Virus record (IMG/VR): IMGVR_UViG_3300003629_000002
DNA from: an uncultured virus (IMG/VR IMGVR_UViG_3300003629_000002)
Taxonomy: Duplodnaviria > Heunggongvirae > Uroviricota > Caudoviricetes
DNA: 64,000 nucleotides
Direction: 5' to 3' (one strand)
Shown: in pieces, positions 1-64,000 of the stretch
Numbering within the stretch: the first letter of the stretch is position 1
How the letters are laid out: every line of letters begins with the position of its first letter
Program-made: the position numbers and the translations under genes
Notes under the pieces: model-generated
What the model was told of the DNA's origin: nothing
Databases searched by the model: none
What the model saw: the letters and a program-made list of their open reading frames with translations, nothing else

Positions 1-8
1 GATTCTAC

Positions 9-3000
9 TTGGTTGACTGGAAGGCGAACCTGTATACGAAGGACGACGACCCGGATGAAAGCGACTATGAACGACAGGGGAGCAAGGCTGTTAAGACTGA
101 CAAGTCCTACGAGTTGGTGATGCTCAAGCAGAGAGGGAGCGTCCCTGACCCCGTAACCGTGACCGTTAACGGAAACACGCACGAGTTGACTGAGCGGGAA
201 ATGCTGTTCCTTGCAAAAGTCAAGTGGATTCTTGGACGAACCAAGTACCATCCCGACATTCCGTTCTGGTTATATCTCGATGAGAAAAATAACGCAACGC
301 CTGACGACTATGGCTTGTGAGAACTTCGAGCAGTTCGCGGAGGGTGTCGTCCTTGCTTTTAGCCATTGCTCGCACAAAGGATACACGAATAATCCAGAAC
401 GTGTCAGTATGCCCAATCACGATGAGTTTTACGTGGCTGGCGTGATACTCGGCTCAATGATGCTGAAAGAGCGAGGCGCAGTCGTGTTCGAGGATTTGCC
501 TGACGAAAAGCGACGGGAGATGATGCAAGAATGGACGTAAGGAAACAGGATTTCGTTGCTGGCGCATTTGACGGACTCCACCACGTTCACGCAAATCATT
601 TGCCGCATACGCTTAGGAAGCACCACGAAGAAACTGGCGCAATCGACTGGTATACCGCTGGTCAGATTGTCGCCGCTCGAATGATGGATAACCTTTAAGT
701 AGATACAATGCGAAATACAAATATGCCCACGATGACGACTATCGAGTGGACTCGACAAGTTATAGGACTGAGGAAATCGAAACACTTAAGTACCTATAAC
801 TACAAGAATATAGTACGAGGTGACAAGTAACAATGCAGAAGACCATTACTGAGGTTGAGCAGACCGAAGTTGAGAAGATGCAGGATGAAATGCAGTCCTC
901 GATTCAGGTCGAGGGTGGTTCGAGTGTTGAGGCGCAGGGCCTCCACGCCGCTCTTGACTCTATGGCCGAGGGCTTCGACGTAACTGGCTTCAAGTGTCCG
1001 ACGTGTGGCCTTGCCCATATGCACGACACGAACAAGCACCGCGCCACCGATTCGTTCTCTATGAGCGATGACGAGGCCGCGTCGATGGACTACAACCCGA
1101 ACTGCCATTGTGGTGTGAACGAACTCGCACGACGTGGTAGTGACTTTGGTGTTGATGAGTCGAGCGCCGCTGGTACGGCAAGCCACGCTCCGATTCCCGA
1201 CACCACGACTCAGGAGATGAATGCCCGCTTCGGCGGGATGTAACAATCTCCTAACAGCATAGATAGCACAACGACAAACCCTGTCCAAACGAGGCAGGTG
1301 GGCCAATCCGCAGACCGCGCACTTTTCTTTGCATACAAATTCAACCAGCGTAAGCCGCTGGCGCGGGAACGCAACGCTTATAAGGCACTATGCCGTTTGA
1401 ATAGATATGAACAAGCAAGAACTATTCGAGTGCCGTGTTCGAGAGTTCACGGAAATCTGGAACCTGCTACGGCGACGGGGCAACTATCTCAACCGAGAGG
1501 CACAAGCCTACGTAGAGGGCTTTACGTTCCCGTGTTCGCTCTTTTACCAGAACGGCATCGAGGGTAATCTTCGAGGAAGTGGTGACTATCGCGCTGGCCT
1601 GAAGGCTGTCTCCAACTACGAGCGTAAGATGCAGAAAAACATTGAGCAGGAATACTCGGAGGAGGCACGCAAAGGCTTCCACGATGCGAAGGAGTTTCTT
1701 GAGCAGTCGGTGGAACTTCAGCAATGAACCCGAAGCAGTTTCTCACATTAATGGAGATGGCATACTGGGAACTTCCGAACAGCGAACTTGACCCACGTCT
1801 TGTCGGATTCCTGTTTGCGATTTCCGAATATTATATGGCGGCATACACAAATGGAGGCGAGTTCGACGAGCAGAACGACTTCGAGCGCGGCTATCGTATC
1901 TGGCAAGACCTAAACCACGATGTCGGAGTCTCGGCTGTTCACTCCACGTTTAACGAGTATCACGAGAACTGGTCGCCCGAGTTACGTTCCGGCTATGAGG
2001 AGGGAATGCGAATCGTGGAATCGCTCCGAAAGGTTTAAGTATACGCGAGTCCAATAATAGACTGTAATGACAGAGACTATTACCGCAACTGAAATTGTGG
2101 AAACGAACTTTGGCGAAAAGGTACTACTCGATTCACCGTTCGAGGCAAAGCAGTTCATCAAGTATATGCCGTGGTCGGCTGGCGATGGCGTCAACTATGA
2201 TGAACTTGAGGAAGACACGGAGACGCCTGACTTCGAGTTCTCGGATGACTTCGAATGTCACTCGTCGTGGGACCCTGACGAGTATGCGTGGGCGATTGAC
2301 GTTGACTCGTTCGGTGAGGCGAAGGCGTTCTTCGAGTCGGTTGGCTATGAGGTTACGGTTGATGCAGATGTGGCGCTCGCGGCAGAGTAGCCTATCGTAA
2401 TCGAAACCTTTTTATAGGTAGCCAACGTTTCATTATATATGGACGTTGATGATAAGGTAAAGCATCATATGCAAGAATTGAACAAGGCGCTCGAAAATGA
2501 CAATACGGAGAAGATGGGTCGTCACTACGCGGCGATTCTCGAACTATACGGCTACTACGATTAACGTAAGCCTTATATTGGCGTAGTCCGTACAAACTAT
2601 TATGAGTTTCAGTTTCACAGCACTCGCAGAATGCGAAATGTGCGGAGCGCCGCTTTCCTCATCCGATGAGGATTGCGACGAATGCGCCGAATCCGAGGAT
2701 GTCCTGCTTATTTTCAGGCGTCTCACGAGCCACGAGACACGGACCTTGCCTGTCAGTATGATGGCAGACCGTGACTTCATTTGGGAGAAGTTTGCTAAGT
2801 CTCTCGCAAGTGAATCTGGAGTCGAGGACCCGCTTCCGTGGATGCTTCTCGGCATAAATGATACTGTCGAGGCATTGCTTGAAGGTCCATCGGTCGATGA
2901 TATTACTGACATTTCACATAATGGAATGACCATCGACTATCGCGGAGGGGAAGACTTAAGGGAACTCGCGTCCTATGAAGAACAATGAGTGAATTATACG

Positions 3001-3675
3001 ATATTCCACTTGACCCGATGCAGTATGGATTGCTTGAGGTCGCACTTCTAAATCTCGGTTCAGAGCGTGCTGTCGAGATTCGTTCACAAATCGAGCGACA
3101 GGTCTTTCGAAGCGGCCTCGTGCCAATCGTTGTTAGTGTCAACCGAGACGAGTATGACGAAATGGTGTATGCCATTTCAGAACTTGCGCTTCACTCGGGC
3201 GTCGAAGGAGAGGCTGGCGACTTAGTTCAGCATATGAAATACTTTACGGAGGATACCGAAGAATGGTTGCAAAAGGAACAGTAATATTTAGTAGTGCCCT
3301 GTTCGCGCTCATAGCGAGTCTGTTCGGATTCGCGTTTGGGCTTGGGTTCATCGTCACCGCATACCTCAACTCGATGCTCTGGCTTGGCGTAGTCGGTATC
3401 GTGTTCCTGCTCGTGTCAGGCTATTCGTTCTACTCGCTCTACGGCTGGTTCACGGAGGGAGTCGAATGAAGGGACTGCCGACGATATGGGAGGAAACGGG
3501 GATGGAGCGACCAGATGCATCTAACAAGTATCTAATTGGAATTATGTCACTCAAGTCAGCATATCAAGGAGGCGACCGAGATATTATCATAGATAGCCTT
3601 GAGTATCTCGTGATAGAAGCACAGTACGAATTGGTCGATGTAGAGCGGGAATACACGTACCAACGAAACGTTTAA
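9..3675 (+). other. Cluster of short hypothetical early genes (9-320 partial, 310-540, 531-698, 1407-1727, 1724-2038, 2067-2390, 2602-2988, 2985-3284, 3263-3469 membrane, 3466-3675)
   Basis: Tightly packed or overlapping acidic ORFs, several preceded by the viral BRE-TATA motif; no family recognised. Confidence 0.7.
833..1243 (+). CDS. Acidic Cys/His-rich putative metal-binding protein
   Basis: CPTCGLAHMH and CHCG motifs; SD-like GAGGTGA upstream. Confidence 0.6.
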   Translation: MQKTITEVEQTEVEKMQDEMQSSIQVEGGSSVEAQGLHAALDSMAEGFDVTGFKCPTCGLAHMHDTNKHRATDSFSMSDDEAASMDYNPNCHCGVNELARRGSDFGVDESSAAGTASHAPIPDTTTQEMNARFGGM

Positions 3676-3721
3676 GTAGAACCCGAACGTAAATCGAAAG
3701 ATTTAAATATTTGTAGTTCCT

Positions 3722-4456
3722 ATGAACGTATGTATGATAGAGTGCCCTACTTGTGGCGAGGAAAAGAAGCATATAGGTAAACATTGGAGATTCTGCACAT
3801 ACCCATCGCTATCTCTTGGAAAAAGAGAATTGATAGAAGGTATGGTTCTTGGAGATGGGTCTGTTCACAATACTCGAACCAATAACTTCTTTACTGCTAA
3901 TATGACAAATAAGAAGTTTTTAGAATGGTTAGATGATAGTCTTGGATTATTTTCAAATGGGGTGAAACTTAAGGCAACTGGTGAAGAACTTGCTGAAAAG
4001 AATAAATCTAATGGACTAATTGATGTTGTAAATCCAGATGAATATAGAGATTCTTATATTCTGCAATCAAAAAGACACCCATACTTCAATGGGCTGAGAA
4101 ATATATATTATAATAATAAAGGAAAACATTTCCCAAATAATTTGAAACTTACGAAGAATATGGCAAAAATGTGGTATGTTTCTGATGGTTCTTTGATGTG
4201 GGGAGATAAATCTGGAAATGCAGGATTAAGAATAGGTGTTCGGTCACAAATGGATAGAGAGGAATACCTAATATCTTTATTTAATAGCATTGGATTCGAT
4301 ATTAAACTTAATGGATGGAATTTACAGATGGGGAATAAAGAAGCAGAAAGATTTCTTGATTTTCTTGGAGAACCTGTACCGGGGTTCGAGTATAAGTGGG
4401 AAAATAAAAATAATATTGAATACGAAAGACTTAAGATAGAGGCGTACCAATACTGA
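3722..4456 (+). mobile_element. Free-standing LAGLIDADG-like homing endonuclease
   Basis: LIEGMVLGDGSV and MWYVSDGS motifs, N-terminal CPTCG..HW..C; AT-rich and basic; paralogue of 11028-11735. Confidence 0.8.
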
Positions 4457-4479
4457 TTTGGTGAAGAACAATTAACTGT

Positions 4480-5004
4480 ATGTGGCTCGACGCAGACCTG
4501 AAACAAGCGGCACGGAATCACGCGACTAAGCATCAGACCAAGTTAATCTTGGAGGCTACTCAGATGGCCTGCTCCGCGCTTCATATGAACGGACTCGCAG
4601 AAATTTCGCCATATCAAAAGACGCATACCGGGCATCCGATGACGAGATGGGCCGCTGAGTCATTCGATAATTGGCTTCTGTTGCGAGACTATGCGAGCGC
4701 CCTGCACGCAGTCAGATACGGCTACTCATATGCAGATTTGGCAGAAATGTCCAGCGAGCGGCGCAAAGAGTTAGACGATGCCGACGTTATTCACAAGAGT
4801 ATGCGTAAATTTTCCGAGATTCCTGAGCGTCCTGTGGGACTCGTCCTTCCAAATATCGGCGTCACGGCTCGTCCGAAGTGCTTTGGTTCCTTTGAGCCGA
4901 GTAGCCCGTTGCTGTCGGTAGAGGAAGCGTACCGCGAATATTACCTTTCAGAGAAAGAGCCACAGGACTGGTTCGAGTGGAGTGAGGTTCCAGAATGGCA
5001 ATGA
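4480..5004 (+). CDS. Pyrimidine dimer DNA glycosylase / endonuclease V-like protein
   Basis: KH..KLILEATQM, YQKTHTGHPMTRWA and VEEAYREYY motifs. Confidence 0.75.
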   Translation: MWLDADLKQAARNHATKHQTKLILEATQMACSALHMNGLAEISPYQKTHTGHPMTRWAAESFDNWLLLRDYASALHAVRYGYSYADLAEMSSERRKELDDADVIHKSMRKFSEIPERPVGLVLPNIGVTARPKCFGSFEPSSPLLSVEEAYREYYLSEKEPQDWFEWSEVPEWQ

Positions 5005-5808
5005 ATGGTACGCTCGCCGTACAGTTATCCGAGTATGACCTTCCAGATGTATATAAAGAGCGAGTCTTCGGCGCAACTGAAGACAACGATTTCTGGAATC
5101 CAAGTGGGCGCAACCCATCGGTATTCCTGAATCGTCCGTTTTGCGAGTGGGACGAGTATAAGGTACTGATTGCGAGAGCGTGGAGCGAGTCTGACTACAG
5201 AACCGCTTGCGTCCTCGCGCAACTTGCAGTAATTGATGAACAATGGAAAGAGTTAAATACTAATGGACCGAAGTAAGCATATGCCCGTGACCAATTTCGA
5301 TTCGGAGGATGGACAATATTTCGTTGAAGCAATTCGTGATAATATTCATTACACCTTTGTCTTCGTTGACCGAGGCGGTACAGGTGCAATGCTAAAGTCG
5401 ATGATGGTCGATGGTTTTAAGATTGCCCCGACTGAAGGACGAACCAAGGCCGAAGCCTATGGTGAGGCGAGGCGGCAATTGCTCGAAGAAGTCGAACACA
5501 TCGAGGAAGTCTATGTCCCAAGCAACGCGACTGTGATATTCGACAATGAATAGTTTCTTACAATATGACCCGTCGCGGCGCTTAGAGTATCTTTCCGAAT
5601 TTAAGAGAGCAGACAGGTCGTTCAAGAAGATGATGGGCTGGTCCGGTCCTCGAATAAAATCGTACAATGAGGTGGAGATACAAGATTATTACCAGCGCGT
5701 CTTGGCAGAAGCATACGATAATTCGAATATCGAGTTCACGGATGCACTTATCGGGTATATGCTCGTTCTCGGTGGATGCGAGTACGATAAGACTAAAATG
5801 TATTAAAT

Positions 5809-5824
5809 CGAAAGATTTAAATAG
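5809..5824 (+). promoter_or_regulatory. Example of the recurrent viral promoter (BRE + TATA), CGAAAnnTTTAARTA
   Basis: cgaaagatttaaatag; near-identical motif recurs about 25 nt upstream of many ATGs and RNA genes. Confidence 0.85.
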
Positions 5825-5858
5825 TAGTAGTTCTTACTATAGTGTGTACGTGGACGAT

Positions 5859-6016
5859 GGCCGACCGCTACTTCAAGGCAAACCCCAACTCTTTAACAGT
5901 TGTTATTGAAGGTTCGATTCCTTCCGTGGGTGGCTCCCTCGTAGGTTAATTTAACAGCCAATTATGGCAGTTCTCGGACTGCCCTATCAAAAGCGGCATT
6001 CGGTGGCCTTATTTTT
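5859..6016 (+). ncRNA. Circularly permuted tRNA-like RNA (YrlA/Y RNA-like)
   Basis: Order: anticodon-like arm CAACT/AGTTG, T arm GAAGG-TTCGATT-CCTTC, loop-closed acceptor stem, D arm; paired termini; own promoter and T-run. Confidence 0.75.
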
Positions 6017-6109
6017 CCGCGAACGTGCTTGCCCTCGCTCCACTCCTTTCTCCCTTTTCGTTTTTCACAATTCGATAGGGTTAAGTATGTGGACGCTTTA
6101 CATAGAAAT

Positions 6110-6394
6110 ATGGCACGTAATACAAATTGTTTGTTCTGCCCTGAACCGGATAGAATCACACGCTGGTTCCACGAGGACTCGGTATGCCTACTTATTAATA
6201 AACCGACAGGTGAACCGATGCTCGTCCTCAAGCGACATACGACGGAGCCAACCGAGAAGGAGATGACGCATATGCGAGAAGTCGCATCTGACTATTGTGG
6301 AGCGCACGATATTCAGGTAATTCTTGACCACGTTCCAAATCATTGGCACGGGCATCTTATCAACTACGAGACACATCCATCGGAGGCTAACTGA
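6110..6394 (+). CDS. HIT-like family protein
   Basis: N-terminal CLFC, MLVLKRH, C-terminal HWHGH. Confidence 0.6.
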   Translation: MARNTNCLFCPEPDRITRWFHEDSVCLLINKPTGEPMLVLKRHTTEPTEKEMTHMREVASDYCGAHDIQVILDHVPNHWHGHLINYETHPSEAN

Positions 6395-6617
6395 TGCGTT
6401 GCCCTGAATATAGCCAGCACGCCTATTCAGTCGAGGATATTCCAGATAGTGACTTCGAGTATTCCGGCTCCTTCGAGGTTGTCGCTTCCTCGCAAGGCGC
6501 AGTTCTTGTCAAAAAGAAATATGTCGCGCATTGCCCGGATTGCCGGACCACCCGGTACAGATTAGCAAAGTATAAATTAGAGATGATTCCACACGATAAC
6601 CTGCCCTTTGGTGAGGT

Positions 6618-7091
6618 ATGAAATTGTATACAGATGCATCGGCTGACGAGAACGCAAACGTATTCGGAATTGGATACATTCTCGAATTGAAGACCGGCGC
6701 ACGAATACAGGGGAAGCACTATGTCGAAGGCGAGTATACCTCGATGGAAGCAGAGTGGTATGCCATTATGCAAGGACTGGAACTTGCAAGTGAGAACATT
6801 ACGTCTCACGATTCGTCAATAGAGGTTATCACGGATTGTAAGCCGCTCGTTAACAAGATTAGAGAGCCTGACGATATGTACGACGACCGATGGTTCAATT
6901 ATCGGCGTCAGATGTTGGGCGAGTTATTCACGTTCGAGGCGTGGGACCTCTACTGGGAGGAACGAAGCACAACCGAGCAAAACGAAAAAGCAAATCGTCT
7001 TGCACGAGAGGCGATGTGGGAAGGTCGTGGTGACGATGGCGTTGTCGGGGGCAATGCCTCAGAAGGTGTCACCTTCAATACAATAGAATGA
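6618..7091 (+). CDS. rnhA: Ribonuclease HI family protein
   Basis: LYTDAS, TSMEAEWYA, ITDCK, NEKANRLA motifs. Confidence 0.85.
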   Translation: MKLYTDASADENANVFGIGYILELKTGARIQGKHYVEGEYTSMEAEWYAIMQGLELASENITSHDSSIEVITDCKPLVNKIREPDDMYDDRWFNYRRQMLGELFTFEAWDLYWEERSTTEQNEKANRLAREAMWEGRGDDGVVGGNASEGVTFNTIE

Positions 7092-7193
7092 CAATACTAT
7101 TTGTCGCCTTTGTCGCTGGAATCGTGCTATATCTCGCCTTCGCCTGTAACAAATAGCGTAACCTTTTTATAGCCGGAGCGCGTTTACTACGAT

Positions 7194-7844
7194 ATGGAGA
7201 AAGTAGAGCGTATCAATCGCGTGAAAAATACATTGGATATGGAGGAACTATATCGGAAACTTCCTGAAGTTGGTACTATTCTTGACCCGGAATTGCAAGA
7301 TATTACAGAGCAGACATTTCTTACTGGCTGTCCTGACCATTTCTGGATTCGCCCGAGTTCCTCGACTGGGAAGTATCATTCTGAAGATGAGACAGGCAAG
7401 TTCGGCAATTGGCTTCACACGAAGCGTGTATTTGTAACATATATGATTCTTAGCCGCTCTTATTTAGAGCAGGGACTCATTTCGGAATTTGACAGAGAGG
7501 CTGGTAAGAGCGCCGCCTTGCTTCACGATATGCTCAAGTATGGCTGGCCGTCAGAGGGTCGTGAGCATACCTCAAATCGTCACGATGTTATCGGGAGCGA
7601 CGTAGCCCGCGTCCTCGGCAAAGCACCAGAGGAAGTCCATCAGGCGATTCACGCACACAACGGAGCGTGGGCCGAGGGGAAGAACCCCGAGACTAACTAC
7701 GAGCAGATTCTTCACTTATCGGATTACGTCGCGTCGAAACCAATTTTGGGAAGTCCGGCTGTCTGGAATCCTGCTGAAGAACTCGAAGAAGCCTTTCCTG
7801 ACCTTCGCACCATCGACGATGACACACTTGAAGGACTGCTCTAA
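7194..7844 (+). CDS. HD-domain phosphohydrolase
   Basis: PSSSTGKYH, HT, AALLHDMLK, H, AHNG, SD motifs. Confidence 0.85.
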   Translation: MEKVERINRVKNTLDMEELYRKLPEVGTILDPELQDITEQTFLTGCPDHFWIRPSSSTGKYHSEDETGKFGNWLHTKRVFVTYMILSRSYLEQGLISEFDREAGKSAALLHDMLKYGWPSEGREHTSNRHDVIGSDVARVLGKAPEEVHQAIHAHNGAWAEGKNPETNYEQILHLSDYVASKPILGSPAVWNPAEELEEAFPDLRTIDDDTLEGLL

Positions 7845-7883
7845 TCGCAAGAGTTAAATACTCCGAAGTCGTAACATATATGT

Positions 7884-7988
7884 ATGAGATTTACTTGTAA
7901 CGTTGGCGAATGTCCGTACAGCACAACTCTCGCAGAAAATATCGGCCTACATCTTGCAGAGGAGCATCCTGAAGAAGTTGAACTATGA
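7884..7988 (+). CDS. 34-aa C2H2 zinc-finger microprotein
   Basis: MRFTCNVGECPY...HLAEEH; follows a TATA box and overlaps the next start. Confidence 0.6.
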   Translation: MRFTCNVGECPYSTTLAENIGLHLAEEHPEEVEL

Positions 7989-8350
7989 ATGTTGCAATTG
8001 TCGGCTCTCGCTCGCTTGAGGGGCGGAGAAGCGATGTTCGAGATGCTATTTTTCGAAGCCCGTGGCTCGCTGAAGGAGAACCATCCGGCGTTGACACAAT
8101 TATCAGCGGCGGTGCTGATGGTGTCGATACGTATGCCGAGCAGGTCGCTGATGAGTTGGCCCTCGATACTCGAATCATCGAGCCAGACTGGGAGTCCTAC
8201 GGGCCTGCGGCTGGACCAAAACGGAATACGAAGATTATCGAAGAAGCAGACGCCGTAATCGTCATATGGGATGGCGCTTCTAACGGCACGGCTGACTCGT
8301 TGCGAAAGGCGATTGATATGGGCAAGACAATTTACGCCGAGCAACTCTAA
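7985..8350 (+). CDS. SLOG family protein (DUF2493/YspA-like)
   Basis: VAIVGSR, ISGGADGVD, AAGPKRN, WDGASNGT. Confidence 0.85.
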   Translation: MNVAIVGSRSLEGRRSDVRDAIFRSPWLAEGEPSGVDTIISGGADGVDTYAEQVADELALDTRIIEPDWESYGPAAGPKRNTKIIEEADAVIVIWDGASNGTADSLRKAIDMGKTIYAEQL

Positions 8351-8388
8351 CCGTTAAGACTATAAGGGAGTAACACCTACGAATAGGT

Positions 8389-9777
8389 ATGAAACTCTAC
8401 GGCGAATACAACGAGGCGACGATTCATACGGAGGCTGAACAGGTTGACGCTTCAGCGATGGAGCAGATTTCCGAAATGGTCAATCATCCCGCGTTCGAGG
8501 GAGACTCGGACGTGTCGATTATGCCTGACTTTCATTGGGGCGCAGGTGCAGTAATCGGATTTACGATGCCCGTAAAAGAGCGTGTCGTTCCGAATACCAT
8601 CGGCGTTGACATTGGTTGCGGAATGTTCGCAGTCAATCTTGGCGATATTGAGTTTGACTCACTTGAGTCGCTCGACTCAGCGGTGCGCTCGCGGATTCCG
8701 ACAGGCTTTGATGTCCACTCGCGGAATGACTATCATATGATTAACGATTTCCCGTGGCAAGCCTGCGAGGATAAGTGGCACTCGTTTGCTGAGAGTACCT
8801 CGTTTGCGCTGGAAAATGAAACGCAGTACCCTCGTGAGACGTACTTCGAGAATCTGTGCAAGCGTGTCGGCTACGATATGGGACGCGCAATTAACAGTAT
8901 CGGCACGCTTGGCGGCGGGAATCACTTCATCGAGTTTGGCCGTGATTCGGAGAATCACGTTTGGTGCATCATCCACTCCGGCTCTCGCGGAATCGGTGCA
9001 GAGATTGCTTCCTATTGGCAGGACCGTGCGACTGAAGCGATGAACGAGCGTGCGATGGAGGGAGATATTCCTGACTCTATCGAGCCGTATCTCTCGGATA
9101 ACTGGAAACCGAAGGCTGACAAGATTCGCGCCAACTTTGAGGGAGAGGACATTCAGGAAAAGTTCAATGAATTGTCACAATTCATTCAGTCCACGAAACA
9201 GGATGAACAGAACCGGAACACGGACCTTGACTATCTCGAAGGAGACGAGGCGCACGGATATATTCGGGATATGATATTCGCACAGACCTATGCCAGCGTC
9301 TCTCGAAAGCAGATGGCTATTGCTGTGCTGGATGCTGTGCGTTCCCTGCAAGACGAGCCTGTCCCCGAAGACGAGGCTCCCGCGTGGTGGAAGGACTCCA
9401 TCGAGTCCGTTCATAATTACATCGACTTCGAGGATGCGACCATTCGCAAAGGAGCCTGTCGCGCACACGCCGATGAGCGGCTCGTTGTTCCGCTTAATAT
9501 GAAGTACGGCACTCTGCTTTGTAAAGGCAAAGGACGCGCTGACTGGAACAATTCAAGCGCACACGGCGCTGGTCGTGCAATGAGCCGGACTGCGGCTCAC
9601 GACAAGTTCACCGACGACGACTTCGAGGAACAGACTGAAGGAGTCTATATGTCGAAGAAACCGATGGACGAAATTCCGGGTGCATATAAGGATGCGTCCT
9701 CCATCGAGTCAGCCTTGGGTGAATCTGTCGAGGTAATCGACCGTGTGATTCCGTTCCTCTCAATCAAGGCGGAGTAA
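8389..9777 (+). CDS. rtcB: RNA-splicing/repair ligase RtcB
   Basis: MPDFHWG, GVDIGCG, GTLGGGNHF, HSGSRG, HN, RKGA, SSAHGAGRAMSR, DEIPGAYK. Confidence 0.97.
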   Translation: MKLYGEYNEATIHTEAEQVDASAMEQISEMVNHPAFEGDSDVSIMPDFHWGAGAVIGFTMPVKERVVPNTIGVDIGCGMFAVNLGDIEFDSLESLDSAVRSRIPTGFDVHSRNDYHMINDFPWQACEDKWHSFAESTSFALENETQYPRETYFENLCKRVGYDMGRAINSIGTLGGGNHFIEFGRDSENHVWCIIHSGSRGIGAEIASYWQDRATEAMNERAMEGDIPDSIEPYLSDNWKPKADKIRANFEGEDIQEKFNELSQFIQSTKQDEQNRNTDLDYLEGDEAHGYIRDMIFAQTYASVSRKQMAIAVLDAVRSLQDEPVPEDEAPAWWKDSIESVHNYIDFEDATIRKGACRAHADERLVVPLNMKYGTLLCKGKGRADWNNSSAHGAGRAMSRTAAHDKFTDDDFEEQTEGVYMSKKPMDEIPGAYKDASSIESALGESVEVIDRVIPFLSIKAE

Positions 9778-10447
9778 CTATGACGAGCAAAGAATTGCTT
9801 GAGGAACAGTTGGAGATACTCGCGGAACACCTTGGTATTAATAGTTCCGAGGATATTATCTCCACGTTCATTCAGCAGAAGGTCGTCAAAATTGACGATA
9901 CCATTGTAACCTATCGTGAGTATGAGGATAAGACGAACTACTTCCTCATTACACCGTTCAGTAGTAGGGCAAACGATGGAGAGAGCGCGAGCCTGAATGC
10001 AGGACCGATTAGTCGGCTTGCAGACCACGGCTTCATCGTAAAGGATGTCACGGCTTACGATTCAGTCGAACCGCGTGGCGGCAAATACTCAGACGAGCAT
10101 AAACATCACCCGAGCGCAGATAAGTATATCACGACTAAATTACGATATGTCGGAATGGACCATCCGATAATTGAAATGTATGAGTAAATATGGTGAATTT
10201 CCGGGTGTTTCGGTTACGACAGAATCAGTCGCTCGTAGTCTGACATACACGGAGAAAATGGAGACGATGGTCTGTATTCGGTTCTGCTTAGGTGATGGAT
10301 ACATTGAAACAAACGGTGTGCAGTCGGCGCTTGAGTGTCTCGGCTATTCACCGTATCGAACGATGCCGATGTTTCAAAAGGCGCTCAAAGAATTAGAGGA
10401 GGAAACCGAAACCTTTAAGTAGGACAAGCACAAATAGTAGAACGCGA

Positions 10448-10579
10448 AGGCCCGTGGCCGAATGGTTTAAGGCGCTATATTCCGTCTTTCAAAATTTGGT
10501 TCGCGGAAGCGAAACGATTGAAAGGCTTACTTCACACCTGATGAGTGAGAGATTGCTGGTTCGAATCCAGTCGGGCCTA
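10448..10579 (+). ncRNA. tRNA-like RNA with a 58-nt structured insert at the D/anticodon junction (unpermuted YrlA-like, or tRNA-Ile(GAT) with a non-canonical intron)
   Basis: Acceptor AGGCCCG/CGGGCCT, D arm, T arm GCTGG-TTCGAAT-CCAGT, loop CTGATGA; insert GTCTTTCAA/TTGAAAGGC followed by TTACTTCA. Confidence 0.7.
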
Positions 10580-11027
10580 TGTCGGAACGGAGTTCCCCGA
10601 GCCTGACCGACTGCTGTATCGGGAAATTAGATACGCTGTTCAACTCAATTCAAAACTTACTTGTTCGTGAAGGGGTCTTGAGGAGCGTATTATTATCGGG
10701 GCGAGCGGTCCTCCTCCTTCACATTCGCAATCACGGTTAGTGGAAAGACTTATTACTGAATAGTGCATACAATTATATATGCATCAGGTAATGTTACGCT
10801 ATCCGTTACTGATTGACGGGGAGTTTCAGAATATGTTCTTTCGGGAGAATTGGAAGACAAATCAGGAGAGTGGCTATATCTCCTTTGGGAACGACCCGAC
10901 CAACGACCACGGATACCCGCAGAACGATGTTATTAGAGTCCCGAAGCACAATGTTCTCGGATGGGTTGAAATCGAGTCAGAGGACTAAACCGAAAAGTTT
11001 AAGTAGAAGGGGTTCCTATTAGGTAAT

Positions 11028-11735
11028 ATGTATAATTCTTGCGATTCGTATAATACCTGTAAGTCCTGTGGTAAGGATTTTAAGAAGATTTCTTTACATT
11101 GGGCAAGTTCTGATTGTAGGTATCCTAAATTGGATAAAGATACAGAGAGTGTTATTAAGGGGTTGCTTGCAGGTGATGCAACTATAGGCAAGGATGGAAG
11201 ATTATCTGTATATACAACTAATCCAATTTTTGCAGAATTTATATACAGACAGTTAATATCTATAGTTCCAGTAACAGTAAGTATTAGAGATGCAGATAGT
11301 AATGAATTAATGAAAAGAGAACTTTTTGAATTAACATTGCCTAAACATAAGTTTACTAAGAAATTAAGGGATGATTGGTATAATCCAAAGAAAATACCTA
11401 AGAATACGGTTGTGGATAAATTATTTACTAAGTATTGGTATGTTTGTGATGGAAATTTAAATAGTAAATATGAGGCATCTATCACAACATCTTCCAAAAA
11501 TATTGAATTTGTAGAAAAATCATTTAATCAATTGCCATTTGAGTATAAAATTAAAAATATCGGCACAACTGAGTTAAGTAATAATGATAGATACAGAATA
11601 TATATTAGTAGTCGGGAAAATGTTGAGAAATTTCTGAATTACCTCGGGGAACCTGTACCCGGATTTGAATACAAGTGGGAAATAGACGGTAATAAGAGAA
11701 AATCTATGAAGCAAGATGTGTACCAAAAGATTTAA
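11028..11735 (+). mobile_element. Free-standing LAGLIDADG-like homing endonuclease
   Basis: VIKGLLAGDAT and YWYVCDGN motifs; LGEPVPGFEYKWE shared with 3722-4456; AT-rich. Confidence 0.8.
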
Positions 11736-11770
11736 GTAGTAGCAGGTTCTATACTATTATGAGTAGTAAC

Positions 11771-11900
11771 GTAGTGGGGCGAGGATTGGGCCTGTTGCCG
11801 TGAGGGGCAGGTCGAACGGAGATTTGGAGAATCTCCACCACGTCCTTTCGTGAGCCGAAACCCGGCAGGTTCCGAAAGGTTGGTTCGGTGAGAACCGATA
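11771..11900 (+). ncRNA. GC-rich multi-hairpin RNA or structured leader
   Basis: Several hairpins with GNRA loops between a promoter and the ORF at 11945. Confidence 0.5.
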
Positions 11901-11944
11901 CCTTTAATACGTGCTAACTCCAATGGGTAATTGGTGAATTACAA

Positions 11945-12970
11945 ATGGGATTTAGAGATTCAGTCACGGAAGAAGTAAAGCAAGCACGAGAGAACAGCGG
12001 CTCCGAGCAGGACGAGACGCTTGAACAGATTGAGGTGGATATGGGCAGTACGGCATTTGTCCACTTCCATCCGACGACCATCCTCACGGGGACCTTCCCC
12101 GAGGACGAGGGTAATCCGATTATCCGGTTCCCCGACCAGCAACACAACGAGGGCCGTCTCGACCAAGGCTATCTTGGTCTTGTCCTTGACGAACCCGGCA
12201 CTATCGCTGATGCCGAGGAAGGCACGGAAGGTACTGTTATTCTTGACGTGGTAGACTCGAACGAGATTCGTGTCTTCAACGAGGATGACAGCGGCACGAC
12301 GGTCGGTCGTGGCAACGGTATGGAAGCGGAAGACCTTGTAAAGTACGGCGACCGAACCTACGAGGGTGACGTTGTTGATGACTTCGGTGAGGACCGCATC
12401 ATCGCCATTGTCAGCGGGACCGCCAGCACGTCTGTTGCGAAGAAGTTGGACGTGAACGGTGCAGAGAATGCCGGGATGGACGAGGAAACTGGTCAGGTCA
12501 ACGGTGGCCTTATCGAGTATCCGAATGGCGAAGATGCTGAAGTAAGCCGTCGCTACGCTCGCAACCCGGAACTTCGAGCAGAACTCTACGGAGCCGAGGT
12601 TGGCGTGATGGTTGCTCGCCGTGAGGAACTTGACGAGGAGTACGCGGAGATGGTCGAAAACGAGGAACGTCGTGCAATGAAGTGGTTCTCCGTGTTCGCT
12701 GACACGGGTGACGGCTTCGAATCGCTTGAGACTGTCGAGGGAGAGCCAGTCGGCTACTCCTACCTCGAATGGAACTTCGACCCGTCTGTCGGTGGAGACA
12801 ACTCTGACTACCTGCCTGACGAGGATTACGAGTTCGTTCAGGAGTACGTCGAGGCTGGTATGCCGACCGACGAGGATACCATTCGGACGAACATCGAGGA
12901 TAATGGCGGCGGCCTCTCCGACGAGCCGAACGTTGACCGGATGGTTGAACTCATCCAGTCGCAGTCCTGA
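11945..12970 (+). CDS. Highly acidic hypothetical protein (possibly ssDNA-binding)
   Basis: 341-aa ORF, SD GGTGA, T-rich terminator after it; function is a guess. Confidence 0.6.
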   Translation: MGFRDSVTEEVKQARENSGSEQDETLEQIEVDMGSTAFVHFHPTTILTGTFPEDEGNPIIRFPDQQHNEGRLDQGYLGLVLDEPGTIADAEEGTEGTVILDVVDSNEIRVFNEDDSGTTVGRGNGMEAEDLVKYGDRTYEGDVVDDFGEDRIIAIVSGTASTSVAKKLDVNGAENAGMDEETGQVNGGLIEYPNGEDAEVSRRYARNPELRAELYGAEVGVMVARREELDEEYAEMVENEERRAMKWFSVFADTGDGFESLETVEGEPVGYSYLEWNFDPSVGGDNSDYLPDEDYEFVQEYVEAGMPTDEDTIRTNIEDNGGGLSDEPNVDRMVELIQSQS

Positions 12971-13046
12971 AATAAGGACTATCTGCTGATTTAATTCTTT
13001 CTTTTCTTGCGAAATGCTTAAGTACCCGTAGCCCCTATTTTTGAGT

Positions 13047-14096
13047 ATGACTGATGAACAAGAGTTTCTGCGACACGTATATAATCCGGTGACTGATGCG
13101 TCCTATATGGCAGGCTCGCACAGCAGTCCCGAGATTTCGCTCATTGACTCGATGATTTCGAGCGACAAGCGGCTTGGGGAAGAAATTTTTCAGAACCCCG
13201 AGACGATTGACGTACTACGATTGCTTGTCGCAAAAACGAAGACGCAAATTAGAACAGACCTGTCGCTTGTCTTTCGAGATACGCGCTCGCCAGAGGGCGC
13301 AGATTCGCTGTGTGGCTGTTCCTCGGACGAGTTGACCACGCACACCTATGACTACTTCAAGAACTTCATATCAGGCAATAGACGGTCCTACGCGGAAGCA
13401 CGCTCTGCGGCTGAGACGATGGGTGCATACTTCGAACGTCAGGGCGTCGAGCAAGTCCTGTCAGACTTTCAGGGATTAGGTTCAGCGGCTCGGGCGAGGA
13501 TTCTCGATAACTCGATTCTTCCACACGACCAGCGAGGTTCTCGCTCAAAGCGGCAGGGCCACGGCGTTGAAGCAGAACTTGCACGGATTCTCACCGAATG
13601 CGGCATTGACGTGACTCCCTCGGATAAGACGCAAAATCCAATGGCGGGAGACATTACATTCAATGGAATGAGTTACGACCTGCTAATTGAGAACAACGGC
13701 AAGGTCGAGATTGCGCTTATTTCGCTGTTCCATACGTCGAATCCGGGGCAGTATGGCGCTGACAAGACCGAGAAAACCGAGCAATACGCGGAGTCGCTCG
13801 CCTCCTCCGAGGCGTCATTGTGGGCCTTCTGCGATGGTGCTGGTTTTACGATGCACAACGGCGCATTGCATAATGTGATTGACAACGTGGATAACTTTGT
13901 GCAAGTAAAGTCCTTATGGAAGTTGCCACTTCATCTGCACGAGTCCGGTGTTATTACGCTCAAGGGAGTCACATTCAGCGACTTCTACGATGCGGATGAC
14001 CATCGACGTTTTCGACAGGCGCTCTCGATTGACTTTGGCAAGCCTGACTCGGATGCAACGCCTGTCGATGCAGGCGAAGCAACATTGTGGCTATAG
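13047..14096 (+). CDS. Type II restriction endonuclease-like PD-(D/E)XK nuclease
   Basis: QGHGVE, YDLLI, SNPGQ..K, FCDGAGF (resembles DpnII-like C-terminal motif). Confidence 0.55.
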   Translation: MTDEQEFLRHVYNPVTDASYMAGSHSSPEISLIDSMISSDKRLGEEIFQNPETIDVLRLLVAKTKTQIRTDLSLVFRDTRSPEGADSLCGCSSDELTTHTYDYFKNFISGNRRSYAEARSAAETMGAYFERQGVEQVLSDFQGLGSAARARILDNSILPHDQRGSRSKRQGHGVEAELARILTECGIDVTPSDKTQNPMAGDITFNGMSYDLLIENNGKVEIALISLFHTSNPGQYGADKTEKTEQYAESLASSEASLWAFCDGAGFTMHNGALHNVIDNVDNFVQVKSLWKLPLHLHESGVITLKGVTFSDFYDADDHRRFRQALSIDFGKPDSDATPVDAGEATLWL

Positions 14097-14936
14097 CATC
14101 GAAAGCCTTATGTTTCCACGGCACGTATAATCAGATATGAGCAACAGGTACAGGAAAACCATTAACGATAATACGTACTACGTTTCCGTGCATAGTGGCT
14201 ACTGGTATACAACTGTCAGAATTAGAAAGTGGTCGCAGGGGAGAACCTTGCTAAAGCGTCGAGAGTGGTTCTGCGAGGATGATGAGCGATTAGCCGCAAA
14301 GACACTCAACGAAGCAGTTCAACGCCGCGAGAAACAAATTGCTGAAAGTAATCAATACGATGAACGAATAGAACGCGCTCTCGATGTCGTCCAAGATGAA
14401 TATGACAATTGATGAATTATCGGACGAGGAACAGCAAGAGTTAGCAAAAATGTATCGAGGTATCGGGTCGGCAGATATGACGGCACTTGCGATTACTGCA
14501 AAGTGGGGACCGCGTGAGATTGACGAGATGATATTCAATCTCAAGCAAGTTCGAGATTTCTTCGAGGATATTGAACACTTGCAAGAGGAATGTAACAGCC
14601 CGACTGACCCGATGCAACGACGCATCGAAATGATTAACGGAATGCTGAAACTACTCCGTAAACAGCGTAACCACATAGAAGACACAGCATTCTATTAAAT
14701 CTCCCGTCAAGAAACCTCATACAATTCCGCCGCGTCAATCCTTACTTTATCTATGCGCTCCACATACTTAAGTCTTTTCATGAGACGAATAGCAATAGTT
14801 AAGTATACGTAGCACGTAGTCAATATATGGAAAAACGAGAAGACTCTGAACAGGACGAAGCACCGGAACCTAACTGGAAGCACGGCGATACGATGGAAGC
14901 GTAATAGTTAAGTTACCGTAAATACAATAGCATATT

Positions 14937-15614
14937 ATGGGACTACTTAATAAATTCATTCGAGTGGTGAAGGCGAAGGCGAACAACTTACTCAATAACG
15001 CGGAAGACCCTATCGAGCAACTGGAACTCGCATATGACGAGTTGGAGGACAAGCGCGACAATGTTCGTTCCTCGATTGTGGACGTTATCGCGCAACGAAA
15101 GCGCCTTGAGAGCAGGGTGTCGAAGTTGCAAGATGAAGTGCAGGAGCATAATCGACAGTCTCGCGCTCTTGTCAACGAGGACGAGGACGACCTTGCACGA
15201 GTAGAGTTAGAGAAGAAGAAATCGAAGATGAAGGCAATCGAGAAACTTCAGGGTCAGATTACGCAACTTGACGACCTTGAGCAAGATATGCGCGACCAAC
15301 ACGACGAAATCGAGAGCCGCCTCGATGAACTTGAGACTGAGAAGGAAGTCCTCAAGGCTCGGTACGAGGGCGCTGAAGCGATTGAGGCAGTCAACGAGAG
15401 CCTCTCTGAAGGCATTGGTGACTTCTCAATTGAGGATGCGGTGTCGGATGTTCGGGAAGACGTAGAACAAATGGAGGCTCGTGCAGAGGCTATTCAGGAA
15501 TTTGACGATAGCCAGCAGTCTCACGAGGACCGTGTTGAGGAGATTGCGACTGATGCCGAGGTTGAATCGGAGTTGGAGAGCCTGCGAGGTGAGGCGGAGG
15601 CTGAGGTCGCGTGA
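14937..15614 (+). CDS. pspA: PspA/IM30 family protein
   Basis: MGLLNKFIRVVKAKANNLLNNAEDP, coiled coil, EDDLAR, EVESELESLR. Confidence 0.9.
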   Translation: MGLLNKFIRVVKAKANNLLNNAEDPIEQLELAYDELEDKRDNVRSSIVDVIAQRKRLESRVSKLQDEVQEHNRQSRALVNEDEDDLARVELEKKKSKMKAIEKLQGQITQLDDLEQDMRDQHDEIESRLDELETEKEVLKARYEGAEAIEAVNESLSEGIGDFSIEDAVSDVREDVEQMEARAEAIQEFDDSQQSHEDRVEEIATDAEVESELESLRGEAEAEVA

Positions 15615-15801
15615 GCAAGTGCCACGTCTGCGGTGAGACGTTCACGCGGAAGATAAATCTCGGGAGTGCTGGCACGTTTAACGTAAGCGATAGTGATACT
15701 GTCTGCTATTCGGGAATGTACGATAGGCTTTACTTCCACCAAAACCGAAAGGTTTAAGTAACCCGAGTCCCAATAGTAGTATGCCGTTAACGACGGTACG
15801 A

Positions 15802-15865
15802 GGGAGTCGGATTCATCATTGACAAATGGGTTTTGATGCTCACCTAAAGTAGCATCCCGACTCCC
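15802..15865 (+). ncRNA. Structured RNA in the leader of the Ro60 gene
   Basis: 9-bp GGGAGTCGG/CCGACTCCC stem enclosing two hairpins. Confidence 0.5.
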
Positions 15866-15888
15866 AATTTCAACCGTGGTGATACAAA

Positions 15889-16710
15889 ATGGGAATTAAC
15901 TTCAACGACACGAAAGAGACAGTCGCAGAACGAACCGAGAAGGACAACTATGAGGGAGGAACGGCCTATGAGCCTGACTCGCCCGAGGTTGCGCTGACGA
16001 AGAACGTCCTGACGAATCTGCTTGAAGACTCGTTCTACGAGTCGGCAGAGGACTCGATGGATGCCGTCAAGCGTGAGTTCGAACGAGTTGCAGACTCTAA
16101 TCCAGAGTTTGTCCTGAAGTTGGCTACGTATGCGCGACAGTCTGAGAATCTTCGGCAAGTCCCTCAACTGTTGCTCGTACTCGCGGCCAACGACGCTCGG
16201 ACGAAGGGATACGTTCGTAGTTACGCTGAGTCGATTATTCAGCGTGCAGATGAACCCCTCGAAGTTCTTGCGATGCAGGTTTCCCTGTACGGCAAGTCCA
16301 TCCCGAATCCGCTTGAGAAAGGTATCGAGGATGCACTTCATAATTTCAACGAGTATCAATTCGCAAAGTGGGACCGTCCTTCGAGAGAATGGCAGTACCG
16401 CGACTTGCTGAACTTAGTCCACCCGCGTCCTCGGGATGATGAGAGAGATGCAATCTTTGAGCAAATTGCTCTCGGAGAACTGGACTCTCATCCCGATGTA
16501 GATTCGCTCAAGCAGTCCGATACGTGGGAGGATGAAATGTCTGATGCCGGTAAAGAGGACCGGGATAAGGCAGAGGTTTGGCGCGAACAACTCCGCGAAA
16601 ATGATGAAGGCTACTCGATGCCTATCTTTGCACGGGTTCGTAACGTTCGAAATATGCTTGATGAAGGACTCTCCGGTGAGGAAATCTTCAATTACGATAT
16701 TGAAGAATGA
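15889..16710 (+). CDS. Ro60/TROVE-domain protein, N-terminal part
   Basis: NYEGGTAY, DSFYES, KLATYAR, IQRADEP, FNEYQFAKW, DLLNLVHPRP, TWE, ARVRNVRN. Confidence 0.9.
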   Translation: MGINFNDTKETVAERTEKDNYEGGTAYEPDSPEVALTKNVLTNLLEDSFYESAEDSMDAVKREFERVADSNPEFVLKLATYARQSENLRQVPQLLLVLAANDARTKGYVRSYAESIIQRADEPLEVLAMQVSLYGKSIPNPLEKGIEDALHNFNEYQFAKWDRPSREWQYRDLLNLVHPRPRDDERDAIFEQIALGELDSHPDVDSLKQSDTWEDEMSDAGKEDRDKAEVWREQLRENDEGYSMPIFARVRNVRNMLDEGLSGEEIFNYDIEE

Positions 16711-17411
16711 GCAATTATATTTCAGATAAAGAATTAATTGATGATATAAGGTTAGTTTCATCTGAAATGGGAGAAGTTCCTTCAAGACGCCAGTATAATG
16801 AGCGCGGAAATTATTCTTATAACACGCATTGTCGGAGGTTCGGCTCTTGGAATAGTGCGCTTGAAAAGTCCGTTGGCTCCATAAATAAATATCAGAATAT
16901 TTCTGAAGAAGAATTATATAGCGAAATAGATAGATTATACGAAGAATTAGGCCGACCGCCAATGCAAGAAGATATGAAAAGAATTGGCGAATATAGTCCT
17001 GATACATACCACTATAACTTAGATGGGTGGAGTCAAGCAGTTATAGATGCAGGATATGAACCTATTACAAGAGGTTTTAAAAGTGGAAAGGAGCATCCTG
17101 ATTGGAAAGGTGGCTCTATTGACTATTATGGGCCTAATTGGAGTTCGGTTAGAAAAGAGATTCTTGAAAGGGATAGCAATTGTTGCAGGATATGCTCAGA
17201 ATCAGAGGAGCGACTTTGCGTCCATCATATTAATCCGCGCTCAGAATTTGTTAAAGATGGTGAATACAATTACGAAAAAGCAAACAAGAAGGAAAATCTT
17301 ATAACGCTGTGTGATTCTTGCCATATGAAGTTTGAGGGAAAATTCGCTAACAGTAGCCATACGGAGTTCGAGAATGAAGCGAAAGATTTAAGTAGTACCA
17401 AAACGAAATAA
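16707..17411 (+). mobile_element. HNH homing endonuclease with two N-terminal HNH-associated repeats, inserted in the Ro60 gene
   Basis: RRFGSWNSAL repeat, WKGG, LERD..CRIC, VHHI, NLITLCDSCH; AT-rich. Confidence 0.9.
17380..17395 (+). promoter_or_regulatory. Viral promoter embedded in the HNH 3' end, upstream of the Ro60 C-terminal half
   Basis: cgaaagatttaagtag at leaderless spacing from ATG 17417. Confidence 0.7.
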
Positions 17412-17416
17412 GTAAT

Positions 17417-18157
17417 ATGAAAGATAACAATATTTTCGGAGATACGTCCGAACGAGTTGTACGAAATAGTGGCCTATATCCTTTTAGATATTATCAGGCT
17501 TATAAGGCTATTAAAGAATCACCTGATACACCAAATGATAAGAGGGTATTAGAATGGCTCGAAAACGCAATGCGCGTTGCAACAGAGAATCTGCCGGACG
17601 TATTCGAGAATACGTTTACAGCAGTTGACGTGTCTGGTTCGATGCGTCACGCTGTCTCCGGTGATTCGGAACTCACTTGCAAGGAGATTGCCACGCTGTT
17701 CGGTGCGATGATGCTTGAGCGCGACTCGGATGTAGGCGTGTTTGCAAGCAACTTCGCTGAGGTAAACGCTGACCCGCGCAATCCACTTGTCACCAATGCG
17801 GAGAAGTTACAAGGTTCGCGTGTCGGCGGCTCGACGAATGGCTGGAAGGTGCTTCGTGGGCTGAGAAAAGAGAACCGCTCTTACGACAGGGTGGTAGTCT
17901 TCACGGATATGCAACTCTGGAACGACTCTCCGTACCAGAACTCCTCGTTCAAGGACGAGTGGGATGCCTACAAGCAACAGAATCCTGATGCAAGCCTATA
18001 TCTGATTGACCTTCAGCATTATGGCGACCTCGTTACGCCAGAGGGGGCGCAGGATGTATATAATATCTCCGGCTGGTCTGAGAAGGTTCTCGACTTCATC
18101 GAGGCCATTGAGAATGTCGATGGGATGATTCAAGAGATTGAATCGGTAGAGCCGTAA
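17417..18157 (+). CDS. Ro60/TROVE protein C-terminal part with vWA domain
   Basis: SGLYPFRYYQAY, AVDVSGSM (MIDAS), GGSTNG, VVVFTDMQ, ISGWSEKV. Confidence 0.9.
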   Translation: MKDNNIFGDTSERVVRNSGLYPFRYYQAYKAIKESPDTPNDKRVLEWLENAMRVATENLPDVFENTFTAVDVSGSMRHAVSGDSELTCKEIATLFGAMMLERDSDVGVFASNFAEVNADPRNPLVTNAEKLQGSRVGGSTNGWKVLRGLRKENRSYDRVVVFTDMQLWNDSPYQNSSFKDEWDAYKQQNPDASLYLIDLQHYGDLVTPEGAQDVYNISGWSEKVLDFIEAIENVDGMIQEIESVEP

Positions 18158-18477
18158 TGGGTGTTCACTTCAAGACAGTCGGCGGGTATGAAGTGCTGAC
18201 TGATGGAACAGATTCCTTCAAGCATCATAGACTACTGGCTTGTCTTGATGAAGACCCAAGCGATGTATTCAATGGTCGTATTTGGAATGTGCATCATCGG
18301 AACACAATTTCTTGGGATAATCGACCGGCTAATCTGCTCTTGATTCGCTCACGTTATCATCGAAACTTTCATATGAAAAACGATTGGGCGGAAATTTGTG
18401 CATTCTACAATCAGAATGATGTATCAGATGCACAACTTAGTATTGAGAAATACTACAAGACAATTAGCCACAAGTAA
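18157..18477 (+). CDS. Small HNH-motif protein
   Basis: HRLLA, VHHRN...DNRPANL...H..FH. Confidence 0.7.
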   Translation: MGVHFKTVGGYEVLTDGTDSFKHHRLLACLDEDPSDVFNGRIWNVHHRNTISWDNRPANLLLIRSRYHRNFHMKNDWAEICAFYNQNDVSDAQLSIEKYYKTISHK

Positions 18478-19000
18478 TTTTCGGAAGACTTAAGTCCCTG
18501 TAGGCTGTAATATTTCATATGAGTACGTACATTTGCAAAGCCTGTAGCCACGCTGATAAAGGTAACTTTCGATTTACTGTATCGTGGGATGATTCTGTCG
18601 ATAGTGCATTTGCGACTCGTTGCCCGAGGTGCGGTTCGCTTGAGGAAGAACTTGAGTATCTATGAATAATTTCTCTTTATACGAAGCAATTGACGAAAAA
18701 CTCCGTGACGCTATTGCAAACGCGGAGGAATCATACGATAGTCCGTATATTGTTATTGTTGCTAATCCAGAGATAGTCGATGCCCTGAAGACAAATATGG
18801 ACCCGTCTGTTGGGACAAATATGACGAATGTCAAGATTGACGGCTACGAAATATTTGAATCTGAGGATGTTGTTCTCGGCGTATTTGTCTGTGGCGAGAA
18901 TCTTGATAGTGAGAAGAAACGCATCCAGCAACGTCTTAGAAATAAGATGAATATCTAAGTTATCGAAACCCTTATATGGCATCGTTGCATATAGATACAT

Positions 19001-19885
19001 ATGCGAGACAAAATTAGAAATACAATTTACGAGATTGAGACGAGCGAGAATATCCACGCAATCTCTTGTCGCTCGTTTGGGAGTCATATGATGAACCTCG
19101 ACTCGGACGAGTCAGACTACGATGCGTTTCTCGTCTTCGCGCAAAGTGCGCCGGATTATGCAACTATCGGCGGCTACGAGGATACGCTGACCATTAAGCG
19201 AGGCGAGATTGACTTCCAATGCTGGAACGTCAAAAAGTTTGGCGAACTACTGAATGACTCAAATCCCACGACTCTTGAGTTTCTGAACTCGCCAGTTACG
19301 TACTTCGAGAATCCCGAATTTATCAGCACGCTGGATTCGTTGCGGGAAATGGCGAACGAGAACTTCAAGCCGATTGCGCTCTACTACCATTACCGTAGTA
19401 TGGCGGAGTCGAACTATATGAAGTACCTCAAACCGTGCATCTACGATACGGAGGGAGAGCGATACCCTATCGAGAACGAGGATGACCACTACTGGCATAC
19501 CGGCATTGGTGAGATTCCGAAAGACTCGGATGAGTACGAGGCTGGCAACTTGAAGCAGACTGTCAAGCGTAATCTCTACATTATGCGAGCCATCCTTCAC
19601 GCGAAGCACATCCGCAAGACGCACGAGATGCCGACGATGAACTTCCCTGCATTCGTTGATTCACTCGATGAAGGTGACTTGGGGCTTACGCGAGCAGACA
19701 AGGATAGGCTGAAAAAGTGTATCCATCGAAAGCGTAACGCGAATGCGTATGAGGAAATCGGGAATCCGTTCGAGGATTTCATCGAGGCCGAGTTATCGCG
19801 TGAACTTGACCCGGAAAAACATCTCGACGGAGAGATGAATACTGAGCAGATTAACGAGTTCATCAAGAATGGTATTGTTCGCTGA
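19001..19885 (+). CDS. Pol-beta superfamily nucleotidyltransferase (RlaP/YcgL-like)
   Basis: GSHMMNL...SDYD, WNVKKF..LL..SNP..LEFL.SP, YHYRSMA. Confidence 0.85.
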   Translation: MRDKIRNTIYEIETSENIHAISCRSFGSHMMNLDSDESDYDAFLVFAQSAPDYATIGGYEDTLTIKRGEIDFQCWNVKKFGELLNDSNPTTLEFLNSPVTYFENPEFISTLDSLREMANENFKPIALYYHYRSMAESNYMKYLKPCIYDTEGERYPIENEDDHYWHTGIGEIPKDSDEYEAGNLKQTVKRNLYIMRAILHAKHIRKTHEMPTMNFPAFVDSLDEGDLGLTRADKDRLKKCIHRKRNANAYEEIGNPFEDFIEAELSRELDPEKHLDGEMNTEQINEFIKNGIVR

Positions 19886-20326
19886 TAACTTTCGCAAGGT
19901 TGCCGAGAGCGTGCGAGTTTCCCCTGTAGGCGATGCCGAGGTTGAGCGAGGCAGGTACTTGTCTTTCCGAAAGGGAGACATTACAGCGACAGTACGCCCC
20001 TCTGCAATAGATATTGACTACAATCCGAAGTGGCTTGACGAGCCGTATCTTGAACTGAAATCGAAGCAGTATAATAATTTCGGAGATGCGGTTGGCTGGA
20101 TAATTTACTATCTTGATATGTACGGCGACGGTCACGACCTGCCGGGAGAATTTGAAATTATTCAGGAATCACACGAATACTTCATTATCTTCGGACTTGA
20201 GACTTCGTTGCAGACATTTCATATATCTGGCAACGGAACATTTGACGTTTCCCAAATCCCCGACCGCGTTGACTACAAGTACGAGCGAAAGGTTTAAGTG
20301 ACCAGAAGAACAAGTATAAGTCGTAT

Positions 20327-22147
20327 ATGGGATTCAACTTTAGCGATACGGCGGAAGACGAGTCCGATGGCGTACCCGAGGAGGAACTCAACTACGATTA
20401 TGACCTCCACGATAATGTCGCCATCGACTTGGTACGGTATGGGCGCTCTCGGGTTGTCAAAAACGAGGAGCAATTCCTGCTGACAACGCTTGGTTATGTA
20501 AGTGGCTTTATGGAAAGCAGTAGCCACTTTATTTCAGGCGTCTTGATTGGTACAGCAGGTTCCGGTAAGACGCACCTTCAGCATCAGGTCGAGGACCTAT
20601 TCCCTGATAATTATCTTTATCAGGCTACCTCTGGTTCTGATACGTCAATTATCTACGACGATACGTGGGAGGATGCGTGGATTGCCTCGTTGGACGAGTT
20701 GCAAAAGCCGTCTGAGAAGATTATCGAGATTCTGAAAAGTCTTCACGGCGACGACGAGGAGTTCACGTATAAGGTTACTGGTGACGGACGCGGCGCTGAC
20801 CGAAGCGTTGACGAGATTAAGCGTTCTGCGATTCCGTACTGGTTCCTGTACGCGCAATACGAGCCTGACTTCGAGATGTGGGACCGTCTGCTGAAGGTTC
20901 CGGTCCACGAATCAAAGGATAAGAACGAGGGCGTCCTTGCGACCAAATGGGACCACTCGATGATTGCCTTTGGCGACAGCGACCACGAGTATATGTTTGA
21001 CTTCAACGATGGATTTCTTGCACTCAAGGACCACATTCGCGAAATGCCGAAAGAGGCGTGGGTGAAGATTCCGGCAGGCGAGGAACAGTTTGGCGGCAAG
21101 GACTTCGTAAAGTATGCAAAGCCAATGTTCGACACCGACCGCTCTGAGACGAATCGTGTCGGTGCAATGGTTGCGAATCTTGTACGTTCATCGGCTCTGC
21201 TGAATCATCATAATCGTGACAAGAAGCGAATCAAGCAATCGAACGAGGGCGTCAAAGAGGCGTACATCGCGGAGCCGCAGGACCTTGCGAACATTCTGAG
21301 TACGCGGGATATTCTGATGGCGACCACGCATCAACTCGACAGAAAGAAGAAGGCACTCTGTGTCGCAATCGAACAGACTGGTGGGACGCGAAATATGTCG
21401 AGTATTAACGATATTCAGGAGCATCTTCGAAAGACCAATGCCTCCTTCGTGAAGCGCCACCAGATTGAGCAGATGCTCGCTGACCTTATCCAGAACTACT
21501 TGGTTGAGAAGCACGAGCGGGCTGGCGAGAATGGTCAGCATCTCTACGAGTTCAAGGGCTGGCAAGCGTTGGGCAAGTTTGAAATCAACGATGATTTCAA
21601 GGAGTTCTTCGATGGCTGTATCGACCCGATTACGGGAGACGACTTCATCGAGACTGCTCGCCGGATTAACAAGGAACTTGAACCGAAGGCGTCTGACTTT
21701 ATGAGCGATACCGAGGTTGACACCTCGCAGAATGAGGATTCGCAAGTCACGCTCGACGGAAGTAAGGCTGGAGCCTTCGAAGACCTTGACCTTGAGCCAT
21801 ACGAGGAAGCCGTCAGAGCCGCGTTGTACGAGACGTTGGACGGTGAACGTATCGACGGCCTCGATGAACACGAGCCGGGTCTGAAGGAGATGCTCGGCCT
21901 CGTGTCCTTCGGAGAGTCTGCGGAAGGTGCAGACATTTCGGGAACAGTCTTTGACCCCGAGAATGAGGTATGGACATACGGTCCTGACGATTGGGTTGAG
22001 ACGCCGCATCAGGCAGAGCGAGAAATCGAGAAAGCGGTTCGAACGTTGACCGAGGAAGGTGTCTTCCGAACCAATACAATTCGAAAGAAGGGCAACCAGC
22101 CGCTTGCGATGAAGGTTGACGTTGCATCGAAGGAGGACGTGCAATGA
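20327..22147 (+). CDS. P-loop AAA+ ATPase, probable replicative helicase
   Basis: Walker A GTAGSGKT, Walker B ASLDE, Arg finger DR. Confidence 0.7.
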   Translation: MGFNFSDTAEDESDGVPEEELNYDYDLHDNVAIDLVRYGRSRVVKNEEQFLLTTLGYVSGFMESSSHFISGVLIGTAGSGKTHLQHQVEDLFPDNYLYQATSGSDTSIIYDDTWEDAWIASLDELQKPSEKIIEILKSLHGDDEEFTYKVTGDGRGADRSVDEIKRSAIPYWFLYAQYEPDFEMWDRLLKVPVHESKDKNEGVLATKWDHSMIAFGDSDHEYMFDFNDGFLALKDHIREMPKEAWVKIPAGEEQFGGKDFVKYAKPMFDTDRSETNRVGAMVANLVRSSALLNHHNRDKKRIKQSNEGVKEAYIAEPQDLANILSTRDILMATTHQLDRKKKALCVAIEQTGGTRNMSSINDIQEHLRKTNASFVKRHQIEQMLADLIQNYLVEKHERAGENGQHLYEFKGWQALGKFEINDDFKEFFDGCIDPITGDDFIETARRINKELEPKASDFMSDTEVDTSQNEDSQVTLDGSKAGAFEDLDLEPYEEAVRAALYETLDGERIDGLDEHEPGLKEMLGLVSFGESAEGADISGTVFDPENEVWTYGPDDWVETPHQAEREIEKAVRTLTEEGVFRTNTIRKKGNQPLAMKVDVASKEDVQ

Positions 22148-23163
22148 ATTGCCCTGATTGCAACGCTGACTTGCGGCAGGTCGGCCTTGAGTATACAGAG
22201 GCAACGGTCCCAATGAACGGAAAGCAGTTCGAGGTTTCGGGATGGGAGTGCGCCGAGTGCGGGTCACTTGTGCATCTACTAACATGAAATCATTTATTTC
22301 AGGAATTGCCGATGTGATGCAAGGGATGATTGATGCATTTCAGTCACTTGCTAATAGAATTGTTGAAATAATTACGGCAATTGGTGATTTCAGGAATCAC
22401 GCCGAGTGTGAAAGAGATGTATGTCACGGCGGAGAATGCATCCATTGCCGAACCCGCAACGCCCACCGTGATGAAATTGTCGGTGACACGATGGCTGGAT
22501 TCTGGCATAAGAACTGCGGCTCGCTGACTACAAGAAGCCGTGGATTTATCTGTCAGGAATGCGGGCGTTCGTTCACAGCACGAAAGACTTAAGTATCTGC
22601 GTATCCTCTTTTACGCTATGAATACAATGGAAGATTTGCGTGAGGAGGTCGCGGTACGGATGCGTCGAGCGATGCACGGTCAGGAAATTGATACGTTTGA
22701 ATCTGATGTTCAAATTCCGCATATGCTTGGCATTACGGAACTTGGCGAAACTCACTCGACCAGCGATGAGGAGCATACAATTCTCGATGAAGAACACGAA
22801 TTTTGGCAGGATTGGCACGACGATGTAGTCACCGGCTATGTCGTTACTGAGAAAATTGAGACTGCTATTCGGTCACTTCGAGAGGACAACGTTCTTCGGA
22901 TTACGTACCCGTATGGCAAAGAGGCAGAGATTGCGTATGTCGAGGTTGACGAAATTGGACGGAATGCAAATATGGATAATACAACTGAATGTACGTCTTG
23001 CGGCGAACGAGTAACGGGCGATGTAAGCATCGAGCCATCGGGTTCGCACTACTCGATTGATATGAAACTCGAATGCGAGAACTGCGGATTCTCCGGTGTC
23101 TTCTCTAAAATTCTGACGAGGAAGTAACGTAAGACTTATATGGAACCGTGTCGTAAGTAGCAT

Positions 23164-23511
23164 ATGGCAATCGTATCATACCGAATCTACTGCGACGACT
23201 GCACAAGAGACGAAGTAATCAGGAAGGATTTCGTTGACGAGTCTCCGTGGAAAGTCAATAGTTTCCATCAGCACTCCGGCGTCTGTCCTGACTGTAATCC
23301 AAAAATTGACGCAAGTAGTGCAGAGTTTGACGATAACAAACTTGAAGTTCCGTTTACCGAACTAAAGGGAATCGGGAGTGGAACTGCGTCAAATCTGCAC
23401 GACGCGGGTATCGAGACTCGTGGCGACGTGCGAGAGGCATCGGACGAGGAACTACGTAACATCTCTGGAGTCGGAGCGACGAGCCTTGAATCTATTAGAG
23501 CGGCAGTATAG
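23164..23511 (+). CDS. Zn-ribbon plus helix-hairpin-helix protein
   Basis: CDDC..CPDC; LKGIGSG and ISGVGA. Confidence 0.8.
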   Translation: MAIVSYRIYCDDCTRDEVIRKDFVDESPWKVNSFHQHSGVCPDCNPKIDASSAEFDDNKLEVPFTELKGIGSGTASNLHDAGIETRGDVREASDEELRNISGVGATSLESIRAAV

Positions 23512-24643
23512 AGACGAGTGGAGCGACGGCTGGACTTGGACGAGACACGGACAGCGTGATGATTCCCGGTTCGACTTCCATCACGACACCATCCAAGATT
23601 TGCACGTTGGTTTCTCCGCAGAGAAGCGTATCATCTACGTGAAGACAGAGGAACCATTTCCAAAGCGTGTGACATTTACAAATGTTACATATCCGTGGCT
23701 TCTTTTATTTGCAATTCTGTGGAGCATTAAGACGATTGTGCCTATCGTGCGAGGGCTTGAGTCTAATCTGTCTTACGATTTATCGGAGCAGTATGACTGA
23801 CCCATTTGCAGAAGCCCTTCCGGTGATTCCATTCACGGATTGGGAGATGACGAAGACGGGATACTACGACGATGGTGCAGTTTATTATTTCGAAAATGAG
23901 TTTTGGCAACTCCGAGCCAATTCAGTAAACGAGCGGATAGTATTCAAACGAAAGACGCACGCCAATGCGGTACAGGTTGACGCAAGTGAACCGATTGTCA
24001 CGAGGGCATACGGAATTATGCTCTACATAGATTCGTGTTACAACAACGGCATTAACCAAACTACTTAAGTGGTTCTGGCTCGTCTGTCTAAGTGTGATGA
24101 ACAAGAGAACTACTGGACAAAATGCAGATTTCCTTAGTATCGCGCTTGAAGAATGTGAGTCGGATAACTACGAAATGGCTCGTGAGTTTATTGATGATGT
24201 TCGTGTGAATCTACTCAATGCGAATAGAGAGACGCAGAGCCAGAAGTTACAGCACGCGCTTAATTGTCTCGATGATGGCGAATATGATGATGCACAGGAA
24301 CTTGTCGGAGGTGTATACGACTCTCTCCTCGAAGAACTCTAATCGAAACGCTTATATGCCTGTATGCCGTATATGCAGGTATGGATAAAAGTAGCGTAAC
24401 GCTTGGACACGGAGAACTGACTGTTGATGCATCGCTGGATGAAATCTCGGATGCACTTGGAAATGATTACATTCTATCTGATACAGCCGAAGGTCGTGAG
24501 TTTGCGTATCTCGCGGCACTTGCGCTTGAGACACAGGACAACGACTCGTATGATATTGAGCGCACGCTGATGGAATTTATTCGGAATGAGGATACACTCA
24601 ATATTGACGCGAGCGACTGCAACGAAATCGAGGCGATTCTTCG

Positions 24644-25447
24644 ATGAATGTTGACGTTCTCGATAGAAGTGATTCTGCTGAGAGGCTTATCTGTCGCGCT
24701 GGACGCGGAGATATGTTCTCTGGCTATGTTGCCGATACAGAGTACGCGGAATTGATGGAGCCTGTCGAGTATGGCACAGACGACATTGCTGGCGCAATTC
24801 GTGAGAATCCAAAGATTGATACCGCATTTCTCGATGAGGATATTGACTCGCTTCCGCAATATATCTACGACGAGGCGGCTACGAGGTCCTTTATTAGAAA
24901 GCAGGCGTCTCGCGGGCATTGGGGAATTTGGGAGCATCCGCAGATTACCTTCGCAGTTGAAGGAATGAGTCGTGTCACGATGGCGCAGATTACGCGGCAT
25001 CGACATCTCTCGTTCGACGTGCAGTCGATGCGGTACGTCGATTTCGATGACCCTGATTACGCAATGCCTGAAAGTCTTACAAACCCTGACCACGCAACTC
25101 GAAGCGAGGGACTCGTATGGGAAGACGTGTCCGACGAACAGCGAGAGGATGCAAAGCACGTCTACGAAAAGGCGCTGAAGAACTGCACGCTTGCATATGA
25201 AAACCTGCTCGAAATGGGTGTTCCTGCCGAGGATGCTCGATATGCATTGCCGCTTGCGACACAGGTGAATGTTACCTTCTCCGGCAATGCTCGAACGATG
25301 CTTCACGTTCTTAACTTGCGTCAACGCGGCAACGCACAATGGGAGATTCGGAATATGAGCGAGGATGTCGTCGCAGAATTGCGAGAGTGGATTCCGTATA
25401 CTGCCGCGTACTGGGACGAGAAGGGTCCGGTTCAGATTAGCCCATAA
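24644..25447 (+). CDS. thyX: Flavin-dependent thymidylate synthase
   Basis: GHWGIWEH, QITRHRHLSFDVQSMRY, EDARYALP, AQWEIR. Confidence 0.97.
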   Translation: MNVDVLDRSDSAERLICRAGRGDMFSGYVADTEYAELMEPVEYGTDDIAGAIRENPKIDTAFLDEDIDSLPQYIYDEAATRSFIRKQASRGHWGIWEHPQITFAVEGMSRVTMAQITRHRHLSFDVQSMRYVDFDDPDYAMPESLTNPDHATRSEGLVWEDVSDEQREDAKHVYEKALKNCTLAYENLLEMGVPAEDARYALPLATQVNVTFSGNARTMLHVLNLRQRGNAQWEIRNMSEDVVAELREWIPYTAAYWDEKGPVQISP

Positions 25448-26109
25448 TGCCTTTCGAATGGGAAGAATCGGACGAGAAATATACCGACTACGAGTCTGCC
25501 AATGAGCAGTCTGCGTCGGATATTGGAAGCGTCAATTGTCCAGAGTGCGGCGACAAGGCATACTGCATCGAGTTTTACCCTGACGCCGACGACCCGGCGT
25601 GGGCATATGAGTGCCACGATTGCGAGATTCATATCACGGCTCGTCCGTCGAAGGTCGTGGCTCACGCAAGCAACATATGAATACTGAAATGCGTGCGCTT
25701 GCCGTGCTGACTCCGGTAATGAATGAGATAATCACAACGGAGACTGACCCGAATAAGAACCACGGCCTCGTTCTGCCTGTCAGACGCGCCTCACGGGATT
25801 TAGTTCGTGACGTGGATAAGATGACGTACTTCGCTGACGAACGCTGTGAGGAGCCGGAGAACGCGCTCTCGAAGGAGTACGCTGTTAACTACCCCAACTT
25901 CGAGGCAATTCGAATGGACGCTGAAGATAATATTGAGACGATTCGGACACATCGTGTCGTTTCTGCAACTGGAAGCCAACTCGCTGTCTACGCGAAGTGG
26001 TTCCATAAGGATGCATCAGATGAACCGCTCGATGCGAGATACGCAGATATGATGCACGAATACGCTAATTTTCGAAAGTTTTAAATAGTTGCGGCTCGTA
26101 ACATATGCT

Positions 26110-26598
26110 ATGTCGGGTCGTATCAAAGAAGCCTGCGTATATTCGCTGAGTGACGACTACGACCCAAATCAAGCGACGTTGGATTCGTGGGGCGACCTAA
26201 TGGAGACAAAGATTGCTGTTGTGTCTCGCCCAAGCGATAAGATGCTTGAAGTAACTGATGAATGCTTCTCGGAACTTGGAATGCCAGAGAAGTATCTCAG
26301 CAGATTTTGGAAACGGCGCTCAGACTATCAACTAAATAGTGCAATTGATAATCCGCACAATCGCGCCTACGAGGATTTGTCGCTCGATACGAAATACATC
26401 GAGCATATTCGAAACTCCGCCGAGGCACAGCGTGCGCTCACGGAACTTGTTTCTCGGATTGAAAACGGGGAATGCATCACGCTCGTCTGTTTCGAAGAAG
26501 GGCACGAGCATTGCCATCGGCACGTTTTACTCGATATAATTGAAAAGAGAATCGAGAATAATTTTATTGCAACCGAGAGAGCCACCCCCGTTGAGTAA
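26110..26598 (+). CDS. DUF488-like protein
   Basis: ITLVCFE....CHRHVL motif. Confidence 0.65.
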   Translation: MSGRIKEACVYSLSDDYDPNQATLDSWGDLMETKIAVVSRPSDKMLEVTDECFSELGMPEKYLSRFWKRRSDYQLNSAIDNPHNRAYEDLSLDTKYIEHIRNSAEAQRALTELVSRIENGECITLVCFEEGHEHCHRHVLLDIIEKRIENNFIATERATPVE

Positions 26599-26604
26599 GC
26601 CGCT

Positions 26605-26742
26605 TCAGACAATAAATTCTTCTCTATCAGGAACGAGTTGGAACGATTCACTACAATCGGGGCAGAACCAATCTCCATTCTGCATCGCAAGTTCCGAATT
26701 GCAATCATCGCAACGATGGGACGAGTATTCGTCACCGGGCAT
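26605..26742 (-). CDS. 45-aa zinc-ribbon microprotein
   Basis: MPGDEYSSHRCDDC...WFCPDC; SD GGAGGTGA. Confidence 0.65.
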   Translation of the reverse strand: MPGDEYSSHRCDDCNSELAMQNGDWFCPDCSESFQLVPDREEFIV

Positions 26743-26861
26743 ATAATCACCTCCGTATATTTTCTATGTCAATATGTACCTTAGTTCTACAAGTATATAA
26801 ACCTTTCGATTTGCGTAGGCTTACCGCTGTTCAGTATTGAGTAAAGAGAGAAGAAGACTGC

Positions 26862-26975
26862 TTAGTTACTGCACGGCGAGAAGAAGCAATTGTTGCACAC
26901 TCCACACGAGGAGTGGCTGGACTTTTCAATTACTCCTTCACCGCAGGACGGGCAAAGTTCTTGCATTGCGCTCAT
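26862..26975 (-). CDS. 37-aa Cys-rich peptide resembling the class II RNR C-terminal Zn-ribbon/redox tail
   Basis: MSAMQELCPSCGEG...CGVCNNCFFSPCSN; SD GGAGGTGA; directly downstream of nrdJ. Confidence 0.65.
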   Translation of the reverse strand: MSAMQELCPSCGEGVIEKSSHSSCGVCNNCFFSPCSN

Positions 26976-27051
26976 TCGTCGTCACCTCCTTTCTTGATGA
27001 TGTATTCTCGTTCGTGCGATACCTGACTGCCTAATTTTAGAATTTCATCCA

Positions 27052-30000
27052 TCATAGTTCAGACTCCACGTAGTTCTCAGCGTCTTCGAGGAACTGCTCG
27101 ATGTCTTCCTCGGTCCATTCCGCATCGTCGTCCATCTCGATAAGAATCTCACGAGCCGCCTCCTGCTTCTTATCAAGATTATTGTCAACACGAGTCGTCA
27201 GCACTTGCTCATCACGAGAGCCGTCGCGGTAGAACGTCAGACCCTTAATCGTTTGGCCGAGTTCGTCTTCGTCAAGCGCGAGCATAAAGGCTTCGTGAAC
27301 GTCGTTCCGGGTTGCGTCATTCGGCGCATTGATTGTCTTACTGATACCGGAATCAACGAACTCCTGAAACGCTCTTTGCATCATCCCGTGTTCGCGTGAC
27401 GAGAGGTCGTTCGTTGTTACGAAGACCTTTGCAATATTTTCGGGAATATCGAGGTCGTCAACTCCGTCGAACTCGTTGTTTCGCATCTTTGTTTCAGCAT
27501 CTTCCTTGATGCTCTCCACATCGAGTCCGTTCGCCTCAAGCGTCTTGAGGAAGTAGTCGTCAAATTCGACGAGCATATCGCTTCCCTGAATGTCGTCTCC
27601 GACGTTCTTGAAGTTTGCGACGTTGTACGCAGGTTCACAACCGCCGGTCGTGTTACCAATCATTGAAGTTGTCCCGGTCGGAGCGATTGTCGTCGTATTG
27701 TGATTGCGAATCGGGAAGCCATCTTCCCAATCGTCAGCACTTTCGTAAGTATGCCCCTCGAACCACTCACGGTACTTCTGCGGGTCGGCGTACTTCGACT
27801 CGTCCCAGTAGTCGAACGAGCCGCGCTCTTGAGCGAGTTCGTGACTCATCTGGACAGACTCCTTATCAATGAAGCCCATCACGACACGGGCCGCCTGATA
27901 CGAGTTATCGCTTCCATACGGGATTCCCATCTGGTAGAGCATCTGCGCCCATCCCATAATCCCGAGGCCAATCTTTCGCTGACCCTTCACGCGCTCTGAG
28001 ATTTGTTCAAGCGGGAACTCGCTTTGGGTTACAACGTTATCGAGGAACCGAGTGCCGTGTCGGGTAATCATCTGCAACTGCTCCCAATCAACGTTCTCCT
28101 CGCAGTAGTCCGTTACTGCGTTCTTCTCGAACTGATAATCGTAATCGACAGTTTTCTTCCATTCCTCGAACGGAATAGAATCCGACTTCATCATCAGGCT
28201 CAGATTAACGTGCCCGAGGTTGCACGCCTCGAACGCGGAGAGCGGCTGTTCGGCGCATCCACGATTGACATAGCCTTCAGTAACCCACGTATCTGAACCA
28301 GAACAGTAGAGGTCAAAGACAGTTTCTTTTTCCTCAAGAACCTCAATAGATTCGACAGTTGCTTTCCACAGACCGCCGGTTAGCATAAAGTCAGTTCGTA
28401 GCGTTTCAAGACGTTCGCCTTTACTTGTGTGGTAATTTGACAGTCGAGTGTTTCGAACAAATGTGTCAGCAGACTCGCCAGCGATGTGAATATTGTAGAG
28501 AGTGTACGTCTCATCATTACCAATTTCACTTCCATCACCCCGAGTTCCGCCACGATTCTTTCTCTTGTCTTCGTAAATCCGAGCGTGCATACCCACATTG
28601 AGGGCAAGATTTCGGATGTTGTTAGCCAACTTTTCCGAAGACGTAGACCAGCGAATCTGAGGCCGGTTAGAAGACATACTAACACTACCATCAGTAGCCA
28701 ACATACCGTCAAGGAACCCTTGGACTCCCGCCCGAGTCTTAAATTCAGTCACATCCACACTTTTTTCGTAACTGTATTCGGGGTTGAGATTGTGGTCTTC
28801 AATGACTTTCTCTGCGTCTGCAATCCAAAGCTTGACCGACTTGTTTCGACCGCTGGTATCAAGCTCTCCGACATTGTAACCAGCATCCTCAAACAGTTCT
28901 CGGACGTTCTGATTGAATGTGGTATCATCTTCACTCGAACTAATTGAAAGTCGATTGTTCACATCAATTGTCTTCTGTGTGTATCCCCCATCTCCGGTGA
29001 GGATACCACGTCGGAGTTGATACTTGTAATCTTCTTCAGTCCCTTTACTCTCAAGCGTTGATGGTTCAAGTCGAATCTTATCACCCTCAGAAATATCTCG
29101 GAGAGGAGTGTTTTTATCCACACTCTTTTTCCCGTCAAGAACGTGGAAGCGATGGTCTTCTGTCGCCTTAACACTACCACCATCACTTAGATTGACTTGA
29201 TAGACCTCTTTATCCTCAAAGGTTAGAATCTCATCAACAGATTCGGTTCCATAAACAGTTGAAATTTTATTTCCTTCGCTAACGTTTTCGGCACGAATTA
29301 GTCCGTTAGGAGTGTTAACGAGCGTGTCGCCCGTGACGCACGGATTGGTCGCATTGATTGCATGTTGCGGGTACTCGTCTGCGTCGAAGGAATGCTTGCG
29401 GTTCGTCTCGTCGTAGTGGAACAGACCCGGCTCACCATTGCGCCACGCTCCGTCGATAATGAGGTCCCAAATGAAGCGAGCGGGAAGCGTCATTTCTTCG
29501 CCAACCTCAAGACTGAAGCGAGACTGGTCCCACTTTTCTGCGAGCGGAATCTTCTCGTCGGTGTCGTAATCAGGGTGTGCGACGATGGTATCAGCGTAGT
29601 CTCGCCACAGGTTCTCGTCTACAAGTTCCATCCCAACCTTATCCTCAGCATTCGCCTGCTGGAAGTCTTTCGGGTTGTCAGCGTACTCGGGAGAGTAGAA
29701 CTTCTTCGTTTCTTCGAGAACTGCCTGCGGCTCCGAGAAGTCGGACTGCGGGTCGTAGATTGCGTAGTCTTCGTCGTTGCGAACAGCCTCGATAAATTCA
29801 TCCGTGAGAGCGACAGAGATATTGAAGTTATCGAGGACACCCTCGACACGTTTTGCTGTAATGAATCGACCAATGTCGGCGTGGTCAATTCGCATAATAC
29901 CCATCTGTGCCCCTCGTCGCTTTCCTCCCTGCTTCACCGTTTCGCACGTCTCGTCGTAGAGACGCATAAACTGCATTGGACCGCTGGTTTCAGATTCGGT

Positions 30001-30483
30001 TGACCGAATGTACGCTCCCTTTGGCCGAAGATGACTGAAACTGTAGCCAACTCCGCCGCCACTCTTGAAAATCTGACCAGCGTGCTTCACCGTATCGAGA
30101 ATGGACTCTCGACCAAACTCGTCTTCCTCTGCCATCGAATCGCCCGGCTCAAGGACGAAGCAGGCCGAGAGTTGCTGAAGGCTCGCTCCTGCGTTCATTA
30201 GAGTCGGGCTGTTCGGCATAAACTGAAGCGTACTCATCATATGCTCGAACTCGTCGGCCCACATCTCCTGAGCCACTTCATCGCTTTCCGCACCAGCGAC
30301 GTTCTCTGCGACTCGATTGAATAGGTCTTCCGGGTCCTCACCTTCGAGGAGATACCGTGCTGGAAGAATATTGTGATATGCGTTTCCAGTCATTCGTTCC
30401 TTGACCGATTCAGTCTCGTCTACCGAGAGAATCGGCATCTCTACTTCTACTTCTTTCTCTGATGCTTGTGTTTGTTGAGTCAT
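27052..30483 (-). CDS. nrdJ: Adenosylcobalamin-dependent (class II) ribonucleotide reductase with intein
   Basis: PNSPTLMNAG, LSACFV, GGGVG, QGGKRRGA, NP/CAEQ, CNLG, TIAPTGT, ISKTIN, KGLTFYRDGSR. Confidence 0.95.
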   Translation of the reverse strand: MTQQTQASEKEVEVEMPILSVDETESVKERMTGNAYHNILPARYLLEGEDPEDLFNRVAENVAGAESDEVAQEMWADEFEHMMSTLQFMPNSPTLMNAGASLQQLSACFVLEPGDSMAEEDEFGRESILDTVKHAGQIFKSGGGVGYSFSHLRPKGAYIRSTESETSGPMQFMRLYDETCETVKQGGKRRGAQMGIMRIDHADIGRFITAKRVEGVLDNFNISVALTDEFIEAVRNDEDYAIYDPQSDFSEPQAVLEETKKFYSPEYADNPKDFQQANAEDKVGMELVDENLWRDYADTIVAHPDYDTDEKIPLAEKWDQSRFSLEVGEEMTLPARFIWDLIIDGAWRNGEPGLFHYDETNRKHSFDADEYPQHAINATNPCVTGDTLVNTPNGLIRAENVSEGNKISTVYGTESVDEILTFEDKEVYQVNLSDGGSVKATEDHRFHVLDGKKSVDKNTPLRDISEGDKIRLEPSTLESKGTEEDYKYQLRRGILTGDGGYTQKTIDVNNRLSISSSEDDTTFNQNVRELFEDAGYNVGELDTSGRNKSVKLWIADAEKVIEDHNLNPEYSYEKSVDVTEFKTRAGVQGFLDGMLATDGSVSMSSNRPQIRWSTSSEKLANNIRNLALNVGMHARIYEDKRKNRGGTRGDGSEIGNDETYTLYNIHIAGESADTFVRNTRLSNYHTSKGERLETLRTDFMLTGGLWKATVESIEVLEEKETVFDLYCSGSDTWVTEGYVNRGCAEQPLSAFEACNLGHVNLSLMMKSDSIPFEEWKKTVDYDYQFEKNAVTDYCEENVDWEQLQMITRHGTRFLDNVVTQSEFPLEQISERVKGQRKIGLGIMGWAQMLYQMGIPYGSDNSYQAARVVMGFIDKESVQMSHELAQERGSFDYWDESKYADPQKYREWFEGHTYESADDWEDGFPIRNHNTTTIAPTGTTSMIGNTTGGCEPAYNVANFKNVGDDIQGSDMLVEFDDYFLKTLEANGLDVESIKEDAETKMRNNEFDGVDDLDIPENIAKVFVTTNDLSSREHGMMQRAFQEFVDSGISKTINAPNDATRNDVHEAFMLALDEDELGQTIKGLTFYRDGSRDEQVLTTRVDNNLDKKQEAAREILIEMDDDAEWTEEDIEQFLEDAENYVESEL
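28258..29340 (-). mobile_element. 361-aa intein with LAGLIDADG endonuclease and atypical C-terminus (…YVNRG/C)
   Basis: Starts CVTGDT after ATNP; block B ATEDHRF; GILTGDG and FLDGMLATDG; VFDL; extein resumes CAEQPL. Confidence 0.9.
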
Positions 30484-30587
30484 TGTTATGTCACCGTCAA
30501 ATGCGAGAGCCATCCCTATGTGAATTACGATTCTCGCATCCAACTTCGGGATATTAGTGTATGCGTTCCGGGTACTTAAGCCTTTCG

Positions 30588-31136
30588 TTATTCCCGAGAG
30601 TTGAATTGCATTCCAGAAGGAGTGGCTCCCGACTGTCCCTGATACTGCGAACCGCGTTCCTCGCCATACGGCGTTTCAACGCCGCTGACTGGAGTAAACC
30701 AGATTTGGCATACTCTGTCGCCTGCATATAATTTCACCGGATGCTGTCCCTCGTTTTCAATCTCTAACGTGATTTCTCCACGAAATCCGGGGTCGATGAA
30801 GCCAGCCGTCTTGTGAATTACAACATCCAAGCGACCAAGGCTCGACCGACCGATTACATTTGCCGCGAGGTCGTCAGGCATTCCGATAGTTTCCATCGTC
30901 GTTCCGAGTATCGTTTCACCCGGATATAGTTCGAGTTCGTCTACCTCAAAGTTTCGCGTCTCGAACGAGTCATCATCGTGTGTATCAATCGTTCGACCTG
31001 TGGGTTCAATCGTTGTAAAATTTCGTCCAAGGCGTAAGTCAACCGATGCCGGTTCGACGTGTTCAGGAACAAAGGGATTAATATACAAATCCCCCGATTC
31101 AACCCTCTCAATAATTTCCATCTCTCCAAGAATCAT
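30588..31136 (-). CDS. dcd: dCTP deaminase
   Basis: PASVDLRLG, GRSSLGRL, AGFIDPGFRGEITLE, YQGQ. Confidence 0.95.
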   Translation of the reverse strand: MILGEMEIIERVESGDLYINPFVPEHVEPASVDLRLGRNFTTIEPTGRTIDTHDDDSFETRNFEVDELELYPGETILGTTMETIGMPDDLAANVIGRSSLGRLDVVIHKTAGFIDPGFRGEITLEIENEGQHPVKLYAGDRVCQIWFTPVSGVETPYGEERGSQYQGQSGATPSGMQFNSRE

Positions 31137-31282
31137 TATATGATAATGGCTCTCGGAGAACTTAAATATTTCGGTTTGAGTCGAATCGGGGGCTACGTCT
31201 GCATTCTATCTAATGTGCGTCGGCACGCTTAATGCAAATTTCAACCGCAAGACTTATAAGTAATTAGGTTGTATACATAGAT

Positions 31283-31885
31283 ATGAGAAATGGATTTTTT
31301 GTTACTCTTGAAGGTGTTGACGGAGCAGGGACAACGACGGTTGCGGAGTCTCTCAAAGAAGAATATCCGAACGCTCAGATGACCAGCGAGCCATCTGATT
31401 TATGGACTGGCAAGCAGGTTCGGAAATGTCTTGCCGAAGACTCAGACACGCATCCGCTGACGGATTTCTACTTCTTTATGGGCGACCGTGTGCATCATAT
31501 CGAGAGTCGTGTCCGGCCTGCCGTGAAGAACGGCGATATGGTCATTAGTGACAGATACGCTGACTCAACTCGCGCATATCAGTCAATTGCACTACGCGCC
31601 GCCGGAATCCCGAAACCGCAGATTATGTCCTATATTGAAAATGTGATGGGTCCATTCGACTATGAGCCTGACCTGACGCTCTGGCTTGACGTTGATGTTG
31701 ACACCTCATTTAAGCGCGTGGACGGAGACGAGAAGTACGAGCAGGCGTCTGACTTCCAGAAGCGCGTACACGAGAATTATCAGGGTTTGTACGATGCTTA
31801 CGACCGTATTGTTCGAATCGACGCGAATCAGGGGAAGGAAGACGTAATCGCTGACTGTATCGAGGAAATCGAAACCTTTAAGTAG
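31283..31885 (+). CDS. tmk: Thymidylate kinase
   Basis: FVTLEGVDGAGTTT, EP, DR, ISDRYADSTRAYQ, PDL. Confidence 0.95.
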   Translation: MRNGFFVTLEGVDGAGTTTVAESLKEEYPNAQMTSEPSDLWTGKQVRKCLAEDSDTHPLTDFYFFMGDRVHHIESRVRPAVKNGDMVISDRYADSTRAYQSIALRAAGIPKPQIMSYIENVMGPFDYEPDLTLWLDVDVDTSFKRVDGDEKYEQASDFQKRVHENYQGLYDAYDRIVRIDANQGKEDVIADCIEEIETFK

Positions 31886-31943
31886 TAGTAGGTCTTACGT
31901 ATTGTTACGCGGTTGTGGTAAGCCCACGATGGCGTTTGAATCA

Positions 31944-32016
31944 GGGCGATTGGCCGAATGGATAAGGCGCTGGTTTGCGGAACCAGAGATTGCGGGTTCG
32001 ATTCCTGCATTGCCCA
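31944..32016 (+). tRNA. tRNA-Arg(GCG)
   Basis: Cloverleaf, anticodon arm CTGGT-TTGCGGA-ACCAG. Confidence 0.9.
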
Positions 32017-32722
32017 CTCCTCCTCTCTTTGGTTGAGGGGATAACGCCGCCGAGTGGCGTGAATGCAAGTTCTCGGTAAATTGCGCGTCCATTTGCAAGA
32101 ATGGGCGGAAAGTAAGTTAAGGCTCGGTTTACATCGAGAGATGGTGTAGTCTTCGCTAACCACGAGGGCGGTATTAGCCAAGTACCGTATCGCAGACGGC
32201 TGGTGTCTGGCACAAAGACTTGGGACCTACAATGATACAGAAGGGAGATAAATCAGAAATGGCTGTCGCAAATGCGTTTACCCAATTTGGGACCGCAGTT
32301 TCGAAGCCGCTATCTGACAACCTCCCGTATGACTTCATTGTAGATTATAATGGCCTTCACAGAGTTCAGGTCAAAACTGCGCGGGAGCGTAGTGATAATA
32401 AGAACTCTATTATCGCAGACCTCACACGAAGCAGGCATAACTACTCTACTGGTCACAGTAAAGAGTATTATAGTGATGATGAGATTGACTTCTTCGCTAT
32501 TTATTGGCCGAAACGTGGGGAGGTATACTTGTTCGACTTTGACGAAGTTGGCAAGAACGCTGTAACTATTTGCGTAGGCGATGTTTATAACCCCAACCAG
32601 CAACGTGTTGGCGAGGATTATCTCCTTGAAGTACGGTTGGATTCATTAACACAGTCGTAAAAGGTCCGTCCCAACACTACGGGCGTAGTTTGACAGACTA
32701 CTGGTGGGCTGGTCTTCCACAC
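32017..32722 (+). ncRNA. Unknown multi-hairpin RNA (about 250 nt without insert) interrupted by an endonuclease-bearing putative intron
   Basis: Consecutive hairpins flank the ORF; pairing across it (GGACCT/AGGTCC, TGGTG/CACTA). Confidence 0.55.
32232..32660 (+). mobile_element. PD-(D/E)XK endonuclease (I-Ssp6803I / PDDEXK_5-like)
   Basis: KGDKSE, P....PYDFIVD, RVQVKT, Y...EIDFFAIY. Confidence 0.9.
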
Positions 32723-32781
32723 ATTCGTTTTCTAAATCGAAAGGTTTAAATAGTAGGGGCGCATTAGTAAGAGTACGAAGT

Positions 32782-32852
32782 GCCGAAGTGGTCTAAAAGT
32801 AAGATGCGTGCCTGTCACGCACGAGACTCGGGAGCATTACCCGGCTTCGGCG
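32782..32852 (+). tRNA. tRNA-Asp(GTC), atypical T loop
   Basis: CGTGC-CTGTCAC-GCACG; T loop AGCATTA. Confidence 0.8.
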
Positions 32853-32991
32853 TGGGCAATCTGACTTGCCCTTGACTGACGTGAGCCACACGGCAGGATT
32901 GACCAACCCTCGTTATAGGGAATCGTGGTGCATCGTCAGCGTACTGTGACGCCTCACGGTACGGGGGAGTATTCCCCTTTAATGACAGCGT

Positions 32992-33067
32992 GCTGGAGGA
33001 GCGCCCGATGGCGAGGTGTGCTTGGTTTTCACCCAAGAGGTCGTGGGTTCGATTCCCATCTCCAGTA
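32992..33067 (+). tRNA. tRNA-Glu(TTC)
   Basis: CTTGG-TTTTCAC-CCAAG; G at position 8. Confidence 0.85.
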
Positions 33068-33069
33068 TA

Positions 33070-33468
33070 ATGACGACAGAAACTAATAGAAAGGGTGACG
33101 TAGGAGAACTTCAAGTCGCTTCTACATTACTTGAGTTAGGTTACGTCGCATCCCGTCCAATGACGGAAACTGACTATGACCTAATTGTGGACCTCGGTGA
33201 TGACGGCATCAAACGGGTTCAAGTAAAAGTCTGTCGTTGGTCAGAAGATGACAACACGTATCGTGTAGGATTTGAGAAAACACACTACACATCAGACGGA
33301 GCCAACCGAAAACTATATCAAGATACAGATATAGACGCATACGCGGTATACAACCCTGATAGAAGTGAGGTATACTGGCTATGGTTTGGCGAAGCACCTA
33401 AATGGGGTGCTTCAAGAAGTGCTGATACGTGGCAAAAGGACTTGATTACAGAGAAGTTGGGTCGATAG
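33070..33468 (+). mobile_element. Free-standing PD-(D/E)XK endonuclease between tRNA genes
   Basis: KGDVGE, YDLIVD, RVQVK, Y...DIDAYAVY; stop codon lies inside tRNA-Phe. Confidence 0.9.
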
Positions 33469-33532
33469 GATAACTTGGGAATCCACCTGTTTGAAGAACA
33501 GGCGCATCTCGGTTCAAATCCGGGTCGGCCCA
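33459..33532 (+). tRNA. tRNA-Phe(GAA)
   Basis: CCTGT-TTGAAGA-ACAGG. Confidence 0.85.
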
Positions 33533-33535
33533 TAG

Positions 33536-33611
33536 GCTGATGGAGTTTCCGCTGGCGAGAAACGCTCGCTTCTCAGGCGAGAGGTCGTGGGTTCGATTCC
33601 TACCATCAGCA
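33536..33611 (+). tRNA. tRNA-Glu(CTC)
   Basis: CTCGC-TTCTCAG-GCGAG; G at position 8. Confidence 0.85.
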
Positions 33612-33615
33612 TACT

Positions 33616-33687
33616 GGCTTGGTAGTGTAACTGGGAACACACGGGTCTGAAAAGCCTGAGTACGCAGTTCAAGTCTGCGCCAAGCCA
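33616..33687 (+). tRNA. tRNA-Phe(GAA), second copy
   Basis: CGGGT-CTGAAAA-GCCTG. Confidence 0.8.
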
Positions 33688-33893
33688 TAGATGGCAAAAT
33701 TTCCCGAGGAAATGTCGTTTGTCCTCGTTGAAGACGCATTTCAGCATTACGACATTGCGCTGTTCGAACTTGTCGAAACAGTATATGTCTACTGCGAATG
33801 GTGCGATGCTGTAATCGCAACCTTTACATACGAGGAGGTTGTTGGTATGAATCGGGATGAACTATACGTAGCCATCATCGAGAAACACAGCGT

Positions 33894-33967
33894 GTCCGAG
33901 TTGGTCTAATGGCTCAAGACACTACCTTGTGGCGGTAGAGATGTGGGTTCGATACCCTCACCCGGAC
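33894..33967 (+). tRNA. tRNA-His(GTG)
   Basis: CTACC-TTGTGGC-GGTAG; G-1:C73; single mismatches in acceptor and T stems. Confidence 0.8.
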
Positions 33968-34083
33968 CTTATGGGCTTGTGTTGCAATATGCACCGAAGA
34001 ACAACTCCGTCAGGTGTATGTGGCACTATGAATGAGTGTATGGTTTTTGGAGTTTCCCATACACGACTAACAGGCTCGACAGC

Positions 34084-34154
34084 GCGTGGTTGGTCCAATG
34101 GAAAGACCCGTCCCTGCCACGGACGAGACTCGGGTTCGATTCCCGAACCGCGCA
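34084..34154 (+). tRNA. tRNA-Gly(GCC)
   Basis: CGTCC-CTGCCAC-GGACG. Confidence 0.9.
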
Positions 34155-34244
34155 TTGCGGGATGATGAACACCTCGACGAAATCGAGGATGGTGCAGGCT
34201 GTGCAGAGATTTGGGAACACCTTTCAGAAAAACGAGAGGAGTAA
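34155..34244 (+). CDS. 29-aa haloarchaeal-type microprotein (HLDEIEDGAGCAEIWEHLSE)
   Basis: TTG start directly after tRNA-Gly; motif resembles a small haloarchaeal protein family (from memory). Confidence 0.55.
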   Translation: MRDDEHLDEIEDGAGCAEIWEHLSEKREE

Positions 34245-34258
34245 GGTTCCTCCAAAGC

Positions 34259-34329
34259 GCGTGAGTGAGGTAGTGGTATCCCACGAGATTTCCAATCTCG
34301 TGACAGGGGTTCGATTCCCCTCTCGCGCA
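34259..34329 (+). tRNA. tRNA-Gly(TCC)
   Basis: CGAGA-TTTCCAA-TCTCG. Confidence 0.9.
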
Positions 34330-34340
34330 TATATTTAGAT

Positions 34341-35144
34341 ATGGCACGCCTGAAATCATTCCCGTACTTTGGCGGGAAATATACACACGCTTCTTCGATA
34401 GAGAAACTTCTTCCGTATGATGAAAAATATGTAGAGCCGTTTGGCGGTTCTGCTGATGTGCTACTGCAACGAGAACCGTCGCCGGTAGAGACGTACAACG
34501 ATTTGGACGAGGACGTTGTAACATTCTTCAAAGTGCTACGCTCGTGCCCGAACGAGTTAATACGGCAATTAAAATTGACGCCATATTCTCGGACAGAGTT
34601 CGAGCGTGCTATTTCTGAACCGACTCCCGCCTCGGAGATAGAGCAAGCGCGACAATTCTTTATTTCAATTACGCAGTCGTATAATGCGAAGTCGTCAGAG
34701 AAGTCGTCCGGCGATTGGTCGTATGCGATTTCGACAACTGCACGCGGGCGCTCAAGCGAGATTTCTTCATTGCAGGGATACGAGATTGTATTGTCAGATG
34801 TTGCCGAACGCTTTAAGAGGGTTCAGATAGAATGCCGTGACGCGATTGACGTGATAGAGACACACGATTCGAGCGATACAGTTATCTATTGCGACCCGCC
34901 GTATCCAGCAGGAACGAGGCGTAGTGGCTCGTACAAGCACGAGTACGACGAGTCAGACCACATTGAACTGCTGGAAGTATTGAACAATTGCGATGGGCAG
35001 GTTGCAATCTCCTCCTATGCGAGCGACCTCTACAACGATGCACTTGATTCGTGGAACGTGTATACACTCCGTGCAAAGCCACTCCCGTCATCCGAGAAGC
35101 AGACATTGGACGAGGAAGTCGTGTATACAAATTATAACACGTAG
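34341..35144 (+). CDS. DNA adenine methyltransferase (Dam/D12 class)
   Basis: FPYFGGK, YVEPFGGS, YNDLD, YCDPPY. Confidence 0.93.
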   Translation: MARLKSFPYFGGKYTHASSIEKLLPYDEKYVEPFGGSADVLLQREPSPVETYNDLDEDVVTFFKVLRSCPNELIRQLKLTPYSRTEFERAISEPTPASEIEQARQFFISITQSYNAKSSEKSSGDWSYAISTTARGRSSEISSLQGYEIVLSDVAERFKRVQIECRDAIDVIETHDSSDTVIYCDPPYPAGTRRSGSYKHEYDESDHIELLEVLNNCDGQVAISSYASDLYNDALDSWNVYTLRAKPLPSSEKQTLDEEVVYTNYNT

Positions 35145-35253
35145 AAATCGAAAGATTTAAGTAGGGGGAGTTCCTATAGGTAATACGGTCGAAGAAGACC
35201 AAAGTATTCCGCCGTGCGCGATTTCAAAAAGGGGATTCTTTTCCCTTTATCGT

Positions 35254-35737
35254 GTCGTGGTAGTTCAATTAGTAGAACGCCGTGCTGTTAAGGACATATG
35301 AACACAAAAGACAAAGGTGATTTGGCTGAAGTATCCGTTGTAAAACGGGTAAAGGAGTTAGGTTATACGGTATCAATTCCATTCGGTGATAATGCACCAT
35401 ATGACCTGATATACGATGATGGCCAATTACACAAAGTCCAAGTGAAATATGGTAGACTATCTGAAGGAAAAGTTAAAGCAAAACTTGAGCGGACACAAAG
35501 AAATCAAGGAAGACACGCTCATAAACCGTATGATTCGTCTGAAGTTGACGAATTTGCAATTTATTGTCCGGGGACAGATGAAGTTTACCGTATATCAGTA
35601 ACAGATGGCCAAAGACGGAAGTCTATCTTCGTGTTGAGGAAGCGAAGAAGGCTGATTCAAGTATACGTTGGGCATCTGAATATCGTTTATAGTCCGCAGA
35701 TACACGGAGGTTGGAGGTGCAAGTCCTTCCCGCGACG
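35254..35737 (+). tRNA. tRNA-Asn(GTT) with a 411-nt BHB intron (35291-35701) at position 37/38
   Basis: Exons 35254-35290 and 35702-35737 join into a cloverleaf; strict BHB motif. Confidence 0.92.
35298..35692 (+). pseudogene. Intron-encoded PD-(D/E)XK endonuclease with an apparent -1 frameshift near 35608
   Basis: KGDLAE, PFGDNAPYDLI, KVQVK, VDEFAIYCP; the -1 frame continues PKTEVYLRVEEAKKADSSIRWASEYRL* and stops at the intron stem. Confidence 0.85.
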
Positions 35738-35800
35738 TTCTTTTGCACAATTTTCTTTATCGAAAGATTTATATAGTATAAACACATACACTAATATACG

Positions 35801-35875
35801 CTCAGGATAGCGCAATTTGGTTGACGCACTCGCCTGTAGAGCGAGGCTATGCAAGTTCAAATCTTGCTCCTGAGA
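35801..35875 (+). tRNA. tRNA-Tyr(GTA)
   Basis: CTCGC-CTGTAGA-GCGAG; archaeal C1:G72. Confidence 0.9.
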
Positions 35876-35975
35876 TATTCGCTCGGGACAGGCGCGAGAT
35901 TAAATAATTGCCCCAAAGCAGTTACCCTTACGAGAGTTCAACCCTTCCTGTAGGAAGTTCCGTTGCTCTCCCAAT

Positions 35976-36051
35976 GGGCTGATGGCGAAACTTGGCTTAA
36001 CGCACCGCGCTCTTGACGCGACATATACGGGTTCAAATCCTGTTCAGCCCA
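35976..36051 (+). tRNA. tRNA-Lys(CTT), G37
   Basis: CCGCG-CTCTTGA-CGCGA. Confidence 0.75.
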
Positions 36052-36053
36052 CT

Positions 36054-36140
36054 ACCGAGATTGAGGAGGCTGGCTATCCTCGGTAGGCTCATGACCTACT
36101 TGTGCCACGCACTAAGAGGGTTCGAATCCCTCTCTCGGAA
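36054..36140 (+). tRNA. tRNA with CAT anticodon and long variable arm (identity uncertain)
   Basis: GTAGG-CTCATGA-CCTAC, variable stem GTGC/GCAC, A1:A72 mismatch. Confidence 0.7.
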
Positions 36141-36180
36141 TTTTCGAAAGACTTAAGTTGCTTGAGTGACTACTCTCTAT

Positions 36181-37041
36181 ATGGGATTCTTTGAAGCACT
36201 CGCTCGATTTTTCCGAAGACTATTCGGCAATTCAGGGCAAGATTCGACAGAGGAACAGGACTCCACAGAGGAGCAAGATTCTGAGGATGAGCAAAATTCT
36301 ACTGAGGATGAGCAAGATTCGACAGAGGAACAGGACTCCACAGAGGAGCAAGATTCTGAGGATGAGCAAGAATTGCCTGATGAGCCGCAGGAAGCGGCCT
36401 CGACCGAGTACGATGATAGGACAATTCAGATTACTATTCATCAGACCAAGAAACTAACCGAAAGAAATGGCCGCGTTCCTGAACGTATGGCTGTTCGATA
36501 CTTGGAGAATGCGTTGAGCGCGGCGGCGAAGAATTATCGCATTCGATATAACTTTAAGGCATTCGACGCGAGTACGGAGAAGGCGGTCTGTGCAGATGAT
36601 TCCGTGTATCAGGAGTGGCGAACTGCCATCAATGATAACAATGTTGAGAATGCAACAGACTCGAATATTCTGCTTACTGATGCACGCGGTGGCGGCTGTG
36701 GTTCAATTGGTGGACGAGTTGCGTCAGCGCCGGGACATTATATAGAGCAGATGCGCGAATATTCCGAGACAGAGACAGGAGACGATGCGTCAAATCTTCA
36801 CGCCATTCTCCACGAGTTTACACACAATATGGGAATTGGGCACGACTCCGACAAGCAACAGGAAGGTCAGCAACACGGCGGGATGGGTTGGAACGAGAAT
36901 GGCTACTGGCATCGCACGCCAAACGTTGCCGGAAATGGAGCGCCGAATCGCTGTGGAGAGGATGTCGAAGAACGAGAACACGATTCCGTGATGCATCATC
37001 AATACTTCTGGCATTGCACAATCGACAACTTTAACAAATGA
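36181..37041 (+). CDS. Zincin-like metallopeptidase with N-terminal amphipathic helix and acidic repeats
   Basis: HEFTHNMGIGH (HExxHxxGxxH). Confidence 0.75.
   Translation: MGFFEALARFFRRLFGNSGQDSTEEQDSTEEQDSEDEQNSTEDEQDSTEEQDSTEEQDSEDEQELPDEPQEAASTEYDDRTIQITIHQTKKLTERNGRVPERMAVRYLENALSAAAKNYRIRYNFKAFDASTEKAVCADDSVYQEWRTAINDNNVENATDSNILLTDARGGGCGSIGGRVASAPGHYIEQMREYSETETGDDASNLHAILHEFTHNMGIGHDSDKQQEGQQHGGMGWNENGYWHRTPNVAGNGAPNRCGEDVEEREHDSVMHHQYFWHCTIDNFNK
36238..36369 (+). repeat. Two identical 57-nt direct repeats (75-nt period) encoding QDSTEE-type units
   Basis: 36238-36294 equals 36313-36369. Confidence 0.9.
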
Positions 37042-37391
37042 ATCACGACTGGACCTACATCGCAGAACTTGAGAATATCGTAGATGGAGACACGTTAGAC
37101 TTCACGGTAGACCTCGGCTTCGGTACATACAAGAAAATCCGTGTTCGGCTATACGGCGTTGATACGAATGAAACATATGGAGTAAAGAAGGAATCAGAAG
37201 AATATGCTCTTGGCAAAGCACAAGCAAAATTTGTGCAAGAATGGTTCGAAAGTCGAGATAATATCACGATAGAAACAATCAAAGACTCTAAAGGAAAATA
37301 CGGTCGGTATCTCGCACGAGTCCACGGCGATGGTGATAATTTACGTGACGACCTGATTGAAGAATGGCCGCACGTTGAAGCATCGTACTAA
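37038..37391 (+). CDS. Thermonuclease (SNase-like) family protein
   Basis: IVDGDT..VDLGF, RVRLYGVDT.E, GKYGRYLA. Confidence 0.9.
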   Translation: MNHDWTYIAELENIVDGDTLDFTVDLGFGTYKKIRVRLYGVDTNETYGVKKESEEYALGKAQAKFVQEWFESRDNITIETIKDSKGKYGRYLARVHGDGDNLRDDLIEEWPHVEASY

Positions 37392-37440
37392 ATCGAAACC
37401 TTTAAGTAGTAGCAGTTCATAGATACGTATACGCGAATTT

Positions 37441-37513
37441 GGGCCGCTGGTCTAACTGGTAAGACACTTGCTTTGCAAGCAAGTAACTCCCGATTCGAGT
37501 TCGGGGCGGTCCA
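37441..37513 (+). tRNA. tRNA-Ala(TGC)
   Basis: CTTGC-TTTGCAA-GCAAG; G3:U70. Confidence 0.92.
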
Positions 37514-37624
37514 CTAAGGAAGATGAAGTCCAAAACTACAACAACAGGCACGCGCCGTTAAGTAGTTACAACTTCATCGTTCCCGCATTCCTCGATGCTC
37601 ATTCAAAAATGTGGAGATAATACT

Positions 37625-37729
37625 ATGTCAAATGAAACAGCCTGTATCAATGAATTTGCGCTTGACGAAGATGATGTATGCGTTGCGTGCGGTCGTACAA
37701 TCGAGGAAATAATTAACGCAGGCTCGTAG
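37625..37729 (+). CDS. 34-aa DUF1289-like microprotein
   Basis: CINEFALDEDDVCVACGRTIEEI. Confidence 0.55.
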   Translation: MSNETACINEFALDEDDVCVACGRTIEEIINAGS

Positions 37730-37730
37730 T

Positions 37731-37806
37731 TCCGGCTTGGCCGCAATGGTGTGGCGCTCGCCTTGTAAGCGAGAGATTCAGCAGGGTTCGATTCCCTGAG
37801 CCGGAT
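37731..37806 (+). tRNA. tRNA-Thr(TGT)
   Basis: CTCGC-CTTGTAA-GCGAG. Confidence 0.88.
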
Positions 37807-37808
37807 TA

Positions 37809-37879
37809 TCCGCGTTGGTCCAACAGCAAGACACTTCCCTCGTAAGGAAGCAATCCGTGTGCAAATCGCGGGCGTGGAT
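37809..37879 (+). tRNA. tRNA-Thr(CGT)
   Basis: CTTCC-CTCGTAA-GGAAG. Confidence 0.85.
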
Positions 37880-37882
37880 TTA

Positions 37883-37953
37883 TCCAGTATGGTCTAATGG
37901 AAGGGCACGGCTTTGGTATGGCTGATGTGAGGGTTCGACTCCCTCTGCTGGAT
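37883..37953 (+). tRNA. tRNA-Thr(GGT)
   Basis: CGGCT-TTGGTAT-GGCTG. Confidence 0.85.
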
Positions 37954-38077
37954 TATGTGGATGCTCGAAACAGAATCACGAATCTGCACAATCTGTGATA
38001 ACGAGTTTTACAATCTTGATGCAGGCTTCGATATTAGGTTGGTCTGCTACGATTGCTATCCACTTGGTGAACTCTGA

Positions 38078-38152
38078 AGGCCGATAGCCAAACTCGCGTA
38101 AGGCACGGGACTTTTAATCCCGCGATTGTGGGTTCGAATCCCACTCGGCCTA
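38078..38152 (+). tRNA. tRNA-Lys(TTT)
   Basis: CGGGA-CTTTTAA-TCCCG. Confidence 0.9.
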
Positions 38153-38758
38153 TCGAAACTTTTAAGGCTACTCGATTCGTAATAGTTGTATGTACGACTT
38201 TACAGAACCGGACCCGAAATTTGGTGATAGAGGATACGTTGTACGATACAACGATGCGACGAAAGGATATGTCTTGAATGAGGAAACTCGTAATGAGCGT
38301 GTCTTTGTCTGGCGACAGGACCCGTTCTATCTCTTTAATGGATTCTCAATGTCGGAGACTCTGAAAGAGAAGATTAGTGATACTGAAAAGATTTATGTCC
38401 TCTCCGCTGAAGAAGATGAAATGTTTCGATTTGACACAGAATCTCTTGACGGCGCACTCGTTGTTGAACCTACGGACGATGCATTCAATAATTACAAGCC
38501 GCAGGAGACGCAGTACGTCCTCAAATTTGACAACGCTGAAGCGACCTTCGACTTACCGGATGATATAGAGTGGCTGTAAATCGAAAGATTTAAATAGTAG
38601 GACCCCGTACAAGATAATAGAGAAAATGATTCCACGATGCTCATCTCAGAGTCAGCAAATTTCGTGGAGTCAAATCTCCATATTTTAGACTCGGGGTGCT
38701 TGGAGAGGTACTACCGGGTCGCAAGACTTAAATACAAGTAGTCCTAAGACTACAATGC

Positions 38759-38832
38759 ACTCCCGTATGGTAGCGGCCAATCCTACCGGGCTTTGGACCC
38801 GGTGACGTTCGGTTCGAATCCGACCGGGAGTA
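38759..38832 (+). tRNA. tRNA-Gln(TTG)
   Basis: CCGGG-CTTTGGA-CCCGG; A1:U72. Confidence 0.9.
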
Positions 38833-38836
38833 TAGA

Positions 38837-38921
38837 GCCGTTGGGTGAGCGATTTGGTGCGCTCAGTCGATTCGAAATCGACCTCCGTAAAGGAATGCAG
38901 GTTCAAATCCTGTCCACGGCG
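38837..38921 (+). tRNA. tRNA-Ser(CGA)
   Basis: GTCGA-TTCGAAA-TCGAC, long variable arm, G73. Confidence 0.85.
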
Positions 38922-38935
38922 TAACAGGAATTAGG

Positions 38936-39006
38936 GAGGTCTTGGTGGAATAGCAACATACTCGCCTCCAGAGCGAGTGATGGGAGTGCAAATCTCTCAG
39001 ACCTCA
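38936..39006 (+). tRNA. tRNA-Trp(CCA)
   Basis: CTCGC-CTCCAGA-GCGAG; no intron. Confidence 0.85.
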
Positions 39007-39011
39007 TTTGG

Positions 39012-39097
39012 GCCGTGGTTGGGTCAGGCAAACCTATCTTGATTGCTAATCAAGAGGTCGCGGAAGCGGCCAGAAGGTTCGAATCCTTCCCTCGGCG
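39012..39097 (+). tRNA. tRNA-Ser(GCT)
   Basis: TTTGA-TTGCTAA-TCAAG, long variable arm. Confidence 0.85.
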
Positions 39098-39101
39098 TTG
39101 A

Positions 39102-39235
39102 GCGTCCGTGGCCCAATCAGGTACGGCACTCCGCTGATAAAAGAGATAATCAGATGAATATCCCAATATTAATTCGGCATCTGAGTATCACTTGCAGTAA
39201 CGGAGCGATTGTTGGTTCAAATCCAACCGGGCGCA
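39102..39235 (+). tRNA. tRNA-Ile(GAT) with a 60-nt intron (39140-39199) at position 37/38
   Basis: CTCCG-CTGATA|...|A-CGGAG; BHB with one A.G mismatch. Confidence 0.88.
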
Positions 39236-39622
39236 TATGAAGCAATGTTCACGGTGTGACGACGAGAAAGCAATCTTGAATGAGCGTGAAGTCTGTCTCG
39301 ACTGCGCTGATGAGTTCTTTGGATAGATGACGCTTGGAACCTCGGCGGAACTTGATGAACGAGTTGAGAAAGCCGAGGAGTACGGCTACAAGCGAGACTA
39401 CTTTCCCCTTCGATGGAATGGGCATCATATTGTCCTGCTCCACAACGACGCACACAAGACGGATGATGGAAGGGTGTATTTTAGATTAAATCTTACGTGC
39501 CTAAATTGTCACGAGGAACACGGCATTCGCGGAACAATATTTCCGGTTGACGGAATCTACGTGCAAACCATAAAACTTATCCCGTTGGGAAACTACTTCC
39601 TTAATGGGTGCAACTAAGCGTA

Positions 39623-39695
39623 GTCGAGGTGGCAGAGTTTGGTTACGCGGGGGCCTGCAAAGCCTCACACGAGGGTTCGAATCCCTCCCTCGACT
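39623..39695 (+). tRNA. tRNA-Cys(GCA)
   Basis: GGGGC-CTGCAAA-GCCTC; U73. Confidence 0.88.
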
Positions 39696-39701
39696 TTGAG
39701 T

Positions 39702-39785
39702 GCCATCTTAGACATTGGTATGTCAGCGTGTCTTGAAAACACGTAATCCCTTACGGGAATCTCGGTTCGAGTCCGAGAGATGGCG
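39702..39785 (+). tRNA. tRNA-Ser(TGA)
   Basis: CGTGT-CTTGAAA-ACACG, long variable arm. Confidence 0.85.
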
Positions 39786-40429
39786 TAACACTTTTATACT
39801 TGCAGTTCGTACCTTGCATATGGATAGTGACGAGATTACCGAATTTGTGCAAGATATTGGCGCGGAGTATGACGTGTTGCATTTGCAGACACAGCAATTT
39901 AGAGATGAAGCGAGGCAAGCGGATGTTGTGCAAGTTTATAAGCGAATGAACAACGAAAAGATTGGCGGAGAGGTGGCGCTCACTCACGAGATGATGAGCA
40001 ACGGATATACTGACCTGATGGCTCGTCAGATTGAAGAAATGATACGCTCAATCAGAGAAACCGTAATCTCGAATATGGGCACAACATTTGAATATCACGG
40101 GAGAGATATTGCCTGCGGTGTTTCAGGAGAGGTCGCACGAGCGCGATGTGAACAATGCGGCTATGTGACAGAACTCGGTAAATTGCCGTATGTTGTTCAG
40201 GAAAGAACTGGAACGTTTCAGACGATTAATACCGTCGAGCGTTGGAGGAAGCAACGGCTGGCGATGTATATGTGCGAAATGATGGAACGAGAATGTCCCT
40301 GTGGGAAGCAACGGCGCGGGCAACACGACTATAATCGAAACCTTTAAGTACCCGGAGTTCCATAATTAAGTAAGGGGCGAAAGGAGTGATGTGGCGGTAT
40401 CAGGGGAATTTAATATCTATTCCCGTGTT

Positions 40430-40502
40430 GCCCGTATGGTCCAATGGAATACGACACTTGGCTTCGGACCAAGAGATAGGGGTTCGACTCCTCTTACGGG
40501 CG
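40430..40502 (+). tRNA. tRNA-Arg(TCG)
   Basis: CTTGG-CTTCGGA-CCAAG. Confidence 0.9.
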
Positions 40503-40773
40503 TTATGTTAGGCAAGCACCTAATCTGTGATAATTGCGGCGACATCACGTTAGACGCGACATTCGAGGAAGGAGCGTATGTTGACATTCACGGTAGTTAC
40601 GACTACTCCGAGGTTGTCTCCGAAGAAAAGCGTGTATCGAACAAGGTCAAGCACACGGATTGGGTAAGAGAAGCCTTCCCCGACCCCGACGACCCGATTG
40701 CCATCAATTTCGAGGAGTTTTGCCCCGATTGCCAATAGCAAGATTTAAGTAGACGGAGCGTCTATTCTCTTAT

Positions 40774-40846
40774 GGGCGTATGAGGTAGTGGACTATCCCA
40801 CGGGTCTTCTAAACCTGTGACGCGAGTTCGACTCTCGCTACGCCTG
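40774..40846 (+). tRNA. tRNA-Arg(TCT)
   Basis: CGGGT-CTTCTAA-ACCTG. Confidence 0.88.
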
Positions 40847-41336
40847 TCAAATGAAATATAGCATCGCACTTGGTGGACATAGCATCACCTTCGAGGACGG
40901 CACGTTCGAGTGTGCGGATTGCGAGATTACGGAGAGCATTCCGCATATCTTTTACAAGGATGGTGCAGAGAGTGTGCAGAAGTATAAGTATTATGCACTT
41001 GGATTGATTCATCGTCAGCCGTGCGGCGACCCAAATGAGATTGAAGAAATGTTGGACGACCTCGATGGAGGCGCGGCAAGCAGTATCGCAATTGGTGATA
41101 TGTCTGCCGGGAGTGCCCAAATTGATATGGTATCAAATGGTGTTGTAAACGTTGCTGGCGACCAAATTCACCTGAAAGATGGGATGCCTGCTACCTATGA
41201 GGACCAGCAGAAATTGCAGAAGCATATCGAGGTTGCTCGAAAGCAGGACGAGATTCGGAGCAGGATGGGATTGTAGTGCTGTGAAATTTGAAATCGAAAG
41301 TTTTAAATAGTAGGAGTTCCTATACACAGAGTACGC

Positions 41337-41419
41337 GAGTCGGTACGAGAAACGGTTAAACTCACGAGGCTTAGGACCTCGCGCTTAGTGCTTTGCAGGT
41401 TCGAATCCTGTCCGACTCA
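41337..41419 (+). tRNA. tRNA-Leu(TAG)
   Basis: CGAGG-CTTAGGA-CCTCG. Confidence 0.9.
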
Positions 41420-41422
41420 TTT

Positions 41423-41497
41423 CAGCCGAGAGAGTGAGATACTTCAATTCCACCACTATCTTGGGATACAGAATCCAACTCACTCTCAACTTTGCTG
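41423..41497 (+). ncRNA. Small stem-loop RNA with GCCGA...TACTTCAA motif (Y RNA-like)
   Basis: GAGAGTGAG/CTCACTCTC 9-bp stem, CAGC/GCTG ends; lies between two tRNAs. Confidence 0.5.
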
Positions 41498-41506
41498 AAA
41501 CTTCGC

Positions 41507-41590
41507 GCATCTGTAGGGAACTGGCGAAACCCATAGGCTTGAGGGGCCTTGCCCGTAGGGGCTTTCTTGGTTCGATTCCAAGCGGGTGCA
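41507..41590 (+). tRNA. tRNA-Leu(GAG)
   Basis: TAGGC-TTGAGGG-GCCTT. Confidence 0.85.
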
Positions 41591-41593
41591 TAT

Positions 41594-41677
41594 AGGTCGG
41601 TGCGCCGAGTCTGGTTAAGGCAGGAGGTTTAAGCCCTCCCGGTTAGTCCATCGTCGGTTCAAATCCGACCCGGCCTA
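41594..41677 (+). tRNA. tRNA-Leu(TAA)
   Basis: GGAGG-TTTAAGC-CCTCC. Confidence 0.85.
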
Positions 41678-41692
41678 TTGCTGATACTAAGC

Positions 41693-41773
41693 GAGTGAGT
41701 AGCCAATTGGAAACGGCAAGAGGGTCAAATCCTCCGGCAAGGTCCTGTGTAGGTTCGATTCCTACCTCGCTCA
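41693..41773 (+). tRNA. tRNA-Leu(CAA)
   Basis: AGAGG-GTCAAAT-CCTCC. Confidence 0.78.
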
Positions 41774-41825
41774 TGTAACTTTTCTTACGGAAAGATTTAA
41801 GTACGTGTAGTCCCAACAGTCTATT

Positions 41826-42383
41826 ATGGAAAACGAAAACTACTATCTGCAAGAGTTTGAGGAACTCTCCGAGAAAAACTCGTTCAAGGCGGAGCAATGG
41901 TTCGGGAAGCGCGGCGACTTGGTAGAGGAATATGGTTGGGCTATCCCGAATGAGGAAGCAATTGAACACATTGCTGACCTTAGCCCGATTGTCGAAATTG
42001 GTGCAGGGAAGGGCTACTGGGCGCGGCTTCTTCGAGAGGTCGGTGCAACCGTTATCGCATACGACATCGAGCCACCCGGCGAGGACGCTTGGACCTCCGT
42101 TGAGCAAGGCACTCCGAAGATGCTCGAACGCTTCAACGGAGAGTATACGCTTCTTCTATGCTGGCCGCCATACGGTGACGATATGGCGATTAATGCACTT
42201 GAGGCGCACATCGAGCAAGGCGGAACTGATGTTGTCTACGTCGGGGAACACTTCGGCGGCTGTACCGCGAATGAAGCCTTCCATAATGAGATAAAGAAGC
42301 GGTACGCGCTTGCGAACAAGATTACCATTCCGTCATACGAAGGTATTCACGATAACGTGTACCACTACAAGAGGAAACAATAA
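41826..42383 (+). CDS. SAM-dependent methyltransferase-like protein
   Basis: YGWAIP, VEIGAGKGYW, LLLCWPP, YVGE..GCT. Confidence 0.8.
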   Translation: MENENYYLQEFEELSEKNSFKAEQWFGKRGDLVEEYGWAIPNEEAIEHIADLSPIVEIGAGKGYWARLLREVGATVIAYDIEPPGEDAWTSVEQGTPKMLERFNGEYTLLLCWPPYGDDMAINALEAHIEQGGTDVVYVGEHFGGCTANEAFHNEIKKRYALANKITIPSYEGIHDNVYHYKRKQ

Positions 42384-42890
42384 TGGGTCTGAAATGGGAC
42401 GGCGACGACGAGACTGACTCTGGCGCAAATGAGGAAGCAATGCCGGGAGACGACGAACTGGTTGACGTAACCGAGAGTTCGACACAGGAAGGACCTGAAC
42501 GCCCTCCTGAGATGCAAGACGAAATTCCAGATAATCCAGACGACTGTCAGCATCCGTGGGACGGCGTGACTCAAGAGACGATGAAGCGTATCGTACAGGG
42601 AAGTGCAATTGACACAAAGGAGATTTACTGGTGCAACTCCTGCAAGACAATCCTCGATGTAATCGAATGAAGAAGAAATTTAAACAAATCGAGGTTTCGA
42701 CGGAGTTCCTTGTCGAAATGCTAAAGTCTGGCGGCAGGCGTAGCACAGACTTGCCACACGATGCCACGTTTGTCCGAATGTATCCCACGGATAGAGGCTC
42801 GACTTACTGGATTGTGCTTCACTCGGACGAGTGGCGTGAACTTGCAGAAGGCGAGAAAATCCCGCGAACGGAGGTAACGGTGACTGATAT

Positions 42891-43391
42891 ATGCAGGTAG
42901 CACTCGACTTAGAGGAAGTCCTCGCTGACACGATTAGCGAAGCGTGCCACTCTACCGACAATCTTGAGAGCGGCGATTTCAGCAGTTGGGACCTCGATGA
43001 TTATACGTGGCAAGTCTACTCTGGCGTGAGCGATGCCCTCTGGCGACACGACCCGTTGAGCATTCCGGCAGTCGAGCCGGGACTCGCTGAATATACCGAG
43101 TCTATTCACAGCAAGACGGATACGCTTGATATTGTGACAGCAAGGATGCACGTTGACGAGTCGGTCGAACTCTGGCTTGAGCATCACGGAATCTGCTACG
43201 ATTCAATTGTGTCAACTCGCACGCCGAAGCACGAGTTAGGTTACGACCTCTATGTAGACGATAATCCAGAAATGTTTGGAAATTGCCGCCTGCTCTTGAG
43301 GCATCATCCACATAATTCAGAATTGGACGACATTCGTAGCAAGTCGTGTGATAGGATTCATAGTCTTGCTGAAGCCGTTGACTTCATATGA
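42891..43391 (+). CDS. HAD-like 5'(3')-nucleotidase family protein
   Basis: VALDLEEVLAD, IVTAR, YVDDNP, HPHN. Confidence 0.75.
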   Translation: MQVALDLEEVLADTISEACHSTDNLESGDFSSWDLDDYTWQVYSGVSDALWRHDPLSIPAVEPGLAEYTESIHSKTDTLDIVTARMHVDESVELWLEHHGICYDSIVSTRTPKHELGYDLYVDDNPEMFGNCRLLLRHHPHNSELDDIRSKSCDRIHSLAEAVDFI

Positions 43392-43966
43392 GATTATTAT
43401 TTACGAAGCAACGAGTGCGACACGAGCGAGTCGTCTTTGCTGTGAGTTGTTCCAACTGCGACTATTATGTTGCGCTGGTCCTCGATGAAAAGGATGGCGT
43501 CTATCGAGGAACGCCAAATGAAGCCTTTCTCGAAGGGCTGATGCGAATGATGGCGATGGACAATTGTGATTGCACGAGTTCAGATAGATGGGAGCGTCCG
43601 TTCAGATGAAGGAACCAGACTGGTGCAATATGGGATACGGCGTCAACTGCTACGAGGCAAAATGTAAGTATTGCGAAGAAACTGCAAGGCTCGCGTTTGG
43701 CGATAACGAGAAAGAACTGCTCACGATAAAGTGTCAAGACGAACTGGGTAGAAAGCAGATGGAACTGTGCGAATTTGTGTTCCATTTTGTCCTCATTAAG
43801 TTGCGACGGGAGTGTAATTGTGATATAAATCGAAAGGTTTAAATAGGAGTAGTTCTTATAGGTATAATACGGAAGATGGCTGGTGGTCCAATGGGTTCAA
43901 CTCCCTTCCAGCCAACTACGATGAGAAGACCTGAGACGACACTCATCTAAACAAATGCCGCTCTGC

Positions 43967-44041
43967 GCGTGCATAGTTCAATCTGGTTAGAATAGGCCGC
44001 TTACATCGGCCCGGTTGGAGGTTCAAATCCTCCTGCACGCA
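43967..44041 (+). tRNA. tRNA-Val(TAC)
   Basis: GGCCG-CTTACAT-CGGCC. Confidence 0.9.
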
Positions 44042-44065
44042 CTCAATGTAAACCCATTGTTGCAA

Positions 44066-44191
44066 ATGGTAAGACAAACCATCCATTGTGGATGTGGTAA
44101 CGTGTTCAAACAAACGCAGTCTGTCGAGGTATGCGAGAAATGCGGCTCGCGGCATTACCGCCACGGCGTCTCGTATAACTTCGAAGAATAG
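44066..44191 (+). CDS. 41-aa zinc-ribbon microprotein
   Basis: HCGCG...CEKCGS. Confidence 0.55.
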   Translation: MVRQTIHCGCGNVFKQTQSVEVCEKCGSRHYRHGVSYNFEE

Positions 44192-44209
44192 CCTCGTCGG
44201 AGGCTTCGC

Positions 44210-44284
44210 GGGCGTGTGGTCCAACTCGGTTAAGATGCCGTCTTGACTTGGCGGAGATTTACGGTTCGAATCCGTTCACGCCCA
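44210..44284 (+). tRNA. tRNA-Val(GAC)
   Basis: CCGTC-TTGACTT-GGCGG; U37. Confidence 0.85.
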
Positions 44285-44596
44285 TTCGGAAGATTTAAAT
44301 ACTCGGAGTACCATATGCTATATATGGAAGAACGAGACGTTGAATCTGTCACTCCCATCGAAGAAACTGATTGGGAGAATGACTCGAAGTGTATGTCTGC
44401 CAATGTGGATATGTCTGCCGCGTGCGATAACAGCGCAGACAAAGAACTCGCAGTAGTCTATGAGAACGAGCCTGATAAGACGTTCTACACTATTCTCTGC
44501 GAGGAATGTGCGAGCGACTACTTGCGAAAGTGGGACATCGCGCAAATCTACGGAGACTCTGCAATCGAGGACGATAGCGATTATAAGATAAACTGA

Positions 44597-44682
44597 GCCG
44601 TTGGTTGAGCAACTTGGTTCGCTCACCTGTCTGGAACACAGGCTCCCTTCGGGGAATGCAGGTTCAAATCCTGCCCACGGCG
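44597..44682 (+). tRNA. tRNA-Ser(GGA)
   Basis: CCTGT-CTGGAAC-ACAGG, long variable arm. Confidence 0.85.
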
Positions 44683-45621
44683 TAACCTTTTTATACCTGC
44701 GCGTCAATGCATAGATATGCAAATTAATGACGCGAGTCCCGAGGTCGCTGAGTTTCCAAATTCAGCGATGGACCAACCGAAAGAGGATTGGATTGCAGAG
44801 AATAAGCGACAGATTCAGTTGCAATATATCGTGACGTGGTATCTCGAAGAATATTATGCGGATACGCTCGATGAAATGCAGGGCGATAAGGACTGCCTTG
44901 AAATAACTGATATTAGCATTTCGGCAGACGATGGCCTCACGGTATGGGCGCAGTCGTTCAACCAAAAGAGTTAAATACTTCGAGAAACATCTCTTAGTAT
45001 GGTAGTTATCGAGTTAGATGACAATATTCGCATAGGCTCGTATGGTGTTGCTCAAATCAATGGGCATCACGTCGCGTTTGGTGCAATGCCTGACAAGTAT
45101 CAGGCAAAGTGTATTGCGTGCGAGCGAGAGTTCGTGAGAGATTCTGACTATTTTCAACTCCACGGACTCGATGCACAAAACTTTCAGTTATATTCATTTC
45201 ACCTCTTTCTGAAGCACGACTGCGACGAGCAGTACGACGATATTGCTGACGTTATCAGCGATAAAGTGATGATGGACTACATCGGAAAACCGATTACGGA
45301 TAGTGTGCAAGTCTCGATGGAGCGAGAAATCGAGCAACTTCTCGGATGGAGAGCGAGTGTTGACCTGAACACGGACGCAAACGTAACCTTTAAGTAGGAG
45401 GACCCCATATATTAATCTATGAGTAAAGTAGTAACCAGCATCACGATGATTACGGAAAAGGAAGTCTCGGACTCGGACAAAGAAGATGTTCTCGAATCCC
45501 ACGACGCCGACAGTCTCGCTGAAGTCGCGTCACAGATGGAGCCATCTGTTGAGAGTATTCTCGCTCGAACGTTTCGAGATGCAGAAATTGCTGTCCTCGA
45601 TGTGAACACAGAGGTCGAGGA

Positions 45622-46074
45622 ATGAGTGATTTCAAGTTTTCGAGCCGTCGCTCTCCCGTGATTATGGTCTGCGGCGCGACCACCTACGAGGACCCATTCT
45701 CGTGGCAGGATGACGTTGCATCTGAGTATCCTGACTACGAGTTCGTCAATCCGTATGAAATCGGAGGCGATGTCGCTGACCCCTACGATAACCCCGAGCA
45801 AATTATGGAACCTGTCGTCGCAAAAATCGAGCAAGACGTTGACGGTCTGCTTGTCTCGTGGCAGGACGATGCTTTTCTTGCAGGGGCAGTCGTCTATATG
45901 CGAGAGGCGCATCGGAAAGGCATTCCAATTGTTCTCTGGTATCAGGGCGACCGTGACAAGATGCAGATTCCCCTCTCGTGGATGATGCGCTCCTATCACG
46001 AGGACCGAGCAACTGCAATCAAAGTATTGCTCTCGCTTCTTGGAGATAATGAAGTCTTGGTTGATTCTCCATGA
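45622..46074 (+). CDS. Nucleoside 2-deoxyribosyltransferase-like fold protein
   Basis: MVCGA....W, FVNP, DGLLV, G...A...GIPIV; usual catalytic Glu not evident. Confidence 0.5.
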   Translation: MSDFKFSSRRSPVIMVCGATTYEDPFSWQDDVASEYPDYEFVNPYEIGGDVADPYDNPEQIMEPVVAKIEQDVDGLLVSWQDDAFLAGAVVYMREAHRKGIPIVLWYQGDRDKMQIPLSWMMRSYHEDRATAIKVLLSLLGDNEVLVDSP

Positions 46075-46663
46075 ATCCAGAAGATGTTTCTAATTGGGTG
46101 TATCTGCATAATAAGAAGAAATATGAGGAGCGCCCATACCGAGAGTGCGAGAATTGTTCTCGAAATAAACTCCGCTGGACAAAACGAATTGCATTCGGTA
46201 TTCCGTTTATCGGAACATCGAAAGCGATACTGCAAGAGTATTGCAGTAATTGCAAGTATTCCAGCGACATAATTAAACGAGAAGTAGAATGACTGTTGGA
46301 GATATGAATATGGTTCTCTCTGCGGCAGATGTTTGCGAGGGAATACGGCACGTTCAGGAATCTGACGATACCGTCGAGAGCATATTCGTAAATCCAGCAG
46401 GACTTGAAGATATTCGCACGGACAGCAACTTTATGCAGGAGCAGGACCTCCTCTTGGCTGATAACGAGATTAATGTTATCGCAAAATTGTGGTGGTTTCG
46501 TCGTGATAAAGGAAATCCTGAAGGCATTATGTTTGATATTCCTGTATTTCTGAAAGATATTGACTCGAAGTATCCGGCGGCGAAGATTATCGGCAGTCGC
46601 GTGATAGTGCTTGTCGAAGGCTAATCGAAACCTTTATATGAGTATGACTCGTTGATAGAGTGT

Positions 46664-49606
46664 ATGAGTGGACTAACGTCATTCAGTTCGGAACGCGAGC
46701 GGCTCAAAGTTATGACGATGGAATACACGATGGAGGAAGACGGCCACCGTGTACCGGAACCCATCGTGCAACTCTTTTGTCGTGACGCTGAGGGGAATCG
46801 GCGGTATGTGGAGGTAGAGGGCTTTCATCCGTACTTCTACATTTCGGAGGACGAGTTTCGCGCAAATCAGGACGACCTTCTCAACGAAGGGGCAATCCGC
46901 TCCATCGAGACACGCGAGAAACTTGTAAAAGACGAACATTCGATGAATGTCACGATTGAGACATCCGATGAGCCGCCTGCTCGGACGTTGCAGGGTCAAC
47001 GGCTTGTCAAAATCTATACGGTGAATCCGAAGCACGTCAAGGACCTGCGAGACTTCTTCGACAAGACGTGGGAGGCTGACGTGTTCTTCACCAATCGTTT
47101 CCTGATTACGACTGGTATCAAGCGTGGACTTGAGGTTCCAACAGGCGAGGAACGAGTCCACGTTGACTCCATCGAGGCGACCGAAGACTTGCCTGATGTT
47201 GAGCCACGGATGCTGACCATCGACATTGAGGTGTGGAGCGGCGGCGTCTTCCCTGATACGGAAGAAGCGCGAAATCCGATTACATCGTATACGATTCACG
47301 ATACGTACAGCGATACCTATAAGGCCGCGATTCTTCACCCGAGCGCGACACCGCAAGGCCGCGATGTAGACGGCGTATGGAACGAGGATGAAGTATCGTG
47401 GGAGTATCCTGATGGCGTTGACGGAGGCCGCGTAGATATGCAGGTCTACCACGACGAGGCACAGATGCTCGGAGAAGCAAACGAGTGGATTATCGACAAG
47501 GACCCTGACCTGCTTACCGGATGGAACTCAAGCAGAAACGATATTGGCAATGGATTCGACTATCCGTACTGGATTAACCGATGCGAATCCATTAACGAGT
47601 GGTCGTTCGCTGAACTCTCGCCATTGAAGCAGACGTTCACGACTCGCTCGGGCACGCCGATGGTTAAAGGCCGCGAGATGTTCGATATGCTTCAAGCGTA
47701 CAAGAAGACGCAGATTCACGAGAAGAAGTCCTACGCCTTGGGGTATATTGCGGAAGCGGAACTCGGCTACGGCAAGGAAGATATTGAATCGCTGGACGAC
47801 GGCTGGTTGTTCGAGCCGGTCGAGTTTATGCGATATAACATTCGTGACACGGATGCTGTTGTAAAAATCGAGGATGCTAAGGGTGTGCTGGATATGTACG
47901 ACCATATTCGTCACGTTACCGGAACCTCCTACAGCGAATGCGCTGACTCGAATATCGGCATCATCGACGTGTTGTTCCTTCGGCAAGCCTATGAGAAAGG
48001 ATTCGCGCTTCCAACGTCCGTCAAGCCTGAGCGTGACTGGTATGGCGGCGGTCGTGTCTTCAATCCGGTTCCGGGGAAGCACGAGAATGTCGTCTACCCT
48101 GACCTTGCAAGTCTCTATCCGTATCTGATGTGGTCGCTCAACGTCTCTCCTGAGACTGTGTTCGACACTTTGTCTGAGGCACGGGAGGCAGGCTATGAGG
48201 AAGACGACCTCTATCGAGCGTTTGTTGACCGTCGAGATGACGAGGTAAAGCGAGACGAAGGACTCGAACCTGTCAGGAAGTTCGACGAAATTCTGAAAGG
48301 GAACAGCGTAGAGTACGACGATAGCAACAAGATTTACTATACAAAGCCTGAAGTAAAAGAAGGATTCGTCCGAGAAATCATCACAGAAATGACGGATATG
48401 AAGTACGAATACAAGAAAGATGATTATTCCGACGAAAAATACGATGCAGTTAAGAGGATTGTCAACTCTCTATACGGGGTCTTTGGGGACTCTGCGTCCT
48501 ACGGAAAGGGTTTCCGCCTGTTCGACTGGCGACTTGCCGAAACTATCACGCTTGCTGGTCAGATGGTCGTCACGTACACGTCGATGGAGTTCGAGCAGTT
48601 CCTTCAGGGTCACGGCTATCCTGACGCAAAGCGTGTCGGGGGAGACACGGACAGCGTAATGACAAAGATTCCCGGCCTCGATGTAACGCCGGAAGAAATT
48701 CAAGAAGACTTCCTGCGGATGCAATCGGGAGAGGAGCCAGAAATGCCGTTCTTCCAAGCGGCGCAGTACGTTAACTCCAGTTACGACGAGTTTATGGCAG
48801 AGCAGTTCAACATTACCGACCCTTCGATGCATAAGATGGAAGTCGAAATCGAGTCATACGCAGATGCGCTGTTCTTCCTGCGAGACTTCAAGTCGAACGA
48901 CCCGGAGAAAGGTGTCAAGAAGCGGTACAGCCAATTGGTCACTTGGGACGAGGGTGAGATAATCGAGGAGCCTGAGCCTGCGACAAAGGGCTTCGAGTTG
49001 GTTAGAAGCGACACGGCAGAGTTGACGACTCGGGTTCAGGAAGGCGTCCTCTATCGATTGCTCAAGCAGGATGAGCCAAAATCGAGCGTGCAAGAATATC
49101 TCAAAGAAAACTGGGATGCGTCCATCTCGGGAGAGATTTCACCTGACTTAATCGGCATTCCGTCTGCAATCAGCAAGCCGCTTGACGAATACGGCGGGCC
49201 GAACAAGAATGGCAAGTATATGACTCCACAGCCGCATATTCGTGGAGCGAAGTATGCGAATGTCCACATCGACGGCGAGACTATCGGGTCAGGCGATAAG
49301 CCGCTGATGTTCTACGTTGACCGCGTGGGCCATCCGTATCCCGACGTATACGTCTATCAGGAGAATTGGAGTCGCGGCTCGGGCGAGATTCCGAATGACG
49401 AGACACAGAAGGAACTTGGTCGAGACGTTGACGCAATCTCGCTGAATGACGTTCGTCACTTACCGGAGGAGATTCGCATTGACTATGAGAAGATGTCTCG
49501 CAAGACTCTCAGGAGGCCCATTGAACCGATTGTGAAAACGATGGACTGGGACTTCGACAACTTGGTCGCAGATTCGGACCAATCTGGATTGTCGCAGTTT
49601 ATGTAG
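46664..49606 (+). CDS. polB: Family B DNA polymerase (no intein)
   Basis: DIE exonuclease, DLASLYP, KRIVNSLYG, GDTDS, KKRY. Confidence 0.97.
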   Translation: MSGLTSFSSERERLKVMTMEYTMEEDGHRVPEPIVQLFCRDAEGNRRYVEVEGFHPYFYISEDEFRANQDDLLNEGAIRSIETREKLVKDEHSMNVTIETSDEPPARTLQGQRLVKIYTVNPKHVKDLRDFFDKTWEADVFFTNRFLITTGIKRGLEVPTGEERVHVDSIEATEDLPDVEPRMLTIDIEVWSGGVFPDTEEARNPITSYTIHDTYSDTYKAAILHPSATPQGRDVDGVWNEDEVSWEYPDGVDGGRVDMQVYHDEAQMLGEANEWIIDKDPDLLTGWNSSRNDIGNGFDYPYWINRCESINEWSFAELSPLKQTFTTRSGTPMVKGREMFDMLQAYKKTQIHEKKSYALGYIAEAELGYGKEDIESLDDGWLFEPVEFMRYNIRDTDAVVKIEDAKGVLDMYDHIRHVTGTSYSECADSNIGIIDVLFLRQAYEKGFALPTSVKPERDWYGGGRVFNPVPGKHENVVYPDLASLYPYLMWSLNVSPETVFDTLSEAREAGYEEDDLYRAFVDRRDDEVKRDEGLEPVRKFDEILKGNSVEYDDSNKIYYTKPEVKEGFVREIITEMTDMKYEYKKDDYSDEKYDAVKRIVNSLYGVFGDSASYGKGFRLFDWRLAETITLAGQMVVTYTSMEFEQFLQGHGYPDAKRVGGDTDSVMTKIPGLDVTPEEIQEDFLRMQSGEEPEMPFFQAAQYVNSSYDEFMAEQFNITDPSMHKMEVEIESYADALFFLRDFKSNDPEKGVKKRYSQLVTWDEGEIIEEPEPATKGFELVRSDTAELTTRVQEGVLYRLLKQDEPKSSVQEYLKENWDASISGEISPDLIGIPSAISKPLDEYGGPNKNGKYMTPQPHIRGAKYANVHIDGETIGSGDKPLMFYVDRVGHPYPDVYVYQENWSRGSGEIPNDETQKELGRDVDAISLNDVRHLPEEIRIDYEKMSRKTLRRPIEPIVKTMDWDFDNLVADSDQSGLSQFM

Positions 49607-51072
49607 ATATGTCTCAGGGTACATATAACTGGGTGCTAAATGTAGTATTCGACCTACTGCTTCCATTTTTGCTCTGTCTATTCGTCGCGGCGCTGTTACT
49701 CTAACCGAAAGCCTTAAGTTAATTCCGACCGTACTTATTTATGTAAATTCAGGGTATAAAAATGAACAAATACGAGTTGGGCTTCAACTATTTGCTTATT
49801 ACAGCAATGGTTGTCGCAAGTATACAAATAGCATCAATCGTTTCCGCGCCAGTCTTCATAACTGTGGCACTCGTTGCTGGATTTATTTCAGCAACCCTTG
49901 TCACGTATGGCTTTCTGGATTCATAGAATCGAAACATTTAAGTAGTAGCACGTACAATGTGATGCTGTAGCAATGACTTATACAAGCAATGATATTGAAA
50001 ACATCCTCAAGGATACCGGCGAGGTAATGGTCGTTCTTGAATCTGATAGAGAATACGAGTTGCATATCCACGATACAGAGTTTGACGACTCTGGTGAAAT
50101 TGTAACCGAAGGTATGCTGGACGGAGAATATGTCATTGCACGATTCCCGGCAGAACAAGTTGAACACGTCTGGTGGCACAGGGAATCGTAGCGGGCTGAT
50201 GCTTGACCTTTGGGACCACGGTCCTCTCTTGATGGTTATTGCTGGACAGTTCGTTGAAGTCGCTGATTTTTCAATGAGCATCGAGCAAGACTCACAAGCG
50301 GTAGTTCAGAGTTCTTCGTTTGTCGAAGATACTGGTCAACAAGTTACAGCCAGAAGGATTTCTGTGTCGATAGAAACGCGCTCTCAATTTACTCACAGTC
50401 ATAAAGTGAACGCAGGGACAATACGATTATACAGTAGAAAACACGAAATGTTATTCGAGGACGCCATTATCTCTCAATGGGAAACCGATGGTGACTCGAT
50501 GTGTATTGAATTTGTCGCAACTGACTACGAGGCGGCTGGAAACTGGTACGAGCGGTTCGCGGAATAAACAGCCATAATCGAAACCTTTTTATACCTGCAA
50601 CGAGTAGCATACAATAGTGACAACTATGGACTCATTCGAAGTAACGGCAAAATCAGCCGACGTTCTCGACCCGAGCGAGTTAATTGCTGAAATGCAAGAA
50701 CTCTGCGATACTGTCAAGAATTTCCCGCTCGTGTGGAACGGATATACGTATAAGTTTGAGGATATTCACGGTGGCTATGTCGCAAGTGAAGGCTATCATC
50801 TCGTCAAACTATCATGCGGCAATATGACGAAAGGGAGCATCGACAATCTCGCTGATGGACAGTACGAGGTTCATCTTCAGGATTCAGTCTACAATCTTGA
50901 AGTGAAAGACTACTACGAGTTTCAGGATGGCCGTGTGTATACGCTTGCACTCAAGGTGACTGGCTACGAGGCGTATCCGTACTCATTCGCTGAGGAGATG
51001 CGTGAAAATATTGATGGACGCTGGACGGAACACGATTATGAGTAGTTTTGCTTCGCAAAAGGAGAGACAGCG

Positions 51073-51645
51073 ATGAGTCGGCAAAAAGCAGGCTTGCGTA
51101 AGGAGCATCAGTTAGCGTCAGAAATATACGACCTTACAGGAGGCTCTGTAATTCCGCTCAGGCCCGGTTGGTCAGGCAACCAAAGCGTGCCCTCACCCGA
51201 CCTACTAATCCCGTTAGACGGCTCGCTGAGGGCTGTAGAATTGAAGACAAGCAGTCAGAAGCGACTCGTCGTAAGTCAGGACGACGTTGCCGATATTGTC
51301 AACTGGGCGATGGAGATGAACGAAATCCCGACCTACCCATATTTGAGTATCAAGTTCACACGATATGAGACGAGAACGATGCGCCTCAAAAAGCCGTGGG
51401 ACATAGAGCAATCGTTTGAAATTATCGCGGAAGAATGTGACTTTGACAGCCGAGTTACGCGCTCTGGAAATATTTCATTCGGGCATCCGACCCACTACGA
51501 CTGCTCCGTTGAGTCAGCCGTGAAGTCCTCGGGAGATGGCGCGGCGGTAATGCGTGACCTCTACGATGATAATCCCGAGAGTAAGAAAGACAAAATCGGC
51601 GTCGATACGATTCTTCGAGAGCATCCAGACTACTGGAAATTTTAA
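51073..51645 (+). CDS. hjc: Holliday junction resolvase (Hjc-like)
   Basis: G.RKE, R..WSG, PDLL, AVELKT. Confidence 0.8.
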   Translation: MSRQKAGLRKEHQLASEIYDLTGGSVIPLRPGWSGNQSVPSPDLLIPLDGSLRAVELKTSSQKRLVVSQDDVADIVNWAMEMNEIPTYPYLSIKFTRYETRTMRLKKPWDIEQSFEIIAEECDFDSRVTRSGNISFGHPTHYDCSVESAVKSSGDGAAVMRDLYDDNPESKKDKIGVDTILREHPDYWKF

Positions 51646-51929
51646 CGCTCGTATAAAAAGTCTTCATCGCCCGAGGACCAGTCATAGACGTGCCTATGTC
51701 CACCGGGGAGAATTACTCTGCCGCTGTTTGAATATCTCGGCGTTGCTGGCGATAGTTCCGCAACGTCTCTCGTTTCAATGTCTGACGCTGACGTTACCAC
51801 TATTCCTGTTTCATCGCAAACAAGTTCGTGAGAATTAGCCCATAGTGTTCCGTCATCGTCAAAGGGTGAGTCTCGTTCTGTTCGTTCAAATCCTTCGTCA
51901 CGAAGGTCAGATGCGAGTACGCCCATAAT

Positions 51930-52673
51930 TTATCCGTCGTCAATACCGTCTTCTGCAATTTGTCTAAATTCGTCCTCTACGTCGCCCATAGATTGCCGAA
52001 GGGAGACAAACTCTCCCCAAATTTCGTTTCTGTTCTTGCTCCAATCAGAATCGTGTGAAATCTGCCACGATTCGCTGTCGGGATGAATACGAATTACTTC
52101 GAGAACATCAATATCAAGCGAGAGTGCATTGTCGTATGCAATCAATTGCATCTGATGCTTGTCGTATACTCGCTTCGATGTCTTCAGGTCAGAAAGAACG
52201 AGGTTGCCATCATCATCAATATATAGCAAGTCAAACTGTCCTGCGTAGCCGATTCCCGTGTTTGTGACGAAGCATTCTACGTCGAGAACATTATCATCAG
52301 CGATGCCTCGAATTTCCTTAATCTCACGCCACGCTTCTTCAGCGAAGGTGAGTTCATCCCTATATCGTTCCCAATTTCCGTCGAGTTTTAGTTGCTCTGT
52401 GCTATCCTCCTCATTTCGACCAAACATATCCTCGGGAGCAAATTCATTGAGTAGATTGTAGTGAATCATTGTACCCCGATTGGCTTTGTAACTCAAAATA
52501 TCCTCCCAATGCTCATTGCCATTTGTACCATCATATTTCTGTTTCCAATACTTGAGTCCCTTCGGTTCAGGTTTTTGGTCGATAACCGTTGTGACTGACG
52601 GGAGAAACAAAGACTCCATATCAGTATAGACGCGGCCCGCCTCGGTAGTTCGCCGCTGTAGATTATCAGACAT
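51930..52673 (-). CDS. PD-(D/E)XK exonuclease (Cas4/RecB-like)
   Basis: LPSVTTV, RGTMIH, YAGQFD, DLKTS, QL.AY. Confidence 0.88.
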   Translation of the reverse strand: MSDNLQRRTTEAGRVYTDMESLFLPSVTTVIDQKPEPKGLKYWKQKYDGTNGNEHWEDILSYKANRGTMIHYNLLNEFAPEDMFGRNEEDSTEQLKLDGNWERYRDELTFAEEAWREIKEIRGIADDNVLDVECFVTNTGIGYAGQFDLLYIDDDGNLVLSDLKTSKRVYDKHQMQLIAYDNALSLDIDVLEVIRIHPDSESWQISHDSDWSKNRNEIWGEFVSLRQSMGDVEDEFRQIAEDGIDDG

Positions 52674-52791
52674 AGTAGTTTACGTTGAGAGATTGGTTCT
52701 CCTACTACTTAAGTGTTTCGATTACTTATAAATACTGAGTCTCATAATCGAAAGGTTTAAGTAGTAGTGGTTCTTATAAAAAGACGTAACT

Positions 52792-53406
52792 ATGGAACTT
52801 AACGATATTTCTGGTGTTGGGCCATCCCGAGCGGATGACCTCGAAGAACTCGGTTATGACTCGGTTGAAGCAGTAGCCGAGGCTGACCCTGATTCGCTTA
52901 CTGAACTCTCTCGCGTTGGAGAAGACAAGGCGCTTGAAATGGTAGTCGATGCACAGAACCTCCTTGATGAATCATCTGATGGTGATGAGGAGCCTGAAGA
53001 CTCTATTACGTTTGACGAAGATGAACTTGAAGAAGACGAGCCAGAGGTTGAGGAAGTCGAAGCAGAAGACGCTGAACCAGAGGAGCCTGAGCAGAGCCGT
53101 GGCCCGTATGAAATCTCGTTCGACCTAACGGATAGACAGCGGGAAATTCTTATTACTGCATTGCTCGATTCGCATACTGACCTGCGAAGCAACCATCACG
53201 CTCGCTCCAATGCGTGCGACGATACGCTTGTCAAATTCCGCGATGGGGATACGGTTTCTCTCACAGAAGACGAACTAAACGCACTCCACGCGGCTATCCG
53301 ACAACGCCGACTCGATTATCAGGGCAACAATCACATTGACCTGATGCAAGCGACGATGCCTATCGAGAATCAAATTGCAGACGCTCGTCAAGAGCATCTG
53401 TTCTAA
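52792..53406 (+). CDS. Helix-hairpin-helix domain protein
   Basis: ISGVGPSRA, LSRVGEDKA. Confidence 0.8.
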   Translation: MELNDISGVGPSRADDLEELGYDSVEAVAEADPDSLTELSRVGEDKALEMVVDAQNLLDESSDGDEEPEDSITFDEDELEEDEPEVEEVEAEDAEPEEPEQSRGPYEISFDLTDRQREILITALLDSHTDLRSNHHARSNACDDTLVKFRDGDTVSLTEDELNALHAAIRQRRLDYQGNNHIDLMQATMPIENQIADARQEHLF

Positions 53407-53436
53407 TCTAACAATTTTATAAAAGAAAAAAATCGG

Positions 53437-53826
53437 TTAGTCGTCTTGCTGTTCTCGCTCTAACTCCTCCTGCTTTTTGTTTATTTCGGAAATTTTCTGT
53501 CTAATCTCATCAAGTCTACCATTCAAATTTCGTACTTGGATGAGAACACCTTCGTTTAGTGCGTCTCTGTCGCTCCCGAATACAGAATTTTCCACATCAT
53601 CTTGTGCGTCTTCAAGTTCGTTGAGTCGCTTGTGTAACCAGATGATTACTGCGACCAACGCTCCGACGAGGGGTGCAATGATATTTGAAAGAAGTCCGAG
53701 TGCTTCCCAAATTGTTACTCCCGCGAGCGGAACTATTGCGAACATATGAAATGGAAGGAATCCTGAAATCAGGGCGACAATTCCGGCAAGTCCTATCATT
53801 AACCCAAATATAATATGGTTCATCAC
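53437..53826 (-). CDS. Membrane protein with coiled coil (possible lysis)
   Basis: Hydrophobic N-terminal half; located after tail genes. Confidence 0.55.
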   Translation of the reverse strand: MMNHIIFGLMIGLAGIVALISGFLPFHMFAIVPLAGVTIWEALGLLSNIIAPLVGALVAVIIWLHKRLNELEDAQDDVENSVFGSDRDALNEGVLIQVRNLNGRLDEIRQKISEINKKQEELEREQQDD

Positions 53827-53993
53827 TATTCATCAAATTCGTGAATCCTATCAGGTTCGTAGTATGTGGACTCACGAATAACCCACGCGGCTTTGCTCGG
53901 GCTTCTGAAATCAACGCAGGGTTCCTGATATGGATGGTCCAGCGTTTGATATTTTTCGGGATTTGTAACGACGGCGATTGGAAATACCGTCAT

Positions 53994-54233
53994 TCATTCT
54001 TGGCTCTTTTTGAATACCTGATATACGTCTTTCCCGAACACTTGAATCGCCGCCATAATTACAAGCGGAACAATAATTGCAATAAACCACGCCTGCGGAA
54101 TTGGTCCGAGCGTGGCTACGCCGAGTGCTACTGCACCGAGCAGTAGCATTGTCCCGATAATTACAAGTGACGCAATTATCGAGCCAAGATATTCAAGATT
54201 GTTCTCTGTCTCTTGTGTTGTATCATCACTCAT
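53994..54233 (-). CDS. Two-TM holin-like membrane protein
   Basis: Two hydrophobic segments and a basic C-terminus. Confidence 0.5.
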   Translation of the reverse strand: MSDDTTQETENNLEYLGSIIASLVIIGTMLLLGAVALGVATLGPIPQAWFIAIIVPLVIMAAIQVFGKDVYQVFKKSQE

Positions 54234-54751
54234 TGTCTTAATTTACTGTCGTATTTGATTCCAGCCTCGTCTAACTTGGCCTGCATCATATTCACTCCGC
54301 GACTTACATCAGCATCGAGGCCCTTGTAATGTCGTAGAGGATACCTATCCCACCGATATTCCCAATGCCCATAGATGAACGTTTCACCAGTCTGTGCATC
54401 AGGAACGACAATTCCGTCATAGAGGATAACGTGAAGTTGAAAATCATCATTCAGATTGCTTTCCGAAGATGGAATCCAACGAAACGAGCCTTCTTCTTGC
54501 TCGCGTGTACCCACGAGGCGTTTGATTGAGGCAAGTGGATTTCGCTGGAAGTTCATCTCCTGCAATATTTCCTCAAAGTCTTCTTCACTCATCGAGACAC
54601 GACCGACGAACTGGGCATCAGTCGTGACTCCTCTAACATAGAGTTTAGACCCTGTTGACTCGTTATACGTCGCAACGAGTATTCCAAGATACGGGATAAA
54701 CAAACCGCGAAGCCGTTCGAGGAAATCATTGGTTGGTCGTAGCAGTCCCAT
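54230..54751 (-). CDS. Hypothetical protein
   Basis: 173-aa ORF with GAGGT SD and its own TATA box. Confidence 0.6.
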   Translation of the reverse strand: MGLLRPTNDFLERLRGLFIPYLGILVATYNESTGSKLYVRGVTTDAQFVGRVSMSEEDFEEILQEMNFQRNPLASIKRLVGTREQEEGSFRWIPSSESNLNDDFQLHVILYDGIVVPDAQTGETFIYGHWEYRWDRYPLRHYKGLDADVSRGVNMMQAKLDEAGIKYDSKLRQ

Positions 54752-54852
54752 AGTGTAACCTCACGTAAGACTTAGCGGGGGAGATACTTAAGTCTTTCGA
54801 TTTGAGTTATCACTACTTGTAATTGAATTTACAAAAGGAAAAGAGAAGACGT

Positions 54853-55209
54853 TTACTGCGTCGATGCCGAGCCGAGGTTCTCGCCGCTGGTCACATCCCA
54901 AAGATGTGCAACGATTACCTCAAGCGCCTCGGTCTGCTTCTGCAATGCGGCAATCTGCTCTGCTTCAGTCGATGCATTCGAGTATTCATCAACAGCATTC
55001 TGGTAGTCTGTGAATGACTGAGCGACAACGCTGTGAGTACCAGAACTAACTAATGCTCTGTCTACAGCAGTTTCACCTTCTTCAGAGATTGTCTTCTGTG
55101 AAACTTTTGGTTCTTTTCTGTCAGAGTCTTCGACTACTTTATCAATTGCCGAGTCAACTGGTCCGCCATAATTTTCGGGTACGTGTAAAATGTTAATTAC
55201 TTTAGTCAT
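54853..55209 (-). CDS. Possible tail fibre assembly protein
   Basis: Position directly after the Gly-rich fibre/adhesin gene. Confidence 0.4.
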   Translation of the reverse strand: MTKVINILHVPENYGGPVDSAIDKVVEDSDRKEPKVSQKTISEEGETAVDRALVSSGTHSVVAQSFTDYQNAVDEYSNASTEAEQIAALQKQTEALEVIVAHLWDVTSGENLGSASTQ

Positions 55210-56300
55210 ACGTCAATAGCACTTGTTCCAAGTTGTAGTGAGAATCCGTCACTTCCGGCATTACCGTCATCTCCCGGCTCGTTTGTATTCGCGTCACTTT
55301 TCCCTCCACCGATACCGAATGTTCCGCCAGAAACATTGAACTGCGGCGTCTGGTCAGCGAATAAGACAATGACTCCACCAGAACCACCGCCCCCGCCGCC
55401 ACCACCGCCGCTTAGGATGCCTGTGCCACGGTTGTCGTTGCCAGCGGTTCCATCTCCACCATCACCGCCACGGACGGATAGCGTGATGTTAGTCCCGATT
55501 ACACCAGCGAAGATAACCATCTCACCGCCAGCACCACCGCCACCACCAGCAGTCCCACCGTCATTCTGATTAGTGTCGTTGCTTCCATCTTGACCATCTC
55601 CACCGTTGCCGCCAGCACCCCCCGGTGCGCCAAAGGAGCCGCCAGCACCCCCACCGCCACCTCCTCCAGATTGTCCATTTGAGAAATCGCCATAATTTCC
55701 AGCCGACCCGCCTCCACCACCAGCAGATTCAATCTGGCGGGAGGCGATTCCAGTCACATATCCGTTTGGAATAATGTATTCTTCGAGATATGTTGTGAAT
55801 GAGTCTTGAACAAAGAGTCCATCACCGGGGCTTCCACCAGCGCCACCGTTTAATTTTTCATTACCACCATCACCACCACCAGAGCCATTAGTTCCTTCAA
55901 GAAATGTGGAATCTGTTGAAGGAACATTCCAAACTAATCCTGCACTACCAGCACCGTAACCAAAATCAGTGAATGTAGCGTCTCCCCCGTCTTGACCATC
56001 TGCACGGATTGTGCCAGAGCCAGTAATTTCTCTCGCAATTACGTTAAGTTTTCCACCAGCGTCACCGCCAACACCCGCATCACCGTCACCGCCATCACCG
56101 CCTGAGCCTGCCCGTGGCTCGGGTTCAATAACTCCTTCAACTGTCATTGTTCCATCTACAAGAATCGTACACTTGTTTGGAACTGTAAGGGTTACGCCTG
56201 AGTTAACCGTTAGATTACCATACTGCAAGATTTTTGCACTTTCTGTTGTATTTGATGTATACGCTACGTCTCCTAACTGTCCACTACCATAAAATACCAT
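55206..56300 (-). CDS. Glycine-rich tail fibre adhesin
   Basis: YGSGQLGD, polyglycine GGxGG motifs; position in tail module. Confidence 0.8.
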   Translation of the reverse strand: MVFYGSGQLGDVAYTSNTTESAKILQYGNLTVNSGVTLTVPNKCTILVDGTMTVEGVIEPEPRAGSGGDGGDGDAGVGGDAGGKLNVIAREITGSGTIRADGQDGGDATFTDFGYGAGSAGLVWNVPSTDSTFLEGTNGSGGGDGGNEKLNGGAGGSPGDGLFVQDSFTTYLEEYIIPNGYVTGIASRQIESAGGGGGSAGNYGDFSNGQSGGGGGGGAGGSFGAPGGAGGNGGDGQDGSNDTNQNDGGTAGGGGGAGGEMVIFAGVIGTNITLSVRGGDGGDGTAGNDNRGTGILSGGGGGGGGGSGGVIVLFADQTPQFNVSGGTFGIGGGKSDANTNEPGDDGNAGSDGFSLQLGTSAIDV

Positions 56301-56303
56301 ATA

Positions 56304-57884
56304 TTATAGCCTCGTATTAATTTCGTTGTTAATGTAAAGTCCTCGTTTCTGCTGAAACTGTGCTTCTTCAGTTGGTCCAGTATCGCCGGGACTTTTCGTA
56401 AATCGACGATACCATGTGTCAAGTGTTGGATTATTACTTGTGCTATTTCGAGACATACTGACACGAACTTGAAAATTCGTGCTTGTGGAGATAGAACTAA
56501 TATCTCCCTTCTGTGCAATGTCCGAAATTAGTACCGTATTGGTTCCATCCTCAACGTCGAGAGTTATCGTCTCGTTGTCTGGACTCTCGGTATAATCAAA
56601 GATGTCCCAATTCGTAATACGGTCATCTACTGATTCAATCACAAGAATAATCTCACCAGACTCTCTTGCGCCTTCAAGTATGTTATCTAAGTATATAAAC
56701 CTTTCGGTTCCTTGATTACTTGCGTTGTTTCTAAACTTGAGCCGCGTTGTTGCTGAAAGGGAGTTCGTGAAGGAAAGTGCATTTCCTTCGAGGTTCCCAT
56801 CAATGTATACGTCTACTTCTCCGGCTACATAATCAGGGTCGAACTCAACGTCATACGTTTGCCCAGTATTCCACGATGATAGTAACTGCGTCGTGCCGCC
56901 GCCAACATCGTAGAACTCAACGTTTCCAGAACCGTCATTAAATCGGATTCCAAATGAATAATCTGTATCATCACCGACCTCTACTTCTGTAAAGTCGTTA
57001 ATGTTTGCTGTATCAGAACCAATCTGAACAGAAAATTCAATGTCTTGCTCGATTGCGGTAAGACGAGAGAGTGTTCGGACCTCATCAACGCCATTAGAAC
57101 GGAACTCCGCAGAGTATGAACCGTATAGAACTGTGCTGTTCTGTCGGGTTAGTTCAGTTGTAGAACTCCACGACCACGCTGAAAGATTCGGATTAATTGA
57201 TGTTTCGAAGTTAGCAATCGTTTGTTCTCCAATTAGTTGAAGGCTACCGCTTGCGTTAACCTCAATTCGGGGAGAAGCAGTCGGTGAAACTAATCGAAGT
57301 AGGCTACTGTTAAAGTTACCATCCTGATAACCAACAGCCGGAACTGTCGAGAACTCACTACCATCGTCAAAGTAGACAAGTCCGTTAGAATCCTTGTACC
57401 AGAGTGTTCCGGTTCTATCGTGAGATGGTGTTGCTGACTGAACCAACCGCTCCATCGGATGCGTTCGATTTAGGTCACTTGATACATTATTATTAGTATC
57501 AATCTCGCCAATTTTGAACGCATCATCAGTTGGCGGAGTGTCCGTAGTATTTACTGCGAACGCTGGACTGTCGTTTGTCCCGGCGTTACCTTCAACAAAT
57601 ACGTAATTAATCGTATTATCTGTTAGTGACAATCCAGTTACGGCATCTGTCTCAATGACATAGCCAAGAATTGTCCGAGTTTCTCCTGTATTCGCCGTTA
57701 CACCATCAGGGAGAGAAACATATGCCTTTCCTGAACTAATATCGAACGTAAGCGCATTGTAGTCGATATTCTGGAAGTTCATCCCCGTCTCGACATAATC
57801 GAGTAGCGGGGTCTGCCCCATCAGATTAGCAAAGTTCTCACCGTCACTAAAGTCGCCTGTTTGTGGAAATGTATGATTTACCAT
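56304..57884 (-). CDS. Tail fibre protein
   Basis: Ser/Thr-rich beta-type sequence; follows baseplate genes. Confidence 0.7.
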   Translation of the reverse strand: MVNHTFPQTGDFSDGENFANLMGQTPLLDYVETGMNFQNIDYNALTFDISSGKAYVSLPDGVTANTGETRTILGYVIETDAVTGLSLTDNTINYVFVEGNAGTNDSPAFAVNTTDTPPTDDAFKIGEIDTNNNVSSDLNRTHPMERLVQSATPSHDRTGTLWYKDSNGLVYFDDGSEFSTVPAVGYQDGNFNSSLLRLVSPTASPRIEVNASGSLQLIGEQTIANFETSINPNLSAWSWSSTTELTRQNSTVLYGSYSAEFRSNGVDEVRTLSRLTAIEQDIEFSVQIGSDTANINDFTEVEVGDDTDYSFGIRFNDGSGNVEFYDVGGGTTQLLSSWNTGQTYDVEFDPDYVAGEVDVYIDGNLEGNALSFTNSLSATTRLKFRNNASNQGTERFIYLDNILEGARESGEIILVIESVDDRITNWDIFDYTESPDNETITLDVEDGTNTVLISDIAQKGDISSISTSTNFQVRVSMSRNSTSNNPTLDTWYRRFTKSPGDTGPTEEAQFQQKRGLYINNEINTRL

Positions 57885-57888
57885 ATAT

Positions 57889-58269
57889 TTATCTTGTTGG
57901 TGTGAATGTCATTTGGAATGAACGCTTTTCACCTGCGCCGACTGTAATTTCGCTATCATATTCGTCAATTACAATCAAAGTCCCGTCTGTTGCAAAGAGT
58001 GCAATTTCAGTAATGCCAATATTTCCGGGGACTTCGAGTCCACCTGTGACAATAACTTCAATGTTGAATTGTCCAGTCGCATTACTTTCGCTTCTATTGA
58101 CATTAGAATCACTTACCTCTCCACGATACTCCTCGTTCGCCAATGAACTTGCATTAGTTCCTTCGCTCCCGCTTCCAGTTCCAATGGCAATTTGCTCAAT
58201 TTCACCGGAACGCTTTCCGATGGTCTTATCGCCAATCCATTCAAGTCCGTCGTCTGTTGTTGTTGGCAT
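57889..58269 (-). CDS. Baseplate/tail fibre attachment protein
   Basis: IAIGTG...L.NE, ITEIALF motifs. Confidence 0.65.
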   Translation of the reverse strand: MPTTTDDGLEWIGDKTIGKRSGEIEQIAIGTGSGSEGTNASSLANEEYRGEVSDSNVNRSESNATGQFNIEVIVTGGLEVPGNIGITEIALFATDGTLIVIDEYDSEITVGAGEKRSFQMTFTPTR

Positions 58270-58272
58270 AAA

Positions 58273-58863
58273 TTATGCACCAAGTGTTTGATTACCGAGT
58301 GTAAATGTCCCGAGTCCTGTCGAAATGAGCGCCGTTGAATCGCTCGAACTTGTAATCGCGTAATCTCCTTCTGATGTATAGATTACTCGGTCGAATGTTA
58401 TACCAGATGGGTCGGCTCTGTCAGCAACGCTTACAATTGTCTGTGAATTATGGACAGGCCAATTTGTTAATTCAACTCGGTACGAGAGATTTTGCAAGTC
58501 TTCGCTTATCGTTACCTCTGCATCATCAGTTTCTTCAATGTCAAGCGCGGCTTCAATTGCCTCAATGATTTGTGGCTTTGTCCCGCGAGACTTGAACGAC
58601 CTGACGACAGACTTGAGGAAACTCCTATACTCAGCGTCAGTCCTCCCGTCACGACGCCCGACTACTCCAAACATTGCACCGATTTCGTCAAGTTCGTCGC
58701 CGGTTGCGGTGTCGATGTAGTGGCTTTCCTCAATTTGCTCTATATCAAGACCCGCTTGCTCAACTTCTGTATTAAATGCGTCGATGAAGCGCCGCCAATT
58801 CGAACTTTCTTTGACGGGGTGAATCTCGGGGAACTTGTTCAGCAGGCTCTCAAAGTGAGACAT
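58273..58863 (-). CDS. Baseplate wedge protein (gpI-like)
   Basis: IDTATGDELDEIG..G..R...DAEYR, GT. Confidence 0.75.
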   Translation of the reverse strand: MSHFESLLNKFPEIHPVKESSNWRRFIDAFNTEVEQAGLDIEQIEESHYIDTATGDELDEIGAMFGVVGRRDGRTDAEYRSFLKSVVRSFKSRGTKPQIIEAIEAALDIEETDDAEVTISEDLQNLSYRVELTNWPVHNSQTIVSVADRADPSGITFDRVIYTSEGDYAITSSSDSTALISTGLGTFTLGNQTLGA

Positions 58864-60746
58864 TATTGAACTGTCACCTCAGATTCATTAAGTACGGCAA
58901 TCTCCTCGATTCCAGCCTCAATGTCTTCACGAACTTCGTAGTCCACGAAGAAGTCAGTTGAATCGTCAGGCGTGTATCCAATGAACGCTTGTTCTCCAAG
59001 TGGTTGCGTACTGATACTGCTAAAGGTGGATACTCTTGCTCGTACCCAATAGGTATCAGTACCGTCGATAGTTGTAGAGGTCCAATCATCAGGAACATCC
59101 CAACTTACTCGATTCGTACCAGCGTTTGTAAACGCACCCGTATCGTCAGTCACATTCGAGAGTGCGCTCCACGCAGAGCCATCGTAATACTCCCACGTAA
59201 TTGCATACGTACCAGCACCAGCCGTACTAACATTAAGGTCAAATCGACCGAACTCCGAGGGTGCGCCGAAGTAGTACGCATCACCTTCAGCGGGTGACGA
59301 TGGAAGAAGCGTCATATCGTCTGTCGTACTGTTATTAGCCGCAGTCGTTTCATCTGTAAACGCGCCGCCGTCTTCCGCTTTCGCGCCAGTCAGATTAGGG
59401 TCGAGGCTCCAGTCAATAGAGTCTTGTGGCTCACTTTCGTCAGAAGCAACGCTGTTCCACTCGCGGTAGTCAACGTCCTCGTTGAAGGTCACGCTTGCGC
59501 CGTCGAGTGTCCCGGTAACTTCCGTAATCCCGACGTTATCTTCGTCGTCAGACGCAAGGTTTTTGTCAAAGGAGTATACGTTGGTTCCAGTTGAGAACGT
59601 AAATGTCTCGTTGTTGATTTCGATAATTAGTGTCGAAATATTCTCAATATCGGCGTCAGCATTCATAATTCTCTGAACAATTTGGTCTTTATATACCGAT
59701 TCGTCAAGTTCAATCTGCGCGAAGTAGTCGGCAATTGCTTCCTCGACTGCCGTCACGTCAATACCACTTCCGACGAGTTCAGCAATGACGTTTACTTGGA
59801 TTTCTACTGGTCGAATGAGAATGTGCTGAACGCCAGCAGGTCTGCCATCCTCGATTGCATCCTCGACTCCTGAATCAGTTCCGCCGAATGCGATAACGTG
59901 GACGTGTGGATACGAGCCGTGTTCAGCGTCTCCTGTAACTTTTTCGTCAATAATTACTGAAGACGCGCCTGAATTACTTTCAACGAATCCTTTTACACCG
60001 TCAACTGTTCCGCCATCAACGGATTCAATAATCGCGGCCTTCACGTCCTCGCGCAATTCAGCGTCCGTTTGTTCATCCTCGCCACCGCTTGTCGCAAGGG
60101 GATTCGTAACGCCGCTGATTCCAGTCGGAGGACTCGGCATATAGGTAACTGTATTGTTTCCAACGTTGTAATCAGTACCTCTTTCCTCTGCGCGAATTGC
60201 AACCTGCTTCGTTTCAGCACCAGTAAACTGAACGTCATCCCACGAGTCTTCGTCTATAAGAGAGAAGTCTCCACCAGATTCTCCCATTACGAAAAACTCG
60301 AAGAAGTCGCCGTCAGAGTCAGGTTGTGTCGCAAAGGACGTGCCTGCTTCGAGTGTTGTTGTAGTGGTACTTGTCACGTCAAGGTCGCCCGTTGCATATT
60401 CTCCGGGGTCACGAGAAACTCCGAACGCAACAGCGAACTGCTCTAACTGTTCAGAGTTCTGGTACTCGTTCAACTCGTTGACGGTTGCTCCGTCAATGCC
60501 GAGTTCGTCAAGGTCTTCTGCTGTTAAATCTTTGCCAACATAATTAACCCATCCAGATAGTTGCGCTGATGTTGCGGCAACTTCTTGCTGGTGTTGCTGT
60601 CGAGCAAAGGCATTTGTGAAAATGTAGTTGAAGGAGGTCGGTGCGAAGTTACTCAACTTATCAGCCGCTTGACTGAAGTTAGACTCCAGATTACTCTTAA
60701 TCGCCTGATAAATTTCGCTGTCTGTCCGTGGGTCAATTGCTGTCAT
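58863..60746 (-). CDS. Baseplate J-like protein
   Basis: G..YNVG, VTNP...GGEDEQTDAELR, GT, RPAG. Confidence 0.9.
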   Translation of the reverse strand: MTAIDPRTDSEIYQAIKSNLESNFSQAADKLSNFAPTSFNYIFTNAFARQQHQQEVAATSAQLSGWVNYVGKDLTAEDLDELGIDGATVNELNEYQNSEQLEQFAVAFGVSRDPGEYATGDLDVTSTTTTTLEAGTSFATQPDSDGDFFEFFVMGESGGDFSLIDEDSWDDVQFTGAETKQVAIRAEERGTDYNVGNNTVTYMPSPPTGISGVTNPLATSGGEDEQTDAELREDVKAAIIESVDGGTVDGVKGFVESNSGASSVIIDEKVTGDAEHGSYPHVHVIAFGGTDSGVEDAIEDGRPAGVQHILIRPVEIQVNVIAELVGSGIDVTAVEEAIADYFAQIELDESVYKDQIVQRIMNADADIENISTLIIEINNETFTFSTGTNVYSFDKNLASDDEDNVGITEVTGTLDGASVTFNEDVDYREWNSVASDESEPQDSIDWSLDPNLTGAKAEDGGAFTDETTAANNSTTDDMTLLPSSPAEGDAYYFGAPSEFGRFDLNVSTAGAGTYAITWEYYDGSAWSALSNVTDDTGAFTNAGTNRVSWDVPDDWTSTTIDGTDTYWVRARVSTFSSISTQPLGEQAFIGYTPDDSTDFFVDYEVREDIEAGIEEIAVLNESEVTVQ

Positions 60747-61093
60747 ACTTCCACCGTAAAGATTAAATCAGTTTCAACTTCATCTGCACCGAAGATAATC
60801 GCCCGAAGGCGAACATCAATTGCGTCATTGTTATCTTCATTTGCTGTTACTTCAACCTCTGTGACTCGATTAAGACGTGGGTCACGGCTGAGAACAGTCG
60901 CAAGTGTGTTCTCAATTTGTGAGAAATTAGATGGAATAAGCGGCGTCCCAGTTTCCTCAGTTAAACGTACAGCCGAGATATACGCAAGGTCTTTTTCGAG
61001 TTCATCCTCACCGCGTGATGCCTTAATGTCACCTGTCTCGTCTACAATTAAATCCCAATCGGAGTCGAGGGCTATACCGTTACCGTAAGACAT
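60743..61093 (-). CDS. Baseplate wedge / sheath initiator (gp25-like)
   Basis: DL..GD, L.RDPR; synteny. Confidence 0.7.
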   Translation of the reverse strand: MSYGNGIALDSDWDLIVDETGDIKASRGEDELEKDLAYISAVRLTEETGTPLIPSNFSQIENTLATVLSRDPRLNRVTEVEVTANEDNNDAIDVRLRAIIFGADEVETDLIFTVEV

Positions 61094-61172
61094 TATAATC
61101 CTCCTCGCAAATTGGGCTACCTGTTCCACACCTTACTGTTATATATACACTCATCATACTTAAACCTTTCGA

Positions 61173-61556
61173 TTATGTTGTCTCGACCACGCTGTTGTTG
61201 CTCCCAGTATTGTCGATTTCGACAGGTCCACCTGTTCCGGGGTCCGTCGCCTCTGCTTGAACATCGTCCTTTACATAGAGAGGGCTTCCGTTCACCGTGA
61301 CAGATTGCGAGACAACCGATGGGTCGATGTCGTGACTCTGAAACGAGCCGCACGTTGGCGGGTCGCCGGAGTACGAGTGAGCGTGACTATCGAAATGAAT
61401 GTCGGCGGTTGCCGTAGTAGCAACAGGCGTTCCATTTATGGAGACGCTCTGCGGCGCTCTGTTTTCGACAGTCCCCGGTGCTGGTTCCGTACAACTACTC
61501 GGGTGTCCGAAAGCGGTCGCGTCAGCACCTTCCAGCACAATAGTCTTCTCTACCAT
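61173..61556 (-). CDS. PAAR-like spike tip protein
   Basis: GH, SVSINGTPVA, HAH, SVTVNGSP. Confidence 0.75.
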   Translation of the reverse strand: MVEKTIVLEGADATAFGHPSSCTEPAPGTVENRAPQSVSINGTPVATTATADIHFDSHAHSYSGDPPTCGSFQSHDIDPSVVSQSVTVNGSPLYVKDDVQAEATDPGTGGPVEIDNTGSNNSVVETT

Positions 61557-62128
61557 GAGATTTTACTCCCATCATCAACAAAGTCTACACTTTTCTCGTA
61601 CCACGTAAAGTTTCCATTTCCATCAGAGACGATTCCATAACCAGAGCCGTCTCCAATCTTAAACGAGCCATCTTCCGATATTTCGAAGCCGCCTTTTGGT
61701 GTCGCGTCATCGCCTTCTGGCTTGAATGAGACTCGTGCCCAGTCGCCATCAGGATGCATCTCGATATAGAGGTCGCCACGGTTATATCTGATTGTTCCTG
61801 CTTCAGCAAGTGGCGCACGGTCTTGGTCGTTATAGAGAACCTGTGTCACGATTGGAAACTCACCGGAACCGTGTTCATCGAGGAAGTGAATCATAACCAT
61901 ATCTTCCTTCTTTGGAACGTGTACCATTCCTGCACCGGGAGCCGCAACGGGAACATTACGCCGTTCCTGAACCTCATCTCGAAGTAGAACGTTAACCTCG
62001 AAATTAGAAAAGTCGTCATCTGACGTATGTTCTTCAACGCTCTGCACAATACCAATCTGCGGCATCTGCACAGACTGCTCGATTACTTGCTCGATGTATT
62101 TTGCTTCGGTTCTGTCAAATTCTGTCAT
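61550..62128 (-). CDS. Baseplate central spike (gpV-like)
   Basis: OB-fold-like P...D.V.I.F..G..P motif, beta-helix tail; synteny. Confidence 0.75.
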   Translation of the reverse strand: MTEFDRTEAKYIEQVIEQSVQMPQIGIVQSVEEHTSDDDFSNFEVNVLLRDEVQERRNVPVAAPGAGMVHVPKKEDMVMIHFLDEHGSGEFPIVTQVLYNDQDRAPLAEAGTIRYNRGDLYIEMHPDGDWARVSFKPEGDDATPKGGFEISEDGSFKIGDGSGYGIVSDGNGNFTWYEKSVDFVDDGSKISW

Positions 62129-63474
62129 TGTTCAACACTATATTCTCCTTCTTCCGAACTGAGTACGATTTCCCCGTCTTGATACTCGAACACAGGTCCG
62201 CTGTAACGACCAGCAATACCCGCGCATTCAACTTTAGTAACGTACCCATCCGAACCATTCAGTCGATGCGAAACCTTTCCTACGAGGTACTGCGCTGGTT
62301 CAATGAACTCTCCTTGCGAAGTCTGTCCGAACCGCTTCGGCATTTCAACAACGTCGAGTATATCTACCATTGGACGACCAACAATTGTAATCGAGCCACC
62401 AGCCTGTTGCTCCTGTAATTCATTGAGAATCTTATTTCGGATTCGTTGGGCTTCCTCCTTCGTCTTAATAGACTTATTCTTATAGGTAAAGATAGGCTCT
62501 TTTAATTCTTGGTCTGTGCTGGATGCTTGCTGAACTGCCGCGATTTCCTCCTCGGTAAATCCAATTCGTTGGAGGTCAGCGGTCGTCCCATCATATCCGC
62601 CATACGGTTGACCACCAGCCTCGACGCTTCCAACAGAGATTACGCCATCTTTTGAAATTAGTTTCTTTGCTTCACGTCCAGACTCGGAGGATATTCCGTC
62701 TCCGACGACTCGGACGCTTCTATACGGAGGCGTCTGTTTTCCTGCGCTTGTTTCAGTAACCCAATCTAAGCGATGAATACTCGTTTCAGTTGGGCCAAAA
62801 CGAAGTACGTTAAATGCATCGACCCACCAATTTACGTTGACTGCTTTTGCAAGGTCGTCGAGTACGTCAGCACACTTAACTTGTGTATACTGTCTTGAAA
62901 TTTCTAATCCTTCTTTTGTTGCATTTCTCGGGACATTTGCCCGTGTTTTTTGAACAATGTCTACGTATCCAAGAGATACATTCTCCTCTGGATTTTCAAT
63001 ATTAATATCTGCTTCAAGGTCAGGAATAATGCTTGAGTCTTTCTCCGAATTTACCTTATCGACAATCTCTTGCACGAGTGAAGAAACGACAGTTTCACCA
63101 TCGCCGGTTGAGAAGTTGAGTTTAATTTTCTTGAGGTCAAGAATGAAATCAACTGCGTCAACTTCCCATAGTCCTTTCTGCATCTGGAACGAGTTTGAAA
63201 CGTATCCAGTAAAGACTCTGTATAATTCATCAGGGTCGTCACTTTTTGAGCGTCCAGCATTCTCGATGAATGATGTGCGCGGTCCTAATCTGATGATAAT
63301 TTCAGTTCCTTCAACTGGGACTATATCGCCTTCCTGTTCGGGGTCAGGAATTACCATCATTCTTGCTGTATCAGTCTCGTTATATCTCGAACGAGAGACA
63401 TCCATATCTGTCGGAATCCATTTGTTTCCGCCAATCTGAATGTCAATAGCAATATCGTGTTCGATTATCGTCAT
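62125..63474 (-). CDS. Baseplate hub (gpD-like)
   Basis: VFTGYV, L..LA, G.P, YLV.KV.H; synteny. Confidence 0.7.
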   Translation of the reverse strand: MTIIEHDIAIDIQIGGNKWIPTDMDVSRSRYNETDTARMMVIPDPEQEGDIVPVEGTEIIIRLGPRTSFIENAGRSKSDDPDELYRVFTGYVSNSFQMQKGLWEVDAVDFILDLKKIKLNFSTGDGETVVSSLVQEIVDKVNSEKDSSIIPDLEADINIENPEENVSLGYVDIVQKTRANVPRNATKEGLEISRQYTQVKCADVLDDLAKAVNVNWWVDAFNVLRFGPTETSIHRLDWVTETSAGKQTPPYRSVRVVGDGISSESGREAKKLISKDGVISVGSVEAGGQPYGGYDGTTADLQRIGFTEEEIAAVQQASSTDQELKEPIFTYKNKSIKTKEEAQRIRNKILNELQEQQAGGSITIVGRPMVDILDVVEMPKRFGQTSQGEFIEPAQYLVGKVSHRLNGSDGYVTKVECAGIAGRYSGPVFEYQDGEIVLSSEEGEYSVEQ

Positions 63475-63956
63475 CTATCAACCTCTACCAATTCAATGCC
63501 GAACGTGTGCGTGAATTGTCCATCAAGGTCGATTGCGCCTCCATCTTCCAATGGGCTTGTCGAAGTAGCCGCAACCTGACAAACACCAGAATATCGGCTA
63601 CTAATTATCTCAATTGTAGCCTCATATCGGAGATTATCGAGAAGCAATGCTTCCATTGCCGTACAAACTCCCTCGATAGAGATTTCGACAAGTCCGGGTC
63701 CGATTCGTTGTCGAACAATTGGCCCGTCGATGGTCGCGTGTTCGGTAAATCGTGCGCTCGAATTAACTGATACGTTTGGCTGGTCGTACTTCAACTGAAA
63801 GATGAGTCCACCATTATCAGTAAATCCTTGCGTGTCTCCTGAACTTCGAATCCGATTCTTCTGACGCTCGGCCTGTTGTGCGCTGATGAACCCTGCTTGT
63901 CGAAGTTGATTAATCCCTTCGATTGTGTTCTGTGTCGCGCCTTCAGGAAGACCCAT
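63471..63956 (-). CDS. Tail tube initiator (gpU-like); start uncertain
   Basis: EH..I.G..V.Q.IG.....ISIEG; synteny. Confidence 0.55.
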   Translation of the reverse strand: MGLPEGATQNTIEGINQLRQAGFISAQQAERQKNRIRSSGDTQGFTDNGGLIFQLKYDQPNVSVNSSARFTEHATIDGPIVRQRIGPGLVEISIEGVCTAMEALLLDNLRYEATIEIISSRYSGVCQVAATSTSPLEDGGAIDLDGQFTHTFGIELVEVDR

Positions 63957-64000
63957 CTCCGCGATTCTGGTCCCGCGACTCTCAAGTTCTGAAACTGAAA

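Follow-up and report, generated by a model that had tools for sequence, protein, structure and literature searches.

A probable new structured non-coding RNA gene next to tRNA-Arg in HGTV-1-like haloarchaeal tailed viruses

Large RNAs with numerous conserved helices are uncommon, and where they are understood they mostly prove to be ribozymes or to form the core of an RNP machine. ROOL and GOLLD are large structured non-coding RNAs of unknown function that occur in phage and prophage tRNA neighbourhoods. The tRNA cluster of phage T4 gives rise to the stable species 1 and 2 RNAs, which are excised from tRNA precursor transcripts, and the same region carries the homing endonuclease SegB. Endonucleases of the I-Ssp6803I and LAGLIDADG types are classic passengers of introns, I-Ssp6803I itself being encoded by a tRNA-fMet group I intron. 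The non-coding mascRNA is released by RNase P and RNase Z. In the literature searched, no large multi-helix RNA of an archaeal virus has been described. Y RNAs, finally, are the partners of Ro60 in bacteria and phages, and phage-encoded Y-like RNAs are bound by phage Ro60 proteins, according to two papers (PMC4201824, PMC12135203).

The locus described here lies in a stretch of 64,000 nucleotides of DNA from an uncultured tailed virus (IMG/VR record IMGVR_UViG_3300003629_000002), the whole of which is called the window below. Judged from sequence comparison, it probably contains a gene for a structured non-coding RNA that is conserved in HGTV-1-like haloarchaeal tailed viruses and has not been described before. 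The window belongs to a relative of HGTV-1 (Halogranum tailed virus 1, NC_021328) and not to HGTV-1 itself, the thymidylate kinases being 81% and the dCTP deaminases 87% identical. The two genomes are syntenic in this region and share the order ribonucleotide reductase, dCTP deaminase, thymidylate kinase, tRNA-Arg(GCG), a gap, tRNA-Asp and a long tRNA array. The window has 32 tRNA genes by ARAGORN, without exception on the + strand, and every one of the 29 matches that Rfam gives over the whole window at gathering score is a tRNA. The gap between tRNA-Arg and tRNA-Asp consists of ~210 nt without a credible ORF, then an ORF, then ~70 nt ending in TTTT. The RNA element spans 32018-32731 (+), starting 1-2 bases past the tRNA-Arg discriminator and ending with the T-run (32728-32731), which bears out the coordinates of an earlier note on this DNA (32017-32722). 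Without the ORF, the RNA measures ~250 nt in its shortest form and about 285-295 nt in the window and HGTV-1. No feature is annotated at the RNA region in the HGTV-1 record (NC_021328). The locus is laid out as follows:

31870..31884, + strand: promoter-like motif CGAAACCTTTAAGTA, upstream of tRNA-Arg, the putative start of the unit
31944-32017 (ARAGORN) or 31944-32016 (Rfam, 65.5 bits), + strand: complete tRNA-Arg (anticodon GCG), its 3' end adjoining the RNA
32223..32227, + strand: GGACC, 5' arm of the ORF-bearing hairpin, pairing with GGTCC at 32663-32667
32232..32660, + strand: predicted homing endonuclease ORF, 142 aa, ATG start, with Pfam and PDB matches
32728..32731, + strand: T-run read from the sequence, likely the archaeal terminator of the tRNA-Arg/RNA unit
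32738..32752, + strand: next promoter-like motif, before tRNA-Asp
32781-32853, + strand: tRNA-Asp (ARAGORN)
33070-33468, tRNA array: free-standing paralogue 1, same family as the ORF
35298-35810, tRNA array: free-standing paralogue 2, same family as the ORF

Four versions of the RNA are known, all from one narrow virus clade: those of the window, of HGTV-1, of the viral contig L081, and of L080, whose 3' end is completed by the metagenome locus L096. In all four, tRNA-Arg(GCG) lies directly 5' of the RNA on the same strand. A search by thymidylate kinase synteny returned four loci, three with the RNA after tRNA-Arg(GCG) and one (L079) without either. The HGTV-1 copy (L001:3078 to about 3375) is contiguous, joining both flanks of the window ORF, and a LAGLIDADG gene with its own promoter-like motif lies downstream of it. 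In L081, an ORF-free RNA (4158-4409) is exactly coextensive with the interval from tRNA-Arg(GCG) to tRNA-Asp, and in L096 the RNA (955-1595) extends from tRNA-Arg to tRNA-Glu. Matches to a profile of the core (nhmmer) are limited to these four versions (E 1e-21 to 1e-24). Among contigs from three public DNA metagenome runs, one has 502 other letters in place of 32020-32131, and further ones have the RNA core with different flanks.

An exact-word scan gave 7 loci with 17-mers and 69 with 15-mers, HGTV-1 being the only real one each time. Gapped patterns of the core produced 3 real loci out of 3 and 3 out of 14 in viral contigs, with no further members; 33 loci in metagenome contigs, 2 of them real (both of the L080 type) and 2 weak (E 0.014) and reading as unrelated; and 32 loci in genome contigs, all with bacterial titles and none matched by the core profile. 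HGTV-1 alone was recovered when the HGTV-1 and L081 copies were compared by blastn with 50,697 phage records, as well as in a search by dCTP deaminase synteny. No paralogue of the RNA was found in the window or HGTV-1 by the core profile or by BLAST, the latter a weak search that also missed the known L080 copy.

The predicted architecture is one of 5' hairpins (H1, H2 and H4), an almost invariant four-way-junction core (PL, H5, H6 and H7) and a 3' domain that varies between lineages. Its elements in the window are:

32018..32121, + strand: 5' domain, comprising H1, H2, H4 and joiners
32021-27/32035-41, + strand: H1, with compensatory changes
32037-46, + strand: conserved joiner GGGGATAACG of the 5' domain
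32044-50/32054-60, + strand: H2, with compensatory changes, 3 of its 5 pairs altered on both sides; recovered by RNAalifold unaided
32061-69, + strand: purine-rich joiner GAATGCAAG of the 5' domain
32086-94/32099-107, + strand: H4, with a GCAA tetraloop and compensatory changes
32122..32211, + strand: core four-way junction (PL, H5, H6, H7)
32122-29 with 32205-11, + strand: closing helix PL, GC-N-CGGAY with GUCUGGC, nearly invariant
32132-35/32140-43, + strand: H5, GAGA loop, 5 pairs changed on both sides; recovered by RNAalifold alone
32149-55/32163-69, + strand: H6, invariant loop CTAACCA, all 5 inner columns compensatory in a hand-registered table
32170-83, + strand: core joiner between H6 and H7
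32185-88/32196-99, + strand: H7, 5 pairs changed on both sides
32201-04, + strand: TGGT, possible partner of ACCA in the H6 loop (32159-62)
32657..32727, + strand: 3' domain, made of GTAAAAGGTCC, a hairpin and CTGGTGGGCTGG; aligned with HGTV-1 L001:3290-3340
32663-67, + strand: 3' arm of the ORF-bearing hairpin, within GTAAAAGGTCC of the 3' domain
32685-89/32697-701, + strand: 3' hairpin, a local hairpin of the 3' domain
32701-12, + strand: CTGGTGGGCTGG, which with the preceding hairpin duplicates the H7-plus-CTGGTGTCTGGC module of the core

GNRA tetraloops cap H4 and H5 in most versions, and a further hairpin, H3, is weak, its register differing between sequences. RNAalifold also proposes a pairing between ACCA in the H6 loop and UGGU between H7 and PL, both invariant and without covariation. 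Such a pairing would leave no base of the 16-nt strand CCUAC-UGGU-GUCUGGC unpaired and would explain the invariance of that strand. Since neither PL nor ACCA/UGGU varies, covariation lends no support to either. In one metagenome contig the arms of H6 change in concert (32152/32166 and 32153/32165). Four hairpins that the earlier note had read in the window alone turn out to be kept in the relatives with compensatory changes: ACGCCGC/GTGGCGT is H2, CGTCCATTT-GCAA-GAATGGGCG is H4, CATC-GAGA-GATG is H5 and GTCTTCG/CGAGGGC is H6. Two other pairings proposed there fall away. The hairpin GGTATT/AGTACC is not conserved and clashes with H7, its 3' arm being part of that covarying helix. As to a long-range pair GTAGTCT/AGACTAC, AGACTAC is the 3' arm of the local hairpin at 32685-89/32697-701 and GTC lies within H6, and the 3' partner is altogether absent from two relatives.

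Further candidates were considered and rejected. A pairing of the H4 exit with the segment after PL amounts to a 4-bp match in each sequence that is out of register, as expected by chance; a pairing of GAAUG/CAUUC with the 3' tail falls past the T-run in HGTV-1; and the H7 loop lacks the consistent triplet of a codon or anticodon mimic. None of the consensus motifs with which the conserved joiners were compared by eye (RNase P P4-like, K-turn, T-loop, cobalamin-box and Shine-Dalgarno-like) fits all four sequences.

Support for the fold comes mainly from covariation. In a MAFFT alignment (A4) covering H2, PL, H5, H7 and ACCA/UGGU, 13 of the 27 pairs are changed on both sides, compared with 5.2±1.6 in shuffled controls (0 of 500 reach the observed value) and 0-3 when partners are slid. 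Pairing is possible in 91.7% of the 108 cells of this alignment, against 77.5±2.6 after shuffling and 35-43% after sliding. In the hand-registered table of all helices, 206 of 211 cells are paired and compensatory changes mark 28 of 72 columns, a count that drops to 3-5 on sliding; the table is biased towards pairing since its registers were chosen by hand. H2, H5 and H7 are the firmest helices, as they stand in an ungapped alignment. Covarying changes are few and phylogenetically dependent, given four distinct sequences from one narrow clade. Single sequences fold modestly better than their shuffles (z of -1.9 for the 5' part of the window RNA, -2.2 for HGTV-1 and -1.9 for L081), and the sense strand does so more than the antisense (z -1.9 vs -0.96). 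G·U pairs are frequent, with invariant ones in PL and H6. Together with the folding asymmetry, these pairs indicate that the + strand RNA is what is selected.

The hairpins 3' of the nuclease ORF and the terminal T-run noticed earlier are present, and the 3' extension common to the window and HGTV-1 is a duplicated H7-plus-CUGGUG module, on which the core profile gives a weak second match in HGTV-1 (E 2.1). In these two versions the 3' domain shows one compensatory pair in the hand-registered table. The L081 and L096 versions have a covarying 3' hairpin whose loop pairs with a downstream AAAA(G)CUCC, 3 of the 6 pairs being compensatory. HGTV-1 has AAAACUCCGCC in a hairpin loop, able to pair with the loop of a second hairpin, whereas the window has the ORF in place of this element. 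The window copy of the RNA may thus be partly impaired, because the ORF takes the place of AAAACUCC, which is paired in the other three versions.

The ORF is predicted to encode a PD-(D/E)XK homing endonuclease of the I-Ssp6803I family. It matches Pfam PDDEXK_5 (PF11645; E 6.1e-22, with 78.6 bits where the cut-off is 26.1) and, over residues 4-104, PDB 2OST_A (E 4.4e-7), an entry named 'Putative endonuclease' that we take to be I-Ssp6803I. Its identity is 34% with the L096 ORF and 36% with the free-standing ORF at 33070-33465. The hairpin that bears the ORF exists in HGTV-1 with an ORF-free loop of 18 nt: in the alignment, TTGGGAC...[ORF]...GTAAAAGGTCC of the window corresponds to the hairpin AGGAC-18 nt-GTCCT. 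The two flanks of the ORF being contiguous in this HGTV-1 hairpin, the window ORF sits in a hairpin loop. AUGA at its start also pairs with UCGU at its end, atop a GGACCU/AGGUCC stem. The stop codon TAA (32658-60) falls in the conserved GTAAAAGGTCC element and is part of the conserved GTAAAAGG. In L080/L096, a 141-aa endonuclease of the same family replaces hairpin H4, and its stop is the TAA of a conserved TAAGGC. Both ORFs therefore end on a stop codon contributed by conserved RNA sequence. Metagenome contigs carry the window ORF, ~10% diverged, at the same site.

The insertions are thus polymorphic: the window has the ORF, the same hairpin is ORF-free in HGTV-1, L080/L096 has its ORF elsewhere and L081 has none. 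On the predicted fold, the homing endonuclease ORFs occupy only hairpin loops, at two sites in two lineages. Their location in two different hairpins and their absence from the other two RNAs would be expected if only insertions into loops were tolerated. The earlier note had taken invasion by a homing endonuclease as a hint of a conserved, functional RNA, and had suggested looking for covariation across halovirus homologues. The comparison gives helices that covary in 4/4 versions and ORFs that lie in two hairpins of two lineages and in neither of the remaining RNAs, which speaks for that view.

We propose that the RNA is most likely a stable non-coding RNA that shares a transcript with tRNA-Arg, from which tRNA-processing enzymes excise it. 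The pattern CGAAANNTTTAARTA has 20 matches in the window, with 0.01 expected, and none of them falls within 31885-32737. Since such motifs stand at 31870-84 and 32738-52 with none between, and a T-run lies at 32728-31, tRNA-Arg, the RNA and the endonuclease ORF appear to form one unit. HGTV-1 has a hairpin followed by TTTT at the place equivalent to the window T-run. Transcription would start from the motif at 31870, and tRNase Z, cutting behind tRNA-Arg, would generate the 5' end of the RNA. The 3' end would be set by the T-run terminator in the window and HGTV-1, or by an RNase P cut before the next tRNA in L081 and L096. The RNAs of L081 and L096 directly adjoin a tRNA on either side, which would leave tRNase Z and RNase P to set their ends. 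The endonuclease would be translated off the same transcript, its ORF remaining in the RNA as an oversized loop, and the RNA, once released, would act in trans, either as a compact folded RNA or as an RNP.

No Rfam family accounts for this RNA. When the region was scanned (cmscan, E up to 10) with the full set of 4227 Rfam families, the window gave no credible match there and the uninterrupted HGTV-1 copy gave none at all, a result which serves in effect as the ORF-free search that had been suggested. The RNA thus remains unclassified, as first described, with no match to any Rfam family including RNase P, SRP and introns. RNase P RNA, SRP RNA, ROOL, GOLLD and other curated large RNAs, families of which the four named are presumably all included in Rfam, gave no covariance-model match (at gathering score over the window, and locally at E up to 10). 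Literature searches on HGTV-1 (tRNA, homing endonuclease, TROVE, non-coding RNA) and on Y RNA and Ro60 in archaeal viruses found no description of it. Passage searches of the 2026 paper on the HGTV-1 host (PMC13532342) likewise gave no description of the RNA and no match for transcriptome or RNA-seq terms.

Its position within a tRNA array raises the question of whether the RNA is a strongly diverged tRNA-derived element, acting as a tRNA-like decoy or processing substrate whose core is recognised by tRNA enzymes or by host nucleases that target tRNAs. The core has a cloverleaf topology, with stems of 7, 4 and 5 bp as in tRNA, and the sequence shows 7-nt loops with U in second position and an invariant A past the closing helix. 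We nevertheless regard this origin as unlikely. Neither ARAGORN nor Rfam (E up to 10) calls a tRNA in 32018-32780 or in the HGTV-1 copy, G18G19 and the T-loop consensus are absent, H6 has 7-8 bp and not 5, and a 14-nt joiner and a 4-nt spacer are found where tRNA has neither. A tRNA ancestry would also leave 100 nt of conserved 5' hairpins unexplained.

The same cloverleaf could instead be the counterpart of YrlA's tRNA-like domain, making the RNA a Y-RNA-like partner, or a second one, of the viral Ro60. Pfam searches of the 43 window ORFs reveal an RNA-repair island:

Window, RNA-repair island: HD protein (Pfam)
8389-9774, window: RtcB (Pfam)
15889-18154, window: Ro60/TROVE, split by an HNH endonuclease (Pfam)
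19001-19882, window: RlaP-type nucleotidyltransferase (Pfam)

HGTV-1 has the same repair genes, with the TROVE protein unsplit (gp239). Both near-complete genomes that bear the RNA therefore encode Ro60, RtcB and an RlaP-type nucleotidyltransferase, and the core has a suitable shape: its four-way junction comprises a closing helix of 7 bp, a connector of 2 nt, a stem of 4 bp and another of 5 bp that bears a 7-nt loop. The link to Ro60 and RtcB consists of this co-occurrence in two genomes and nothing beyond. According to PMC4201824, YrlA-type RNAs are 80-130 nt long, lie at most 4 kb from Ro60 on the same strand, and share a Ro60-binding GNCGAAN0-1G motif close to the 5' end, inside a terminal 5'-3' stem, as well as T and D arms that are nearly invariant. 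The RNA studied here has 250-290 nt and, although on the same strand, lies 13.9 kb away, from the end of the Ro60 vWA ORF (18154) to 32018. Compared by eye with that description, only HGTV-1 has a CGAA, which stands at the H4 exit. Folding and the helix table reveal no terminal 5'-3' stem, T-loop and D-loop sequences are absent, and there is no tRNA or other Rfam match. Moreover, a conserved leader directly upstream of Ro60 appears to be a better Y-like candidate than the RNA next to tRNA-Arg: its long 5'-3' stem buries GGUGAU ahead of the start codon, and its inner hairpin has four compensatory pairs. With size, distance, motif and T and D arms all at odds, and the leader fitting better, we keep a partnership with Ro60 as a minor, rather improbable alternative.

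It is very improbable that the region is functionless, either as a tRNA trailer or endonuclease-gene UTR with chance hairpins kept by endonuclease-driven gene conversion, or as a hidden antisense protein gene. The folding z-scores are indeed modest, homing endonucleases are dense in the array and able to homogenise their flanks, and both the window and L081 have open antisense frames. Gene conversion, however, preserves sequence and yields no compensatory double changes, and the RNAs of L081 and HGTV-1 have no internal ORF. The gap lengths between versions are not divisible by three, every one of the six frames of L096 contains stops, and the open antisense frames of the window traverse the tRNA-Arg gene, which together argue that the RNA is not coding.

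An identity as a group I intron or its remnant, or as an archaeal bulge-helix-bulge intron with the ORF in a peripheral loop, deserves the least credence and is already largely refuted: the endonucleases are of types typical of intron passengers, the ORFs sit in terminal loops at varied places, and the GNRA tetraloops, the pseudoknot and the size are those of group I introns, but a complete tRNA-Arg precedes the RNA in 4/4 versions and a complete tRNA directly follows in 2/4 (L081 and L096), so that exons are absent, and no Rfam intron matches at E up to 10, the uninterrupted copy included. Nothing suggests that the ORF is spliced out either, as no canonical bulge-helix-bulge motif occurs around the window ORF or the L096 ORF (at least one arises by chance in 175 of 500 random placements).

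As to function, our best guess, a speculative and rather doubtful one, is a role in viral tRNA or RNA-repair biology, in a genome with Ro60, RtcB, RlaP and >30 tRNA genes. Somewhat more broadly, and still tentatively, the RNA might represent a new class of large compact archaeal-virus RNA, with a four-way junction, a pseudoknot and GNRA loops, released from a tRNA precursor by tRNase Z and RNase P and working as a ribozyme or RNP subunit on tRNAs or damaged RNA, possibly with Ro60, RtcB and RlaP. If so, it would to our knowledge be the first non-intron, non-ribosomal RNA gene shown to host homing endonuclease genes in its own terminal loops. The locus also shows that a structured RNA gene can be colonised by homing endonucleases with no intron involved. 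The RNA is small enough for probing and crystallisation, an isolated and culturable virus-host pair is at hand (HGTV-1 and Halogranum sp. SS5-1), and the ORFs in two different loops amount to natural insertion mutants that mark dispensable parts. It thus offers a direct route to what the non-tRNA passengers of viral tRNA arrays do, the T4 stable RNAs, ROOL and GOLLD among them.

Comparison with the known systems places the RNA near several of them. It resembles mascRNA-type non-coding RNAs in that its ends are predicted to come from tRNA-processing enzymes, as it adjoins tRNAs without a spacer, and differs from them in that real neighbouring tRNAs would direct the processing and in being far larger. 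With the Y RNAs YrlA, Yrl1 and Yrl2 it shares a genome context of Ro60, RtcB and an RlaP-type enzyme and a cloverleaf-shaped domain; size, distance to Ro60, the GNCGAAN0-1G motif and the T and D arms set it apart, as PMC4201824 describes them. Group I introns with endonuclease ORFs have the same endonuclease family (PF11645, PDB 2OST), ORFs only in terminal loops whose position differs by lineage, and GNRA tetraloops in a pseudoknotted fold of a few hundred nucleotides, whereas this RNA interrupts no gene, matches no intron model and shows no signs of splicing. In setting it is like ROOL, GOLLD and the T4 stable RNAs, all of them virus-borne, multi-helix, conserved, located in or beside tRNA genes and without a known function. 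Unlike these, it has no Rfam match and belongs to viruses of archaeal hosts; it is much smaller than ROOL and GOLLD, and its endonuclease ORFs lie within its own hairpin loops.

The leader upstream of the Ro60/TROVE ORF is strongly conserved between the window and Halogranum tailed virus 1 (HGTV-1), and its inner hairpin carries four compensatory pairs between the two. In the predicted fold its 5' and 3' parts pair as a long stem, which buries the GGUGAU ahead of the Ro60 ATG, and a promoter motif (15746-60) precedes it. As a candidate element, the leader could serve the viral Ro60 either as a Y-RNA-like partner or as an autoregulatory site.

15775-15888, + strand: Ro60/TROVE leader, upstream of the ORF
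L167:7600-7715 (HGTV-1 locus), - strand: its counterpart

The 15-nt motif CGAAANNTTTAARTA has 20 matches in the window versus 0.01 expected. It lies ahead of genes and tRNA groups and is probably the viral BRE/TATA promoter consensus.

2027, 3664, 10407, 15746, 31870, 32738, 52749: examples of CGAAANNTTTAARTA sites
61157-61171, - strand: one CGAAANNTTTAARTA site

Besides Ro60 and over 30 tRNA genes, the window encodes an HD-domain protein, an RtcB ligase, a PspA/IM30 protein, an RlaP nucleotidyltransferase and a DUF488 protein; this archaeal virus gene set is of the RNA-repair type.

7194-7841, 8389-9774, 14937-15611, 19001-19882, 26089-26595, + strand: RNA-repair-type genes

Within the tRNA array, the spacer 3' of tRNA-Asp is conserved with HGTV-1, and part of it also occurs in another locus (L079:3300-3360). 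By eye, it contains inverted repeats such as the 9-bp hairpin GTACTGTGA/TCACGGTAC, which recurs in L079, followed downstream by another hairpin and a T-run. Possible identities for the spacer are a second small RNA and a terminator. Two long Rfam tRNA matches (132-134 nt), for which ARAGORN made no tRNA call, are presumably intron-containing tRNAs; the HGTV-1 annotation includes an intron-bearing tRNA-Asp near the RtcB gene.

32854-32990, + strand: spacer from tRNA-Asp to the next tRNA, conserved with L001:4122-4256 (HGTV-1)
10448-10579, 39102-39235, + strand: long Rfam tRNA matches

The genome is heavily colonised by homing endonucleases, above all in its tRNA array, with four further such ORFs (two LAGLIDADG_2, two PDDEXK_5).

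3722-4456, 11028-11735, 33070-33468, 35298-35810, + strand: further homing-endonuclease ORFs

As a separate observation, made by eye, the ribonucleotide reductase ORF contains a putative intein-like insert, a block beginning CVTGDTLV with LAGLIDADG-like sequence inside it.

27052-30543, - strand: ribonucleotide reductase ORF, 1163 aa

The window's Ro60 orthologue is itself split: an HNH endonuclease ORF carrying homing-endonuclease-associated repeats lies between its TROVE part and its Ro60 vWA part.

15889-16707, 16707-17408, 17417-18154, + strand: three ORFs of the split Ro60 locus

The HGTV-1 TROVE protein, gp239, comes from a single 509-aa ORF, with an HNH gene immediately downstream.

Follow-up and report, generated by a model that had tools for sequence, protein, structure and literature searches.

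A probable mobile, enzyme-spliced bulge-helix-bulge intron with a PD-(D/E)XK homing endonuclease gene in the tRNA-Asn gene of a haloarchaeal virus

I-Ssp6803I, the type member of the endonuclease family PF11645, is encoded within a self-splicing group I intron of cyanobacterial tRNA-fMet. The intron examined here resembles it in carrying a gene of the same family in a tRNA anticodon loop. In contrast to that ribozyme, however, it shows no detectable ribozyme core, includes only 16 non-coding bases and forms a bulge-helix-bulge (BHB). In this last respect it resembles the BHB introns of archaeal rRNA genes (I-DmoI, I-PorI and I-ApeI type). In those systems a protein-spliced BHB intron also carries a homing endonuclease gene, homing takes place at the DNA level and removal from the RNA is ensured by the tRNA-splicing enzymes of the cell. 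Those introns interrupt rRNA, encode LAGLIDADG enzymes and reside in crenarchaeal chromosomes, whereas the present one is located at position 37/38 of a tRNA, encodes a PF11645 protein and belongs to a virus of a euryarchaeon. Two papers contain passages on endonuclease genes inside BHB introns (PMC6125680, PMC3984707).

Two further groups share part of these features. Short BHB introns of tRNA genes, known from haloarchaea and from tRNA-Ala(TGC) of HGTV-1, a virus of the same family, also lie at the canonical position and form a strict hBHBh′. They measure about 30–100 nt and have no ORF, in contrast to the 411 nt, 96% of them coding, of the viral tRNA-Asn intron. The HGTV-1 tRNA-Ala intron is annotated in its record, is noted in passages of a published text (PMC13532342) and, by our own reading, forms a strict BHB. 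Free-standing PF11645 genes of haloarchaea and Hafunaviridae belong to the same family and are likewise tied to a particular tRNA, which in HSTV-4 is the same tRNA species. They are, however, found beside an uninterrupted tRNA while the viral intron gene is inside one, and mutual identity is about 32–43%. Homing driven by an endonuclease is documented for rRNA BHB introns. For tRNA genes, a full-text literature search with access to few subscription journals returned neither such a case nor any endonuclease-bearing BHB tRNA intron, in keeping with the view of the initial annotation that the combination was not known to be described.

The window, that is, the whole 64-kb stretch of DNA analysed, derives from a relative of HGTV-1, as judged by synteny and by its baseplate and polymerase genes. 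Its viral origin, assumed in the initial annotation, is thereby confirmed. The carrier is a salt-lake archaeal (haloarchaeal) virus. All features located below are on the plus strand. ARAGORN with introns allowed detects a cluster of 34 tRNA genes including a single tRNA-Asn, namely the intron-bearing gene, and no other was found in the window; this gene goes undetected in the standard run, where introns are not considered. The gene order Gly-Gly-Asn-Tyr-Lys-Met is common to the window and HGTV-1, and the intron-less tRNA-Asn of the latter aligns colinearly with the two exons.

For this gene ARAGORN reports a tRNA-Asn(gtt) interrupted by 411 nt (35291–35701), and every element attributed to the split gene in the initial annotation was found. 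The 5′ exon (35254–35290) corresponds to nucleotides 1–37 and ends with CCGTG-CTGTTA; the 3′ exon (35702–35737) corresponds to nucleotides 38–73. Both limits agree with the HGTV-1 alignment and the cloverleaf. When joined in silico, the exons fold into a canonical cloverleaf of 73 nt whose anticodon is GTT, a functional-looking tRNA in which both exons are undamaged. Compared to HGTV-1 tRNA-Asn, three pairs of the anticodon stem are changed, each of them on both sides. The T-loop, TGCAAGT, has a G where U55 is expected and is identical in HGTV-1. The splice sites were set independently of the BHB motif, by alignment to the intron-less HGTV-1 gene, and together with ARAGORN this alignment fixes the intron at the canonical position 37/38.

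A motif scan identified exactly one strict hBHBh′ at these sites, the one which had been proposed from the letters alone. Its 5′ half (35285–35295) is composed of CTGT (35285–35288), the bulge TAA (35289–35291, cut after 35290) and GGAC (35292–35295), and its 3′ half (35692–35702) of GTCC (35692–35695), GCAG (35696–35699) and the bulge ATA (35700–35702, cut after 35701). The stem CGTG/CACG (5 bp when counted as CCGTG/CACGG), the central helix CTGT/GCAG with one G-U and the intron helix GGAC/GTCC provide 13 pairs, all standard or G-U, and the two 3-nt bulges lie on opposite strands with the 4-bp helix between them. The MFE fold pairs the intron ends (GGAC.UAUGAAC / GUUUAUAGUCC) and locally favours UGUU/GAUA with an internal loop over the two-bulge form. 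Such preference for another local pairing is usual for BHB motifs, and the fold brings no support to this one. In the window, the strict motif occurs 495 times over 124,964 start positions × 1,486 lengths, about 2.7e-6 per fixed site pair. According to a passage of PMC4090602, the canonical BHB is strictly required by euryarchaeal alpha2/alpha4 endonucleases.

One could argue that an endonuclease cassette has simply disrupted tRNA-Asn, the gene being dead, the BHB coincidental and the host tRNA-Asn used in its place. A dead tRNA-Pro remnant without anticodon arm is present in the same cluster, so tRNA decay does happen in this virus, and the endonuclease gene itself is frameshifted (see below). 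However, neither exon has been damaged, and 8 pairs beyond the tRNA's own anticodon stem, with the two 3-nt bulges exactly at 37/38, are expected by chance at about (6/16)^8 = 4e-4 (rough arithmetic). Moreover, the insert has only 16 non-coding nucleotides, precisely those from which the motif is formed, and the same habitat provides another example of such an arrangement, in tRNA-Ile. Disruption thus appears quite improbable. An assembly chimera joining a tRNA gene to an endonuclease gene is hardly worth considering. The window is a metagenome assembly and no single contig examined spans the whole stretch, but each junction is covered by a separate Logan contig: the 5′ junction by X2 record 14 (35178–35372, 0 differences) and the 3′ junction by X1 record 6 (35394–35847), either run being a possible source sample. 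The two exon halves also complement each other perfectly.

The intron is almost entirely coding: 395 nt of endonuclease reading frame, with 7 + 9 nt outside the ORF. The N-terminal part (35298–35606, 103 codons, frame 1) carries the PYDL...VQVK motif of PD-(D/E)XK type. It matches PF11645 over residues 1–105 (E 7.7e-32, 110.6 bits; curated cut-off 26.1) and the profile of PDB 2OST, I-Ssp6803I (E 2.8e-18), which substantiates the I-Ssp6803I-like ORF of the initial annotation. D36, Q48 and K50, which we take to be the catalytic D...(E/Q)xK residues, occupy near-invariant columns in the alignment of homologues. In the window record this frame is interrupted at 35607–35608, where one base is missing relative to a sister contig, and continues near 35607 in frame 3. 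The C-terminal part (35609–35692, 27 codons, PKTEVYLRVEEAKKADSSIRWASEYRL) ends at the stop TAG (35690–35692) and aligns with the C-termini of the homologues P0003–P0007. Of the ORF limits suggested previously, the ATG 7 nt into the intron (35298) was retained while the stop overlapping the closing stem holds only for the frame used after the frameshift.

Given the family of the endonuclease, a self-splicing intron of group I, such as the one that houses I-Ssp6803I in cyanobacteria, or of group II has to be considered. Besides the type member, bacterial PF11645 relatives adjoin tRNA genes with group I introns (RF00028, 58.3 bits at locus L030 and 41.7 bits at L026). Here, in contrast, Infernal found no match to the group I core (RF00028) at E up to 10 between 35000 and 36000, a search in which a positive outcome had been named beforehand as a possible refutation of the BHB reading. 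The only sub-threshold match in this interval, to group-II-D1D4-3 (18 bits, E 0.4), is far under the gathering score of 32 and falls inside the ORF. The insert therefore offers neither a core nor, with 16 non-coding nt, room for one outside the ORF, and we give self-splicing almost no credence.

Removal by the tRNA-splicing machinery being the probable reading, the distribution of the intron among relatives bears on its mobility. Intron-less alleles, which the initial annotation had suggested looking for, were found in HGTV-1, at the same place of the cluster, and in three metagenome runs (X1, X2 and X3), with joints from 35290/35291 to 35705–35712. On a 1,022-nt X3 contig, the intron-less tRNA-Asn is accompanied by the tRNA-Gly and tRNA-Tyr regions that flank it. 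Most joints were accepted at a likeness of 85% or more over contig sides of 26–36 nt, so some may come from unrelated organisms. Searched with the exon pattern, IMG/VR gave no match besides HGTV-1 and one unrelated tRNA-Gln. Related genomes thus differ in whether this site carries the intron.

Alternatively, the intron may be spliced by EndA but resident and immobile, with an endonuclease dead in the lineage and a pattern that reflects old events or loss. Because of the frameshift at about 35607 the present copy may indeed be immobile, and a frameshifted 170-aa product is on record on 2 contigs. On the X1 contig mentioned above (record 6), however, a C is inserted behind 35607 and G is replaced by A at 35614. 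These are the only two differences, an indel and a substitution, in 455 nt; by our reading, the variant has ...VTDAPKTEVYLRVEE..., in line with homologues, and restores a whole 131-codon gene. This near-identical intact allele points to a very recent lesion, or to a sequencing error, in the window record. The catalytic motif and full-length similarity to homologues have also been retained. A resident, immobile intron is therefore unlikely in our view. The coexistence of a frameshifted record and an intact sister allele is consistent with the cycle usual for mobile introns, in which invasion is followed by decay and loss.

We further examined the relatives of the endonuclease gene. The closest, P0003–P0007 (49–65% identity), are known as proteins only, from Logan assemblies. 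Protein-based scans of viral contigs gave no homologue above 47% identity, and scans of metagenomes and genomes, including 401 sampled Halobacteria genomes, gave distant homologues only (best 43% in the 401). PF11645 is present in 164 of these 401 genomes. In one scan, all 27 haloarchaeal chromosomal homologues were located 40–570 nt behind tRNA-Asp, and in a second sample all 11 loci were located behind tRNA-Asp, -Pro, -Gly or -Lys. Adjacency to a tRNA gene was thus observed at each of the 38 haloarchaeal chromosome loci examined. Among viruses, the PF11645 gene of HSTV-4 (gp71) starts 2 nt after tRNA-Asn(GTT). The window itself carries a second, free-standing PF11645 endonuclease gene (32220–32660, E 6e-22) between tRNA-Arg and tRNA-Asp; the matching slot of HGTV-1 is occupied by a LAGLIDADG gene. 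In a quick IQ-TREE tree, for which 10 loci were skipped as their ORFs could not be cleanly extracted, the intron-borne gene is placed in a separate clade (SH-aLRT 97) beside the chromosomal tRNA-Asp clade.

Several loci were inspected as possible counterparts of the viral intron. At L011 and L012, tRNA halves flank a PF11645 gene with hardly any spare sequence, and the motif scan showed no BHB at the anticodon loop; exhaustive ARAGORN enumeration on these two loci is too permissive to be informative. L005 was rejected as comparable: its endonuclease belongs to the clade of the window gene but lies antisense between poorly pairing tRNA-like halves, with promoter-like motifs of its own. The ARAGORN intron calls at L054 and others were spurious, since Rfam finds an intact tRNA adjoining the gene.

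A second interrupted gene of the window, tRNA-Ile(GAT) (39102–39235), was reported by ARAGORN with a 60-nt intron (39140–39199), again at 37/38. The 3′ part of this intron is identical at 15 of 17 positions to positions 377–394 of the Asn intron, a value reached by 9 of 1000 shuffles, and reads NSASEYHLQ* against IRWASEYRL* in the Asn intron. Having preserved the 3′ terminus of a gene of this kind, the tRNA-Ile intron looks like an ORF-less relic of a PF11645-bearing intron. The motif scan finds a relaxed BHB here, its central helix containing an A-G mismatch. If it is such a relic, it may derive from an Asn-adapted intron, as it has kept GCAG, which fits CUGU of tRNA-Asn and mismatches CUGA of tRNA-Ile. 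This 60-nt intron with the 3′ end of an endonuclease gene and the PF11645-tRNA adjacency are the new observations of this work.

Taken together, these results make it probable that the viral tRNA-Asn carries an enzyme-spliced BHB intron which is also a mobile element with a PD-(D/E)XK homing endonuclease (PF11645). It is because it carries a homing endonuclease of the I-Ssp6803I family that the intron would double as a mobile element. Both splicing and homing are deduced here from sequence, a search for public runs with this locus having returned no RNA run, and we propose the following course of events. Transcription of tRNA-Asn would start from its own promoter-like motif TCGAAAGATTTA (35148–35159), which also precedes tRNA-Tyr (35760–35771) and many other tRNA and protein genes. 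This motif, which we read as a putative BRE/TATA box, has 27 occurrences in the window, where 1.95 would be expected. In the precursor, exon nucleotides 32–35 (CUGU), invariant in tRNA-Asn(GUU), would pair with GCAG at the 3′ end of the intron, and the intron ends would pair as GGAC/GUCC, extended by UAUGAAC/GUUUAUA, leaving two 3-nt bulges 4 bp apart. EndA would then cut after A37 and after intron base 411. This enzyme would be that of the host; no EndA domain was detected in the 78 window ORFs scanned. The exons would be joined by RtcB, either that of the host or that of the virus, with probable circularisation of the intron. The virus does encode an RtcB RNA ligase (8389–9777, PF01139, E 9.9e-63), as indicated in the initial annotation, and this protein is a candidate for both exon ligation and intron circularisation.

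Short-leader mRNAs are usual in haloarchaea. With 7 nt before its AUG, the excised intron RNA could, more speculatively, be translated as one of them. Where a co-infecting relative carries a tRNA-Asn gene without the intron, the anticodon-arm DNA of that gene would be cleaved by the endonuclease, and repair would copy the intron into the cut gene. Since the intron supplies its own half of the BHB and requires only CUGU from the exon, any tRNA-Asn(GTT) gene could receive it without loss of function.

The origin of archaeal tRNA introns and of their 37/38 site is an old open question. One virus displays three stages here: a free-standing PF11645 gene, a full tRNA-Asn intron, with both intact and frameshifted endonuclease alleles in the population, and an ORF-less tRNA-Ile remnant. 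We tentatively suggest, as a possibility still short of probable, that PF11645 genes drive the movement of BHB introns between anticodon loops of tRNA genes in haloarchaeal viruses, and perhaps in the hosts as well, with subsequent loss of the ORF leaving ordinary-looking short introns. Within this proposal, the way in which introns at 37/38 originate would be seen in the passage of an endonuclease gene from next to tRNA-Asn, where HSTV-4 has it, into an intron. That one family is associated with a group I ribozyme in bacteria and with a BHB in archaeal systems is relevant to the idea, summarised in PMC6125680, of a replacement of group I introns by BHB introns. A single endonuclease family would rely on splicing systems that are unrelated to each other, a ribozyme in bacteria and a host enzyme in archaea. 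The presence of PF11645 in 164 of the 401 Halobacteria genomes also suggests a family that generally targets tRNA genes. The locus thereby suggests how archaeal tRNA introns spread and then shrink, and this model of invasion, decay and shrinkage is directly testable.

The tRNA-Asn(GTT) gene was missing from the 32 tRNA genes predicted in the window by standard ARAGORN. When introns were allowed, 34 genes were obtained; the two gains, tRNA-Asn(gtt) and tRNA-Ile(gat), have introns of 411 and 60 nt, respectively. By sequence, the 5′ exon of tRNA-Asn (35254-35290) ends CCGTG CTGTTA, the intron (35291-35701) starts A GGAC AT ATG and ends TAG TCC GCAG AT, and the 3′ exon (35702-35737) starts A CACGG. 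A motif scan gave a single solution of strict hBHBh′ (bulge-helix-bulge, BHB) geometry at these junctions, the very one read in the initial annotation: anticodon stem CCGTG/CACGG, central helix CTGT/GCAG, bulges TAA and ATA and intron helix GGAC/GTCC, with the cuts placed after base 2 of each bulge (position 37/38). The rate of the strict motif over the entire window is about 2.7e-6 per fixed pair of sites and, since the splice sites are fixed independently by homology, the motif is no chance find. Exons joined in silico give a canonical tRNA-Asn fold. The MFE fold of the precursor (z = -4.9 vs shuffles) retains the acceptor, D, anticodon and T stems and forms 11 bp between the two ends of the intron (GGAC.UAUGAAC with GUUUAUAGUCC), UGUU/GAUA being locally favoured over the two-bulge form.

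Only 7 nt on the 5′ side and 9 nt on the 3′ side of the intron lie outside the ORF, and the BHB is built by these bases. From ATG 35298, frame 1 matches PF11645 (PDDEXK_5) over residues 1-105 (E 7.7e-32) and the family profile matches PDB 2OST, the I-Ssp6803I structure (E 2.8e-18), which bears out the proposed I-Ssp6803I-like endonuclease. Likeness of frame 1 to homologues ends after about residue 104; frame 3 reads PKTEVYLRVEEAKKADSSIRWASEYRL, a tail matched in the alignment by the C-termini of its nearest homologues, then TAG at 35690-35692. This passage of likeness from frame 1 to frame 3 indicates a frameshift near 35607 in the record. The earlier description of an ORF filling nearly the whole intron, with its ATG after 7 nt, was retained. 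Logan contigs of four public runs (X1-X4) were compared with the tRNA-Asn region. In a 455-nt X1 contig (35394-35847), the sole differences are a C inserted behind 35607 and G>A at 35614; as read by hand, this variant restores ...VTD-A-PKTEVYLRV... and a 131-codon endonuclease gene. Since X1 may be the source sample of the window, the difference may reflect either strain variation or an error of assembly in the record. A group I core was sought in the insert as evidence against the BHB reading. Infernal, with all Rfam families, returned no match to a group I model even at E of 10; the only finding was a group II fragment within the ORF that stayed below threshold (18 bits vs gathering score 32).

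HGTV-1 (Halogranum tailed virus 1) was the only megablast match among 50,697 phage records (82% identity over tRNA-Lys/Met). Gene order and content agree with this virus (ribonucleotide reductase, dUTPase/dCTP deaminase, thymidylate kinase, then a long tRNA cluster), and DNA polymerase B, baseplate and tail-fibre proteins are also encoded. The HGTV-1-like genes and order, together with the hypersaline lake metagenome label of the public runs containing the stretch, identify the window as an uncultured member or relative of Halomagnusviridae, viruses of haloarchaea. It also encodes a PspA/IM30-family protein (14937-15614). A promoter-like motif, TCGAAAGNTTTA, occurs at 27 sites in the window vs 1.95 expected, mostly just 5′ of tRNA and protein genes (e.g. 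35148, 35760, 32737, 43830). It is present too in HGTV-1 and in a metagenome locus (L005), and is probably the BRE/TATA promoter of the virus. A tRNA-Pro remnant (43876-43917) is missing the entire anticodon arm relative to HGTV-1 tRNA-Pro(TGG); what is left comprises the acceptor stem, a portion of the D arm, and the T arm. No intact tRNA-Pro was found within the window.

The search of related viruses for intron-less alleles, suggested at the outset, showed that HGTV-1 has, at the corresponding place (order Gly, Gly, Asn, Tyr, Lys, Met), a tRNA-Asn(gtt) of 73 nt with no interruption, colinear with both window exons in the alignment. The two genes have in common the unusual T-loop TGCAAGT and differ by three anticodon-stem pairs, each changed on both sides. 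Contigs of X1, X2 and X3 carry joints from 35290/35291 to 35705-35712, skipping 413-420 nt, most with sides of only 26-36 nt at 85% likeness, and some may belong to other organisms. At these joints, a few replaced letters match an anticodon stem whose 3′ strand differs. A 1,022-nt intron-less contig of X3, a food metagenome, includes the tRNA-Gly(gcc) region and shows 24 differences in 146 upstream of tRNA-Asn and 0 in 89 in the tRNA-Tyr promoter region; by arithmetic, about 460 letters behind tRNA-Asn are unmatched. Besides the intron, this contig lacks a D12-class N6-adenine DNA methyltransferase gene (34341-35144), an insertion that in the window separates tRNA-Gly(TCC) from the tRNA-Asn promoter and that is also missing from HGTV-1.

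The second intron-containing gene, tRNA-Ile(GAT) (39102-39235), is interrupted at 37/38 (intron 39140-39199) and its BHB is relaxed, with an A-G mismatch in the central helix CTGA/GCAG. The 3′ part of this intron, TTCGGCATCTGAGTATC, is identical at 15/17 positions to TTGGGCATCTGAATATC of the Asn intron (positions 377-394), a score reached by 9/1000 shuffles, and no further occurrence of GGCATCTGA was found in the 64 kb. The corresponding frame reads NSASEYHLQ, then TAA spanning the splice site; the C-termini to be compared are IRWASEYRL followed by a stop in the Asn-intron endonuclease and AEDYILQ in its homologue P0006. We read the tRNA-Ile intron as a putative ORF-less remnant of a PF11645-bearing intron with the last codons kept. 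The retained GCAG fits Asn CUGU better than Ile CUGA, suggesting that the tRNA-Ile intron derives from one of Asn type. Partial sequence gives two further hints. A 14.7-kb contig of X4 matches the beginning of the endonuclease gene (35296-35331), and the 30 letters ahead of this match resemble a tRNA D-arm and anticodon stem and end CTG; the loop reads CTGATA, then TG AAC. The homologue P0004 (63% identical, on its own 1.5-kb contig) has an extension, MWYGTALLRT, ahead of MNTKDKGD; by back-translation, its LLRTM is encodable by CTG TTA AGG ACA ATG, i.e. the Asn anticodon loop plus the GGAC helix.

The viral RtcB ligase gene invoked for exon ligation is present (8389-9777, E 9.9e-63), adjoined by Ro60/TROVE and RlaP RNA-repair genes. 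No tRNA-intron endonuclease domain was found in the 78 window ORFs scanned, so cleavage would rely on the host. According to a review (PMC4090602), euryarchaeal alpha4/alpha2 endonucleases are strict for a BHB at the canonical position, which is what the tRNA-Asn intron presents. The HGTV-1 record annotates a tRNA-Ala(TGC) intron, mentioned in passages of PMC13532342 and read by hand as a strict BHB (CTTGC-TTTG-CAA-GAGT ... GCTC-CAAA-TTA-GCAAG), and passages of PMC8651126 link HGTV-1 RtcB and RNA ligases with tRNA introns and repair.

The BHB motif, intact exons, endonuclease family, polymorphism and ligase gene are thus established as sequence features. In the mechanism we propose, host EndA would cleave the tRNA-Asn precursor, RtcB would ligate the exons and circularise the intron, the released intron RNA would be translated from its 7-nt leader, and the endonuclease would cleave intron-less tRNA-Asn DNA, with homing of the intron during mixed infection. 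The most telling design point would be the self-supplied half of the BHB: GCAG and both outer-helix strands come from the intron and only C32-U35 is needed from the exon. As C32-U35 is, to our knowledge, invariant among all tRNA-Asn(GUU), any invaded tRNA-Asn gene can in principle be made spliceable.

PF11645 genes are tied to tRNA genes at every place examined. Record titles mark 27 of the 41 loci taken from species-representative genomes as haloarchaeal, and in all 27 tRNA-Asp(GTC) lies 40-570 nt upstream on the same strand. A homologue (E up to 1e-8) was found in 164 of 401 sampled Halobacteria genomes, the highest identity, to P0004, being 43%; 11/11 loci fetched from this sample have one of tRNA-Asp, -Pro, -Gly or -Lys just upstream. 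Halobacteria PF11645 genes (L086-L122, L158-L168) often lie between tandem tRNA copies. Cultured haloviruses HSTV-4, HRTV-15, HJTV-3 and HRTV-24 carry a PD-(D/E)XK nuclease gene, which in HSTV-4, the one of the four whose context was checked, starts 2 nt after an intron-less tRNA-Asn(GTT); that of HATV-2 is 197 nt upstream of tRNA-Ala. At bacterial loci, the gene abuts tRNA-Asp/tRNA-Asn genes interrupted by group I introns that have no ORF (RF00028 scores: L030, 58.3 bits; L026, 41.7 bits, under the gathering score of 50), resembling the split endonuclease/intron pairs of phages. In L026, L040, L111 (2501-3179) and L030 (1581-2282), it ends 3-4 nt ahead of such an intron-containing tRNA-Asp or tRNA-Asn gene. 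Phage contigs harbour it within tRNA introns of 516-641 nt predicted by ARAGORN. In L011/L012 (around 2447-2949), it lies between perfectly complementary tRNA acceptor halves, with CCA encoded and about 36 nt to spare; a BHB and a group I core were looked for there and neither was found. A quick IQ-TREE of 92 rows, ten loci with unclean ORFs being left out, grouped the Asn-intron gene with P0003-P0007, L005 and L016/L021 in a clade of 9 rows (SH-aLRT 97). Its neighbour, across a weakly supported fork (80), is the haloarchaeal tRNA-Asp clade (98), and the bacterial group-I-adjacent clade (99) stands apart.

Homing endonuclease genes are unusually abundant in the window and fall into four families (LAGLIDADG, HNH, PD-(D/E)XK and intein-borne). 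A second, free-standing PF11645 gene (32220-32660) lies between tRNA-Arg(GCG) and tRNA-Asp(GTC), where the matching HGTV-1 slot holds a LAGLIDADG endonuclease gene; the PF11645 gene forms a long branch with no secure position in the quick tree. A Ro60-like gene (15889-18154) is apparently split: between its TROVE-domain ORF (15889-16710) and its Ro60 vWA-domain ORF (17417-18157) lies an ORF for an HNH homing endonuclease (16707-17411) that has HNH_repeat domains. An intein with a LAGLIDADG_3 domain is present in the ribonucleotide reductase large subunit (27052-30543, - strand), whose HGTV-1 homologue is about 380 codons shorter. LAGLIDADG_2 endonuclease ORFs, both free-standing, are found at 3722-4456 and 11028-11735.

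PF11645 endonucleases are known from a bacterial group I tRNA intron. BHB introns with endonuclease genes are described in rRNA genes, in passages of PMC6125680 and PMC3984707 and in the abstract of PMC4496867. In the full-text literature searched, most subscription journals being outside it, we found no tRNA gene, and no archaeal virus, described with a BHB intron that bears an endonuclease, as the initial annotation had supposed of this combination; the review PMC4090602 contains neither of the terms 'homing' and 'open reading frame'. Taken together, the analysis confirms the observation and supports its interpretation. To endonuclease-bearing BHB introns, the tRNA-Asn case adds carriage by a virus, variants within the population and a putative relic.

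Follow-up and report, generated by a model that had tools for sequence, protein, structure and literature searches.

A 60-nt tRNA-Ile intron in a haloarchaeal virus as a probable relic of a homing-endonuclease intron

Introduction

Intron remnants without open reading frames are already known for archaeal rRNA introns. The 16S rRNA introns of the Thermoproteales are described as occurring in ORF-bearing forms, as ORF-less remnants and as hairpins of less than 50 nt at the same sites, and the accepted account given for this series is decay of the nuclease gene after the intron had become fixed (PMC4496867). The two viral introns considered here, in the genes for tRNA-Asn and tRNA-Ile, are akin to that system in having ORF-bearing and ORF-less forms of what would be protein-spliced bulge-helix-bulge (BHB) introns. 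They differ from it in two respects. The 16S rRNA introns reside in cellular rRNA genes and involve LAGLIDADG nucleases, whereas those described here lie in viral tRNA genes and involve a nuclease of the PD-(D/E)XK type, and the long and short forms share one site in the 16S rRNA genes but occupy different tRNA genes in the virus.

For tRNA introns the origin is less settled in the sources. Similar intron sequences across isoacceptor tRNAs of the Thermoproteales (Fujishima et al., 2010) are read as gain at the DNA level, and the mechanism of this transposition was called unknown in a 2014 review (PMC4090602). A 2026 preprint on the tRNA introns of the Asgard archaea states that their arrival "remains open" (bioRxiv 10.64898/2026.10.13.758758). 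In contrast to the transposed introns of the Thermoproteales, one of the introns described here has a candidate nuclease physically inside it. The papers searched, which include accounts of Halogranum tailed virus 1 (HGTV-1), yielded no report of the decay of a nuclease intron to a short form among tRNA introns, and none of a PD-(D/E)XK nuclease encoded by a protein-spliced tRNA intron or by any intron of an archaeal virus.

The candidate nuclease belongs to PDDEXK_5 (Pfam PF11645), which is described as the family of the homing endonuclease ssp6803i, with the structure 2ost (PMC3424549). I-Ssp6803I is encoded in the group I intron of the tRNA-fMet gene (PMC1995217) of Synechocystis. The viral nuclease is thus from the same family and likewise in an anticodon-loop intron, but the host intron of I-Ssp6803I belongs to group I, splices itself and is 655 nt long, whereas the tRNA-Asn intron has 411 nt, is nearly all ORF and carries a BHB motif. 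Since there is almost nothing in it besides the ORF and this motif, the tRNA-Asn intron must depend on the splicing enzyme of the host. Its nuclease copy is also frameshifted, unlike I-Ssp6803I.

Free-standing genes for homing endonucleases occur in the tRNA regions of phages. Two further PDDEXK_5 genes of the virus resemble these in lying between tRNA genes; the phage genes are outside introns, and tRNA targeting is deduced from position only.

The tRNA array of an HGTV-1-like virus

The DNA analysed here, hereafter the window, is a stretch of 64,000 nt from an uncultured virus (IMG/VR record IMGVR_UViG_3300003629_000002), and it holds the tRNA array of an HGTV-1-like haloarchaeal virus. The tRNA genes are densely arrayed within 31944-44682, and ARAGORN counts 32 tRNAs when introns are disallowed and 35 when they are allowed. 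The array is syntenic with that of HGTV-1 (Halomagnusviridae), and genes for ribonucleotide reductase, dCTP deaminase and thymidylate kinase flank it in both viruses. Nucleotide identity to HGTV-1 is about 79%, with 26% of a 4.1-kb query covered, and the two arrays differ in gene order and in intron content. A contig fragment in IMG/VR is identical to the window across the tRNA-Ile region. The window also encodes an enzyme that bears on tRNA splicing:

8389..9777, plus strand: virus-encoded RtcB tRNA-splicing ligase (Pfam PF01139, E 9.9e-63)

An RtcB gene is present in HGTV-1 too. The other genes of the window include two LAGLIDADG nucleases, one HNH nuclease and an intein-bearing ribonucleotide reductase, which together with RtcB mark the genome as rich in selfish elements and equipped with its own tRNA ligase. 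For HGTV-1 itself, one intron-bearing tRNA is described, and its ligases are said possibly to serve intron removal (PMC13532342, PMC8651126).

The HGTV-1 orthologs of the two intron-bearing genes, tRNA-Ile (L001:8188-8262) and tRNA-Asn (L001:5850-5922), stand at matching positions of the array, and both lack an intron. The tRNA-Ile ortholog is directly upstream of the same small gene as in the window (72% protein identity). This indicates either that both introns of the window are gains or that the HGTV-1 states are losses. The tRNA-Ala(UGC) gene of HGTV-1 has a 31-nt intron, with a regular 4-bp central helix (UUUG/CAAA), that is absent from the window, and such differences show that intron content varies among close viruses. 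In another relative, L126, the tRNA-Asn gene (L126:7689-7761) has no intron, and the contig stops before the position of tRNA-Ile.

The tRNA-Asn intron and its nuclease

Three copies of the PDDEXK_5 family lie in the array, one of them within the intron of a tRNA-Asn gene:

35253..35738, plus strand: gene for tRNA-Asn(GUU), interrupted at 35291-35701 by an intron of 411 nt (ARAGORN with introns allowed)
35298..35612, plus strand: N-terminal two thirds of a PDDEXK_5 nuclease in the tRNA-Asn intron (match to Pfam PF11645 with E 1.1e-31, covering the first 104 of 138 profile positions)
35609..35692, plus strand: C-terminal part of this nuclease in another frame, PKTEVYLRVEEAKKADSSIRWASEYRL followed by a stop (local HMM positions 104-134, E 1.6e-4)
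32232..32660, plus strand: free-standing PDDEXK_5 gene between tRNA-Arg and tRNA-Asp (Pfam PF11645, E 6.1e-22)
33070..33468, plus strand: free-standing PDDEXK_5 gene between tRNA-Glu and tRNA-Phe (Pfam PF11645, E 2.4e-21)

The tRNA-Asn intron sits at the canonical site, after nucleotide 37. The nuclease that it encodes is frameshifted, with one base missing at about 35607-35611, a point that the first-pass annotation had not noticed. A family HMM made from sequences outside the window matches it in two frames, one covering HMM positions 2-114 and the other 104-134, the C-terminal frame differs from that of the ATG at 35298, and no single intact frame runs across the PDDEXK_5 domain of the intron. 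A near-identical public contig (run X1) has 455 letters on the 454 window positions 35394-35847, with the one extra letter somewhere within, which may or may not restore the frame. The C-terminal frame ends in ADSSIRWASEYRL before a TAG stop at 35690-35692, and this part can be aligned to the C-terminal ends of P0002 (65% identical) and P0003 (64%), the nearest homologs in the database. The catalytic columns D37, Q49, K51 and D85 (D...QxK), which are nearly invariant in the family, are present in the nuclease of the intron, and a family profile of 16 members matches PDB 2OST with an E-value of 1.4e-19. With three copies in the array, one of them already frameshifted in the tRNA-Asn intron, decay appears to be in progress.

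The tie between PDDEXK_5 and tRNA genes reaches far beyond this virus, mostly in the form of free-standing genes. At least one tRNA is called in 48 of 50 viral PDDEXK_5 loci when introns are allowed (44 at standard settings), and a tRNA lies within about 150 nt of the nuclease gene in 43 of these 50 and in 55 of 60 genome loci, 54 of the 60 having a tRNA-Arg(UCU). The nuclease gene of HSTV-4 begins 3 nt after a tRNA-Asn. Five viral loci have ARAGORN tRNAs interrupted by PDDEXK_5 ORFs, and none of these gave an Rfam group I match at the gathering score.

The 60-nt intron of tRNA-Ile(GAU)

The short intron lies within a tRNA-Ile gene of the same array:

39102..39235, plus strand: tRNA-Ile(GAU) gene, exons 39102-39139 and 39200-39235 (ARAGORN with introns allowed; Rfam RF00005)
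39140..39199, plus strand: intron of 60 nt at the canonical site 37/38 (ARAGORN, folding)
39159..39200, plus strand: reading frame YPNINSASEYHLQ followed by a stop, with the core INSASEYHL at 39168-39194 (translation)
39141..39156, plus strand: 5′ strand of the intron hairpin, AAG-a-GATA-a-TCAGATG, with an ATG inside it at 39154-39156 (MFE fold)
39178..39197, plus strand: 3′ strand of the hairpin, CATCTGA-g-TATC-a-CTT, followed by G39194 opposite A35 and then CAG (folding)

The 60-nt intron that the first-pass annotation had placed here is called both by ARAGORN and by the Rfam tRNA model RF00005, which matches all 134 nt at 47.6 bits over model positions 1-71. Joining the exons gives a 74-nt cloverleaf tRNA by ARAGORN, with the 60 nt inserted after position 37, and the exons align with the intron-less gene of HGTV-1. 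The TAA stop of the reading frame (39198-39200) is made of the last two bases of the intron and the exon base A38.

The minimum free energy (MFE) fold of the intron is an interrupted 14-bp hairpin with a 21-nt loop and a BHB-like base; the BHB-like form has a predicted energy of -18.9 kcal/mol as against -20.3 kcal/mol for the MFE. In the BHB-like form the CAG at the 3′ end of the intron pairs with C32-U33-G34 (C32-G, U33-A and G34-C), bulges occur at both junctions, and the helices flanking the motif are the anticodon stem on one side and AAG/CUU with GAUA/UAUC on the other. The central helix thus consists of 3 bp and an A35.G39194 mismatch, and the 3′ bulge, UAA, is regular. The tRNA-Asn intron has a regular hBHBh' motif, with a CUGU/GCAG central helix (one G.U pair), the bulges UAA and AUA and a GGAC/GUCC outer helix. 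For the splicing endonuclease of Haloferax volcanii, the hBHBh' motif is described as a strict requirement (PMC7714728), and given the A.G mismatch, efficient splicing of the tRNA-Ile transcript by an enzyme of this kind is not assured. Splicing of the intron is plausible, judging from the folding models.

In the GCAG strand common to both central helices, the first-pass annotation had seen a link between the two introns. Both do end in GCAG plus two bases, facing CTGT in tRNA-Asn and CTGA in tRNA-Ile at positions 32-35, with the A.G mismatch in the latter, but this is a weak argument for an origin from the tRNA-Asn intron: CAG is forced by C32-U33-G34, common to both tRNAs, so only one base is informative.

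The fold of the tRNA-Asn intron suggests what a deletion would leave behind. In its MFE structure UAUGAAC, around the start codon, is paired with GUUUAUA, around the stop codon, beside GGAC/GUCC. The helix adjoining the splice sites is thus made of the two ends of the ORF. Were the interior lost, a hairpin of those ends would remain, and a deletion that preserves splicing must retain both of them, which fits the appearance of the tRNA-Ile intron. In the latter, the stretch that resembles the nuclease C-terminus also forms the 3′ strand of the hairpin, and structural selection has therefore shaped it.

Resemblance of the intron to the nuclease C-terminus

The translation of 39159-39200 had been noted at first pass to resemble the C-terminus of the tRNA-Asn intron nuclease, and the frame, a pair of matching 14-mers and the alignment all confirm this. 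Positions 21-59 of the tRNA-Ile intron align without gaps to positions 365-403 of the tRNA-Asn intron, with 27 of 39 identical and a score of 15, and the 14-mers are GGCATCTGAATATC at 35671-35684 in the tRNA-Asn intron and GGCATCTGAGTATC at 39176-39189 in the tRNA-Ile intron. Such a match could be fortuitous: the insert may be a short hairpin intron like any other, with an origin of its own, in which a nine-residue motif and a 14-mer arose by luck in AT-rich sequence. We consider this unlikely, but it has enough on its side to be taken seriously.

Three results argue against chance. In the comparison fixed beforehand, with the array's sole other intron at the same end and in the same frame, the score of 15 was reached by 1 of 5000 shuffles when the 3′ 40 nt of the tRNA-Ile intron were set against the last 60 nt of the tRNA-Asn intron; local alignment to the whole tRNA-Asn intron gave 8 of 5000 dinucleotide shuffles. 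Secondly, 51 distinct homologs from viral loci and the protein database, with all window sequences excluded, supplied a matrix of the C-terminal motif: the nine columns aligned to IRWAKEYKL gave 46 distinct motifs. INSASEYHL scores 9.98 bits on this matrix. When the intron was shuffled, 37 of 20000 sequences did as well, and so did 23 of 12456 overlapping 60-nt tiles drawn from the window with its nuclease genes left out. Thirdly, the match is in the expected position and frame, right before the stop at the 3′ end of the intron. Both tests that the first-pass annotation had proposed on this point, shuffled controls and alignment with PDDEXK_5 C-termini, came out in favour of its observation, the resemblance beating chance at the DNA and motif level alike and the tRNA-Ile frame fitting a motif to which the window contributed nothing.

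Other results point the opposite way. Matrix scores at or above the observed one occur at no fewer than six other distinct sites of the window among the tiles listed, and one of these, IRWASSFVL at 62411-62500, reaches 15.7 bits by chance in antisense to a 449-residue gene of the baseplate region. The 14-mer recurs with one mismatch at 45717-45730, where it encodes ASEY within an unrelated ORF. When the whole window is searched on both strands, a different and unrelated site scores 16 against the tRNA-Ile intron, compared with 15 for the tRNA-Asn intron. The 5′ ends of the two introns show no significant similarity (their score was reached by 3248 of 5000 shuffles), and no long allele appeared among the relatives. 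Finally, the resemblance was picked by eye out of the entire window, which makes the nominal p-values too favourable. The chance level of the pre-specified comparison is about 2e-4 to 2e-3, and becomes weaker once selection by eye is allowed for.

When 3112 stop-terminated 16-residue peptides of the window are ranked by their match to the C-terminal region of the family HMM, the tRNA-Ile peptide comes third, after the true C-terminus from the tRNA-Asn intron and one chance match. Against the HMM of the whole family it scores 0.6 bits, a signal that is weak in absolute terms.

The motif itself, I-[RN]-[WLFY]-A-x-[DE]-[YF]-x-[LIVF] or, in its narrower form, I-[RN]-W-A-x-[DE]-Y-x-L, is conserved near the C-terminus of family members from phages, bacteria and archaea alike. 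Close homologs end in IRWASDYLIDSE, IRWAKEYKL, INWAEEYIVE, INWAEDYILQ and INWIDDYIMV, and the tRNA-Ile frame, INSASEYHLQ-stop, has the same length to the stop as P0005 (INWAEDYILQ). The most conserved residue of the family, W, is replaced by S in the tRNA-Ile frame. Being family-wide, the motif belongs to the ancestry of the ORF rather than to that of the intron, and because it is the conserved C-terminus of PF11645, its presence in the tRNA-Asn intron is explained by coding. For the tRNA-Ile stretch, the simplest account of the sequence would be derivation from coding sequence. At three of six conserved residues it differs from the tRNA-Asn copy in the third codon base only (ATA/ATT, GAA/GAG and TTA/TTG), but over the alignment there are 4 differences each at the first and second codon positions and 5 at the third, which is no clear excess, and for this reason the third-base differences are not counted as evidence.

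Several further likenesses were considered and set aside. Homology of the 5′ ends, CAGATGAA versus CATATGAA with ATG-AAY as the relic of a start codon, is not significant by the same 3248 of 5000 shuffles, and the ATG of the tRNA-Ile intron is explained equally well by its pairing with the CAT of the 3′ strand. The tRNA-Ala intron of HGTV-1 matches the tRNA-Ile intron at 8 of 9 positions (CGGCTTCTG versus CGGCATCTG), for which about 0.13 occurrences are expected by chance, as an estimate. When the 28 nt around the insertion site in tRNA-Asn are compared with those of the 33 other tRNAs, tRNA-Ile ties with three more at 15/28 matches; only these two, tRNA-Asn and tRNA-Ile, have the core GCTGnTA|AC, a weak likeness. 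The part of the intron that bears on a relic amounts to about 40 nt.

Search for a long form in related viruses

An ORF-bearing intron in a tRNA-Ile gene of related viruses, which the first-pass annotation had proposed to look for, did not turn up in viral contigs, a metagenome, genomes, five related records or the contigs of four public runs. The sampling behind this result is thin, as HGTV-1 is the only relative with an orthologous tRNA-Ile and thus the one informative case. With the nuclease as a single-protein query, the viral contigs yielded no long tRNA-Ile intron and no close relative, and a scan of them for the neighbouring gene recovered HGTV-1 and otherwise just the fragment mentioned above, which is identical and belongs to the same virus. 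The metagenome scan gave one locus, which is without tRNA-Ile, and a scan for the T-arm pattern gave seven loci, with tRNA-Ile(GAU) only in the same virus and HGTV-1. Four new relatives came from a thymidylate-kinase scan; one has an intron-less tRNA-Asn, and none of the four reaches the position of tRNA-Ile. PF11645 was found as one free-standing copy in the five related records. Within the contigs of the four public runs there was no long form of tRNA-Ile; a contig of run X2 joins 39137 to 39198, but the sides of the match measure only 34 letters, so that the joined tRNA-Ile may be that of another organism.

Origin of the tRNA-Ile intron

The reading that we favour, and that the sequence makes probable, is that the 60-nt tRNA-Ile intron is a relic of an ORF-bearing intron whose ORF has been deleted. 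The insert would be a protein-spliced intron of the bulge-helix-bulge type at 37/38 of the viral tRNA-Ile(GAU), and its 3′ two thirds would descend from the end of a gene for a PD-(D/E)XK homing endonuclease of the I-Ssp6803I/PDDEXK_5 family, comprising roughly its final 13 codons together with the stop. An ORF-bearing intron like the present one of tRNA-Asn may have entered the anticodon loop of tRNA-Ile when its nuclease cut an intron-less gene and repair copied the intron-bearing allele. After fixation, the nuclease gene would have decayed and its interior would have been deleted, the extreme 3′ end of the ORF being kept as a fossil because both ends form the helix that presents the splice sites. 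At present, the transcript would form the interrupted 14-bp hairpin, whose base would present the splice sites, and the host splicing endonuclease may cut there before RtcB, of which the virus has its own, ligates the exons.

Deletion of the ORF had already been put forward at first pass. The part of that proposal that holds up is the 3′ end, where the resemblance exceeds chance, lies at the same end and carries the family motif, whereas a long allele of tRNA-Ile and similarity at the 5′ end are both missing from the picture. That the intron moved between tRNA genes, which was also suggested, may be so, but a recent jump from tRNA-Asn to tRNA-Ile within this genome is argued against by an identity of only about 70% between the 3′ ends and by the tRNA-Ile peptide being as close to other members of the family (P0005) as to the tRNA-Asn copy.

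A different route to the same stretch would be patchwise copying, wherein the tRNA-Ile intron never had an ORF of its own and gained its 3′ piece by recombination or gene conversion between introns of the array. The confinement of the similarity to the 3′ 40 nt, the several copies of the nuclease family inside 7 kb and an array unlike that of HGTV-1 in gene order and intron content would all suit such an exchange, but the same identity of about 70%, here to the only intron-borne copy present, is too low for recent conversion, and we judge the route improbable. Even so, the stretch would still be a relic of the nuclease ORF, and the difference from deletion concerns the route only.

The intron of Haloferax tRNA-Trp exemplifies a box C/D-type RNA element. 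Conservation for such an RNA function, with the shared CUGA stretch as a box C/D-like or other element, could draw on the GAUGA (39153-39157) and CUGA (39181-39184) of the tRNA-Ile intron, flanked by GAUA/UAUC, but is very improbable here, since the C-like box reads CAGAUGA and not RUGAUGA, the D' and C' boxes are absent, UCAGAUG and CAUCUGA pair in the MFE fold as an unbroken helix of 7 Watson-Crick bp with no kink-turn, and in the tRNA-Asn intron, where the counterpart sequence is UAUGAAC, the shared stretch codes for WASEY and has no need of an RNA motif. A box C/D guide RNA was likewise rejected as a candidate, the intron holding only CAGAUGA and one CUGA, paired as a plain helix, with no Rfam sRNA match; a search of 39090-39250 against Rfam returned tRNA only and no other family at an E-value below 0.1.

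Implications for the origin of archaeal tRNA introns

Loss of the ORF from a nuclease-bearing intron, as we favour for tRNA-Ile, may have a wider bearing. As the first-pass annotation proposed, ORF deletion might be a route to the small tRNA introns of archaea. A broader and more doubtful possibility, which we put forward only tentatively, is that the protein-spliced tRNA introns of haloarchaeal tailed viruses are mobile elements, and that PD-(D/E)XK homing endonucleases with the anticodon loop as their target drive this mobility. The array would then display the whole life cycle of such elements, from the free-standing genes through the just-frameshifted ORF intron of tRNA-Asn to the 60-nt stump in tRNA-Ile. 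With both states of the intron in one genome, and with natural intron-less targets in HGTV-1, these ideas could be tested at the bench with few constructs. If true, homing driven by a nuclease and followed by loss of the ORF would provide a concrete and testable route for the origin and spread of the short tRNA introns of archaea.

Nuclease Genes Within and Beside tRNA Genes

The PDDEXK_5 nuclease gene in the intron of the window tRNA-Asn(GUU) is frameshifted by the absence of one base at about 35607-35611. Its read-through product, the database entry P0001 (170 residues), derives from two contigs, and a contig from the public run X1 that is near-identical to the window carries one extra letter at an unspecified place within 35394-35847.

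In other viral contigs, ARAGORN predicts tRNA genes whose anticodon loop is broken by inserts of 429-636 nt holding a PDDEXK_5 ORF (viral loci L004, L013, L030, L035, L042, and L045-L047), as in a tRNA-Met with 429 nt on a contig of 31.5% GC. Some of these calls may be false. When five of these loci were tested against Rfam, no group I intron match reached the gathering score. In cellular genomes, family members adjoin tRNA-Arg(UCU) at 54 of the 60 loci (L061-L120), which come from Nostoc and other cyanobacteria, Mycobacterium, Ilumatobacteraceae, Armatimonadota, and others.

Two other viruses carry the following features at tRNA genes:

L001:6945-7048 (HGTV-1), tRNA-Ala(UGC) with a 31-nt intron and a regular BHB motif
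L121:1390-1926 (Halorubrum virus HSTV-4), PD-(D/E)XK nuclease gene, starting 3 nt after tRNA-Asn(GUU)

The window tRNA-Ala (37441-37514) lacks an intron, unlike its HGTV-1 counterpart. In HGTV-1, the end of a nuclease-like gene lies 18 nt upstream of this tRNA-Ala. The tRNA-Asn(GUU) that precedes the HSTV-4 nuclease gene is the same isoacceptor whose intron holds a nuclease gene in the window.

A Second Interrupted tRNA-Like Gene and an ORF in the Array

Two further window features concern tRNA genes or their array:

10448-10579, tRNA-like gene interrupted by about 57 nt, downstream of the RtcB ligase gene (Rfam tRNA, 42.7 bits)
36166-37041, ORF of 291 residues inside the tRNA array

The tRNA-like gene has a counterpart at the same place in HGTV-1, annotated there as "tRNA Asp (gtc) + Intron". 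For the window copy, ARAGORN gives Ile(GAU) and a weak anticodon stem; the minimum free energy fold of this copy has a 9-nt loop. The N-terminus of the 291-residue ORF is a long acidic repeat of STEEQD units, and a Pfam search with this ORF gave no match at an E-value of 1e-5.

Other Selfish Elements in the Window

Selfish elements and the genes next to them are as follows:

3722-4453, free-standing LAGLIDADG nuclease gene
11028-11735, free-standing LAGLIDADG nuclease gene
15889-16707, ORF with a TROVE domain
16707-17408, HNH homing-endonuclease gene
17417-18154, ORF with a Ro60 vWA domain
27055-30513, minus strand, ribonucleotide reductase with an intein that contains a LAGLIDADG domain

The HNH gene lies between the TROVE-domain and vWA-domain ORFs and seems to split a Ro60-like gene (15889-18154).
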